A stretch of DNA of 64,000 nt from Dimorphilus gyrociliatus (GCA_904063045.1 CAJFCJ010000025.1:1023955-1087954); one strand, 5' to 3'; shown: positions 1 through 64,000, counted from the stretch's first letter. Notes: generated by a model from the sequence alone, not told the origin. Translations and numbers: made by a program.

Positions 1-3000
1 TGTTGGTGTAGAAGGAGATGTTGCTAAAATGACAACACCTGCTTTCAGCATAACAATGCCAAAAGTATGCTTCTCTTACTATTATCACATGTATGGCAGC
101 ATGGTCGGAAAACTTCAAGTGTTTCTGCAGTACAATGGCTTGTTTATTACTATTATAGGCATATCTATTTACTAAGACACATTTTCTTCTATATTATAGA
201 TAGTATAAACAATATAATATACCAGCACGCGTTAAATCATGGAAACAGATGGATTCTTAATGAAATACTGATTAAAAAATCTCAAAATACATCTCTTAGA
301 ATAGTCTTTCAAAGTATTCGCGGTTTTGATAGAAGTAATCTTTTAGGTTTAGATGATATAAGGCTCTACAATGGTTTCTGCGAAACACTTAGAGGTTATC
401 ATTAATCTCAACAAAAAATTATACAACACTAAATCAATATACCATGGCTTTTTTTCACAGATAAATGTATTAATTCAAGTTTTCAATGCAAAAACGGAAA
501 ATGTATTGACAAGAGTCTGGTTTGCAACGGAGAAAGCGAATGTTTCGACGGAAGTGACGAAAGCAATTGTTCCGATTGCCTACACGACATTCAAGGCAGA
601 TTCTACACAGGAAAACTTTCAACAACCGAATCTGGAAAGAGATGCATGAGTTGGAAAGAGGCTGTTGGCGAAACGCAAACCACCATCTCAGTAGAGACGG
701 GAGAGACGAGTTTGACAGAAATGACAAACTATTGCAGAAACGTTAACGGAAAGAAATCTCCGTGGTGTTACGTATCAAAAGAAAGATGGGAATTCTGCAG
801 CATTTCCAATTGCGGTACAAAGATTAATATTCCAATTCAAAAAATATCTCTTTCGCTTGAAACGAAAGAAACAATAAACTGTAAATATTTGCAGAATGCC
901 GAGAAAATCAATACAGATGCAACAATTCGGCTTGTATTTCTTCAAAACAAAGATGCAATGGAATATCGGAATGTCCTCATAAAGACGACGAAGAATCGTG
1001 CAGTAAGAATTCACAAGAACGTTCTTTCTAAGTTTAAAATCATAATTCCACTTAGATTCAACGATATCATGCGACTTTGACGATCCTTTTATGTGTGGAT
1101 ATTCAATAATACCATCCGATAATGGTTATAGATGGTTTAGATTTAATTTTAAAACGCCATCGGTAAACACGGGACCACACGCCGATCACACAACAATCCA
1201 TAAAACAGAAAGAGGTTAACAACTAATCATATTTAAAGCTGTATCACTACATAAGAATTCTCTTTTCAAGGTTTTTACATGTACGTCGAATCAACGCAGG
1301 AAGGAACATTTTTGAAAGGAGGGGATGAAACATATCTACTAAGTCCTCTCTCTCATATTTACGGAAATTTTTGTCTCAAATTCTTTCATCATTTAAAAGG
1401 CAGAGATATAAATATATTGAGAGTATACAGAAAGATTGGAGACATATATTCTCCATTAGGAAAACTAGAAGGTCAATCACAGAAATATATTTGGAAATCA
1501 TCGGAATATACAGTCAATAAAATCACTCATCAGATAGTATTTCATTATATTAGAGGAGTTGATTTCAGAAATGACCCTGGTATTGATGATGTTCTCCTAT
1601 ATCCTGGAAATTGTAAAAGTAACCAACATTAACATTCATAACATTCTCTTTATTTCATACTGATTTTAATGCCAAAACATTCCGTTCAGCTCATCGAACT
1701 TGTTCACATTTTGAATTTACTTGTTCCAATGGCCACTGCATCAACAACACTTACACTTGCGATGGATACGACAACTGTGGCGACTTTTCAGATGAACTAG
1801 TCTGCGGTATAACACCTCCTTCATTCCTATTATTCATTTAATCTATTCCATTTCTTTCCTCTCCTCTTCCTATAGAAACGGAATGCAAGAGATCTTTGCA
1901 AGAACAATGGTATATAGGGACGAGAAATGTTTCGCAAACTGGCAAAAAGTGTCTCTACTGGAGGAACATGTCAAACTCTTTCAAGATTCCCTATCGTTTC
2001 CCGGATGAAAGTCTGCAAAGTGCGGAGAATTATTGCAGAAATCCAACGAATAGAACGTTTGGTCCTTGGTGTTACGTTGATAAAGAGAGTGAAATGTGGG
2101 AATACTGCAATATCCCTAAATGTTCAGGTTTGTAGAATCAATAAGTTGAATAATAAAGAAAGTAAAAGAAAGTTGCAATCAGTTTTCCAAAGTTGTCAGT
2201 CGAACGAATTTCAATGCGCGAATGGAATGTGCATTGATAAAAAACACTTGTGCGACGGAGTAAACGACTGCAACGATAGATCGGATGAAATGGAGATTTG
2301 TGGATCGGCGTACAACATCTCGTGTGATTTCAGTGATCGTTATATGTGTGGCTACACAGACGATAGTCCTAATTGGAACTACAGATTTCAAAGGAAAGGT
2401 TCTTTTGATGGTTCAGTGCAATCAGTAATTCGGCTTTTAACTACAAAATGGGATGAGTGTTTTCATGAGGATACGGCTGGAATTGATTATGAAGGAAATG
2501 TTCAGATTCGAAGTGATGGAATCACTTGTCAGAAATGGAATGTGCAATTTCCTACTGCGCACGCTTTTTATATGAATGAGTTTTTCCCTGAAAAAAGTGT
2601 AGCCAAAGCTGAAAATTATTGCAGGTAATAAATTGTTTTCTCATGCAATGAAAGTGTAAAAATGTCTTTTCTTCTCAGAAATCCAGCTGTCTATGTTCCT
2701 GGAAAGAAGTATTCTCTTGCTCCACATTGCTTGTCGTCCGATCCAGAGATTTCCTATTATAGATATTGCTCTATTCCATTATGCAAAAGTAGTTTAAATG
2801 TTTTCACAGAATTTCTGATCTGTTTACAAAATTCATGCAATTAGATACATTTATAAAGACAAAACCATCGACTGAACAAGGCCAAATAGCCAAATTCAAC
2901 AGTCCTAAAAGTCAAGGCTTTGGAGACTCATGTATCCAATTCGCTTACATGTTGATTGGAGATGACGCCGGATCTCTAAAATTAATGTGCAGCTAATTTT

Positions 3001-6000
3001 TGTATCCTTATCTTCCCTATTTTTTTCAGAGTTAAATCTGTTTTTTGAATTGTTAAACAGGTTGAATACTAACAGCACCACTCGTTTGTTGTGGTTTACG
3101 GAGGGTAAGAAGGCGTCAACTTGGATTGAGGCGTCTGTTGATTTCACATCGAATGACGAATTCTATTTGACTTTCCAAAGCGAATCTGGATTGAAAAGTC
3201 CAGGCGTCGCGTTGAAATACGTGAACATCAGACGAGGTTTCTGCCATATTCAAAGTAATCATCATTGAATGATTTTGCCAAAGAGCACAATTAATTCTAT
3301 AATGAAAATATTGTTTGCAGACGATTGCGTAGGAAAATTTTCATGCAAAGCTGATTCGAAATGTATAGAATCATCAAAAGTTTGCGACCATCTTGTTGAT
3401 TGTATTGACGAATCTGATGAAGTTTCGTGTAGTAAGTTTCCGTCCACTTTATCTTCAAGCTTGAGAATTTGACTTTTTATTTGCGAATTTTCTATTCAGA
3501 ATGTTTGGATGACGAATACAAATGTAGGAATGGAAAATGTGTCAGTCGTAATAAATTACTCGATGGCATAAATGATTGTTATGATAACTCGGATGAAGAT
3601 CATTCAAACCTCGATAGTCTAATTAGGGAAAAGAAAAATTGGAAGAATATAAAAATGTTTGAAAAGAACAGCAATTTTCTAATTAATCGAACCATGTTTG
3701 CGGAAAAGGATTGGGAACCAAAGATAAATGGAGCTCACTTTGTCAGATTTCTCACTGAAATGAGTCATCAAAGATCTGACTTAATATCAGAGTTTGTTAT
3801 AATTTTTTCTATTGTTTGTCCTTTTCATTAGAGTTGCGTTTTGTTTTTGCAGTTGCGATTGGAGAGGAAGCCCGTGCAAGTACCAAAATGTTAAAATATT
3901 AGATAGATTTACGGATCATGGTCAATGCTTTTCGTTCAGTCGGAAAGGAGATAATGATACTCTTCTCGTTACAGAATCAGGTTGACTTTGGTCCCTTCAA
4001 AATTTTCTTTCAAGATCTTTTTTGGTCGATTGTTTTAGAATTAAATTTTAACTGAGTTGTGTTTCAGGTGCTCAAGCCGGACTGAGATTAACTTTGAATA
4101 TCGAATCGTACGAATACATGATTGGTCCTCACACCAATAAAGGAATTAAAGTATTGTCGTCCAAATCTTCTGTTATTCTTCCGATGTATCTACGTTTCCT
4201 GTTTCTTTTCAGGTTTACTTGCACGATGCAAATGAAACACCGAGAATAAATCATTTAGGATTCTCGTTAGCTCCTGGCTTTCACCATTCTATTGCCATAA
4301 AGAATACGAAGGTTTCACATAGTTTTATCTGTCTAATGCCACGTATGATAACGTTGCTTGTTTGTTTCGCTACAGGTTTATAATCTGGAAAAGCCATGGG
4401 GAAATTGTGGTCGAAGTGAATTAACACATTTTGCAGACTACACTGCGAATAAATGTAATCTGGACTGTACGATTAAGGATATCTATAACAAATGTGGATG
4501 TCTGGCTCCGTATATGAATACTAAATTAAGTGAGTTGTTTTTGCTGTATTTTATTAATTAATTTAGCTATTTGTGAATGATATTTCTGATAAAAAGATAG
4601 GACTTATTGTGGATTCTATGATTATTTTAATTGCATTATTAAGGAAGGTAATAAATTTTTACAATTTTTTATCTTTACTAATTTTAATATGTTAACGTGT
4701 TTTGCTTAGAGGAAAATAGTCAAATTTCATTAAATAATTCCTGTAAATGTCAACAAGCTTGCTTCCAGAACGTTTACGAAGTTTGTTATTATTTCATAAT
4801 TCGTCCTAGTTTGAGAATAAGCATTTTTATTGTTGAACTCTTTTAGCCGGTTATATCATCATCGGCTCTTTCGGATCTCAGTGTCGAGAGAATCTTACAA
4901 TTTGAAAATGAATCTTTACAGATAGAGTATGAGAATGCCGTGGATGTTAAAGCTAGATCAAGAATTACGGATTATTCAAATGAAATTACCATATTTTTTA
5001 CGTTATACAACACTTTAGATAGCGTTCAAGAATTTTTTTTCAATAATATTGCTATAAGTGGAATTGGCGGAATATCTAACAAGATTGAAAGTGCAACAAT
5101 TTTCTATATGAACAAAACAAACGAAGATTTAGGAATAATGAAAAATTATCTTCGTACATCTATCCAGAATTTTGAAGACAAACTTTTGAAAAAACACCAA
5201 AAGTTTGAAGCCAGCTTCAAGAATGTGGAAGATAAAATTGCGTTTTTCCGACACACCGAATATTCTCAACTATTCAATAAAACCATTTTAGAAAATGTAA
5301 TGGAAAATTTAATACAGAATTTGAGTTCTTTGATTTCCAATGAAAGCTTTAACGCTATTAAGTTAAATGTTCGCATCTTATCAAATTGTTTGAGAGAAAC
5401 TGAAAATATACAAATGCATTTAGTGAATTTAGCAACAAAGTTATCGGATATGCAGCTATACAGTTCTACATTTCAAAATTTATCAATTTCAGTAAGAAAG
5501 TATTTAGGATGCTTTCAAAATATTCAAAAAACCATCATAGCTGCTAAAAGATCCATCGAAATGTTTGACGAAGAATTCGAGACATTTTCTAGTGAGAGAC
5601 AAGATATGTTCAGCTTTCTACAGAATTCCAACTACGATCTTGTTATTAATAAAGAGAAAGCGATGTTTGCAGAAATTATTCGTTTATATCTTTCCGGTCA
5701 AAGCATCATTAAACTCTCTCGAAAATATCCAACAGATTTATTTGAAAAATCAAAGTTAAACGTGAATTTCTTAATTTCTCTCTTCAGAACAAAATTCACT
5801 GAAGTATATAAAATGTCAATAATACGTTTAAACAATGAAATTGTTAAACGATACTCTAAAACTATAGAAATCGCTAAGACCCTGAAAGATATTTTAGGAG
5901 AAGATAAGATTAGAGAAATAATAAATTCCTTTTCAATTTGGAAGAGATATTCATTATCTCTATTAAATAAAAAGGTCACTTTTACCAGGACCAGAGATAA

Positions 6001-6588
6001 CACTCCTATTCAAACCGAAGATTTTAAAGTTATTGGTGAGGTGATAAAAGATAATGTAGGCCTATATTTAACGCCTATTACGAATAGTCTGAACCATTTT
6101 CAAGAGTTGGTAGACGGCTATATAGTGAGGTTGAAAATGTCGTTGGACGACGTTCTGGACATGTTTCACAGATATAAAAAAAAGGCCGAGTTGGGTTCGG
6201 ATTTCGTTAAGGAAAATTTCCTCATCGTCGACGTTTTCTTTGGCGAATTAAGCTATTCGAAAATCACGCAGAGAAGGGCATTTAACATCGAAGAACTCTT
6301 AGGTAATCTCTCTTTATATTATCACTTATACTGATAACTCTCTCTTCATTTCACTTCCATGTTTCAGGCAACGTTGGAGGTTTTATGGGTCTTTTATTAG
6401 GAGCCAGCGTTTTAACCGTCTTTGAGCTATTGGATTTGTTAATATATAACATTTTGCTAAAACTTTCCAATGGTAGTCATACAGTAAAGAGTGATGGTGT
6501 TGTTTTGGAAAATGAACTAGTTAAAAATAATCTAGTTCAAATGAAGGAATTGGAAAATTTCACAACAAGCTCTATAAAGTATGCATAA
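1..6588 (+). CDS. DEG/ENaC (ASIC/FaNaC-superfamily) channel subunit with MAM/kringle/LDLa ectodomain array, paralog A (multi-exon; 5' part outside window)
   Basis: Spliced exons give MAM, LDLa and kringle (NYCRN..PWCY..WEYC) modules. These are followed by DEG/ENaC hallmarks: [31 protein letters not shown], a Cys-rich thumb ([20 protein letters not shown]), [23 protein letters not shown], and TM2 [26 protein letters not shown] with the GAS filter. Stop at 6586-6588. Confidence 0.92.
500..4440 (+). repeat. Near-identical tract A=B (copy at about 13713-17653, offset 13213)
   Basis: Direct comparison: exons and introns match apart from scattered SNPs; the sequence diverges on either side. Confidence 0.95.
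5845..6452 (+). repeat. Near-identical tract A=B (copy at about 19040-19647, offset 13195)
   Basis: Identical C-terminal third of the large exon, the intron and the TM2 exon. A shorter similar patch lies at about 5683-5758 / 18878-18953. Confidence 0.95.
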
Positions 6589-7067
6589 TAAAAGATAATA
6601 GCCTCCGTGACCTAAATAAATGTATTTAGACAAGAATTGTTATATAGAATATGACAAGATGTTTATACATATACCATTACTTCAAATGATTGAAGATCAA
6701 TCGACTGGCGTTAGGTTCAAACAAATGTACATTTCGTATTTTATCAATTATCACTTTTATTGGAATATCGAATCATTCTTATTTTTTGTCGTATTTAAAT
6801 GTTTACTTTTACTAGTGTTTCTCTTTAAAAAGAAGAGAGCCATTCTTCCATTTAAGTGATAAAACTTCTTAAAACGTTGGAAAACATATCTCTATTTAAA
6901 CTGAAAAGCTAATTATAATCTTTTATGTCCATAGACAATATACGTTCCTTATTTTCTTTCAATAAAGTAGATTCTTACATAACTGTTTAGCTAATATTTT
7001 ATTACTGTATTTAACATACGACACGATTATAGATTGTGGGAAGAGGGTTTTGTATAGTTAAATGGTT

Positions 7068-7072
<5 letters not shown>

Positions 7073-7125
<53 letters not shown>

Positions 7126-7135
7126 AAGAGGGAGA
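7073..7135. repeat. Compound (TA)n(GA)n microsatellite; similar ones at about 8440-8500, 29985-30045, 36935-36965, 40018-40090, 42470-42545 and 61360-61422
   Basis: Dinucleotide and tetranucleotide runs visible directly. Confidence 0.95.
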
Positions 7136-8432
7136 GTACAGGAAATATTTAATACAATACGTATTTAAATAAGCAACTCGTCATAAAGAAATATTGAGAT
7201 AATGTTGGAAAACTTGAACTGAGGAGACTTTTTCTTAATTAAAAAATGATGTTACTTAATTAATAAGGGCTAGAGAAAGAAATATTGAGGAGAAAAGCAA
7301 ACATTGTTTATTTATAGGCTGGTTTTTATCTATCCCTAAACAGAAGAAAGTACTCATATAAACTGAAGTTTCATTAGAAATAGTCCCAATAGAGAGTTTG
7401 TTTTTGTCTTTCTTTATGTTGAAAACTAGTCTGTTAGGTGTTTCAGAAATTGATATATGAAATATGAGCAATTTTATGAATCTGTAAATAAATTATTATC
7501 GTATTTAATTAGCATAACGAGCCTGCCTCGAACAAAACATAAAGCACCATAACACAGTAATTTAGTGAAAGGAAACTGAAAGAGATCGTAGAATAATGAG
7601 AAGAGAAGGGGGCAAAAATGAGAGACAGAGAATGATAATTATATACTCGAATGACTTTTGATAGTGACTGTAATAATGACGATGAAGACTAGATGATTTA
7701 CAGATGGATGACATAAAGCCGCAAAGTGGCATATATAGCAATACATATATGTATGTACATATTTATACAATTGTAAAATCGGTTTATGTATTATTTATAA
7801 CTTGTACAGAGAGAAAAGAGCTATAACAAAGTCTTATTCGCTCATTATTTCAATAATTTAATTATAAGATAAAAGCTAACTGATATGATAGACATAATAT
7901 ATATTTCTATACATCGCTCTCTAAGGTTTTATCAAAGTTTTTGTATGTTTGTTCCAGCTGCGAAAAGACTATTTAATACTGTAGTCAGTCTGTTTTAGAT
8001 GTTCTGAACATGTGGCAGATAGTCTCTATTCTATTCAAAAGCAGAAAATATGGTCAATTTATTTCCACTGTGCAAATTCAAGTTTATTTCGTTCATGTCT
8101 TTCACCTTTTTATCGAGTAGTAAACAGATAGAGTGCGTAACAATAACTTTTCTGAAAAATTCTCCACTGTTCCTCCCCCTCCACCCCCTCCCCACCCCCT
8201 CTCTCTCTCAAATGCCAAAAGTTTTGGCTAAATAAGAGTTTCACACATTACTAAAAGTTCGTAAAAGTTAGAGGAGAGACCTTGTGTGCAAGAAGAAGAA
8301 GAAGAATTAGAAGAAGAAAAAAACATTACTAGTTCTTGAAGATAATATATGAATAAATTATTGATTTTATTTACCGTTATTATTAAACGCTTGGGCAATA
8401 AATGGAAGCGCAATATAACTGTTTATATGAAT

Positions 8433-8501
<69 letters not shown>

Positions 8502-8956
8502 AACTTTTGCTCTTATTCACTGCAAATGAAATATTCGACCAAGTACAAACGGATTCTGAGCAAACTCATCTAACAAAGGTAATAAGAATTTATCTAGAAT
8601 TGCATAAAACTTTTTAAACTATTATCTATTAATTAACTAGTAGATATAAAATAAAGTATAGCGACATTATTAAATTTGTGAATAATTAACGCAATGCACT
8701 CAAAACGTTTTAACCCAACATATAAAATAATGATAGCCAGTAAATCAATAACATAGGTTTCTCCAAAGTTGAAAGTAGTCAGTGGAACTTTATCATTTTA
8801 AGTAATTTATCTTCAACATTTTAATTATACTACAAAATAACATTCAAACCGAGTCTACTTATGTAATTTTAATATATGCTATATTTATAAAAACAGAACA
8901 AGACTGGCAGTATTTCAGATGCATGTTTACCGTCAATCAAGTAAGGCTTAATCAGC

Positions 8957-11900
8957 ATGACTGAAGAGAATTTTACGTGGAAGCAGCTTTTCTTTGAATT
9001 TTCTCAAGATACAACATTTCATGGAGTAAAATATATAGCAAAGCCTACTAAATTTCAACTTCGAAGGTAAAGTTTATCTATTGATTAAACTATTAAGACA
9101 AAAATAAGTTAAACATTATCGGTCGTTCTTTCTACGCCTACTCCTTTCTCTCTCTCTCTCTCTGCATCTTTGTCTCTCTGTAGACAAAGACAACTACAAG
9201 TCTGTTTTTAAACATAACTTATCTCTTTTATTGTTAGAATTATGTTTTTTATAATTAGCAATTATATCGTACAAAATTCTAGTACAAAAGTCCTCTGAAA
9301 CAATTAACGGACAATCATAGAAAATGCCCCTATTCAATTCTAACATTTTTTACGTTTCTATTCAGAATACAACAATAATAGTCAACATCTCATTTGAATG
9401 AAAATTAACGAAAAATAATAAGCAAATTATCATAATTTAATTATTCTATATAGCTACGAAATATCATGTCGTTTAACACTAATACTTTCTTCTTCATAAA
9501 TTAATTCATCATCAATTTCCACTCTTCAATTTCTTCAACAAAACATAAATTTCCACTTCCAATAAACCAAAGTACAAAGAAAAAGAGAGAGACAAGGAAA
9601 GAGATAATTTACCCTTCCACTTCAATCATCTCCTACATAAATTATAAATTTCCTTATTATTTAATTGTGACTCATAAATTTAGTATAATGTTGACACGAT
9701 ATGTATTTTAAACATCATTTGTACATTATTTTCCCGTTTTATGTTCCAGGTTGATTTGGATCCTAATTATCCTTTGTGCATCAACATTCTTCACTTACAT
9801 AGTTGTCATTCGATTTATGGATTACTTCAGTTATCCTAAAGCAGTTGATGTCGAAGTTTTGTATACTAAACAACTCGAATATCCAGTTATTACACTCTGC
9901 AATCAAAACGTCTACAGAGCATCAGCAACTGTAGAAACGGGCGTCTTCGACGCTTTTGAATCATATTTTACTAAAACTACACAAAACAAAGGTACGCCTC
10001 TAGTTGTACCTATTCATATTAATAATTATTAATTATTAATCCTATCTGCCTAATTATCTTTATGATTTTTATGTAAATTTCTCTCTGTAACTTACCAATT
10101 CCAATATTTCTTCACTTAGATACAGAGTGTCAAGATGGTTTTCAAGTGCTTCTCAATAGCGTCCTAATTCACCCTAGTAGCGTCTTCATTTCGGAAATTC
10201 ACGTAAATGTAACGCCTGGTGTTTGCAAATATACTTGTCTCAATTTGGCTTCGATTTCCTGCAATTCACTTTTATACTATCGATCAAATTTGACGTGTCT
10301 CTTACTTCAATCAAGTCATAAAACCCCAAATACTCTTTTACAAAATTTCCAAGGCGTCGATTACTACTCAAGGTCAAGACGCGACAGTCAGTTTACAATT
10401 ACACCTTCTTCTTTACCTTTCCACTATTATTCCTTTAATTCTCCTTCATTAATCTATTCAATGTGACACGTTTCAGGCAAAGAGAGCTTTTGCTCTTTCG
10501 ATTTAGACTTTTGCAACTTTCATCAAGTCAAATTTGACGATATCGACTGGCAGAGAAGAAAACTTGGCAATATTCAAACTCTTTCCGGACCGGACAACGA
10601 TCATACAACCGGATCCGGATATTTTCTCTTTTTGGAGGGGGGCAAAGAGCAAATGGGACGTTTAATTTCGTCTTGGCATTCGGCGAAAACTTGGAAGACG
10701 AGCTGCGTTACTTTCTATTATTTCATGTATGGATCATCGGTTAATAAATTACAGTTTTACGTTGTTGACCCTGACAACTATAGCTATAAACTTTGGGAAA
10801 AATCCGGATGTCAAGGAAACAGATGGTCAGTTGAACGAAACGGAAACGTCAATGCAAAAGTATTGTCTAAACCATTGTGTTCTTTAACAGGCGAAAAGCG
10901 AGTGTCAGTGTAAACCTTGAATTGTTCCAAATTCGGTTCGATGGCTACACCGGAAGAGCAGATCGCCACGTTATTGCTGTCGATGACGTGTCTATCAAGC
11001 AATGCCATAGAGGTAACGATGGAATATCGATTCAAAACTGCTCTATTCTATTCATAATTATGATTTTCAGAGTCGCAAGATTGCAGAAATGATAAAACGG
11101 GAGATTTATACAGAGGAAATCAATCATTTAGTATAAATAATAGACGTTGTTTATACTGGAATGATGTTCATTCTGTCGAGTTGTTGTTCTTTGAGGACGA
11201 AACAATTCGGCAGACTAAAAACTTTTGTAGGAATCCTGGAGGTAGAAAATCCGAACCTTGGTGTTTCGTACAACGAAACCCTCTTCTTTGGGAATATTGT
11301 AATATTCCTTTATGCGGTTCGTAAGAAAATGATCATTTTTCCAGTTCGGTAATCGTCTCTTGTATTCTTTTTCGTAGAAAGCATCGATTCAACAAATAAG
11401 ACGATTTCAAAAGTCGGCGCTAAAAAGGGCGCTGACTACGGTAGGTTTTATTCATTGTTCATGATTTATCGAAGAGAAATTCAGATATTTCAAAGATAAA
11501 AAGTGTTTTTATAATAATTTTATAGAAGTATCGATCAGCTGCGCATTTGAAAATTCATTTATTTGCGGTTACACGATTGCTTCCGATTCTGAATCTTTCA
11601 TCTTTAAATTGGAAAATGGACGATATCTACAACTGCATTTTGGCCCTGGAATGGATAGTACTTACTATAGTCCTCTCAAAGGTTCCTCTTTTCCTTTTCT
11701 CTTTGTCAATCGATCATCAATTCCGTCTCTCCCTCTCTTTCTTGTCGTTTAGGGAATTATCTCTACGTTGACAGTCAACTGGCCGTTGAAAATTCCAAAT
11801 CGTGGATTACTTCTCCTCAAATTTTCCTTCGTCAATTATCGTGTTTGTCGTTCGTTTGTTCTAAGAAAGGACTAAACTCCCTCGACGTGTATCTTCTTAA

Positions 11901-14900
11901 AGAGGGAAATCTTCGAATTCCCCTCTACGAAGTTGACGAGTCGACTGTTGGTTGGAGTGAAAAGACTGTTGCAATTCGTTATTGGCCAAAAATTTCATTC
12001 GGGTTGACGAGCATAGTCTTTGAAGCTGTTCACAAATTTGGATACGACAACTCTTTGGCAATTGATGATGTGAAATTCAACGAAGGTTACTGTTCAATTG
12101 CAGGTAAGTCTGTTTTATTAAACTGCAATAATTTACTCTACTGATTGTCACGACGGTTGTTTCCAGAATGCGAAAGTGGGAAATATCAATGCCAAAATGG
12201 AAAATGCATTAGCAATGAGCAAATATGCGATGGAATAAACGATTGTTTCGATAATAGCGACGAAGAGATTCCGTGTTGTAAATAGATTTCTTTACTCTAT
12301 TAATGATAGGTTTCTTGAAAAGACTCTAATGAGGAAACTCTCTTTCTCGACAGCATCGTTTGATTGTAACTTTGATGGTAAAACCTTATGTGGTTATTTA
12401 TTAGAAAGCTCTGTTAGCTACTTTAAATGGAAAAAGATTCTGATAGACAATTCTACTAACTGTACGTATTTGTGTTCATATTGGTGTATTGACAGAATCT
12501 CGTACATTTTTCAAATGACTCATAAAATATTTCATTAGTTTAAGTAGTCTATAAATAATTAAAATAATTACTAATTGAATAGTCCAACAGCTCATTATAT
12601 TACTTTGTCTTGATATATTGATTCTCTTAATCAAGATTTTTTTTATAGTGTTCTTCTTGGGAACCTACAGCTACGGTCCAAGATTTATTTCTGCAGCCAA
12701 GATTCGATCTCCTATTGTTGAGACAAATGAACGAACGTGTGCCAAATTCTATAGTTTGTTTAATTCTTCTCTTCCCGCTGTGCTTAAAATTTCAGCACAT
12801 CTTGAAAGCAGAGAATCACAACTGTTAGCGACGATTTCGAATCTACCTAATCAGCAAATAATGGAGAATATAATTCCTCTACCACCGAATAAAAAATTGT
12901 CGGTATGGTTCGAATCTTTTATGGATACTTTTGGACATGAGGTTTACATTGGGAAAATATCACTTGATCGAAATTGCTCTACCTACGAAACTGAAATTAA
13001 TGTTAATTGTACGTTTGAATCGGAAATCATTTGCGGCTATATTATTGAATATGAAAAACACGGATACTCTTGGACAAGGATTAAAAAGAGCACTTCAGTC
13101 AATAATGGTCCAAAAATGGATCATACCCTCCAAAACACTAGTTAGAAAAACATAATGTATTTCCATAATATATAAAAAATATTTCGTTTCATCCAATAGA
13201 TGGATTCAGTATGGTGACTCGAGGTTTGGTGGGAACAGAGGGCGATATTGCCAGAATGTCTTCTCCACTATTTGTTCCAAAGTCTAAATTCGCATGTCTT
13301 TCATATTACTATCATATGTTTGGGAGTATGTTAGGAAAATTAATAATATATTTCCAATACACAAGTCTGTAGGATATTATAAAAGAATCTTCATCTTGAT
13401 AACTAACCTTCTTTTATACAGATAAACTTATACGTCGGGCATTTCAACATGAGTTTAACCAAGGCGATGTATGGCTCCACAACGAAATTCTTATTCGTAA
13501 TCAACAAAATGTAGAAATGAAAGTGATCTTTGAAAGTATTCGCGGTTTTGATAGAAGTAATAAAATGGCATTGGATGATATTTCTTTCTATAATGGATTT
13601 TGTCAAACTCTTCAAGGTTTCCTCCAATCCTTTTTTCATTCTTACACAACAAAATCACTTTATATTCATGCAGCTCAATGCCTCAATTCGAGCTTTCAAT
13701 GCCAAAATGGCCAATGTATTGACAAGAGTCTGGTTTGCAACGGAGAAAGCGAATGTTTCGACGGAAGTGACGAAAGCAATTGTTCCGATTGCCTACATGA
13801 CATTCAAGGCAGATTCTACACAGGAAAACTTTCAACAACCGAATCTGGAAAGAGATGCATGAGTTGGAAAGAGGCTGTTGGCGAAACGCAAACCACCATC
13901 TCAGTAGAGACGGGAGAGACGAGTTTGACAGAAATGAAAAACTATTGCAGAAACGTTAACGGAAAGAAATCTCCTTGGTGTTACGTATCAAAAGAAAGAT
14001 GGGAATTCTGCAGCATTTCCAATTGCGGTACAAAGATTGATATTCCAATTCAAAAAATATCTCTTTCGCTTGAAACGAAAGAAACAATAAACTGTAAATA
14101 TTTGCAGAATGCCGAGAAAATCAATACAGATGCAACAATTCGGCTTGTATTTCTTCAAAACAAAGATGCAATGGAATATCGGAGTGTCCTCATAAAGACG
14201 ACGAAGAATCGTGCAGTAAGAATTCACAAGAACGTTCTTTCTAAGTTTAAAATCATAATTCCACTTAGATTCAACGATATCATGCGACTTTGACGATCCT
14301 TTTATGTGTGGATATTCAATAATACCATCCGATAATGGTTATAGATGGTTTAGATTTAATTTTAAAACGCCATCGGTAAACACGGGACCACACGCCGATC
14401 ACACAACAATCAATAAAACAGAAAGAGGTTAACAACTAATCATATTTAAAGCTGTATCACTACATAAGAATTCTCTTTTCAAGGTTTTTACATGTACGTC
14501 GAATCAACGCAGGAAGGAACATTTTTGAAAGGAGGGGATGAAACATATCTACTAAGTCCTCTCTCTCATATTTACGGAAATTTTTGTCTCAAATTCTTTC
14601 ATCATTTAAAAGGCAGAGATATAAATATATTGAGAGTATACAGAAAGATTGGAGACATATATTCTCCATTAGGAAAACTAGAAGGTCAATCACAGAAATA
14701 TATTTGGAAATCATCGGAATATACAGTCAATAAAATCACTCATCAGATAGTATTTCATTATATTAGAGGAGTTGATTTCAGAAATGACCCTGGTATTGAT
14801 GATGTTCTCCTATATCCTGGAAATTGTAAAAGTAACCAACATTAACATTCACAACATTCTCTTTATTTCATACTGATTTTAATGCCAAAACATTCCGTTC

Positions 14901-17900
14901 AGCTCATCGAACTTGTTCACATTTTGAATTTACTTGTTCCAATGGCCACTGCATCAACAACACTTACACTTGCGATGGATACGACAACTGTGGCGACTTT
15001 TCAGATGAACTAGTCTGCGGTATAACACCTCCTTCATTCCTATTATTCATTTAATCTATTCCATTTCTTTCCTCTCCTCTTCCTATAGAAACGGAATGCA
15101 AGAGATCTTTGCAAGAACAATGGTATATAGGGACGAGAAATGTTTCGCAAACTGGCAAAAAGTGTCTCTACTGGAGGAACATGTCAAACTCTTTCAAGAT
15201 TCCCTATCGTTTCCCGGATGAAAGTCTGCAAAGTGCGGAGAATTATTGCAGAAATCCAACGAATAGAACGTTTGGTCCTTGGTGTTACGTTGATAAAGAG
15301 AGTGAAATGTGGGAATACTGCAATATCCCTAAATGTTCAGGTTTGTAGAATCAATAAGTTGAATAATAAAGAAAGTAAAGGAAAGTTGCAATCAGTTTTC
15401 CAAAGTTGTCAGTCGAACGAATTTCAATGCGCGAATGGAATGTGCATTGATAAAAAACACTTGTGCGACGGAGTAAACGACTGCAACGATAGATCGGACG
15501 AAATGGAGATTTGTGGATCGGCGTACAACATCTCGTGTGATTTCAGTGATCGTTATATGTGTGGCTACACAGACGATAGTCCTAATTGGAACTACAGATT
15601 TCAAAGGAAAGGTTCTTTTGATGGTTCAGTGCAATCAGTAATTCGGCTTTTAACTACAAAATGGGACGAGTGTTTTCATGAGGATACGGCTGGAATTGAT
15701 TATGAAGGAAATGTTCAGATTCGAAGTGATGGAATCACTTGTCAGAAATGGAATGTGCAATTTCCTACTGCGCACGCTTTTTATATGAATGAGTTTTTCC
15801 CTGAAAAAAGTGTAGCCAAAGCTGAAAATTATTGCAGGTAATAAATTGTTTTCTCATGCAATGAAAGTGTAAAAATGTCTTTTCTTCTCAGAAATCCAGC
15901 TGTCTATGTTCCTGGAAAGAAGTATTCTCTTGCTCCACATTGCTTGTCGTCCGATCCAGAGATTTCCTATTATAGATATTGCTCTATTCCATTATGCAAA
16001 AGTAGTTTAAATGTTTTCACAGAATTTCTGATCTGTTTACAAAATTCATGCAATTAGATACATTTATAAAGACAAAACCATCGACTGAACAAGGCCAAAT
16101 AGCCAAATTCAACAGTCCTAAAAGTCAAGGCTTTGGAGACTCATGTATCCAATTCGCTTACATGTTGATTGGAGATGACGCCGGATCTCTAAAATTAATG
16201 TGCAGCTAATTTTTGTATCCTTATCTTCCCTATTTTTTTCAGAGTTAAATCTGTTTTTTGAATTGTTAAACAGGTTGAATACTAACAGCACCACTCGTTT
16301 GTTGTGGTTTACGGAGGGTAAGAAGGCGTCAACTTGGATTGAGGCGTCTGTTGATTTCACATCGAATGACGAATTCTATTTGACTTTCCAAAGCGAATCT
16401 GGATTGAAAAGTCCAGGCGTCGCGTTGAAATACGTGAATATCCGACGAGGTTTCTGCCATATTCAAAGTAATCATCATTGAATGATTTTGCCAAAGAGCA
16501 CAATTTATTCTATAATGAAAATATTGTTTGCAGACGATTGCGTAGGAAAATTTTCATGCAAATCTGATTCGAAATGTATAGAATTATCAAAAGTTTGCGA
16601 CCATCTTGTTGATTGTATTGACGAATCTGATGAAGTTTCGTGTAGTAAGTTTCCGTCCACTTTATCTTCAAGCTTGAGAATTTGACTTTTTATTTGCGAA
16701 TTTTCTATTCAGAATGTTTGGATGACGAATACAAATGTAGGAATGGAAAATGTGTCAGTCGTAATAAATTACTCGATGGCATAAATGATTGTTATGATAA
16801 CTCGGATGAAGATCATTCAAACCTCGATAGTCTAATTAGGGAAAAGAAAAATTGGAAGAATATAAAAGTGTTTGAAAAGAACAGCAATTTTCTAATTAAT
16901 CAAACCATGTTTGCGGAAAAGGATTGGGAGCCAAAGATAAATGGAGCTCACTTTGTCAGATTTCTCACTGAAATGAGTCATCAAAGATCTGACTTAATAT
17001 CAGAGTTTGTTATAATTTTTTCTATTGTTTGTCCTTTTCATTAGAGTTGCGTTTTGTTTTTGCAGTTGCGATTGGAGAGGAAGCCCGTGCAAGTACCAAA
17101 ATGTTAAAATATTAGATAGATTTACGGATCATGGTCAATGCTTTTCGTTCAGTCGGAAAGGAGATAATGATACTCTTCTCGTTACAGAATCAGGTTGACT
17201 TTGGTCCCTTCAAAATTTTCTTTCAAGATCTTTTTTGGTCGATTGTTTTAGAATTAAATTTTAACTGAGTTGTGTTTCAGGTGCTCAAGCCGGACTGAGA
17301 TTGACTTTGAATATCGAATCGTACGAATACATGATTGGTCCTCACACCAATAAAGGAATTAAAGTATTGTCGTCCAAATCTTCTGTTATTCTTCTGATGT
17401 ATCTACGTTTCCTGTTTCTTTTCAGGTTTACTTGCACGATGCAAATGAAACACCGAGAATAAATCATTTAGGATTCTCGTTAGCTCCTGGCTTTCACCAT
17501 TCTATTGCCATAAAGAATACGAAGGTTTCACATAGTTTTATCTGTCTAATGCCACGTATGATAACGTTGCTTGTTTGTTTCGCTACAGGTTTTCAATCTG
17601 GAAAAGCCGTGGGGAAATTGTGGAAGAAGTGAATTAACACATTTTGCAGACTACTCTCCGAATAAATGTAACATCGATTGTTCTATTAAAGATACATTAA
17701 ATAAGTGCAACTGTTTAGCTCCGTATATGAAAAGTGTAGCGAGTGAGTTTTTAGAGAATTTTGTTTGATTTAACACTTGAAGATTGTTTTTTTATTATCA
17801 AAAAGCCGATAATTTTTGTGGATTTGACGAATATTTTAACTGCATCCTTGTCGAACGTAAGCTATTGTGCTTTTTCTTTTCTTAGATATATTTTTATAAT

Positions 17901-19801
17901 CACTTTTAATAGCGGATGATCTTAGCGCTCCATTGAATGAATCCTGTAAATGCCAGCAAGCGTGTTATCAAAACATCTTTGAGGTTGGTTTTATACTTAA
18001 TTTGTGCCTTTCATATACTTTGACTAACTAATGATTGATATTAGCCAGTTATTTCGTCATCGGCGCTTTCGGAGCTAAGTGCCGAAAAGATATTACGGTT
18101 TGAAAATGAGTCTTTACGAAGAGAGTATGAACATGCTCTCGACGTAAGGGCTCGGTCTAGAATTAAGGACTATTCGGAGGAAGTTATAATCTTCTTCAAT
18201 TTGTCGAGTACTTTTGAGAATCTACAGGACTTTCTTATAAAAAATATTCCTTTATTTGAACCGAATGGAATTTCCTCTAAAATCAGCACAGGAACAGAAT
18301 TTATAATGAATATTGCTAATAAAGACATTGAAGTTTTTAACAAATGCCTGAATTCAACGCTAGAAGAATTTCAATCTAAAGTTTTAAAGAAAGTAGACAA
18401 AATTAAAAATGTTTTTCAACTGTTAAAAAATCAAATTCACTTATTTTCCTATTTGGAAACGATTCACGACGTTCATTTAAACATCGTAAAGAACTTGTTA
18501 AAAGAGTTCATAAGTCAATTAGATGATCTTCGACCGAGTGACAATTCTACTGCTTTTCAAACAACGATTCGAATATTACCACTCTGTTTAGCTAACACAG
18601 AGAGTATTCAGTTATATCTTTTAAATTTAACCGATAATCTCTTAAATAATACAATAAGAGCTAGTCTCTCTGAGGATCTTTTCGACGAAGTGAAAGACTA
18701 TCTAGACTGCTTTGAAAATATTTCAAGAATTATCGTCGACTCTAGAGACGCTCTTAATTTTGACCAAGCGTTTAATGAATATTTTGACGAAAGAAAGAAT
18801 ATGTTTAACGCAATTGGTATATCCAGTTTTGATGAAATAATTGAACAGGAGAAAGCACTGTTTTTGGAAATTATCCATTTATATCTTTCCGGTCAGAGCA
18901 TCATTAAGCTCTCTCGAAAATATCCAACAGATTTATTTGAAAAATCAAAGTTAACGGTTGATTCGTTTTCCGGAGCCGTAAGATATAAATTCACAGAAAT
19001 ATATAAAGTTAACATTGGACATTTAAAAAGTGAATTGTTAAAACGATACTCTAAAACTATAGAAATCGCTAAGACCCTGAAAGATATTTTAGGAGAAGAT
19101 AAGATTAGAGAAATAATAAATTCCTTTTCAATTTGGAAGAGATATTCATTATCTCTATTAAATAAAAAGGTCACTTTTACCAGGACCAGAGATAACACTC
19201 CTATTCAAACCGAAGATTTTAAAGTTATTGGTGAGGTGATAAAAGATAATGTAGGCCTATATTTAACGCCTATTACGAATAGTCTGAACCATTTTCAAGA
19301 GTTGGTAGACGGCTATATAGTGAGGTTGAAAATGTCGTTGGACGACGTTCTGGACATGTTTCACAGATATAAAAAAAAGGCCGAGTTGGGTTCGGATTTC
19401 GTTAAGGAAAATTTCCTCATCGTCGACGTTTTCTTTGGCGAATTAAGCTATTCGAAAATCACGCAGAGAAGGGCATTTAACATCGAAGAACTCTTAGGTA
19501 ATCTCTCTTTATATTATCACTTATACTGATAACTCTCTCTTCATTTCACTTCCATGTTTCAGGCAACGTTGGAGGTTTTATGGGTCTTTTATTAGGAGCC
19601 AGCGTTTTAACCGTCTTTGAGCTATTGGATTTGTTAATATATAACATTTTCGTAAAACTTTCAATATCTAAACAAGAGGAGAAGAGCGCGGAAAATTTTC
19701 CTAATCCATCAATGGAAAAGAGACATTCTCAGAATTATGTCACAAATTTCAATAAAGAATATACTAAAGATGGCGGATTCACATCTTTAAATAGATTTTA
19801 A
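8957..19801 (+). CDS. DEG/ENaC channel subunit with PAN/MAM/kringle/LDLa ectodomain array, paralog B (complete, multi-exon)
   Basis: Exon 1 (8957-9066) encodes [26 protein letters not shown], with the HG gating motif, and splices in frame to 9750 (TM1, then [13 protein letters not shown]). By manual reading this is followed by 1 PAN, 6 MAM, 4 kringle and 7 LDLa modules, then the channel core, a large exon (18045-19497) and TM2 with GAS. Rough size estimate is about 2,500 aa. Confidence 0.92.
9844..11325 (+). repeat. Near-identical tract B=C (copy at about 21072-22555)
   Basis: Offset 11228-11230; covers PAN, MAM1 and kringle 1, including introns. Confidence 0.95.
10121..10370 (+). other. PAN/Apple-like domain exon of paralog B (copy at about 21349-21600 in paralog C)
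   Basis: Cys pattern CKYTC..CNS..YY....TCLL followed by VDYYSR matches the PAN/Apple consensus from memory. Confidence 0.7.
13467..14209 (+). repeat. Near-identical tract B=C (copy at about 24967-25709); also shared with A from 13713
   Basis: Offset 11500; introns are identical. Confidence 0.95.
14755..15713 (+). repeat. Three-way near-identical tract (A about 1542-2500, C about 26263-27221)
   Basis: Offset to C is 11508; the match ends abruptly inside kringle 4 (GNVQIRSDG vs GNVQKTVNG). Confidence 0.95.
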
Positions 19802-20567
19802 CAGTTGAAATGAATAAGTATTCCATGACTTTGCTGCTCAAAATTAGAATTAAAAAACACTCACTCCTTTCACCTTTCCATCTTGCTTTGAATTCAATTA
19901 TGAAGATAAATAAGACTATTAAATGTATTATAAAGTTTCTATACGTGACATGTAAAATATAACAATATACTAATAAATTAAATAAAGGTGTTATTTCTAA
20001 TGTTTGATAAATGTTTTTCCAATTTCGGAATGGTTTTAGTTGATAAAATATTCATAAAATATTGTTGAATGTCACTTTGATCTTAAGTGAAAAATGTTAC
20101 AAAACGGTTTCCATGTTTGTTATCTTCGTACTCGAGTCAATTTTTACCGTTCAGTCCAAATGAAACAATCAACAATATTATTGTTAGTTCTGTTTATAGC
20201 TATCAACTCAACCGTAGATGTAGGTTCAATTGTACGAAAATCCTGGAAGGAGTTGTTCAGATAGGAGAGGGAAGATAAAAAGGGTTAAAGACTTTTGGAC
20301 AGCAGTTGGAAAATTGTGCGAAAGAGGCTACGGTCTATGCGAATCACGTAATAGGAAAGAAATATTTACATAAATATATTATAATACTTGCTCATATTCC
20401 ATTCGACATATTGCATAGAATGAATGATTAATTCATAATGTAATTTCCTTCAAGCTTATTTGTCCGCCATAATTAAATGACATAGACCTACCTCTTCCTA
20501 TGATCTTTTGCCACTGTCCTCTTCCTACCGTGAAAAAACACATAAAACAATAAACTTTTCAATAAGA

Positions 20568-23500
20568 ATGATTGAAAAGAAATTGAATTGGACAAGTTTA
20601 TTCTACGGATTTTCACAAGATACAACTTTTCACGGCGTTAAATATATTACTAAATCTAGTAAATTTCTATTAAGAAGGTAAGCATTTTCTTTAACATATA
20701 TATTCTCTTTCAGAGATCGTTACCTTTTCTACATAGATCTGTTCAATAAAAATGATCAACCAATAATCTCCAATAATATATAGTATACATATTGTTCTTT
20801 CCACAGCCTGAATGCATCGGTCAACATCGCGTAGATGCGCAATTCTATATCAATATCAATTATAGATAAAACAAAACATTGCTACTATAACCATAAACTA
20901 ATTAATTTATTGTTTACAACTTTCCCTATAAAACTAGACCCTAAAATAATTTCTTTTATCTCTTCTACTTTTTACAGAGTCGTTTGGGCAATTCTTGTTC
21001 TAGTCTTGTCAACATTCTTCTCTTACATCATTATCATCAGATTTATGGATTATTTCAATTATCCTAAAGCTGTTGATGTCGAAGTTTTGTATACTAAACA
21101 ACTCGAATATCCAGTTATTACACTCTGCAATCAAAACGTCTACAGAGCATCAGCAACTGTAGAAACGGGCGTCTTCGACGCTTTTGAATCATATTTTACT
21201 AAAACTACACAAAACAAAGGTACGCCTCTAGTTGTACCTATTCATATTAATAATTATTAATTATTAATCCTATCTGCCTAATTATCTTTATGATTTTTAT
21301 GTAAATTTCTCTCTGTAACTTACCAATTCCAATATTTCTTCACTTAGATACAGAGTGTCAAGATGGTTTTCAAGTGCTTCTCAATAGCGTCCTAATTCAC
21401 CCTAGTAGCGTCTTCATTTCGGAAATTCACGTAAATGTAACGCCTGGTGTTTGCAAATATACTTGTCTCAATTTGGCTTCGATTTCCTGCAATTCACTTT
21501 TATACTATCGATCAAATTTGACGTGTCTCTTACTTCAATCAAGTCATAAAACCCCAAATACTCTTTTACAAAATTTCCAAGGCGTCGATTACTACTCAAG
21601 GTCAAGACGCGACAGTCAGTTTACAATTACACCTTCTTCTTTACCTTTCCACTATTATTCCTTTAATTCTCCTTCATTAATCTATTCAATGTGACACGTT
21701 TCAGGCAAAGAGAGCTTTTGCTCTTTCGATTTAGACTTTTGCAACTTTCATCAAGTCAAATTTGACGATATCGACTGGCAGAGAAGAAAACTTGGCAATA
21801 TTCAAACTCTTTCCGGACCGGACAACGATCATACAACCGGATCCGGATATTTTCTCTTTTTGGAGGGGGGCAAAGAGCAAATGGGACGTTTAATTTCGTC
21901 TTGGCATTCGGCGAAAACTTGGAAGACGAGCTGCGTTACTTTCTATTACTTCATGTATGGATCATCGGTTAATAAATTACAGTTTTACGTTGTTGACCCT
22001 GACAACTATAGTTATAAACTTTGGGAAAAATCCGGATGTCAAGGCAAAAGATGGTCAGTTGAACGAAACGGAAACGTCAATGCAAAAGTATTGCCTAAAC
22101 CATTGTGTTTTCTTTAACAGGCGAAAAGCGAGTGTCAGTGTAAACCTTGAATTGTTCCAAATTCGGTTCGATGGCTACACCGGAAGAGCAGATCGCCACG
22201 TTATTGCTGTCGATGACGTGTCTATCAAGCAATGCGATAGAGGTAACGATGGAATATCGATTCAAAACTGCTCTATTCTATTCATAATTATGATTTTCAG
22301 AGTCGCAAGATTGCAGAAATGATAAAACGGGAGATTTATACAGAGGAAATCAATCATTTAGTATAAATAATAGACGTTGTTTATACTGGAATGATGTTCA
22401 TTCTGTCGAGTTGTTGTTCTTTGAGGACGAAACAATTCGGCAGACTAAAAACTTTTGTAGGAATCCTGGAGGTAGAAAATCCGAACCTTGGTGTTTCGTA
22501 CAACGAAACCCTCTTCTTTGGGAATATTGTAATATTCCTTTATGCGGTTCGTAAGCAAATGAATAGTTTCATTAAAACAGAATGTGTCTTTTAAATTATT
22601 ATCTTATTTTGTTAGACTCAAAGGAAAAGGTAAAGATTGAAATTGAAGGTAAAAGAAGATGAATATATCGATTCATATTGGATGATATTTGTTTTGCTGT
22701 TTAAATTTAGAATCGTCGGTTGACTGTAATTTTGAAAAGAGTTCTATTTGTGGTTATGATAAAAGTTCTAACACAAATGATTTCATGTGGACTCTAAGGA
22801 ATGGAAGTTCAACCCATGATCACCTTGGCCCAACAATGGATAAGACATTTTACAGTCCATTAAAGGGTAAGCATAACCATTTTTTAATGACAACATTACG
22901 AGATTAAAGACTATAGACAATTGAATAGGAAATTTCATGATGGTTGATAGTAGATATGCCGTTGAGAATTCAATAAGTTGGTTAGAGTCACCACCCGTAC
23001 TGTTGAAAGTTTCGTGCTGTTTGAAATTTTACTTTTGCAAGAGAGGACAGATAAACTTACGATTGTTTTTAATCAAAGATAATAATATACGTACTCCTCT
23101 AGATGAAATTATTGAAACAGCAAACTCCTGGAAATTGAAAACAGTAAATATTAACAAGTGGAAAAGAAGCTTGTTGATGTTTGTTAGAGTTTTATTCGAA
23201 GCGGAACATAAATTTGGATTTGATAGTACAATTGCAATAGATGAAATAGAGCTGCAAAGAAGAAATTGTCGTTTGGAAGGTAGATTAACAGAGAGAGAAC
23301 TGTAGATTTCAAGTCAGTTTATCTAAAATGAGGCAGCCGATAAGGACAAAGGAATTATTTAGAATTTTTTAGTCTTTTTACTACTATTCACTTTTTGTTA
23401 TGTTTTAATTGACACATTTATTAATAGCTTTGAAAAGACTAGCCTTGTTTAGGTGAGCTGAACTGAAATCTCTTTAAACCCTATACTTTTATTACTGTAC

Positions 23501-26500
23501 ACCCTATAAATTTTATACAACTTCTTTGTAGAAGTCTCATTTACATACTTGATTCTTTCAAATACAAAATACTTGCAGAATGTAAAACAGACGAATTTAA
23601 ATGCAGTAATGGTAGATGTATCGACGGTAAAAAAGTTTGTAACGGCAATAACGACTGCTTCGACTATAGTGATGAAGAATTGCCTTGTTGTGAGTAGTTC
23701 TACTGGCAAAGTATTTGACCCAGATTTATTAATCATTAATTATTAAAGAATTAATATCTAACTACGTATGTTAAGTAACAAGCCGTTGTTCGTGTCTTTT
23801 TTTAGTCCTCCTCTTTGACGTCATGATCCTATATAGATTTTCTTTAATTATTCCCAATATCTTAAAGATTATTATTAATTTAGGCTTTTTCATCTCTTTT
23901 CTCAATTAAAATTAATGACTACTCCCCTTAACATATGCTCTTTCACTCTCCATAGCAACATTTCAATGCAACTTTACTGGAAAAACTTCTTGCAGTTACG
24001 TAATGGAGCATATTCTTCATTATTACAAATGGGAAAAGACTAATGAATCAAATTGTTCGATTTTTACATGAACAAGTTTTCCATACACTTGATTACATAG
24101 AGAATTTTTCTTTAATTGCAGTCGGCTTTATGAAAGTATTCTCCTATGGTCCTAAAGTTACTTCTTATGCAATTCTGAGGTCGCCTTCCATTAATACAAG
24201 CTCCGAAAGTTGTGCCGTTTTTTCGACATTACTGAATTCTTCAGTTTCGGCTGCTTTAAACATCTATGCTGATTTGGAAAAAGGGCCAACAAAAATTTTA
24301 GCTACTATTTCAAAATCACCTAATAAATATATAACAAAAAATATCGTTCCTTTACCGCCAAATGTTCAAATGAGTTTATCATTCGAGTCTCGTATGGATA
24401 CTTTTGGACACGAAGCTTATGTTGGAAATATCTCACTTGATCGAAATTGTTCTACTTATGAAACCGAAATTAATGTTAATTGCACGTTTGAATCGGAAAT
24501 TCTCTGCGGTTTTATAATTGAATACGAAAAACACGGATATTCTTGGTATAGAACCAACAGCAGTTCATCCATATTCAATGGTCCACTAACCGACCATACG
24601 TTTCAAAATTCTAGTGAGAACACAATATCAACATCTTTCAGTTTTTCATAAGATTCGGAATTCTACTATTAAACCTTTCATTCCAACAGGTAGTGGAAAT
24701 TTTATAATCACGAGAGGGTTGGTGGGCGTTAAAGGCAATAGAGCAAGAATAAGCTCGCCTAACTTTAAACCACAATCATCCATTTCCTGCTTATCTTATT
24801 ACTATCATATGTTCGGTAGCTTAATCGGAAGACTCCAAGTCATCCTTCGACTTGAAGGTTTCTTTACTAATCCCTAAAAGGTTATTTAAATTTTCTAATC
24901 GCTATTCCATTTTTCTTACAGAAAAACTTACTATTCACGTATTCAAACATGAATTTAACCATGGCAATGTATGGCTCCACAACGAAATTCTTATTCGTAA
25001 TCAACAAAATGTAGAAATGAAAGTGATCTTTGAAAGTATTCGCGGTTTTGATAGAAGTAATAAAATGGCATTGGATGATATTTCTTTCTATAATGGATTT
25101 TGTCAAACTCTTCAAGGTTTCCTCCAATCCTTTTTTCATTCTTACACAACAAAATCACTTTATATTCATGCAGCTCAATGCCTCAATTCGAGCTTTCAAT
25201 GCCAAAATGGCCAATGTATTGACAAGAGTCTGGTTTGCAACGGAGAAAGCGAATGTTTCGACGGAAGTGACGAAAGCAATTGTTCCGATTGCCTACACGA
25301 CATTCAAGGCAGATTCTACACAGGAAAACTTTCAACAACCGAATCTGGAAAGAGATGCATGAGTTGGAAAGAGGCTGTTGGCGAAACGCAAACCACCATC
25401 TCAGTAGAGACGGGAGAGACGAGTTTGACAGAAATGACAAACTATTGCAGAAACGTTAACGGAAAGAAATCTCCTTGGTGTTACGTATCAAAAGAAAGAT
25501 GGGAATTCTGCAGCATTTCCAATTGCGGTACAAAGATTAATATTCCAATTCAAAAAATATCTCTTTCGCTTGAAACGAAAGAAACAATAAACTGTAAATA
25601 TTTGCAGAATGCCGAGAAAATCAATACAGATGCAACAATTCGGCATGTATTTCTTCAAAACAAAGATGCAATGGAATATCGGAATGTCCTCTTAAAGACG
25701 ACGAAGAATTTTGTAGTATGTATTTAGTTATCGTAAAAAATTTTAACTTAAAATACTATAGTATAGCAATGTTATTGCAGATTCTTCAATAACATGTAAC
25801 TTTGAAGAGGATAACATATGTGGATATACTATTTTAATATCTAATAACAATTATCAGTGGATTCGTACAAATACTCCGACACCCTCCCAAGGTACTGGAC
25901 CTGATCATGATCATACTTATGGCAATAGAACAGGTATTACAAATTACTTGAAGTCTGTATTGTTAACACCAGTTCCATTCGGGTTGCATAGGTTTTTACC
26001 TTTATGTGGAATCTACTCAAGAAGGGCCACCTTTGAAATTCGGTGATGAAACCTTTCTCTTTTCTCCTATCGTCAAGCCAGTAAAAAATCATTGTTTACA
26101 ATTCTTTTATCATATCTTCGGCTTGGATATTAACAAACTAAATGTTTATATGAAAGTAAACAACCTTTACAAGTCGCTAGCAAAATTCAATAAATCAACT
26201 CAGTTGCCGAATTGGTTTATGGCTGAATATTTCATTCGACCTAACATTGAACAAATAGTTTTCCATTATATTAGAGGAGTTGATTTCAGAAATGACCCTG
26301 GTATTGATGATGTTCTCCTATATCCTGGAAATTGTAAAAGTAACCAACATTAACATTCACAACATTCTCTTTATTTCATACTGATTTTAATGCCAAAACA
26401 TTCCGTTCAGCTCATCGAACTTGTTCACATTTTGAATTTACTTGTTCCAATGGCCACTGCATCAACAACACTTACACTTGCGATGGATACGACAACTGTG

Positions 26501-29500
26501 GCGACTTTTCAGATGAACTAGTCTGCGGTATAACACCTCCTTCATTCCTATTATTCATTTAATCTATTCCATTTCTTTCCTCTCCTCTTCCTATAGAAAC
26601 GGAATGCAAGAGATCTTTGCAAGAACAATGGTATATAGGGACGAGAAATGTTTCGCAAACTGGCAAAAAGTGTCTCTACTGGAGGAACATGTCAAACTCT
26701 TTCAAGATTCCCTATCGTTTCCCGGATGAAAGTCTGCAAAGTGCGGAGAATTATTGCAGAAATCCAACGAATAGAACGTTTGGTCCTTGGTGTTACGTTG
26801 ATAAAGAGAGTGAAATGTGGGAATACTGCAATATTCCTAAATGTTCAGGTTTGTAGAATCAATAAGTTGAATAATAAAGAAAGTAAAGGAAAGTTGCAAT
26901 CAGTTTTCCAAAGTTGTCAGTCGAACGAATTTCAATGCGCGAATGGAATGTGCATTGATAAAAAACACTTGTGCGACGGAGTAAACGACTGCAACGATAG
27001 ATCGGATGAAATGGAGATTTGTGGATCGGCGTACAACATCTCGTGTGATTTCAGTGATCGTTATATGTGTGGCTACACAGACGATAGTCCTAATTGGAAC
27101 TACAGATTTCAAAGGAAAGGTTCTTTTGATGGTTCAGTGCAATCAGTAATTCGGCTTTTAACTACAAAATGGGATGAGTGTTTTCATGAGGATACGGCTG
27201 GAATTGACTACGAAGGAAATGTACAAAAAACAGTTAATGGGATTACTTGTCAAATCTGGCGTGTTCAGTTTCCCAAAGCTCATCCCTTTTATCTTGATAG
27301 TTTTTTCCCAGAAAAAAATATAACAGAAGCTGAGAACTATTGCAGGTTCAGATTTAATAATAGTATATTGAATATTGCTTTATTTAAAAGGTTTATCTCT
27401 TTAAGGAATCCATCAAAAAGCGTTCCAAACTATGATCACCTTGCCAAACCTTTCTGCATATCTTCGAGGAGTGTTAACCAATCAGTCGGCGATTGTAACT
27501 TGAAAGTTTGCCAATGTAAATATTGTTTGCATTAATGAAGTGCTTGTTTAGTTAACTTTCTATTTAGATTCATTTCTGAAAACGAACTGGGGATTAAGCC
27601 AAGGTCATATTGCTAGAATAAATAGCCCTATTGTTAAAGGTGGTGTTGGTGATTCCTGTTTAGAATTTATATTTTTAATGATTGGCGAAAACGCAGGATC
27701 TTTAACTTTAATGTTTGTTGAAAAAGTTAATCCTGACTGTTTGAGTTGGAAATCTTTGATATTTCTTTTTTTTAGTTTAAATAATGAAAAAGGATCGAAT
27801 GTTTTATGGAAAGGAGAGGGAGATTATGGAAATACTTGGAAGATAGTATCTGTTAATATCAAATCAAATACCTCATTTTTTATAACGTTTTTAAGCGAAT
27901 CCGGAGAAAAGAATTCGGCAATAGCAATAGGAAAAATTTCGCTAAAGAATGACTCTTGCCGAAAGGACAGTCTGTATTGTTCGCTTTGACTTTCTATTGT
28001 TCTCCAACAAAATATCTTTGATAAAAACAGATTGTTCTGGAATGTTCCAGTGTAAAGATTCTTCCGTTTGTATTGATAAGAAAAGAGTTTGCGACGGTTT
28101 AACCGATTGCAAAGACAGTTCTGACGAAAATTCCTGTTCAAGTAAGCGAATGAGAAGAAAGAGAAAAAAAACAACAGGCTCTTTCATTATTGTATTCCAT
28201 TAATTCACTTTTCCCCCTTGTAGGCTGTTCAAACGACAATTTTCAATGCAAGAACGAAAGATGTATAAGTCTTTTTAAAATAGACGATGGAAGGAACGAT
28301 TGTTTCGATAATTCAGATGAGAATATTTCGTATTATTATCCGAAACTTGCGAAACTAATTTCAATGAAGAAAGAAGAAAACAACTCGAACGTTCATTCTT
28401 TTTCGAATAGAAACTGGAATAAAGATTACGTCTTCTCTAAAAAGGATTACGAACCGGATATTGAAGGTATTCTTATAATAAAAAAAGGAAAGAGGGACCG
28501 AGAAGAGGGAAGGAATGGGTGGATGAGTGAATGAGTGAATGAGTGAGTGAGTGAGTGAGTAGAAGAGAAAATGACAAGATAATTTGAAAAAAAAAAAGAG
28601 TCTATTAACGAACAGGTTTAGAATTTCGAAGTTTCCTTGAAAATTTATCCCATCAACGAGAAAATCTTATTTATGAGTAAAATTATTAAATTCAAATTTT
28701 GTGGTTTATTCAATTTACATAATAATATTTATCTTCTTCCTCTTCCTTAGTTGCTCTTGGCAGGGGAAAAGTTGCATTAGTCAAAATATTAATATGTCTA
28801 CTAAATTTACCGATCACGGTACGTGCGTTTCCATCAACGGAAACGAAGCGAATAGTAGTCTCTTTACTGAAGAATCGGGTACGTTTTGTCCATTCCACAT
28901 CTGCTAAGTGCATTTTTGATTAGATACTAACCCTAAAAGGGACTCAAGCGGGAATGAGCTTGACGCTTAACATCGAATCTTACGAATACATGATTGGTCC
29001 GCATAAGAATGAAGGAATAAAGGTTGAGAGCTTTTTACTTCAAGTCATAACGTTCCCCTTAGAGTTTAATTCTATCTTATTAAATACGAAAATATTATTC
29101 CCATATATTTAGGTTTATCTACATGACGCTAAAGAAAGTCCAAGAATCAATCACCTAGGTTTTTCTCTCGCCCCAGGATTTCACCATTCGATTGCTATCA
29201 AGAACACAAAAGTGATTTAAATTAAGGAAAGATCTATGAATAAGTGATTAACACTCTTAAATGATTTACCTTAAAGGTGTTTAATTTAGAAAAGCCTTGG
29301 GGAAGTTGTGGCGAAACAAAATTGAACCATTTTCAAGATTACTCCCCTAATAAATGTAATTTGGACTGTTCGATTTCTGATACCATAAGGAAATGTGGAT
29401 GTCTAGCCCCCTACATGAACAGCATCACTAGTAATACGACTGATTAGCTTATGTGGAGAAGGTAGTCTTTGAGGATTTATAGGCAAAAGAAATGAGTATG

Positions 29501-29983
29501 CCTCAACAACACAAAAAGGATTATTCCTATAGCGACTGTATAAAAATTGATTTATTAGGCATTTTCTTCCAGAAGGCTGTCAAATAATAAACTATAATCC
29601 TCATAAGCCTAATCTTCTTTTTCTTCTTTTTCTTTTCCTCCTATTCTACCTTTTTTTCTTTACATCTATAAAATATCCCAATAATGCAGAGGGTCAATTC
29701 TCTTTATCCTCGTTTTGTTGCAGATGATAATTATTGCGGTTATGAAAAATACTTTAACTGCATCGTACAGCACTGTAAGTAGGAATGTTACAGTATATCT
29801 ATTAGTATATGCAATTGTAGTTAGTATTAAAACGGCTTAAAATGAAAGGATTTTTTTGTTTGCAACAGCGGATGAGAGCGTTAATCTCTCCTTCAACGAA
29901 TCTTGTAAATGCCAACAAGCCTGCTATCAGAATATCTTTGAAGTTTGTTTGTTAAATTTTTTTGCTAAGATTATTACAGTGGG

Positions 29984-30022
<39 letters not shown>

Positions 30023-31888
30023 AGACAGACAGACAGACAGACAGACAAAAGGCGGAGAGAATAAAGATGGGTGGCGGAAGGGAAAGATTGGACAAATAAA
30101 ACTAATATATTTTTTTTCGTTAAGCCGGTAATTTCATCGTCGGCTTTGTCCGAACTGAGTGCCGAAAGAATTCTTCGTTTCGAGAACAAATCCCTTCAGA
30201 AGGCATACGAACAAGCTTTAGACGTTAGGGCAAGGTCAAGGATAAAGGAATATGAAGAAGAGGTTACAATATTTTTCAATTTGGCTAGCACATTCGAAAA
30301 CCTGCAAGAATTTCTAATGAAAAACATTCGAATAAATGTCGCCAGTGGAATATCGAATAAAATAAACAACGCTGTAGAATTTATTATCAAACAGACGAAC
30401 AACGATATCGAATTATTTAATAAAGTATTAAATTCAATATTTATCGATTTGAAAAGAAATTTAATCGATAAATTAAACGATTTAGAAGATTTAGTAAAAA
30501 GACTAAATATCCATCTGGATTTAATGTCCTTTACCGATAAATCTTACGAAATTCAAAGAAATATTTCATGGATGCTTCTAGATAAATTCAACAGAAAATT
30601 GAATAAATTTCATCATTTATTCATTGAAAAAGATATTTATAGAAGGAAAATTCCCATCTTAACGAACTGCTACAAGAATTTTGCGGTTCTCCAGCAAAAT
30701 ATTCATAATTTAATGACAGCTTTCTCCAATGATTCATTACGTAATAATATATCTAGTGAATTTCTTCTCGGCGTAAATCTGTATATAAATTGCTTTAAAG
30801 GGGTGGAAATTATCCTTGGAACATCCCTAAAGGAGATGGAGTTTGACAGTACATTCGAAAGCTTTTATAGTGGGAGAGATTGCGTTTACTCGAATATAGA
30901 AGTCGCAGACATTAACCAAGTAATTGAACAGGAGAAGGCGTTATTCATGGAGATATTTGAACTATATGTATCTGGTCAGAATTTAGTGAAATTGGGTTCC
31001 CAATATCCAATGTTCCTATTCGAAAAGTCGAAATCAACGGTTGACTCATTCTTCAATATAGTCAGATATAAATTTACTGAATTCTTTAAATTGGAATTAC
31101 ATAATCTTTTATTTCAAATACAACAGAGGTATTTAACCGTATTTCAGACAATTAGACGCCTTAATGGCATTCTCTCTGAGGATATTATACACGAATCAAT
31201 TAGAGAATTCTCGATATGGAAGAGAACTTGTATATCTTTAGAAAATAGGAAAATTAAATTCTTTCCAACAAGAATTAACATCTATCCAAATTTCTCAAAT
31301 TTCACTACGCTAAACGAAATTATTATTGATAATACAAACGTTTATTTTCAACCAATACAAACTGGTTTAACAAACTTTCAGAACGAAGTTGGTCAATATA
31401 TCGTTCAATTAAAAATCTCTTTATCAAACGTCCTTGAAATGTTTAATCTTTACAAGACAAAATCGAAGCTAGAAGCCAATTTTATCAGGTAAGAGAAGAG
31501 AGAGAGAGAGAGAGAGAATGCGTACATGCATGTTTTTAATTCCTTTCTTTTCCGTATTTAGAAAGAATTTTCTAATTGCTGATATATTCTTTGCTGAATT
31601 AAGCTATTCAAAAATCACTCAAAGAAGAGCTTTTACCTCTGAAGAACTTTTGGGTAGAACACATTTCCTTTCTTTTTATCTTTTCATGAATTTTACTAAC
31701 ATGTTTACAATATCTTCCTTTTTCTCTTCTCTCTCTCTCTCTCCCTCTCTCACTCACTCTCTTTTCTCCTAATAGGTAGTGTTGGAGGTTTTATGGGCCT
31801 ACTTCTGGGAGCAAGTGTCCTCACAGTATTTGAATTAATCGACTTGATAATCTACAACGTAATTGTGAAATTGACAGCCAAATTATAA
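20568..31888 (+). CDS. DEG/ENaC channel subunit with PAN/MAM/kringle/LDLa ectodomain array, paralog C (complete, multi-exon)
   Basis: Starts [26 protein letters not shown], then TM1 and [10 protein letters not shown]. Module order matches paralog B. Core motifs include [15 protein letters not shown] and [13 protein letters not shown]. Large exon 30125-31488; TM2 [26 protein letters not shown]; very short tail ending KLTAKL* at 31888. Confidence 0.92.
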
Positions 31889-32079
31889 TTACTTTAGCTG
31901 TTTTTCACATATTTGTATTTCTAATACTACATTTTAAAGACGACAAGCCGAGTAGCATTTAATCACTTCATCGATCAATCAATCAATCAATCAATTTGTT
32001 TATTCTATTAGAAAAGAAAAAACAAGGAAACAGGTTACAAAATTTAACAATAAATGAACGATGAGGGATAATAGAGAGG

Positions 32080-34176
32080 TTAAACAGTCGATGAATTATT
32101 ATGAACTTCCTGAATGTCTAATAGAGAGACTTCTCTGTATTTAACTCTCCATTTTCTTCTCAAATCCAATAGTTTTTTAAACACTCCGCATAACTTCATT
32201 GTTAATAAAATTATAAAGAGAAATATGATAAAGATTAAAGTGAATAGTGCTATTTTCAAAGTTGAAGAAAAGGTTGAATTATGACAATTCGATAACGTTC
32301 CATATAGTTTCCATAAGGAAAAATGCTGATATTCTAAAGGAGTTTTACAACGATAATGAACCGTTTGGGAGGTTTGTTTACTCTGAACGTCGGTACCGCT
32401 TTTATTCAGCCAATCCAGAAGGGGTTTTAGTTGGCACGAACAATGCCAAGGATTTTCCGAAAGATCAACCGTTTCTAAGAAAGGAATATCAATTAAATCT
32501 TCGGGATTAACGTTTCTTAATAGATTCCTTGATAATTGTAAATTTAAAAGAGATTTTAGCTGGAACAAATTGAGTTTTTGAAGGTTTTCAACTCTGTTCC
32601 CGTTTAATGACAAACGTGCTAGACGCCTCAAGTTTCTAGTTACAACTATCGATAAACTAGTTATTCGACACGAGTCCATAATTAGCTCTTGTAAGTAGGT
32701 GAATGAATTAAACAAAGAATTGTGCGGTTGGAAGCTATTGAGAGAATCTCCCAAGGGATTATAACTCAAATCGATTCGCTGTAATCTGTGTAGATTAACA
32801 CCAGGAGCTACTGGCACTTTGAAAATGTTGTTATGAGACAAGTTGAGCAGCTGTAAATGATCGTTTAAATCTCTCCAAAGAGAATTCGAAACAGACTTGA
32901 TTTTATTAGACGAAGCGTCGATATGCTGAATAGACGCCGCCCCAAAAGAGTTGATACTCTTCAGTTTGTTCGATGATATGTTTAAAAAAGTAATTTTCGA
33001 TCTTCTCAAAGCTTTACCATCGATAGTTTTCAATTTATTATTATTTAGATTAAATTCAATAACCGATTTACTATCTGTCATCCAGTTGGCAGGAATATAA
33101 CGAATTCTATTAAAACTAATATCAAGGTACTTGATATTCGTCGATAGAATATGAGAAATATCACTAATTCTATTCCCTTTCAAGTCTAACTTGTTCAATT
33201 TACGATTTTTCAAATATTCAATTCCTTTAATCATAGATAATCTATTATTGGATAGAATTAACTCTTCCAGATTCTGAATTGATTCAAACACCTGAGGTTC
33301 AATCGCCAATAGCCGACTGTTAGACGCTTCCAATGATTTCAAGTTTCTTAAGCGTTTAAATACTCTATTAGAAAATGTTGAACAATTCTTTAAATCGTTT
33401 AGACCCAACCATTCGAGGTTATTGTCCGCTGGAAGCATTTGAAACGTCTCTTCCAGATCTTTATCCGATAACAAATTACCGCCAATATTTAAATACGTCA
33501 ATTTGGGTAGATATACAAAGATATTGGAATGAATAAATCGGCAATTGCAATTGTTCATGTTGAGAAATCTTAGCGAAGAGTTTCCCAATGATTCAAAATC
33601 AGATTGTTCAATACTTTCCAGTTTGTTAAATCCAACGTCCAAATTGGATAATAGATTCAATTTAGCGTAGGAATAATCAAATTTTATGGACTTTAACAAA
33701 TTTCTAGATAAATTTAGCTCTCTTAGACTTGGAGCGAAATTATCGAGATTTATCGGTAGAGCGATTAGCTGATTTTCAGATAAATCAATAATTTGTAATT
33801 TTACAATCGAACTGCAATTTTCAAATATTAATTCTCTAATTGAATTTCGCGCTAAAATCAATTCGGTCAACTGGTATGCCCCATTAAATGACTTACAATT
33901 GACTTTCGTTAACAAATTCCCTTCCAGCGCTAAAAGCCCTAGATTAGTGGCGTTCTCAAGCCAGTTTTCTGGTAATAATTCAATTTGATTATTCGTCAAA
34001 TAAATTCTACTGGCTGATTTAATTTTGGGCGGAGAATCGATGGCCTGCTCGGAACAGTCGTAAATCGTCTTCTCACACCGACAATTCCTTGGACAAATTT
34101 CATTCGAACCAATTCTCCTCATTCCAATTGTTATGAAAAACCACATTTTTAAAATCATTCTTCCACAAATAATCAT
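32080..34176 (-). CDS. Intronless leucine-rich-repeat type I membrane protein (LRRNT, about 20 LRRs, LRRCT, TM, short tail, no TIR)
   Basis: The 729-aa ORF has a signal-like MIICGRMILKMWFFITIG, an LRRNT (CPRNCRC), repeated LxxLxLxxNxL, an LRRCT (NPWHCSCQLKPLLDWL..CKTP), a hydrophobic IALFTLIFIIFLFIILLTM segment and a tail of about 40 aa. The first 31 codons of the ORF are GA microsatellite, so the start is more likely 34176 or 34158. Confidence 0.88.
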   Translation of the reverse strand: MIICGRMILKMWFFITIGMRRIGSNEICPRNCRCEKTIYDCSEQAIDSPPKIKSASRIYLTNNQIELLPENWLENATNLGLLALEGNLLTKVNCKSFNGAYQLTELILARNSIRELIFENCSSIVKLQIIDLSENQLIALPINLDNFAPSLRELNLSRNLLKSIKFDYSYAKLNLLSNLDVGFNKLESIEQSDFESLGNSSLRFLNMNNCNCRFIHSNIFVYLPKLTYLNIGGNLLSDKDLEETFQMLPADNNLEWLGLNDLKNCSTFSNRVFKRLRNLKSLEASNSRLLAIEPQVFESIQNLEELILSNNRLSMIKGIEYLKNRKLNKLDLKGNRISDISHILSTNIKYLDISFNRIRYIPANWMTDSKSVIEFNLNNNKLKTIDGKALRRSKITFLNISSNKLKSINSFGAASIQHIDASSNKIKSVSNSLWRDLNDHLQLLNLSHNNIFKVPVAPGVNLHRLQRIDLSYNPLGDSLNSFQPHNSLFNSFTYLQELIMDSCRITSLSIVVTRNLRRLARLSLNGNRVENLQKLNLFQLKSLLNLQLSRNLLRNVNPEDLIDIPFLETVDLSENPWHCSCQLKPLLDWLNKSGTDVQSKQTSQTVHYRCKTPLEYQHFSLWKLYGTLSNCHNSTFSSTLKIALFTLIFIIFLFIILLTMKLCGVFKKLLDLRRKWRVKYREVSLLDIQEVHNNSSTV

Positions 34177-36933
34177 TTTTTTTCTTTCCTTTTTTTCCCC
34201 TCTCTTTCTCTCTCTCTCTTTCCCCCGCTCTGTCTGTCTCTCTCTCTCTTCCCGCCCCCTTCCCTCCACTTTTCTAGACGGTCGTAAACTTTTATAAAAT
34301 CAATTCTATCTCTTTATTCCTTACTTCTTTTGGGACCGACTTCTTGTTAAGGTCCATTAAAAATCATGTGCCTAGAATTAAATGAGAAAATGGCAAAGAT
34401 CTGTCGAATTATTTCTTTTCCTCTTCTCTATTCGGCAACGAAAACTTTCATTGTATTTTCTGTTTTCTCTCTTACTTCGTCTCCATATACAGCATCTGTC
34501 TAATTGTATATACAGTGTGTATATATACAGTATATATAGTATTTGTACTATATGAGCCAACCTTGCCATATAGATTTAATGAGCGGTTGAGCATGGGAAA
34601 TTAGGCAAGGATAATTTGCCTTGGCTGGCTCAGTGACTCCCAGTTCAAGGTAAAATGAGTCCTTCCTCTTATCACCTTTTCTTTCCTTTTATCCTTCAAT
34701 CCAATTTTTCTTTCCCTCTCTCTGGAATACGAATTCACTGACCTAGAATGATCGATAAACTATCTTTTAGACAAAAGAGAAAAATACAGAAAATAAAGCC
34801 CAAGACAAGGGTGGTGGAAGAGAGGAGGGGGAGGGAAGAGGACCTAGGTGAAAGAGCGCCATCTATAGTTGATTTTTGCTGAAGGCGACCAAAAAAAAAA
34901 TAGAATCATTGTACTACACAGTATATCATAGTATAAGAGAAGGTAATTAACTCTCTAACGTGAAATTGAATAGAAAGAAAATGTAATAGAGTTGTAATAA
35001 ACCATATTGAAAAGAAGAGAATCTGACAGAATAAGTTAATTAAGGAAGGATCAATAATAAAAGAAAAGAAAAGAAATACGGATATACAGTATATAAAATT
35101 TATATATACAGTATATACTATATACTATATATACTGTTTATATATATAATATAGTATACAATTATATACGACATATACATTATACCAGGCCAGCTTCTTA
35201 TCCCTGTATTTTCTTAATTAACAAAGAACTTGCCGAGTAGATTTAATACTGGAAACAACGTACTAATTACCTTGTTTCAACAGCAATAGTCTACTATACA
35301 GGAAATTTAAAAACTTGAAAGGGGACAACATAAAAGAGAAATGAAGAGGTAAGAGGGAGATAGAAAGAAAAAGATAAAGACAGTTTGTAAGAAATGCTTC
35401 TACTATAGCCCTATCTTGCAGGAAGTGTTTGTAGTTGCTGTAATGCAGTTTGTTCATTACGCTTTTACTTCTTTGTTTAACTAATTAAATAATTGATTTC
35501 TGTGGAAAATCTCCTTGTTACAATTTCTTATTTTTATTTATACAGTTTAAGAGAAGGATTGAGAGATTGCCTTAGTATACTCGACAAAGAACAAAGTATT
35601 AACCGTACGATATGTCAATCACGAATAATTCCAATTCCCCTCTTGAAAGCGTAGATATTTACCCCTCTAAAACAGTCAGTGAAAATATGCAGATGTACTG
35701 CAAAAAAAATTTGCCAATGGCTACGATTTTAGGCAGGGTTACAAGCTTTTGCAGTCGACTGATGTTGAATTGATTAGGTGTTGCGTCTCCTTCTTCTTTC
35801 TTCTTATTTTTATTTCCTACACTTGCTTATCTCTTTTCGACTCTGCTTGTCTTTTATAGAACGCTAGTTTTCTTTATCTGAAGGCCCTCTAAAGAGAAAG
35901 AGTACGAACAGTCTATTTGTCTAAAAATTCAATTTCGATTATTTTTTCTTCCTTACGCATGGTTACTGAACAAGCGGTTAATTTGCTGCCTCGTTGTTAG
36001 CGAGATAACTATACAGCTTTTATTCTTTTCAGATTCTTTCAAGAAGACACTAATCTTTATATTTTGCTGTCTTCTTTTTGACTTTTCTTTGGTGCTTTGT
36101 CTTCTATATATAGTAATATATTATATATATTTATGAATGGCCTAGTATAGTATGCCACAATATACTATATAATACTACACAATATATGATAATTCATAGG
36201 GAAATATAAACAGGAGAACGCATTTGTCAGGAAGCGTTCAAAATGAAATGGAAAGTTGATACATTCTCCATTAATAATAATAGGACTTAATGTAAATTAA
36301 AAAAAAAAAAAACAACAACCAAACCAGGAAGGAAGGAAGGGGAATAATTATCAAACCTTTATGGTTGGCTGACTATTGAAGAACATACCAATGACCGGCG
36401 CTTGTCAAACGACTCTGGATTAACTGTGCCTGCACACGAATGCGACGCCTAGCTAGGAAACCGACGATTGGCTAATAACATAGTAATTTCTAACATTTCT
36501 TAGGTTCTCTCCATTCGAGAATATAGAAATAAATTGCTAGGCCTTGCTTAACTAATATTAAAGGTAGTACAGTTATCCCATTGCTAAAATCTTATTACAG
36601 AAGCGAGATCGTTAACTTCAAAGAATCTCACCCAATCGAAGCTCCTTTTGCCCTTAGCCCGTTAATATTCTATCATTTTTTTTATTTCGATGCATAAATT
36701 GATAGTGCTAATTTTCTCCAATTTCCGTAAGAGAAACTAATACGTGACAAACTCATCCCTCAGCCTTACCAACTTCGGCCTCCGAGTAAACTTGAGAACT
36801 AAAGCAACACGTGACCTTTCTAGAAATCTGTCCGCGAAAGATATGCTAACACGTTTAGGGAATGAGATCGGGTGTTTTCGTTGTTTGTTTGCACAAAGCA
36901 GAAGAATAGGGAGAAGAGGGAGAAACAGAGAGA

Positions 36934-36967
<34 letters not shown>

Positions 36968-38147
36968 TAAAACGAGGGAGGAAAAGGAGAGCGACAAGAG
37001 GAAAGAGAAAAAAAATAAATCCTACACTTCTATTCCGTTGCGCTAGAAGATAAAAATTAGCCACGGCTCTTGGGAGTAAGAGATGGATCTGATATTTATC
37101 CTATATAAGATCATATACAATCCAAATAATCTCTATGGTGAGTATTGAATAAAGGGAAGAGCTATAAACTGTACCCGTACAAGTGTCTGCTGCCAAGTAT
37201 ATACAGTATATATATATATACTATAATTACTTGTTTCTTGTATGCAAACGCACGAAACCCTCTCTTCTCCCATAGACGTTCTTCGCTTGCCTTTTTTCGT
37301 CTCTGACAGGCCAGTGAATGAGCGTAAATTTTCTAAACCTACTCGACGTTTCCCTCCGCCCTCCTCCTTCTTTTCCCTCTCTGCTTCAGGGTTATCTTTA
37401 TCAATCTACACATCTATCAATCTCCATCCTCCCTTCACTCTGAAATTTCTTTTCTATTCGATTTGACTTTTCTCTACTGCTCACCGTCGAAAGCCTCATC
37501 AAATCAGCATTCGTTTTCTTTTTTTTCCTTCGTCTATCAATCAATAAATAAATATGTTGCATAGAAAATATAATAAAGCGACAAAGTTGAACTTGGTGAC
37601 TCGATCTACGGAAAAATCTCTTATTGATTACTCGCTAATGGCCTACTAACGAAGGCAAAAGAAAGCAATTCGTAATAATATTTTGACATTCGAATAACCT
37701 TCGCTGACCTCTATAAAAGGAGAAAGAACGCATGCAGATGAAAGAACGATTCGATATTCATAGAGTGCAGAGCCGAGTAAATGAAATAATATCAAGCAAA
37801 TTGGAAATTTTTACAATAATTTTGTCTTTTTACCATTATAAGACTTCATTTGAAAAGATTAGCAAATGGGGATTAAGCGACTCGCATATAAGATGGTAAG
37901 ACACTTAAGGAGACAGAAATAAGTTGGTTCTTTAGTCGACTAGAGAAAAAGACAGAGAGAATAGAAGAAAAGAATAGGGAGAGAGAGAGAGAGAGAGAAA
38001 GAGAAAAATATGAACAAATGCTAAGAGACGAAAAAAATAAAACTGCCCCACTGAATTTAATAATATTCGTTAAAGTCGTTAACATAGACCACTGTATACT
38101 TCTGCCAAATTGCCAAATTGAATCAAATAATAAAAGCGGTAACTTAA

Positions 38148-38249
38148 GCGCCATCTACAATTTTATTAGTCAAAACTTGCATTATAACAATTTCCAGTTG
38201 AGTAATTGCACATCAAATAAAAAATTGTCAGTAGAACGCCATCTACTGA
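38148..38249 (-). promoter_or_regulatory. CTCF-like motifs (TAGATGGCG); further ones at 34856-34865 and weaker ones at 44105-44215
   Basis: TCAGTAGATGGCGT (rc of 38236-38249) matches 12/14 of the CCASYAGRKGGCRS consensus; 38148 and 34856 match about 11/14. Confidence 0.35.
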
Positions 38250-38336
38250 CCAAATTTTCCATAGCTGCCAAACTCAATTTTCCGCTGGCGTCTCTTCTAA
38301 AAGCGTCTCTAGGCATTGCTCCTCATTTTCGTGTTT

Positions 38337-38422
38337 GACGTCACGGCCGTGGCATTCACCGCGTGCCTTAATATTCTTATCAAATCAAGGCTCGCACCGA
38401 ACACCGCGAACGGTATGACGTA
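38337..38422 (-). ncRNA. mir-124: mir-124 precursor hairpin (mature 3p at 38350-38370, 5p arm about 38384-38406)
   Basis: The reverse complement of 38350-38370 is UAAGGCACGCGGUGAAUGCCA, the conserved miR-124. The 5p arm GGUGUUCGGUGCGAGCCUUG pairs with it with two mismatches, around a loop of about 15 nt. Flanking ACGTCA/TGACGT extends the basal stem. Confidence 0.96.
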
Positions 38423-38623
38423 AATAAAAATATGTTGGTAAAATGAGGAAAGGAGGGTGCGATAGATAGATATAAAAGATAGAGATGAAGACAGGGCCGA
38501 GAGAGATCTTCCCCAACATCACTTAAGGCAGATTACCAGTTCCACTATTAAAATATCTGAAAGATGTACCAATTAGTGAGATGAATGTCTATCGTCGGCG
38601 AGCTTTCACTAAACAATTTTCAA

Positions 38624-40013
38624 GCGTCTAATTAAAAAAAAACGCTTTAAATCTTTTCTTCTCTAAATTACCAATCGATAGATAATTTCGAATAATGATA
38701 AAGATTTCAAAGCCGAAATAGAAGTGCGCCCTCCAACGTATTACATACACAAAACGCTGGTTGGCTGTACCAGCTCTGAGGTACGTAGAGAGAATATCTT
38801 ATTAATGCTTAAAAAAATCTATACATTGATATATAGATTGATGTAGTAATAGAATGTCTATAGACGGACAAATACCGTAGTATTTCACATATAGAATGAG
38901 CAATGTATTGCACTTTGCGGAAACTCTATACAGTTTTGCAGAAGTATTTGCTGTATAATATATTCATTTATAACAGGTCCACCAAATTATCTATATATAT
39001 TATTCACAGCAAAAATGGACGATTAAAAATAAACCTCCTAATTAGCAAGATGAATGCCTTTCCTTGCTCACTCCTAAACGTTTCCAAGCGTCTAATTAAA
39101 GAAACGCAGCGAGTCGACGAAAAAAGTCGATCGATCGTCTGCGTTCCGACGCACTGCACCGCGTTTCTACCGACGTTTTCCCATTACGTAATCCATAAAA
39201 TAACATAATCTTTCGCTCCGTTCACTCTCTTTCTCCTTTTCTCTCTCTCTCTCTTTCTCTCACTCTTTATCTCTTATAATTTTGATTTAGGCGTCTACTC
39301 GACTATTGCCTAGACATTCCATTCCCGTATTAGATTGCCATCAGCAACGTCTATACAGCCTATCTTTATATCAAGTTCACTCGCGATAGTCGCATACAAA
39401 GAACTGTAAGCGAAAACTTGAAGGAGGAATATATTCACACTTACCAAGTGCTGATTAATAGAAATACTATTAAGGATATTGTTTTATATAAGCAATAGAC
39501 CGTCTCTCTGTCTATTTAAGAGAATGCACTATGTCTATATAGATAAGTACCTAAATGATGCCTATCGTAAAAGATCCTACAATATCATACTCTTGATATT
39601 TGTCCTTCACAAAAGCGTAAAGCGTCGTATAGAAAAATGCTAAATATATAGCATTTGTGCATGTACAGTGCAGTACGATCGTGCGCAACTGTAGCTTAGT
39701 TACATCACATACATCACGCATACTCAGCTTGCTAGACGACGTCAAGTAATGACTTCGATTCTAGTTTGGAGAAGAAATAAACAAAACCAGATCTTTTGTT
39801 ATTTCCTTACATCATTAAAAAAGAGCTTGTCCATTCGATTTCTCTGTCTACAATAAATTACAACTCGCTTCTTTGTAGGAATATCAATAATAAATTATAT
39901 ACTATACATATAGGTGTAAAGAACCTTATACCGCATTTTTATATACTCTATATCCTTGCAAGTAAGAATACGTATGTAGTGTGCACTCTATAAAAAATGA
40001 TTTTTTCTTTCTT

Positions 40014-40092
<79 letters not shown>

Positions 40093-42501
40093 CTCTCTAT
40101 CTTGTATTCCTTTTTTAATTCAACTTTATAACTAAATTCCATCATTAAGTAATAAAAAATAAATAAAAACTAGAATGACCACGAACAAAAAGTATCAGGT
40201 AACTATGAATTTGAACTCATAATTAATAAGACTAGTAGTGATCAATAGGTAACATTTAACGATTTCAAAGTATTATATGCTATTGTGTTAGATATCTTCG
40301 AGCGAAACTGAGAGAGACAGGCAGACAGACGGGGGCGGCGGCGGGGAGGACGGAGAAAGGACGGAGAGAGCGGGAGAAAAAAGTGAGAGGGGGGTTTAAA
40401 TAGAATAAAGTAGAAGAGAACGCATTTGCTACAGTAAAAATGGATGTATATGGAGTATAATAGAAACAGTAACATATAAAAAAAGAAAACAATAAAGGGA
40501 AAAAATCTTCGCTCTGATCGATAATTAAAAATCAAAGAAAGAAAAATAAAAGACACAGAAAGGAAAGAAGAGACTTAAGAGAGAAGAAAGAAGAAAGGAG
40601 AAAGGGGATGGCTTAGAAATGTAATAATATATAGATATACAGTATGTATATATACATATACATATATATGTGCATATGTATATTAATATATATATATATA
40701 TATAGATAGATTTTATAGATTTAAAAATGTATTGTTTTAATTACTTACATCAGGAATAGGTTTTTACAACGATGCCTTGTCGGATTGCGGATCTGTGGTC
40801 GAAGAGACGCTTACATCTTTCATTGTAAACTTGTATCTTGACCGTAAAGGCAGCAATAATAAGAAGAAAAGAAACGCTAGCTCCAAGCCAACATCTCTAG
40901 CAAATTTTCGCCGCCGTCTCCTACCGCAAAAAAATCCAGTGGCGCATGCGTAATGAAAGAAGCAACAGCGACGTCTAACGGCTATTAAATCGAGCTTATT
41001 AGAAATCAATGCATAAAGGCATGTAAATGCAGTCGTTAACTAGATAAATTAAGTAGTTCCATTGACGTTTTCTTTGGCATACCCGTTATAAAAGGTGTCT
41101 TAAGTCGTCAGTGTTGTTTTTTTTCTTTTCGGAATAGAATCGAGTCAATAAACGTCACCATGCAGTTGTTGCAGATACCAAAAATAGGCGTCTAGCTCAA
41201 TATCGATTTTGATAGACGTTTCAGTTCCAATTTTTTCGCAGTACCATTCGATAGCGTTTCCTGCGTAAATACGCCTATTAGACGCTTTTCATAAGCCTAC
41301 ATATGAAAAGAGGCGCTTGTACTTGAAATGTTACACTTTCATACACTGTGCACACAGCGATAGTGACAAAATTTTCGCGTGTGACGCTTTATATATTTGA
41401 TTAGTAGTCGCTGGAAAAGGTCAGTGCTGTGCTCGCACGGTTTCAGAGCAATTAAAGGAAAGACAGCATTTTCTGTGGATTTATATATATTCCATATACT
41501 GTATATGTATATACGTTTAACACTAGATAGCGATTTTGATAGAAAATTTAGACTAGACAAGGTAGAAAGATTGAGCGTCTCTCCTTTTTTGGCACATTGT
41601 TTTCTGTCTAGCGAAACGGTTATTGAAGGTTATTTATAAGCTATATATTAGGAATATGTGTAGGTCATGTACAAAATAGTGCGTTACCGTAAAATTAATA
41701 TATTTAGTTGGAAGATGGACGTGAAGAAAACGCAGATATATTCTCCTATATACTGTATATACTGTAAATATACTTTTTTATAATCTTTGGAGAAATATCA
41801 AGTCGAGATCGTCAAGCGTCTATATTCAAGTGAATTCTTTCTATAGTCGGCTCTGTATTAATTACATGTGGAGACAATGTAAAGCTATAGAGTAAACTCA
41901 TTAGCGAAGATTGATTAATTATTTGGTCTCTTTTTCCTACAAAAAAATAAAATAAAATATCTCTCTTTACTTTTTGTTCTTTTTCTTCCCTTTCATTCCC
42001 CATCTTCTTATTCTTATTCTTTCTTTTTACTCTTTTTTTTCTTTTCTTCTTTTAGGTGTTTAAAATGAAAACTAAAAAGAAAAACAGTAAACGAGAATCG
42101 AAATTCTCTTCGCCATAGCTACGATCGTCGATTTGTTCGATTTCCGCCCCGAATCGCTCGATCGTTAGCCGTCAAAGAACGGCGTCTAATGAAGGCAGTC
42201 TAGCTCGTCAACCGCCAATTTTTTTTGACATTGGCCGACTGACGAAGAAAGATGGCTGCCGATCGATAACCCAAACTAATACGCAATCAAAACAATCGTG
42301 CGTCTCTTCAACAGCCTACAGCCTTATCTGCCGCTTTCCAGGCGCCATGTTTGTTTGTTTGTTTGTTGACGAGAAAAAACTCGACGGCGTCTAATGAGCT
42401 TTCGTTGTTCGTAATGCTGCCCTTGAGGCGTCTGTTGCTATATTTTGAAGCAGCAGAATAAGCGAAAGAGAGAGCGAGAGCGAGAGAGGGAAGGAGAGAG
42501 A

Positions 42502-42541
<40 letters not shown>

Positions 42542-42938
42542 AGAAAGGAAGAAGTGACACTAAGAACGAGTGAAAGAAAGCGAACAGTAGAAGACTGAGA
42601 ATATGTGGTGTGCACGTATGTGCCTATATAAATATTATATTTATGTAGGTATGTTTATCTGTCCATCCATCTATATATATATATATAAGTCTGTCTGTCT
42701 GTCTGTCTGTCTTGCCTATGATGTCGTTTTTTTTTTCATTTTGTTAATGAATGTAATATAAAGATTTATTGAATTACATTTTAAGCCGTTCCGAGGTGCT
42801 GCCATGCACCTACACGTCAATGATTAGAGTTCGCCTAGCACACCTGCCTTCATAGCCTTTGAGCATCTCAACCATATACCGTGTGTGGTATATTTTATGC
42901 CTATTTTCACCTTAGCACAGTCATGCTTTATGAAAGGC

Positions 42939-42983
<45 letters not shown>

Positions 42984-43172
42984 CAGGCAGATAAATAGAT
43001 ATATAGATATATAGATGAGGATAAGGAAGTCTTCAATAAACTACTTTCTAATAAACTATTATAGTAACGCGTACAGAAATCTATGCCTCCATTTTATACA
43101 TATATCTAAGAGATGATAGGAAAAATAAGTAAAATATCTCCTAACTTTTAACTTTTCTCTTAGTTTAGACGC
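38624..43172. promoter_or_regulatory. Cluster of GCGTCTA(AT) motifs upstream of mir-124 (candidate cis-regulatory sites)
   Basis: GCGTCTA occurs at 38624, 39088, 39291, 41188, 41279 (rc), 41816, 42182, 42387 and 43166 (rc); five of these extend to GCGTCTAAT. Function is inferred only. Confidence 0.45.
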
Positions 43173-44740
43173 CTAATTCATTTAATTCTCGATTATGAAT
43201 TAATATTCTCTATTGCTGTTTAACTTTTAAAATAGTAAGTCATAGATTTAACGAGATCAAACAAACTAAGAATACAGTTGAGTCTACTATTATTATGATT
43301 ATTATTCTCCTTTATAATAACATGTCAAAAGCAATAAGACTATATTGATTCTATCCCAAGAAATATGTATAAAATCTGATAAATACAAATTTAAGAGTTT
43401 CTATATTTAATATTTTTCCCCAAAGTCGTAATTGGAAAAGGGAAATTTGCAGATGAAGGGAATCTATCCATCTCTCCATCTATCAGTCAGACATGGTAGA
43501 AAACGTTTACTCTTTACAAAGTGAGAGAGAGAGGGGGAGAGAGAGACAGAGAGACAGAGAGTGAGATTAAAAGAATAAGAAAAAAAAAGAGGACAAAAAG
43601 GGGCGTCCAAGGGCTTTTTCTAAGACATTTAAAAGATGAAACAGGCAATGACATTATGTAGTGTAAGGTATAAAATCGCTGTAATATTTAACGCTTATAT
43701 ACAGTATATCGTCATATAATTGCAGAATGACTTTGTCGCTACATCCTCTTACTCTAGTAAATAGTGATATTTATCAAAATTCTACCATATACTGTATATA
43801 TTCTACTGCTTAGACGTATAAATCATTATCAATTCATTAAATTCTCGTCTGCTTTGAAAAACGAAAAGAGTTATCGCACTGATTTTTTCATTTGCATAAT
43901 AAACAAGTTATTAAACTGGATGCCTGAAGCAAATTCCAACATCAAACTGGCGTAAATCTGTCTGTAATTAACTGACTCTTCTATGCTGTTCAATTATGCA
44001 GAAAAATTTGGCGGACCATCATCTTAACGGAAACTACATGACATACTTTTAATTATTCACATTACACTTTTACTTTTCTCATATTTTCATCTGAATTAAC
44101 CGCTCGCCCCCTCTACACTCTGCCACAAGGTAGAGTTTAACAACAAACCAACAGCGTCATCTGTGAGACTTTGCGAAGCTCAATAATGGTACTCTGACAA
44201 AGGGCGCCCCCTCTGTGAGAGCTACGTTATCGAAGGTTAACTAGGTACGTTATAGTAAAAAAAGTAGAAACTAAACATTGACACCTAAATGACTAATAGG
44301 TGAATAGCACTAGCGCTAGCAAATCTGGAATATTTACGATTATCGGCCAACCGTTTTACGATTTAATTCATGTGAGAAACAAGTATTGCAATTAAAATCA
44401 GGTGTTCTATTTGAACACGATTTATTTTCTCTATATACTTTACCATGATATTTACAATTAAAAGGTAAAATAACGTCAAATTTGACTAAATTCATAATTT
44501 ACACATATATGCAGGTGGACAGCATATTCAATCTAATAATGCAAACACTGTATAGGCCTCAAACATTCTAACCTTACTCAAAAATAAATTAAAATGTGCT
44601 ATCGGTGTGAATGCTACTGATTGATTTTGCACATTTCAGATTTGGCTGTTAACAATCAATGATGAAATATATACATAGATATACATTTGCACTCTCATCA
44701 GCTTTTACTTAAGATAATAACAAATTTATTTCTTATACAG

Positions 44741-45230
44741 AAGAGGAAATCATTCATGTAGGGTTTTATTTCAAGAGAATACAAGGTGATTGGTCGAAAT
44801 CTTTACGGATATGTCATGAGCGAGACTGTACCTTATTCATTACTACTCGCCAGCAACGTTTTTCTCTTAATAGAAATTTTTATCACCTCTATCAAAGATT
44901 TACTTTGACCTGGAGAACTATTATTGATAAGTGGCAAGGATGCGAAGATATTGCTATGTCTTTTATGCTTGCCGATTTTAATAAAACGTTTATTATTCTC
45001 CTATCGTATGACTGCTGGCGATATGCTTACACTGATAAGCTAAATCAAGACGTCTTCCTTAAATAATAAATTTTCCGGCTTCATATATTTTCCTTAAACT
45101 TGACTCTTTCTCTCTTTCGTTTGTCACCTTCTATAAAACGATTAATTGTATTGGTGAATTATAGGCGATTTGAATAACGATAAACGTCGGCAAAGTTAAA
45201 GTAAGGGGAAAAATTACAGAGATATCAGTA
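44741..45230 (+). pseudogene. GT64 (EXTL2-like) exon-2 pseudogene fragment
   Basis: After an AG acceptor: KRKSFM*GFISREYKVIGRNLYGYVMSETVPYSLLLASNVF, a frameshift, then IDKWQGCEDIAMSFMLAD. A VKVRGKITEI remnant lies at about 45195-45230. Confidence 0.85.
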
Positions 45231-45293
45231 AGTTGTAAGTAGTTTGTTTTGCTGTTTAGAAATACACTTGTTTATGAATAATTTCACCTAATT

Positions 45294-45501
45294 GGGGCCG
45301 ACAGAAAACGTCCCCAAATGAGATTTTTGAAAGCAACATTTCGGATTGAAAAATGGTTAGGAGGGGTAAAGTGGCTTTGGATTTATAGTTAGGGGGGTTC
45401 CATCTAAGGGTTAGGAGCAATCAAAAAGGTTAAGGAGAGACAAGGGCTAGGTTAGGGTTAGGGTTAAATCATGAATTTGGGGACGTTTTCTGTCGTATCC
45501 C
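45294..45501. mobile_element. MITE-like element of about 210 bp with 21-bp perfect terminal inverted repeats
   Basis: CGACAGAAAACGTCCCCAAAT at 45299-45319 and its reverse complement at 45475-45495. It has internal GGTTAG repeats and flanking TAATT(T) direct repeats, and is absent from the duplicated copy at about 51900. Confidence 0.8.
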
Positions 45502-46391
45502 ACGTAATTTGGTCGTGCAAATACATAAACTCCCGCTCATATCGGCGAGTCACGACTGCTTTTTTTTTAAGTAGATAACAGATAGGCGTTTATCACGAGG
45601 CGGCTGTATTTACTGCCTGTTGAAGTAAAATATTGTAGATTTCCCATATCTCCTATGGGTTGGGTTGAACACGCCTGTTCAATGTTCATTGTCCGCATTA
45701 TCTAGAACAGTGTATTTTACAATAGGCTAATTAGACGTGTTTAGCGGCTCGTCGCTAAACAGAATTCGGTAGTACTCTACTTTGTCCTAATCGGTAAAGA
45801 TTGAAAGAGCTATTTAAGAAGAACGTTTAAGCTTTATTGACGATACTTGAATGAATAAGTTAATCGAGAACGAATCTGGAATGAGTCGTACGCATAGAAA
45901 TTAATAATAGCAAGTAGAATAACTTACTAACTTGCTATCTCTTGTTTCTTTAAAGTACTTAATTAATCTTTTATCAATACTTTAAAAAAAAACGGGAAGT
46001 TTTAAATAGATAATTTCGAGAAACCTCAAAATTAAAGAGTTATTGAATCTATATACTGCATTTTTGATTACATACTTAAAACTTTAATATTTAAATATTA
46101 TAAAATTTCTCCTTGACAGATTTTGAGAGTTTAACTATCTGACTCTCACTTTCAATTGCCTGTATTACGTTATGTTTATACATTTTGTTTCTATTATACA
46201 TTATGATCAATCAGCTAAATGAACGCAGGGCTCTCAATATGTATAAAAGAGCACTGTTTAAATTATGCATATATGAATTAAATTATATATACTGTGAATA
46301 TATTTAATGATTTTGTGATAAAACATAAAATTTCGATATCAATTTAGAATAACAGTTAGGATGTTCATAGAGTATGAACGAATTTACATTA

Positions 46392-47538
46392 CTACACAAG
46401 TATTTTTGAATGTTTTATTAGAGGAAAGTTTGCGTAGCGTTCAGAAAATCTGTTTAGGCAATAAGATCTTTGAAAATGATGGCCTTTTCTTTTCGATAAA
46501 CCTTTATACTTTCCACTTTCTCGTATATCTTTAAGCTTTCCTTTGACCTTTATTGCGCTCGTGTTGCCCTTATTCAAGTCGGCTATCATAAAGCTCATCG
46601 CAATGTCTTCGCAACCCTGCCATCTATCTATTGAAGTCTTCCATTCCTTAATATAATTCCCGTAGAGAGCGTAAAATCTCCGATGAAGAAATATGTTGTT
46701 GGCAAGAAGGAACGAATAAGGTACAGTCTCTTTCATAACATACTCGTACAGATTTCTACCAATCACATTGTGACTCCTTGATATAAAACCATACATAAAA
46801 TGTTTTTCTTTCTGCAAAATAGAGACAAAATAGAATCTTTCTTTATTTGATTCGTTAATGAAAAAACTGCAATAACTACGCAAAAGCAACTACTAAAAGT
46901 CCTATTCCCTTTATCAATTTCTTAAAAATTAATGTCAAACTAGTACACTCTTTCCGGCCTGCTTTGCTCACCTTCCAATGTTGAAATGCTCTGCTGACAG
47001 CACCTTCGTCTATAAGAATATCATCGTCAACGTTCAAGACCGCTTCCGTATCGATTGTAGGATATGGAAAATATCTTAATCTTATCAAGTTGGGCATCCA
47101 ATAAACTTCAATAATAACTTTATTATCCTTATTAACATATTTAGAAATTTCGTTTCCTGTAGGTATCCTCTCCTCATTGAACCAAATAATTATTATCTTC
47201 GATATATTCTTGAAATTTGCGTAGTGCTTAACGGCTCTTCTAATTAGATTAGTGCGATGATATGTCGGTATAACTATAGTATACTTGGAGTCTGCCGAAA
47301 ATTTGACAAATCGCGGTACACTTTCTAAACGTTGCTCTTCCAAATAAGTATATGTTCTATAAATTATATTGGAACTCCTAAACTCTTCTTCATCTGTCAA
47401 CGGAACAGCGTCACTTCCCAAACCCAAACGTGTCTTTAATTGAGGAGACAACGTTACATATGCGAACGATAATAGAAAAAAGGCAGCTATTATAACTCCA
47501 AATAGTACTACTGGGTTTCGTCTAATTCCAATTGACAT
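46392..47538 (-). CDS. Exostosin-like family 64 glycosyltransferase (EXTL2-like stand-alone GT64), intact, 2 exons (47538-46972, 46811-46392), about 328 aa
   Basis: N-terminal type II TM; YTIVIPTYHR, IIIIWFN, RYFPYPTIDTEAVLNVDDD (DxD), CEDIAMSF and GLS..HHFQRSYCLNRF..Y..FPL. The GT-AG intron joins in frame. Confidence 0.9.
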
Positions 47539-47824
47539 TATCTACTCTAAAAGTCTAAATAAAAGCTTGTTTTAATTGACTTTAAATAATGTTTACTACT
47601 AGAGATTATTTGAATTTCAGCTTTTCGTCTCGTTACCTTTATGGATGCGTTTGTTTTCTTTTCTTGGTAAATTTTCAAAACTATTCGCAGAGGCGTTTAA
47701 TAATCCTTCCTGTCCACTGTAGTTGTAGAATGGGAGAAAAAGACGCAGAGAAGGCATAAAGATGAATTGGTGTAGAGATACAAAAATAAGGAGAGTGCGT
47801 TTTCGAAAAAGAGAGAGATGTATA

Positions 47825-48619
47825 AAGTGTAAAATAGTCTGCATAAATATTGGAACATCATAAATTTTTATAGGCTGAACAAGATAACAGATTTTTCTTT
47901 TTTTTTCTATCTTAAATATCTAGATTAAACGTAGATTTATTTATAAATGTCTTATAAATAGAATCGGAGTAAGTATTTATATAGTTTGCTGGTTTGATAT
48001 TATGTATTGTTTTATTGATTTTTTTTTCTTATTTGGCCGCGCCGCATAATAATTGGAACAGGGGGTTTAATGTTCATGTTTTTTCTATTTTTCAATGTGA
48101 CCACCCTCTTTTTCTAAACACTTGCTGACTCTAGACCCCATTCCTCTGTATAAATTTGGCAACAAGTCGGGTTGCCTTTTTACAACCTCATAACAACACT
48201 TTTGGGTTTTCTTCCAAAATTCCTCCTCAAATTCGAATTGTGGATCATCATAAACAAGTTTTTTGGTGAGGTGCCACATATTCTCAATTGGGTTGAGGTC
48301 AGGGCTCTTTGCTGGCAAATCAAGAGGGTGGATGCTATTCATCTGAAGGGCTCTTTTAGTTGTCCTAGCAGTATGGCACCCAGCATTGTCTTGCTGGAGA
48401 ATGTATGTAATGTTCACCCTGCCTATGTCTCTCTCTGTAAGTCTCTTTGGACGACCCCTATTGTCCTGTTCTGGAGGATTGTATCATAGAATTTTTTTTC
48501 CAATATTACTTGAATATTACTCTTTATCTATATAAATTTAGACAAAAAACACTTTTTACCGTTATTTTAAATTTAGCTTATCAAAATTTAGGATGTTCCA
48601 AAATTTATGCGGATTACTG
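47825..48619 (-). mobile_element. Internally deleted Tc1/mariner element
   Basis: ORF 48085-48417 contains QQDNAGCH and PAKSPDLNPIENMW (Tc1 DDE C-terminus). Imperfect TIRs of about 40 bp (GCATAAAT.TTGGAACATC.TAAATTTT) and TA on both sides. An empty site GATGTA-TA-TAATTGCTG is present at about 53428-53444. Confidence 0.88.
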
Positions 48620-49247
48620 TATAATTGCTGTTGTTGATACACTATCAAGAATTTTGATGCAAGTATACAATTTAAGAATTATACAGTGATTGTTTATACT
48701 ATATGCGTAAAAACAATAATCAATAATCAGTTTGTAAAACTAAACTAGTAATTACTATAACCACTTTTTAAGCTTTTATACGAACTGCATACTGTAAAGT
48801 AATATGATGATTTTTTTTACTTTGGCAGTGTTTCTATATATAGTTTTTATGCCAAATTGTTCGCATAAAGAGTGCAGAGCGAACTATTTTCTCTAAAAAT
48901 TGATTAAATAATCAAATAAAAACAAAAATTAATGCACCGTAATTTTATGTTTTATTCGGAATTTTTCCTTTTCTTTTAGGATTATAGGATTTCTCTTTCT
49001 CTTCTTCTTTCACCCCACTATTTAATCTTCTTTATGTCTTTTTATATAGCTTAATAATTCCTTCCCTTTTTTGCTTCTAAATTATTACAAGTTATATTTA
49101 GTCATGGATAGGGTGGGGTAGGGTGTAGTGGGGTTTGTAGAACAGAAGGATGACTTGAACAATCAGAACTAGGAAATCAGAAAGAAGATGATGAAGAAGA
49201 AGAGCATAAAAAGATATAAAGGGGTATAGTATATACAGTATATACAG

Positions 49248-49279
<32 letters not shown>

Positions 49280-49439
49280 ATGGATCCTTTAAATAGCATT
49301 GTACACAATTGGGCATCTACTAAATCTACAGCCAATAGAATATAACGAAAGAATGAATGAAACAAAGAGAGAAAGAGAAAGAAACAGTGAAAAAGTATAC
49401 AATATAACGTAAGATAGACAAAGGTACTATGTGCTATTA

Positions 49440-50390
49440 AGTAGCAAAGCAAAAGTGATTAGAAATTTGTAATTAGTTATTAGTATTAATAAAGAATATT
49501 ACTGTCTGTGCTTGACACTTTGTATTATTTCGGAAGAAAGTATTCTATCATAATATTTCTTTCAAATTTAACTGTATTATCGCTCTCCATCACTTGCTTC
49601 AATGGCGACGGAGAGGAACATGAGCGAAATGAATGGATGACTGACAATATTTTAAAATGATGCTATCAAAATTACAATAAATTATAATATCTGATTAAAA
49701 AAAACAGAATTAAAAAAAAGAAACTTACGTCTATCCTCTCGGGGTTCTTTTCCTGAATTTAATTATCCTCACACCTGTGCGTTTTTTCCCTATTCCATTT
49801 TACCAAGGTAGAGACGCCCCGATAGCAAAGCCATCTGCAGTCGAAGTATATGCATTATTTTACATTATGTAGCCTAACAGCGAAAACACTGTTCCCTATT
49901 GATTTACTGGATTATTTATTTATTCTCCCGTTTACTATTTCGTTCAAAATGTTAACGCTATTTCTGTTTAATTGAACTCAGGTAACCTAATAAAATTCAA
50001 AATATTGTATATACACTTTATCCTATAAATTAATACACAGGGACTGTTTTAAACGGATTATTTTCCCATTTTTTTTCAATATTCCTCATGAAAAATCTAG
50101 CAGAAGAGCTAATCTTTCTAATTTATAGTCAATAAAGATTCTTGTTGATTACAGGGATAACCGAATAAAATCAAACGCATCATTCGAAATTGGAGGAAGA
50201 GGCGTTGGAGTAGTTATATTATCTTGTTGTAGTTTATTTTCCAAGTCTTTCTTGCCAAAGATTTTCAAGTAAATTGAATAAAAGAGGTGGGAAATCGAAT
50301 TACTAAAATCAGAACATTTTTAAAGAGTCGATTGTCTTTCAACATTTAAACTTTTTGTTGTATCTAGAGAATAAAATGAGCTAGTCATCT
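49440..50390 (+). repeat. Segmental duplication (copy at about 54925-55880)
   Basis: High-identity non-coding match by eye; an adjacent, more diverged match links about 48620-49400 to about 53436-54215. Confidence 0.9.
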
Positions 50391-50420
50391 AATAGAGAGA
50401 GAGACAGAGACAGAGACAGA

Positions 50421-50700
50421 GATGTCCTTTTCCCTTCGATAATCCTTTATATGCACCGATGTCTCTGATATCCTTATAGGAGCCTTTCACCTTAATTGCA
50501 CTATCTTTGCTACCATTCAAGTCCGCAAACATAAAACTCAGAGCGATATCCTTACACGATTGCCACCTATCTATGGTGTTTTCCCATTGCTTAAAGTAAT
50601 CTTGATGTGTTCTAGTCTATTATCTATGCATAAATATATTGTTGGCAAGAAGAAAAGAGTAGGGAACAGTTTCATCCATAACGTATTCGTACAGATTTCT
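50421..50700 (-). pseudogene. GT64 exon-2 fragment derived from the 56006-57205 gene
   Basis: Matches about 56092-56370 but carries two in-frame stops (MHR**TR), CEDI changed to CKDI, and is truncated at both ends. Confidence 0.88.
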
Positions 50701-50731
50701 AAGTATTACTGTATGGCTTCTCGCTCATTAA

Positions 50732-51700
50732 ACGATCGGTTCGTCATTATTCTCAATTTAGTAATGTTTCAAAGATCATCATTGTTTGGTTCAATGAAGA
50801 ACAATTGCCTTCGAAACTGGACGTGAAACAGAATTACATGTCTAAAAAGAGTAAAGTCAACTTGGAATTTTACTGGATGGATAATTATATGAGATTGAGA
50901 TATTATCCTTATCCTACAATCGATACGGAGGCGGTCTTGAACGTTAACGATGATATTCTTATAGCTGAAGAAGCTGCTTTTAAAGCTTTCAAATATTGGC
51001 AGGTGATAAGTCGTTTTACGTGAATTGCATTTATACAATCATTTACATTGTGTATTGTATTCGCACTATCATTTTTACTTTTTCCTTTAATCAATCAGTT
51101 AAGCAGAGTTATCATTTGACTACTGTTATTGTATTATACTGGCGAGTTTCTCTATTGATTTATCGAATAATTAAGTTTTACTGGAGTTGGACGAAATCTT
51201 CTATCGTAAGTAGTTAAAAGAATATCACTACTCACTGATAGTTATTGATACGATGATTTTCTGTATATACAGTCCCAATAAACGTTCTCAGAGTGGAAAA
51301 AGTGAATTATTTAACTGATAGGACTTGCTTAATTACCTTTTTTTGTTTAGAATGAAGGATAAGAGATATATACAACCGAATTTATAGATAGAATTCATTA
51401 AAAAATTTTTCCTGCTTTAACAGTATTTTTTATTTTAAAATTTTCAAAAACAAAGTGGAGAGAAAATTTCGGCCATGTTTCGTAAAAATACGAGATATCC
51501 GCGAGGGCGCTCCAAAGCAAGCCTATCAAGGATTATCAAAGAGAGAGAGAGTCATCTATTTCAGAGATCGTATTGTTTGAATAGATTCGCGGAACAATAC
51601 GACACTTTTCCTTTGAAAAAGCACCATAAAGTACTCTCCGAAGGACCAAATCTGAAATGTTATTTTAATTTATTCTTATTGACATATTTAACTAAAAAAT
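50732..51700 (+). pseudogene. GT64 pseudogene pieces (exon-1 part 50732-51002; C-terminal part about 51520-51700)
   Basis: VRHYSQFSNVSKIIIVWFNEE..RYYPYPTIDTEAVLNVNDD..YWQ followed by GT; later HLFQRSYCLNRFAEQYDTFPL with a GA-repeat frameshift. No N-terminus, the middle of exon 2 is missing, and DDD is changed to NDD. Confidence 0.85.
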
Positions 51701-52749
51701 TATTGTTAATTGGTTAATTAATGAGTTAAGAAAAAACGAATAATAAAGAGTATAAGCTTTATCATTCTCCTATCGAATGACTGATGGCGATATGCTTACA
51801 CTGATAAACTAAATCAAAACGCCTTCGTTTATTCAATTTTTAAGTATTTTAAGTTGTAAATGGATTGTTTTTGCTGTAGAGAAATACATTTGTTTGTGCA
51901 TAGTTCGGTCGTGTAAATACATAATCTCCCGCCCATATAGGCGAGTCACGACTGCCTTTTTTATATAGATAAGAGATAGGCGTTTATTACGAGACAACCG
52001 TATTTATCGCCTATTGAAGTGGAATATTTTAGCTTTCCCATAACTCATATGGGTTGGGTTGAACACGCCTGATCAATATTTTTTCTTCCCGATACCTTAC
52101 ACAGTGTATTTTACAATAGGCTTAATAGACGTATTTAGCTGCTCTACTTTTGTCTCAATAGGTAAAGATTTAAAGAAATATTTAAGAAGAACGTTTAGGT
52201 TTTATTGACAATACCTAAATGAATAACTTATACGAGAACGAGTCTGTGAACGATTCCGTGCGCATCGAAATCAGTAATAGCAAGTAGAGTAACTTACTAA
52301 CTTGCTATATTTCCTTTAGAGTACTTTATTAATCTTTTTTTTGGTACTTTGAAAAAAACCAAAAGTTTTATTAGACAATTTAGAGAAATCTCAAAATTAG
52401 AAGATTATTGATACTATCTATTTTATTACATACTTAAAACTTTAATATTTAAATATTATAAAATTTCTCCTTGACAGATTTTGAGAGTTTAACTATCTGA
52501 CTCTCACTTTCAATTGCCTGTATTACGTTATGTTTATACATTTTGTTTCTATTATACATTATGATCAATCAGCTAAATGAACGCAGGGCTCTCAATATGT
52601 ATAAAAGAGCACTGTTTAAATTATGCATATATGAATTAAATTATATATACTGTGAATATATTTAATGATTTTGTGATAAAACATAAAATTTCGATATCAA
52701 TTTAGAATAACAGTTAGGATGTTCATAGAGTATGAACGAATTTACATTA

Positions 52750-53253
52750 CTACACAAGTATTTTTGAATGTTTTATTAGAGGAAAGTTTGCGTAGCGTTC
52801 AGAAAATCTGTTTAGGCAATAAGATCTTTGAAAATGATGGCCTTTTCTTTTCGATAAACCTTTATACTTTCCACTTTCTCGTATATCTTTAAGCTTTCCT
52901 TTGACCTTTATTGCGCTCGTGTTGCCCTTATTCAAGTCGGCTATCATAAAGCTCATCGCAATGTCTTCGCAACCCTGCCATCTATCTATTGAAGTCTTCC
53001 ATTCCTTAATATAATTCCCGTAGAGAGCGTAAAATCTCCGATGAAGAAATATGTTGTTGGCAAGAAGGAACGAATAAGGTACAGTCTCTTTCATAACATA
53101 CTCGTACAGATTTCTACCAATCACATTGTGACTCCTTGATATAAAACCATACATAAAATGTTTTTCTTTCTGCAAAATAGAGACAAAATAGAATCTTTCT
53201 TTATTTGATTCGTTAATGAAAAAACTGCAATAACTACGCAAAAGCAACTACTA
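52750..53253 (-). pseudogene. Duplicate of GT64 exon 2 with exon 1 deleted
   Basis: 52426-53253 is essentially identical to 46068-46895 (offset 6358), then jumps to sequence matching about 47655 onward, removing roughly 750 bp including all of coding exon 1. Confidence 0.9.
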
Positions 53254-53842
53254 CTGTTTTTCTTGGTAAATTTTCAAAACTATTCGCAGAGGCGTTTAAT
53301 AATCCTTCCTGTCCGTTGTAGTTGTAGAATGGGAGAAAAAGATGCAGAGAAGGCACAAAGATGAATTGATGTAGAGGTACAAAAATAAAGAGAATGCGTA
53401 AGCGAAAAAGAGAGAGAGGGAGAGATAGATGTATATAATTGCTGTTGTTAATACACTATCAAGAATTATAAAGCAAGTACGCAATTTAAGAATTATACAG
53501 TGATTGTTTTTACTATATGTGTAAAAACAACAATGAGCAATCAGTTTGTAAAACCAAAGTAGTAATTAGTATAATAACTTCTCAGCTTTTGTACATATTG
53601 CATACTGTAAAGTAATATAATGATTTTTTTTACTGTGGCAGTGACGAGCAAACCATTTGCTCTAAAAATTGATTAAATAATCAAATAAAAACAAAAATTA
53701 ATACACCGTAATTTTATGTTTTATTCGGAATTTTTCCTTTTCTTTTAGGATTATAGGATTTCTCTTTCTCTTCTTCTTTCTATATAGCTTAATAATTCCT
53801 TTCCTTTTTTACTTCTAAATAGTAACAAGTTATATTTAGTTA

Positions 53843-53903
53843 TGGGTGGGGTGGAACAAGGTGGGGTGGAACAAGGTGGGGTGGGGCAGGGTGGGGTGGG
53901 GTG
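53843..53903 (+). repeat. (GGGGT)n-type G-rich repeat, potential G-quadruplex
   Basis: Multiple GGG/GGGG runs with short spacers; a shorter counterpart lies at about 49108-49135. Confidence 0.6.
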
Positions 53904-54338
53904 TAAAATAGAAAGATGACTTGAACTATCAATCAAAATTAGGAAATGAGAAAGAAGACGATGAAGAAGAAGAGTATAAAAAAGATATAAAGAGAAGAAT
54001 TACCATAAGTATTGATTATATAACCAATCTACATTTACTTTGTTTTCTTATCAATACTATATATTGTATGTCAATATAGCAATATATAATATAAATGGAA
54101 TTTAAATAGCATTGTACACAATTGGGCTTTTATTAAACCTTCAGCCAATAGAATATAGTGAAAGAATGAATGAAAGAATGAGAGAAAGAAAGAAATAGTG
54201 AATAAGTATATAATATATAGTCGATGGGTACATCGCCTAAAGTTACGTCTATATATATTTTAAACCTAATCATATTTCATTACCCTTTATCATTTCGATA
54301 CGTTATTACTTATTATTACTGCTATATTTACTAGTATA

Positions 54339-54805
54339 AAGTGGACGACATGTATATGGACACCGTAAATTTTGATAGGCCAATGATCCCAGCCCAATCG
54401 AGAACATGTGGCATCTGACCAAGACAATGGTCTATGATGGTCCACAGTTCGAGACAGAGGATGAACTGTGGGAAAAGATTAAGAAATGCTCCTATGAGGT
54501 TATTAACAGAAATCCACTCTTGTTGCCAAGTTTATACGAGGGAATGGGCCGTAGAATAAGCAAGTGTATAGAAAGAGAGGGTTGGCACATACAAAAATAG
54601 ATAAAATTTGAACAATTGAACATTGTTGCAAAAAACATGTTGCGCGGCCAAATAAGAAAAAAAATCGGAAAACTATGGTAATTTCTATAAAAAAAAATAT
54701 GTAAAAGCGTACCTAACTGCTGTTTTAAAGAAATCTATATAAAATTGCAAGTTTATTGCAAGTTTATAAAAATTTGAGGTGTTCCAACATACCTGTCGTC
54801 CACTT
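54339..54805 (+). mobile_element. Internally deleted Tc1/mariner element related to the 47825-48619 element
   Basis: TIR AAGTGGACGACA.GTAT..TGGA(A)CACC at both ends, flanked by TATA. It encodes PSPIENMWHLTKTMVYDGPQFETEDELW..MGRRISKCIEREGWHIQK. Confidence 0.88.
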
Positions 54806-56005
54806 TATACCTTAAACTTTAACGCGTTGTATTACTAAAGTCGGTGGAAATAGCTATAACCTACGTTCGCTACTCATTCATCGACTACACAATAAAACAT
54901 AAAATAGAAGTAGGTACGCTCTATTCAGTAGCCAAGCAAAAGTAATTATAAACTTGTAATTAATGATTAGTATTTTAAAACTAAAGAATACTACTGCCTG
55001 TGATTGATACTTTGTATCATTTTTGAAGAAAGCATTCTATCATAAGATTTCTTTCAGATTTTAACTATATTATCGCTCTCCATCACTTGCTTCAATGGCG
55101 ACGGAGAGGAATATGAGCGAATTGAATGGATGACTGACAATATTTTAAAATGATGCTATCAAAATTACGATAAATAATAATATCTGATTAAAAAAAACAG
55201 AATTAAAAAAAAGAAATTTACGTCTATCCTCTCGGAGTTCTTTTCATGAATTTAATTATCCTCACACCTGTGCGTTTTCTCCCTGTTCCATTTTGCCAAG
55301 GTAGAGACGCCCCGATAGCAAAGCCATCTGCTGTCAAAGTATGCGCATAATTTTACAATTTGTAGCCTAACAGCGAAAATCCTTCTGTTTTTCCCTATTG
55401 ATTTACTGGATTATTTATTTATTCTCCCGTTTACTATTTTGTACAAAATGTTAACGCTATTTCTGTTTAATCGAATAGACAGATTCTACTCAGGTAACCT
55501 AATAAAATTCAGAATACTGTCTATACCCTTTATCCTATATATTCAGGTACTGTTTTACACGGATTAATTGCCCATTTTTTTCAATATTCCTCATGAAAAA
55601 TCTAGCAGAAGAGCTAATCTTTCTAATTTACAGTCAATAAAGATTCTTGTTGATTACAGGGATAACCGAATAAAATCAAACGCATCATTCGAAATTGGAG
55701 GAAGAGGCGTTGGAGTAGTTATATTATCTTGTTGTAGTTTATTTTCCAAGTCTTTCTTGCCAAAGATTTTCAAGTAAATTGAATAAAAGAGGTGGGAAAT
55801 CGAATTACTAAAATCAGAACATTTTTAAAGAGTCGATTGTCTTTCAACATTTAAACTTTTTGTTGTATTTAGAGAATAAAACGGGCAAGAGAGAGAGAGC
55901 GAGAGAGAGAGAGAGAGATACTGATACAAAAGATATATTCATCCTTCAATACTCTCAACAATGAAAAATTTTAACAAATTAGAAATAGAAATGTCTTGTC
56001 GAGGA

Positions 56006-57205
56006 TTATTTTATAATACGAGAGTGCTTCCTCAATGGAAATTCTTTATAACGTTCAGCGTAACGATTTAAGCAGTAAGATCTCTGAAAGTGATGTCCTT
56101 TTCTCTTCGATAATCCTTTATATGCACCGATGTCTCTGATATCCTTATAGGAGCCTTTCACCTTAATTGCACTATCTTTGCTACCATTCAAGTCCGCAAA
56201 CATAAAACTCAGAGCGATATCCTCACACGATTGCCACCTATCTATGGTGTTTTCCCATTGCCTAGTATAATCTTGATATATTCTTGTGTATTTCCTATGC
56301 ATAAATATATTGTTGGCAAGAAGAAAAGAGTAGGGAACAGTTTCATCCATAACGTATTCGTACAGATTTCTCCCTATTACTTTGTGGCTCCTCGCCACAA
56401 AGCCGTACATAAAATTTTTTTCCTTCTGCAAAAGAAATGATAAAGAATTTTGTTAAAGAATGTTCTTTTCAATATAGAAAGGGAGCTGCTAACAACGCCT
56501 TTTGCAAATATTATAGAATATACTATCTACTCGGCAGTTACTTTTCGATAAAGGTAAAGAAGATACACTTTAAAAACTACAATTTTTATATAGAATAATA
56601 GAAACATTTACCTTCCATTCTACAAAAGCTTTCAGTGCTGAATTTTCATTTATCAGAATATCATCATCGACATTCAATGTAGCTTCCGTATTAATTGTTG
56701 GATATGGATAATATCTTAGCCTGACAAAATTTGGCATCCAATAAAATTCCAAGTTAACTTTACTCTTCGGAGAGAGATATTTGCCGATATCTTTCGCAGT
56801 TGGCATCTTTTGTTCATTAAACCACGCAACAATAATTTTAGAGACATTGCTGAATGTTGAATAGTGCTGAACTGCTCTCGTAATAAGCTTTTCTCTATGA
56901 TATGTAGGCATAACAATAGTATATTTCGTAGATTTTTCGGATGGAGGCTTGTTTAAAAACTCAGTACTATTTCTGCAATTATCAAATGCCATACTAGCTG
57001 TTAAAAAGTCCATCATTGTGATACTTATATCACCCTTATTTATTCTACGCGAGACATGTTTAAGCACACAGTTCTCTGATACAGAAGTCCAGGACACTGC
57101 AGTCTCATATATTTGACCATTTGTACGATATGTGACCAGTCTTAAAATGGTCACAATTCCAAATAAAAGGCTCATTAGCACAATTAAAATCTTTTTACGA
57201 TACAT
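56006..57205 (-). CDS. Exostosin-like GT64 glycosyltransferase (EXTL2-like), intact, 2 exons (57205-56612, 56425-56006), about 337 aa
   Basis: Type II TM; YTIVMPTYHR, LNVDDD, CEDIALSF and HHFQRSYCLNRY; same intron position as the 46392-47538 paralog. Confidence 0.9.
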
Positions 57206-57972
57206 TTTTTCACCGTCTTTCTACCTCTATTCACTTGGCAACGAACAAATATACGCTAATCAATAAATTGACGTGGGAAAACTCTGAATCGCAGCTGCCG
57301 CAAAAGACTTCTGCAAAAAATCTCCAAAAATACAATGTTTACAAGCAGATCTTCAAATTTAATCTCCAAGTTATAGAATATAGCATTAGCTTTTATACAG
57401 TATATCCTTCGTTCAAAAACAATTAGCACTACTTCATAGCTGTCAAAGTGCAATGTTAAACATTACGTTAAACAGACATCAGTTACAAATATTTAATTTT
57501 GCATAAAACGAGCTGTCAGATCGAAACATGGATCGATAAATGAAAATATAGAAAAATAACTAAAAGAAAAATTAGACTAATCCATATATTGATACTTCTA
57601 AAAGTAGTTTGAAGCTTATCTTTAACAATAAAAAAAAATGTATTATCTACCTTCGTCTGGGTAGGGAATATCTTCAGTCAAATTGTTGATTTTCTTGTTT
57701 ATAAAAGCAAACATTTAGAGACGAAAGCTTCTATGAATTAATTTAAATAGGTGTATATCAATCTCCTCTGAAGTCGTCTGATAACATTGAACACACCCAG
57801 ATATCGTATTTTTTTTTCTTCCTGTATGGTATCTTGAATATGATATTTGACATACATGAATATTAATCAATGCTAGCGCATCGTGATCTGATCGATTCGG
57901 TGAGAAAGTATAAATCTTGTACAGGCCTTTTGTGAAAACTTTTACGAAATTAAAATCTGCTTTGCATAGGCC

Positions 57973-58379
57973 TTAGCTTTTGTACTTAAAACTTCTTTCA
58001 TTCAAAAGTAATATTAGAATTTTTGCTTTAGGAAACGGAAAAAACCCAATGACAGTATATTTTAGCTTTCTGTTTAATGATGAGAAGAAATTATCCGATA
58101 CAATGTGACATTTATTAAATCTTGTCACTTTGGTGATGCACGCTTCTAATATACTGATAATATGTATACTATACATTATTTAAACGAATAACTTTGCTAA
58201 GTCATTACTTCCTCAAAAACTTCTCCAATGTAATGTACTGATGTAACTAGTTGAGATACTCTTATCTTATCAGGGGGATTTACGATAAAAATATATCTGT
58301 AATTACAGTCTCTGTTTGAATTAGAAGAGGATTTTTTTGAACTTTCATAATTACTTTGAAAGGTATTAACAGCAAGCAT
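57973..58379 (-). mobile_element. Possible degraded piggyBac-like transposase fragment
   Basis: HIVSDNFFSS..YTVIG resembles the piggyBac DNxFTS..(T/I)VG motif and NYRYIF resembles the upstream motif. The reading frame is broken and no TIRs were found. Confidence 0.3.
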
Positions 58380-59078
58380 TCACAGTAAAAATATAAAAGC
58401 TACTAAGCCTGAACAGTAAAATATCTTAGCCGACCATACTTTGAAAAGTAGATAAGCAAAAAGGTCGTGTAGAATAAAAACTTACGACTCAATCGTTGGG
58501 ATGATTTAATCCTTCAAAGTAATATAAAACAATAAATGTATATTCATCCTTTTTCTATTTACTCAAAAGCTGAATCTAATTCTCTTTTTTATACTATTCG
58601 ACTACGCCTCAATTAAGAATAGTATTGAAAGCTAAGGCTTCTTTCTGCGGTCTTGCCTATGCCGCCGGTCTCTCCAATCTTAGATTTTTCCCTAGAAAGT
58701 GCGCGACGCTGTCCCTTCACCAGAATAAGGTTGAGCCAGAAGGAAATGATTAAGGACGTCGGTGTCCTCGATATAGTTAGGTATTTTGCCCATCAACGCC
58801 GTTAAATCCCGGTTCAATAACAACTGCACCTCCCCGGAATGCCGGCGTTGCCAGTTTCAAGTGGAATCCTATTATGAGTATAATATTTTGCCATTGGCTT
58901 GTTAGAGAATGAAAACGAAAGAAATACTACACTCCCAATAAGATGTTTCTGCCATGTTCCCTGTTCCTGCCAAAAAATTACATAATAATCAGACAGAAAC
59001 CTAATTAATAATTTTTTATGACATTTACTGAGAAGTGTTACACAATCAGAGAACAAAAAAATTTAAGAACGTTTTAAA

Positions 59079-59625
59079 ATGGGGAAGATAAGCCTTGAAA
59101 TGAGGGAAAAAATTGTCTGCTTAAAGAAACAAGGGCTGAGTCAAGTAAAAATTTCAAAGCAACTTCAAATTGCCCGTAGTACTGTACGGTACAACCTGAA
59201 GAAGACAATGGAATGTTCTTCCATGGAAGACAAACCCAGATCTGGTCATCCCAAAAAGATATCAGACTCAGATAAAAGAAGTCTGGTCATTATTCAGAAG
59301 AAAAATCCTTTCTATACTGCCAGACAAGCATATTCTTCATGGACAATGGCTGACAAGGTAAACCTATCTTCTGCTTGAATATGGCTTGAAAAGTTTTGTG
59401 GCAAAGATAAAGCCATTGACCAAACCAGGAAACAGAAAAAAAAGAATTGCTAAACATCATAGAGAATCTTTGGGCAGTGCTAAAGAAAATATTGATGATT
59501 TAAAATTGATCATAAAAGATGAATATTTTTCAATTTCTAATGATTATATACAAAATTTATATAAATCAATAAAAAGAAGATGTCGCCTTGTAATTCAGAA
59601 TAAAGGATACCCAATTAATTACTAA
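59079..59625 (+). mobile_element. Tc1-like transposase remnant lacking the DDE core
   Basis: N-terminal paired-like HTH (REKIVCLKKQGLSQVKISKQLQIARSTVRY..RSGHPKK) and a Tc1 C-terminus (QNLYKSIKRRCRLVIQNKGYPINY*). End sequence at about 59660-59705 resembles, inverted, about 51421-51480. Confidence 0.8.
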
Positions 59626-61387
59626 ATTAATATCAAAATTTCATCAGTTTTTCAGAACATGGCCGAAATTTTTTCTCCTAGGTTTTGTTGAAATTTTTTA
59701 AATAAAGTTTGTGTTCTTGCGATAAGGTCGACATTCCTGTAACATTCCTTGATCACAGTCCACTATTCATAGTGCAAATGCTATAAATAGCTTTCTACCA
59801 CGTGTCACCGTCATTACTTTTTTCCTTTTTTGTCTAGTTTATTGACGCTAGTCATTGTATCGTTTCTAAGCTGTTAGTAATATCTTACTTTGCTTGAATT
59901 TGTCTTTTTGGTCAGTCAACTCACTTCCGCTCGACATTATAGACATCTACAGTGTATAAGAGAAACTATTTTGCACGAAGGAGTCGATGGACAGAGTAAT
60001 TATAACGTTATGAATGTTAAGGAGATGAAAAGAAGAGCAAAAATCAAATAATCTTAATTATAAAGTAAATCCCTTTTGACACTGATTTGAACTAATACAA
60101 AATTCATATAATGCATAAATTATTTATACATTCATTTTGTTCTATCTTTTTAATCGAGATTTCTTTTTTACCGACTGTAAAGGAGGAGAATGGAAAGAGA
60201 AAGAAGAATAAGCTAGTAGAGAAGTTACGAGATTTACCTATCTAGTCTGTTTTATTGTTAAGAATAATAAAAGGCTAAATGAAAGGGAAAGAGGAGATAA
60301 GGTTGAGAAAGAAATTTTTGCTTTTTTTCCAACAGTCTTTAAAGACTTTACACCCCAAAAAACTAGATAATTTGCTCACTCATTCACTCACCCATTTATC
60401 AATTCTCTCTCTCTCTCTCTCTCGTTCACTCTACGTTTCTAATCTTTAAACTTAAAATACAATGTTTTTCCAACTTTAAACATTTTACACAACTCCACTT
60501 GAAAATCTTCTTTAATGAATGCGAAGGAGTGGATATCGAGTTGGGATAGAATGTAACATCTTGTGTTTGGGCCGTCAAGGCATCAGTCTTTTCAGGTTTC
60601 TATGCAGTAAAAGACGCGATAAGATGGTGTGGTGTTGTTCTAATATCTTCAATGGAAGTCTAATGCTAGATTTTAATAATTAATTATAAAAGAATAAAGA
60701 AACAGCCAAGTATTTCGGAAATTTTTCTTTTTTTTTATTATGGAAAATGTGTTAAACAATTAAAGAAAATGAAATAAAACTATTCAATTAAGAATGAAGA
60801 ATCTCATTTCCTTAGATTAAAACAACACACAGCAAAGTGACCCTGAAAGAATCTCAAGTCTAAATTAACTCTATTTTCCATTTCAATCCGCCAGGAAAAG
60901 TTAGAAATTTGTCAGTTTTATGTCACGCTATTCGCGGGGGGGCGGAGTTTGCATAAGAAGTTCTAATTATAATAAGACTATAAAACTCGCTATCAGATAT
61001 ATAGTTGCTGCGCTAGCCGCAAAGGCACTGGCCACTGCTTAAACAATATAAATAAAAGAAAAGTACTACTTTGTTTTGAAAAATATTCAACAGATATATT
61101 TCAGCAAAAGGTTTGTTTTCTTTCTTTTCTTCTTCTTCTTTTTCCTCTTTTTCTGTTTTGTTTCTTGAACTTTTTTTAATATACTTTTGTTGTATGTTTA
61201 TGCGAGAGAGAGAGAGAGAGAGAGAGAAGGGAAGAAGGGGCCTGAGGCGGCCGGGGAAGAGAGGAGGAAAGAGACAGATAGACAAAATGACACATATATT
61301 AATATGTAAACAATGTGTTAATAATAGCAGTTGAAAGGGTTAGTTGCATGAATAGATAGATAGATAGATAGATAGACAGATAGATAG

Positions 61388-61425
<38 letters not shown>

Positions 61426-63422
61426 ATTACTCCAATTTCTGATGATACTTGCAAGAAAATTTTTCTACTACTATATTATATACTAATATAAATGTATAAG
61501 GTATATATATATAAATTTATATATATATATATATATATATACTGTATACTAATAATATTTATATATATCTACAAGTATTGTATTATAGAGATTGTTCACT
61601 GATTTGTTTTCTTTTATTTATTATTTATTTTAAGAAAACCCGAAACAGATATTTACGAAAATAATCTTAATAATTGAAATAAAATTACGCTCATCTTCTT
61701 TCTTCCCTCGCTATCTTTTTCTCCTTTTCCTCGCTTCTAATCTCCTAAAAATAAATATTTTCATTCAACTTTAAAAGAGTTTGAAAAGTTAAAAGCATAG
61801 TCATTAAATTTATAAAAAAGGAAAGAAAAAGGGACGCCGTCGACTAATGACTATTCACCTTGAAATTAGTTGAGCCGCTAAACTGTCTCCTTTAAAGTGC
61901 TTAAGTAAAAAAAAATTGGCTAGAACCCTTAGATAGAATTGTGAAAACAGAGTGAGAGAGAAAGAGACAGAGAGAAAATAACGAAATAAAGAATAGAAAA
62001 GTTTCTCCTACCCCGTTGGAAAGTAGGAATGGATTCTTTTGGGAAATTGATGAGAAGCGTCTCTTTATTTCTACTTTCAAAGAAAATACGGACAATGTTT
62101 TATAAGAGGTCCAGAGGCAATACGGAAATCTGCATATATTTGCACATTATCAGTATCGTTTTGTAGGCATTTACATAATTACAATGTTCTTTTTAATTCT
62201 CAGTAACATGTTAATAATAAAGGAGGATATATGTTGCTTATATCTCCATTTAGACTAAGGAAATCATAGTTTTATGTTTTAGCGAAGAGAAAGTAATATC
62301 TCAGGAGATTCAAGTTAGGGATAATTTGCAAATTTTATTTGACACTAGCTACTTAGAGACTGATTATTTTATCTTCAAAATGGAATACCTGATTGTCATG
62401 ATTTTTATTCCATTAAAGTCCAGCTAAGCATTTAAAAGTTCGACTTGTATTAGCATCTTGTAATTAACTTTATTGTTTATTTATTTAATTCCTTTTCCGT
62501 TCGGACGATTGAAAAATAGTTACATGTCTATTAAGTGAAATAATTTAAAGGAAATTGCCAAAGGGTATCTAACCCGTTTAAAAATTTATCTGTTTATGAT
62601 GAATTTCGTCCGAAATTCAACCATTACTTTTCCCGCTCATACTATCTATCCTCTCTCTATTATCATTATTATTAATAAAAAAATAGTGCATCTATATACG
62701 GTATATATGTCTATTAAGGTGTAGAAACGCTGCCACAGAACAAGGAATTGTAATATCTTTTAATAGAAAGAAACATCAAAGGATATTTTTTAATTACGAA
62801 AAGCGTCTCTATCAGAGAACAAATGAGAGAAGAGAGAACGTCAAGTATCATTAATTAAATAATTATATAATAACAATTTAAACTTCAATAATTCATTATT
62901 ATATACCGCAAATCTTTAGTAGAGGGAAAAGAGTAACGCTTAGCTAAACGCTTTAGAAACGCCTCAAAAAAACATTGTAAACAATCTAAACTTACTTTTT
63001 TCGAAAGGGATTTCCGGTTAGTGAAAAAAAGAACTGAAATATTTATTGACGTCTCTCATCCGAATTCTCATCAGACTAGATCCTATTCGTTCTAGTGTAA
63101 TTGACAAAGTTTATTTAATATGCAAGTGTTGGTTCCTACCTTACTCAAATATTTAACCGTCATAAGAAATGTCCAAAGTTGTTCATTACCTTTTCTTAAC
63201 GAAAGAGAACCGATACCTTAAAAGTGATAAAGCTATTACAGTATTCACTTAATCGACTTCTTCTTGGTTTTGCTCGTATTTTTCCTACTTTTATCATTAT
63301 TTATCATTATTTAATATTAATCACTATTTCTTATCATTTTCCTCCTCGGCATCCGCCTCCGCCTCCCTGTTTTTCTTTTCCCTCCTAGTTGCAATTGGTA
63401 AATATTTAGCTTTGCAGATAGA

Positions 63423-64000
63423 ATGAAATTCCTTCTTCTTCTCTTATGCCTCACTTTCGCAGCAGCAAATTTGTTCGAGTTGAACGACTGTGGAGCGGCT
63501 GAAGGAAGCATCTTGAAACGTTTGTGCGCTATCTATCAACAAGGTAGTCAATTGGATATTTAGATGTTTAATACGCCTTTATATATATATACTGTATAAG
63601 TAAAAAAATTTGCTTGAATTAATGGATTAATTACTGTTCAGGTGAGGATGACGACGTACCTAATTTATTACGAATGAGACAAAGAAGAGATCAAGGCTAT
63701 ATTCGCTTTGGGAGATCAATGCCAATTTCCTACATGAGATTTGGAAGAAAGAAGCGAGAGGCCGTCGACGAAAAGAGATACATGAGATTCGGCAGGGGAA
63801 ATGAAAAGGACGATAATGACGCGATTGACGTTTCGAAAAAGTATATGAGATTCGGCAAAAGATTTCAGGATGATCTGCAAAAGAAATATATGAGGTTCGG
63901 AAAAAGATACATGAGATTCGGAAGGGGCGGAAGTGAAGATGAAGCCGAAAAACGTTATATGAGATTCGGTAGGAACCAACTAAAGCCAAACGAAGAAGGT
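63423..64000 (+). CDS. FMRFa: FMRFamide-family neuropeptide precursor (YMRFamide repeats), exons 63423-63543 and 63642-beyond window
   Basis: Signal peptide MKFLLLLLCLTFAAA. An in-frame phase-1 intron leads to RQRR-DQGYIRFG-R-SMPISYMRFG-RKKR and five basic-flanked YMRFG copies. It was missed by the ORF track because there is no stop in the window. Confidence 0.93.

Follow-up and report, generated by a model that had tools for sequence, protein, structure and literature searches.

The gating of DEG/ENaC channels by events outside the cell is best understood for protons, FMRFamide and proteolysis, and the finger-thumb interface controls gating in ASIC, FaNaC and ENaC. Opening through a matrix tether is still disputed; the known tether proteins are separate molecules and are hard to reconstitute. 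The MEC-4/MEC-10 touch channel of C. elegans, for example, is thought to be linked to the matrix through the multi-module proteins MEC-1, MEC-5 and MEC-9 (the tether model). To our knowledge, the EGAS channels of C. elegans are the only DEG/ENaCs known to carry extra modules. They were cited as a precedent in an earlier note on the DNA studied here, and the precedent is real: these subunits bear EGF repeats, and no current was obtained from them in oocytes (PMC10424705). According to Noreng et al. (2018; PMC6197857), finger and knuckle build the ectodomain collar in ENaC, and the site between finger helices alpha1 and alpha2 is occupied by the GRIP domain, a small beta-sheet domain with protease-removed stretches of 20-40 aa that controls gating.

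The sequence analysed here (the window) is a stretch of 64,000 nucleotides from Dimorphilus gyrociliatus that holds three tandem paralogues, designated copy 0, copy 1 and copy 2. Copy 1, which is our main subject, has its coding region at 8957..19801 on the + strand and comprises 34 exons in a single open frame with no internal stop; its introns (median 64 nt) are all GT-AG. The start codon, ATG 8957, is the first in-frame ATG downstream of a stop, and the frame ends with a TAA at 19801. Reading frame, splice sites and domain logic guided the curation of the model, which was then compared with RNA. Automatic predictions were dropped, being either over-spliced (49 exons, with TM1 removed) or under-spliced (26 exons). 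The predicted protein is about five times the usual DEG/ENaC length and runs from the HG motif through TM1, the post-TM1 motif and alpha1 into an array of PAN, MAM, kringle and LDLa modules, which is followed by an ASIC-like core and by TM2 with the GAS motif (Table 1). The interval and content given in the earlier note are borne out by this curated model and by exon-by-exon Pfam scans, which reproduced its module order and counts exactly. All the pore hallmarks that it described as intact (HG, thumb cysteines and TM2 GAS) were found in the model, and a single gene with the array between TM1 and the channel core is supported by the open frame and by RNA as far as the data reach. The giant size also holds, with a length of 2,622 aa in place of the approximately 2,500 aa estimated earlier.

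Table 1. Features of copy 1 and its tandem paralogues, in window coordinates.
Feature	Position	Strand	Evidence
Exon 1: cytosolic N-terminus, HG motif TTFHGV	8957..9066	+	Sequence; RNA depth
Exon 2: TM1, beta1-beta2, post-TM1 motif, finger helix alpha1	9750..9991	+	Pfam ASC 1.7e-11
PAN/apple, starting ~3 aa past the exon 2 boundary, RSRR at end	10120..10386	+	PAN_1 6.4e-8
MAM1 (two exons)	10477..11012	+	Pfam MAM 2.7e-20; RNA joint 10825/10891
Kringle 1	11071..11316	+	Pfam Kringle 2.4e-17
21-aa linker exon	11378..11440	+	RNA joints on both flanks
MAM2 (two exons)	11526..12103	+	Pfam MAM 1.1e-8; RNA joints
LDLa1	12167..12277	+	Pfam Ldl_recept_a 2.4e-10
MAM3 (shortened) and MAM4 (four exons)	12354..13616	+	Pfam MAM on exons 12, 13 and 14; RNA joints
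LDLa2 and kringle 2 (single exon)	13674..14027	+	Pfam 2.2e-12 and 5.7e-18
LDLa3	14108..14215	+	Pfam 2e-8
MAM5 (two exons)	14269..14831	+	Pfam MAM 5e-5 and 1.6e-10; RNA joints
LDLa4	14903..15019	+	Pfam 5e-12
Kringle 3	15089..15340	+	Pfam 2.2e-16
LDLa5, then MAM6 enclosing kringle 4 (four exons)	15396..16467	+	Pfam; L007 exon content identical
LDLa6	16534..16644	+	Pfam 1.3e-8
LDLa7 (without Cys4 and Cys6) and remaining finger segment (one exon)	16713..17004	+	LDLa 4.4e-8; uninterrupted ORF
Beta-ball, palm, thumb, ten thumb cysteines (six exons)	17066..17983	+	Pfam ASC pieces; PDB ASIC1, ASIC2
Knuckle start, ~400-aa helical insert, beta11-beta12 (one large exon, exon 33)	18045..19497	+	AF2; PDB alignment
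TM2, GAS selectivity motif, 48-aa cytosolic tail	19563..19801	+	Pfam ASC 433-454; hydropathy
Copy 0, upstream paralogue, cut by the window edge	1..6570	+	Colinear tblastn, aa ~883 to end
Copy 2, downstream paralogue, 36 exons, 2,609 aa	20568..31888	+	Open-frame models; module order as copy 1

Only two hydrophobic segments occur in copy 1 (19-aa windows >1.8), at aa 38-59 and 2549-2574, as expected of the two transmembrane helices of a DEG/ENaC subunit, and the ectodomain predicted between them measures ~2,490 aa. Exon 2 corresponds to profile positions 24-93 of Pfam ASC and the last exon to positions 433-454; the E-values were 8e-5 for the palm, 8e-8 for the thumb and 2e-4 for TM2. Against the PDB (phmmer), exon 2 matched ASIC5 (5e-10) and aligned with residues 46-114 of chicken ASIC1; beta-ball and palm aligned with ASIC1 173-210, and the thumb with ASIC2/1 (ASIC2 8e-5). 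In this piecewise comparison, the solved structure closest to the TM1-alpha1 portion is ASIC5, and those closest to the thumb and to beta11-12 are ASIC2/ASIC1. The HG motif TTFHGV lies at aa 19-24 and the selectivity filter LLLGASVLT at aa 2552-2560; copy 2 retains both, and a homologous contig from a related species (L007) retains the filter. The small residues preceding TM2 are intact in copy 1, and the ectodomain cysteines of the family are present, namely the post-TM1 Cys, the C-x-W/F-x-G-x-x-C pair, the beta-ball Cys and the ten thumb Cys, which are encoded by exons 30-32. Copy 1 therefore has in common with ASIC/BASIC (ASIC5; Pfam ASC, PF00858) the transmembrane segments, HG, the post-TM1 motif, the beta-ball/palm cysteine pairs, the ten thumb cysteines, the beta11-beta12 linker and the TM2 GAS, and differs from it in being ~5x longer, because its finger contains an array of 1,684 aa and its knuckle a helical insert of ~400 aa. 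Judged by these matches, the ASIC-like core of copy 1 is complete. No histidine occurs at aa 60-80, directly after TM1, a stretch that we take to be equivalent to the one holding H72/H73 of rat ASIC1a.

The array comprises 18 modules (1 PAN, 6 MAM, 4 kringle and 7 LDLa), each of which passes Pfam, in the order PAN-MAM-K-MAM-L-MAM-MAM-L-K-L-MAM-L-K-L-MAM(nested K)-L-L. MAM matches reach 3e-20, the kringles range from 2e-16 to 6e-18 with the nested one at 3e-8, and the LDLa modules range from 4e-8 to 2e-12; within 15396..16467 the scans returned LDLa at 7e-12, Kringle at 2.9e-8 and MAM pieces at 2.7e-3 and 2e-4. The best PDB matches of MAM1 were an SR-C-like scavenger receptor, enteropeptidase and MDGA1, and those of the LDLa2-kringle 2 exon were plasminogen, HGF and LRP2. 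A pattern search found the acidic calcium-cage motif D/N-x3-D/E-C-x-D-x-S/D-D-E in 5/7 LDLa modules, and it was recognised by eye in LDLa4 and LDLa7; these motifs are kept in copy 2 and L007. By our reading, the kringles are missing the two acidic residues of the classical lysine-binding site, so that this site gives no guide to their ligands. Pfam scans found no trypsin domain in any copy 1 exon. Alternation of MAM and LDLa is shared with MALRD1, MAMDC4/endotubin and the enteropeptidase heavy chain, and the joint presence of PAN and kringles with plasminogen and HGF. However, those proteins are secreted or single-pass, whereas in copy 1 the array forms a loop within a channel, with TM1 on one side and TM2 on the other. 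Moreover, plasminogen and HGF end in a protease domain, whereas the kringles of copy 1 are interleaved with MAM and LDLa modules without one. Because nearly all array exons are of phase 1-1, the array most likely originated, to judge from its exon structure, by exon shuffling into a phase-1 intron.

According to the earlier note, the array replaces the finger domain. This part of the claim does not hold, because alpha1, which precedes the array, aligns to ASIC1, and 63 aa of finger sequence persist after LDLa7. The alignments instead place the array as an insertion into the alpha1-alpha2 region of the finger, at the ENaC GRIP site. It begins ~10 aa past the point where the alignment to ASIC1 alpha1 stops (ASIC1 residue 114) and ends 63 aa ahead of the residue matching ASIC1 C173; only a few residues separate alpha1 from the first PAN cysteine, and this short connection is kept in L007. 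Of all parts of the protein, the segment that follows the array shows the lowest conservation (25-34% identity), with an end that is conserved among the paralogues; AF2 predicted a helix-loop-helix at low confidence (pLDDT 53), and no PDB sequence matched it. Its low conservation would fit loose as well as tight coupling between array and channel. A protein search restricted to candidates 0.55-1.75 times as long as the query gave no match for the LDLa7-finger exon and two fragments for the TM1 exon. The array thus resembles GRIP as a lineage-specific domain between alpha1 and alpha2, peripheral in the ectodomain, and differs from it in consisting of 18 autonomous disulfide-rich modules without a conserved protease site. 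With EGAS it shares adhesion-type extracellular modules on a DEG/ENaC subunit; the likeness lies in having extra modules, and EGAS has EGF modules only, far fewer than copy 1; homology of the extra parts is not implied. Together with the helical bundle in the knuckle, the array is one of two lineage-specific inserts, both located where the ectodomain has its top collar.

Public RNA contigs, which are fragments, were compared with copy 1 exons up to exon 19, and 15/15 listed joints were identical to the predicted junctions, including those within MAM3/MAM4 (12461/12649, 13140/13200 and 13364/13422). One contig of 808 nt enters the PAN exon from upstream exons; together with RNA depth, which is consistent with splicing of exon 1 to exon 2, it joins the 5'UTR, exon 1, exon 2 (TM1) and exon 3 (PAN). 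In run X1, the fraction of 31-mers of 9700-17100 present was 0.63, compared with 0.643 expected if all exons and zero introns were represented, and 0.96 of the exon 33 words (31-mers) were present. Of the single transcript from TM1 to TM2 that the earlier note proposed to look for, RNA supports the TM1-PAN join and the 15 junctions; no single molecule spanning TM1 to TM2 was seen among the fragmentary public contigs. Because LDLa7 and the remaining finger segment lie in one exon, an arrangement also found in L007, the array is joined to the core. Shorter isoforms are possible because every array exon is an in-frame cassette. These data establish that copy 1 is a genuine gene, both transcribed and conserved, which encodes a DEG/ENaC subunit of 2,622 aa.

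Positions 472-4518 of copy 0 are 98.7% identical to 13685-17731 of copy 1, and the identity of copy 2 to copy 1 varies from 25% to 100% per module. By this comparison, the paralogues are mosaics of gene-converted and old diverged blocks, and the family most likely grew by tandem duplication with gene conversion. In the diverged blocks, pN/pS was 0.32/0.74 for the array, 0.18/0.81 for the core and 0.36/0.83 for the helical insert, values that point to purifying, not diversifying, selection on the array. L007 has all modules in the same order at 55% identity and keeps 104/111 cysteines. The best conserved parts are the pore and gate (TM2 77-80% and palm 69-78% identity).

We believe, with a probability of roughly 45%, that copy 1 forms a working trimeric Na+ channel in which the built-in array serves as an extracellular binding or tether module that modulates the gating finger. 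In such a channel, macromolecules of the matrix, mucus or cell surface would be held by the calcium-caged LDLa modules and by the MAM, PAN and kringle modules, which are adhesive. The very short link between alpha1 and PAN would relay this binding or pull to the finger-thumb interface. The channel would then be a self-tethered mechanosensor or a macromolecule-modulated channel. A functional analogy for the tether may be seen in MEC-4/MEC-10, with the difference that the matrix modules of C. elegans are separate gene products and those of copy 1 lie within the pore-forming chain. It is conceivable, if rather doubtful, that in each trimer three 1,700-aa arrays and three ~400-aa helical stalks link finger and knuckle to the matrix or to another cell. 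Gating might instead be ordinary (by protons, by a peptide or constitutively open), with the array anchoring, clustering or sorting the channel at a given apical or matrix location, or capturing cargo in the manner of MAM-LDLa endocytic receptors; we consider this less probable than a modulating array but a real contender. Scavenger and endocytic receptors are the typical setting of MAM-LDLa arrays and of LDLa calcium cages, the closest PDB matches of the array include the SR-C-like scavenger receptor, the enteropeptidase heavy chain and LRP2, and the core keeps every ASIC-type hallmark next to a poorly conserved finger segment. However, the insertion lies exactly in the gating finger, away from the termini and from any neutral loop, the few-residue link from alpha1 to the PAN cysteine has been retained in L007, and the neighbouring knuckle bears a second large insert.

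The other explanations are considerably less probable. An ENaC-like mechanism, in which the array is an inhibitory cap and cutting it off or within it opens the channel, would suit its placement at the GRIP site, the furin-like RSRR between PAN and MAM1, and the PAN and kringles reminiscent of protease zymogens, but we regard it as unlikely. This RSRR (aa 202-205) is the one R-x-K/R-R site in copy 1, and the idea is weakened because L007 reads FRSRCP at that position. We therefore rejected the furin site as a conserved feature. The RSRR of copy 2 gives no independent support because it lies in a gene-converted block, and no pair of conserved protease sites flanking an inhibitory tract was found. 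Furthermore, conservation of 18/18 modules with pN well below pS is unexpected for a disposable cap. It is quite unlikely that the core is now a trimeric membrane scaffold displaying a recognition array, for example in immunity or adhesion, with conduction irrelevant or lost. Tandem mosaic paralogues with diverged array blocks would suit such a role, and local duplicates in this genome are reported to be often immune genes (PMC7854359), but the strongest conservation is that of the pore and gate, HG, the GAS filter and the small pre-TM2 residues are intact, and selection on the array is not diversifying. An artefact, whether mis-joined genes, a pseudogene or an assembly chimera, is very improbable. 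Near-identical tandem blocks could confuse assembly and read mapping, and the RNA of copy 1 is seen only in pieces; however, RNA contigs cross the TM1-PAN join and all junctions tested, one exon unites LDLa7 with the finger segment, 2,622 codons run without stop or frameshift, and the same structure recurs in copy 2 and in an independent contig from a different species.

Our search of the literature turned up no description of this architecture, and we consider copy 1 to be a real, new form of DEG/ENaC channel. If the tether interpretation is true, it would be the first DEG/ENaC, and a rare case among ion channels, to combine a force or macromolecule antenna and a pore in one polypeptide, and the long-debated tether model of DEG/ENaC mechanosensation would become testable with a single cDNA. 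An array that gates the channel would provide a self-contained receptor-channel from one cDNA for studies of gating by tethers or macromolecules. Should the array have no part in gating, copy 1 remains a clear natural example of how exon shuffling can reach the gating domain of a channel, and it would show that finger and knuckle tolerate inserts several times the channel's own size. In either case, all the binding modules at the GRIP-equivalent finger site have been kept under purifying selection in several paralogues and a second species.

The helical insert of the knuckle and the tandem family were absent from the earlier note. The last 42 aa of the large exon align to ASIC2 390-431. The insert itself belongs to no Pfam family, and its AF2 model is all-alpha (pLDDT 75.6). 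An exhaustive representative search with exon 33 returned four related fragments only and no long protein, and a profile search with the insert returned the same four and none further. Fold searches against the PDB and ESM Atlas yielded nothing meaningful (all TM <0.3). Among AlphaFold DB clusters the matches were weak, a lead rather than a finding: R7T5W4, an unnamed 654-aa entry (TM 0.38), and K1PHY3, an oyster protein annotated as 'amiloride-sensitive cation channel 4-B' (TM 0.45).

Three lines of evidence indicate that the module array and the channel core of the gene under study (copy 1) belong to one gene. The first is the genomic exon structure: one exon, with no break in it, encodes both the last LDLa module of the array (LDLa7) and the part of the finger next to it. 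The second is public RNA from run X1 (2017), whose spliced contigs were examined for joints over 8940-14939. All of the joints listed there (15/15) are GT..AG and fall exactly at predicted junctions, the first being exon 4/5 and the last exon 18/19; among them are 12461/12649 and 13364/13422, both of which had originally been picked by domain logic. The third is the joining of TM1 to the PAN exon in RNA, which is carried by an 808-nt X1 contig whose own positions 499-767 lie on the PAN exon, and by the depth bins over exons 1-3 (26.5, 40.8, 15.3 and 42.5 observed vs 27.0, 40.4, 15.3 and 42.5 expected from one such contig that skips both introns). These results bear out the earlier note, which had read array and channel as one gene. 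The share of 31-mers of 9700-17100 found in X1 is 0.63, with 0.643 expected if every exon and no intron were represented, and the share of the large exon 33 is 0.96. The X1 contigs are fragments, and none spans the whole of copy 1 as a single molecule (joints are seen up to exon 18/19). Run X2 (2020), labelled 'DNA?', covers 13562-13836 as a spliced piece only, skipping the intron 13617-13673, with no intron coverage in this interval; because only a spliced piece is covered here, X2 behaves like RNA. A T>C change that it shows at 13798 perhaps comes from a near-identical paralogue. One X1 contig departs from copy 1 within exon 11 (12407), and its onward sequence encodes a MAM3 start that is related to, but distinct from, that of copy 1 (TVSYYKWEK); the contig probably derives from a different gene of the family.

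The copy 1 model was curated by hand according to frame, splice signals and domain continuity because two automatic splice predictions were poor. The window DNA is AT-rich and eukaryotic, with very short introns. On the plus strand at 8945-19801, successive stop-free stretches encode the DEG/ENaC N-terminus, in which the HG motif lies, then TM1 with a ten-residue motif (sequence not shown) and a long run of cysteine-rich modules; downstream of the array come a 15-residue motif (likewise not shown), a thumb with ten cysteines, an ORF of 494 aa that is poor in cysteine, and TM2 with LLLGAS. All 33 introns are GT-AG, with lengths of 53-187 nt apart from the first (683 nt), and the median of 64 nt agrees with the 66 bp published for Dimorphilus gyrociliatus (PMC7854359). 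Because hydropathy reveals only two membrane segments, both of them expected, residues ~60-2548 are all extracellular.

Coordinates of the features discussed (window positions unless a contig of the related organism, L007 or L009, is named)
Feature	Position	Strand	Remarks
Copy 0 (upstream paralogue)	ends 6570		cut by window edge
Copy 1	8957-19801	+	34 exons; 2,622 open codons; ATG is first after a stop; TAA ends 19801
Copy 2 (downstream paralogue)	20568-31888		36 exons; 2,609-aa open frame
Kringle 4 nested in MAM6	15396-16467; L007 5220-6304		domain within domain
LDLa7	16713-16815; L007 6528-6630; 28224-28330
LDLa7-finger exon, copy 1	16713-17004		uninterrupted
Exon 33, copy 1	18045-19497	+	ASIC-like knuckle start, insert, beta11-beta12 end
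Helical knuckle insert, other copies	4847-6301; 30125-31488
Introns of copy 2 absent from copy 1	28467-28615; 31489-31561
Near-identical block	472-4518 vs 13685-17731		98.7%
Near-identical block	9781-11332 vs 21009-22562		98.8%
LRR protein	32080-34269	-	single exon, 729 aa, LRR_8 8e-45; directly downstream of copy 2
LRR gene, syntenic	L009 3621-5723
Glycosyltransferase family 64 (exostosin-like), tandem copies	46392-47538; 52750-53247; 56006-57205	-

Pfam scans of each exon confirmed the modules and the order that had been read by eye: ASC (TM1 exon), PAN, MAM, kringle, MAM, LDLa, MAM, MAM, LDLa plus kringle, LDLa, MAM, LDLa, kringle, LDLa, MAM with a kringle nested inside, LDLa and LDLa, and then ASC pieces for the palm, thumb and TM2. 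The solved relatives of MAM1 are an SR-C-like scavenger receptor, the enteropeptidase heavy chain, MDGA1, neuropilin and meprin; those of the kringle are plasminogen and HGF, and those of the LDLa modules are LRP2 and LDLR. A pattern search found the acidic calcium-cage motif in 5/7 LDLa modules, and it was read by eye in LDLa4 and LDLa7 (12 residues each, not shown). Cys4 and Cys6, which form a pair in the textbook LDLa pattern, are jointly missing from LDLa7 in copies 0, 1 and 2 and in the related-species gene; despite this loss, LDLa7, which adjoins the finger, has kept its acidic calcium-binding motif. By our reading against the textbook kringle, the acidic pair that marks a classical lysine-binding site is absent from the kringles. 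Exons of the array are almost all phase 1-1, a pattern classically left by exon shuffling; skipping of a cassette would also keep the frame, and shorter isoforms may arise in this way.

Exon 2 aligns to residues 46-114 of full-length chicken ASIC1, with a better match to ASIC5 (5e-10), and exon 27 aligns to ASIC1 173-210, so the array lies past finger helix alpha1 and ahead of the beta-ball. The alignable alpha1 ends about 10 residues before the PAN exon starts, and the first PAN cysteine follows a few residues into that exon in copy 1, copy 2 and L007. After LDLa7, 63 residues are left, for which no solved-structure match was found; they are modelled as two helices at low confidence (pLDDT 53), and their last 20 are conserved among the paralogues (F-x-x-F-L-x-E-x-S-H-Q). 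With alpha1 before the array and these residues after it, the finger is interrupted and not replaced, contrary to the earlier note. The array occupies the site of the ENaC GRIP domain, which is 'located between alpha1 and alpha2' (PMC6197857).

A further insert lies in the knuckle. The last 42 residues of exon 33 align to ASIC2 390-431, and ~400 residues within the exon match no Pfam family. AlphaFold2, given seven homologues as the alignment, predicts a bundle that is helical throughout, in which helices reach 60 residues in length (pLDDT 75.6, pTM 0.67), and two cysteines in the insert are invariant. No fold match was found among solved and metagenomic folds; two weak AlphaFold DB matches, the oyster protein K1PHY3 named 'amiloride-sensitive cation channel 4-B' (TM 0.45) and an unnamed 654-aa protein (TM 0.38), may serve as leads only. 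By analogy, both the array and the knuckle insert emerge from the ectodomain collar, since the knuckle and finger of ENaC make up the collar atop its ectodomain (PMC6197857).

Our leading reading, with a probability of 0.45, is that copy 1 encodes a self-tethered or macromolecule-modulated channel. The core is complete, with two TM segments and intact pore and gate motifs, and all of the array modules look folded and constrained. The protein would form trimeric Na+ channels. The array would bind extracellular macromolecules through the calcium cages of its LDLa modules and through its adhesive modules (MAM, PAN and kringle), and its occupancy, or a pull on it, would move the interface of finger and thumb and so influence gating, because a very short N-terminal link hangs the array on the gating finger. 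An array that anchors the channel or scavenges, with no effect on gating, is a less likely but serious alternative. ENaC-like proteolytic release is improbable: there is only one RSRR site, and it lacks conservation. Slightly more improbable still is a display scaffold in which the pore is irrelevant; the pore and gate motifs are the best conserved parts of copy 1. We give almost no credence to an artefact.

Three tandem paralogues, copies 0, 1 and 2, occupy 1-31888. Their identity is a mosaic in which blocks of 95-100% adjoin blocks of 25-60% protein identity, and this looks like the pattern expected of repeated gene conversion among old duplicates. In the diverged blocks, where synonymous change is saturated, non-synonymous vs synonymous values are 0.32 vs 0.74 for the array, 0.18 vs 0.81 for the core and 0.36 vs 0.83 for the helical insert, which argues for purifying selection. 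The two extra introns of copy 2 split the LDLa7-finger exon and the large knuckle exon, respectively; since both contain GA/GAGT microsatellites, they may have been gained recently.

When exon 33 served as the query of an exhaustive search, only four related fragments came back, on contigs sequenced from another organism that is a relative. Synteny links L009 to 28.6-39.8 kb of the window, the downstream LRR gene included, at 73-95% nucleotide identity. On L007 (16.8 kb) lies a homologue that is colinear with the copy 1 model, starting at its aa 88 and running through to the stop, 55% identical, with 104/111 cysteines kept and with identical exon phases and module order; the LDLa7-finger fusion and the nested kringle, with the same exon layout for kringle 4 in MAM6, are retained. 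A third sample, ERR14224706, contains a TM1-type ASC exon 84% identical to exon 2 and, on that strand and ~3.2 kb farther downstream, a MAM ORF, which hints that its organism also has the fusion, with longer introns.

According to the literature, the C. elegans EGAS proteins are the only DEG/ENaC channels known to bear extra modules (PMC10424705). The earlier note had cited these as a precedent, and rightly: they are 'EGF plus ASC' proteins, and they gave no currents in oocytes (PMC10424705). A full-text search for ENaC or degenerin with MAM, kringle, LDLa or Pfam accessions found no description of the present architecture, and the genome paper speaks of no more than a 'canonical' ENaC repertoire (PMC7854359); unnamed protein-database entries may have the copy 1 layout. 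Farther along the window, where the tandem glycosyltransferase family 64 copies lie, DNA repeats across 44.7-56.4 kb are 74-95% identical.
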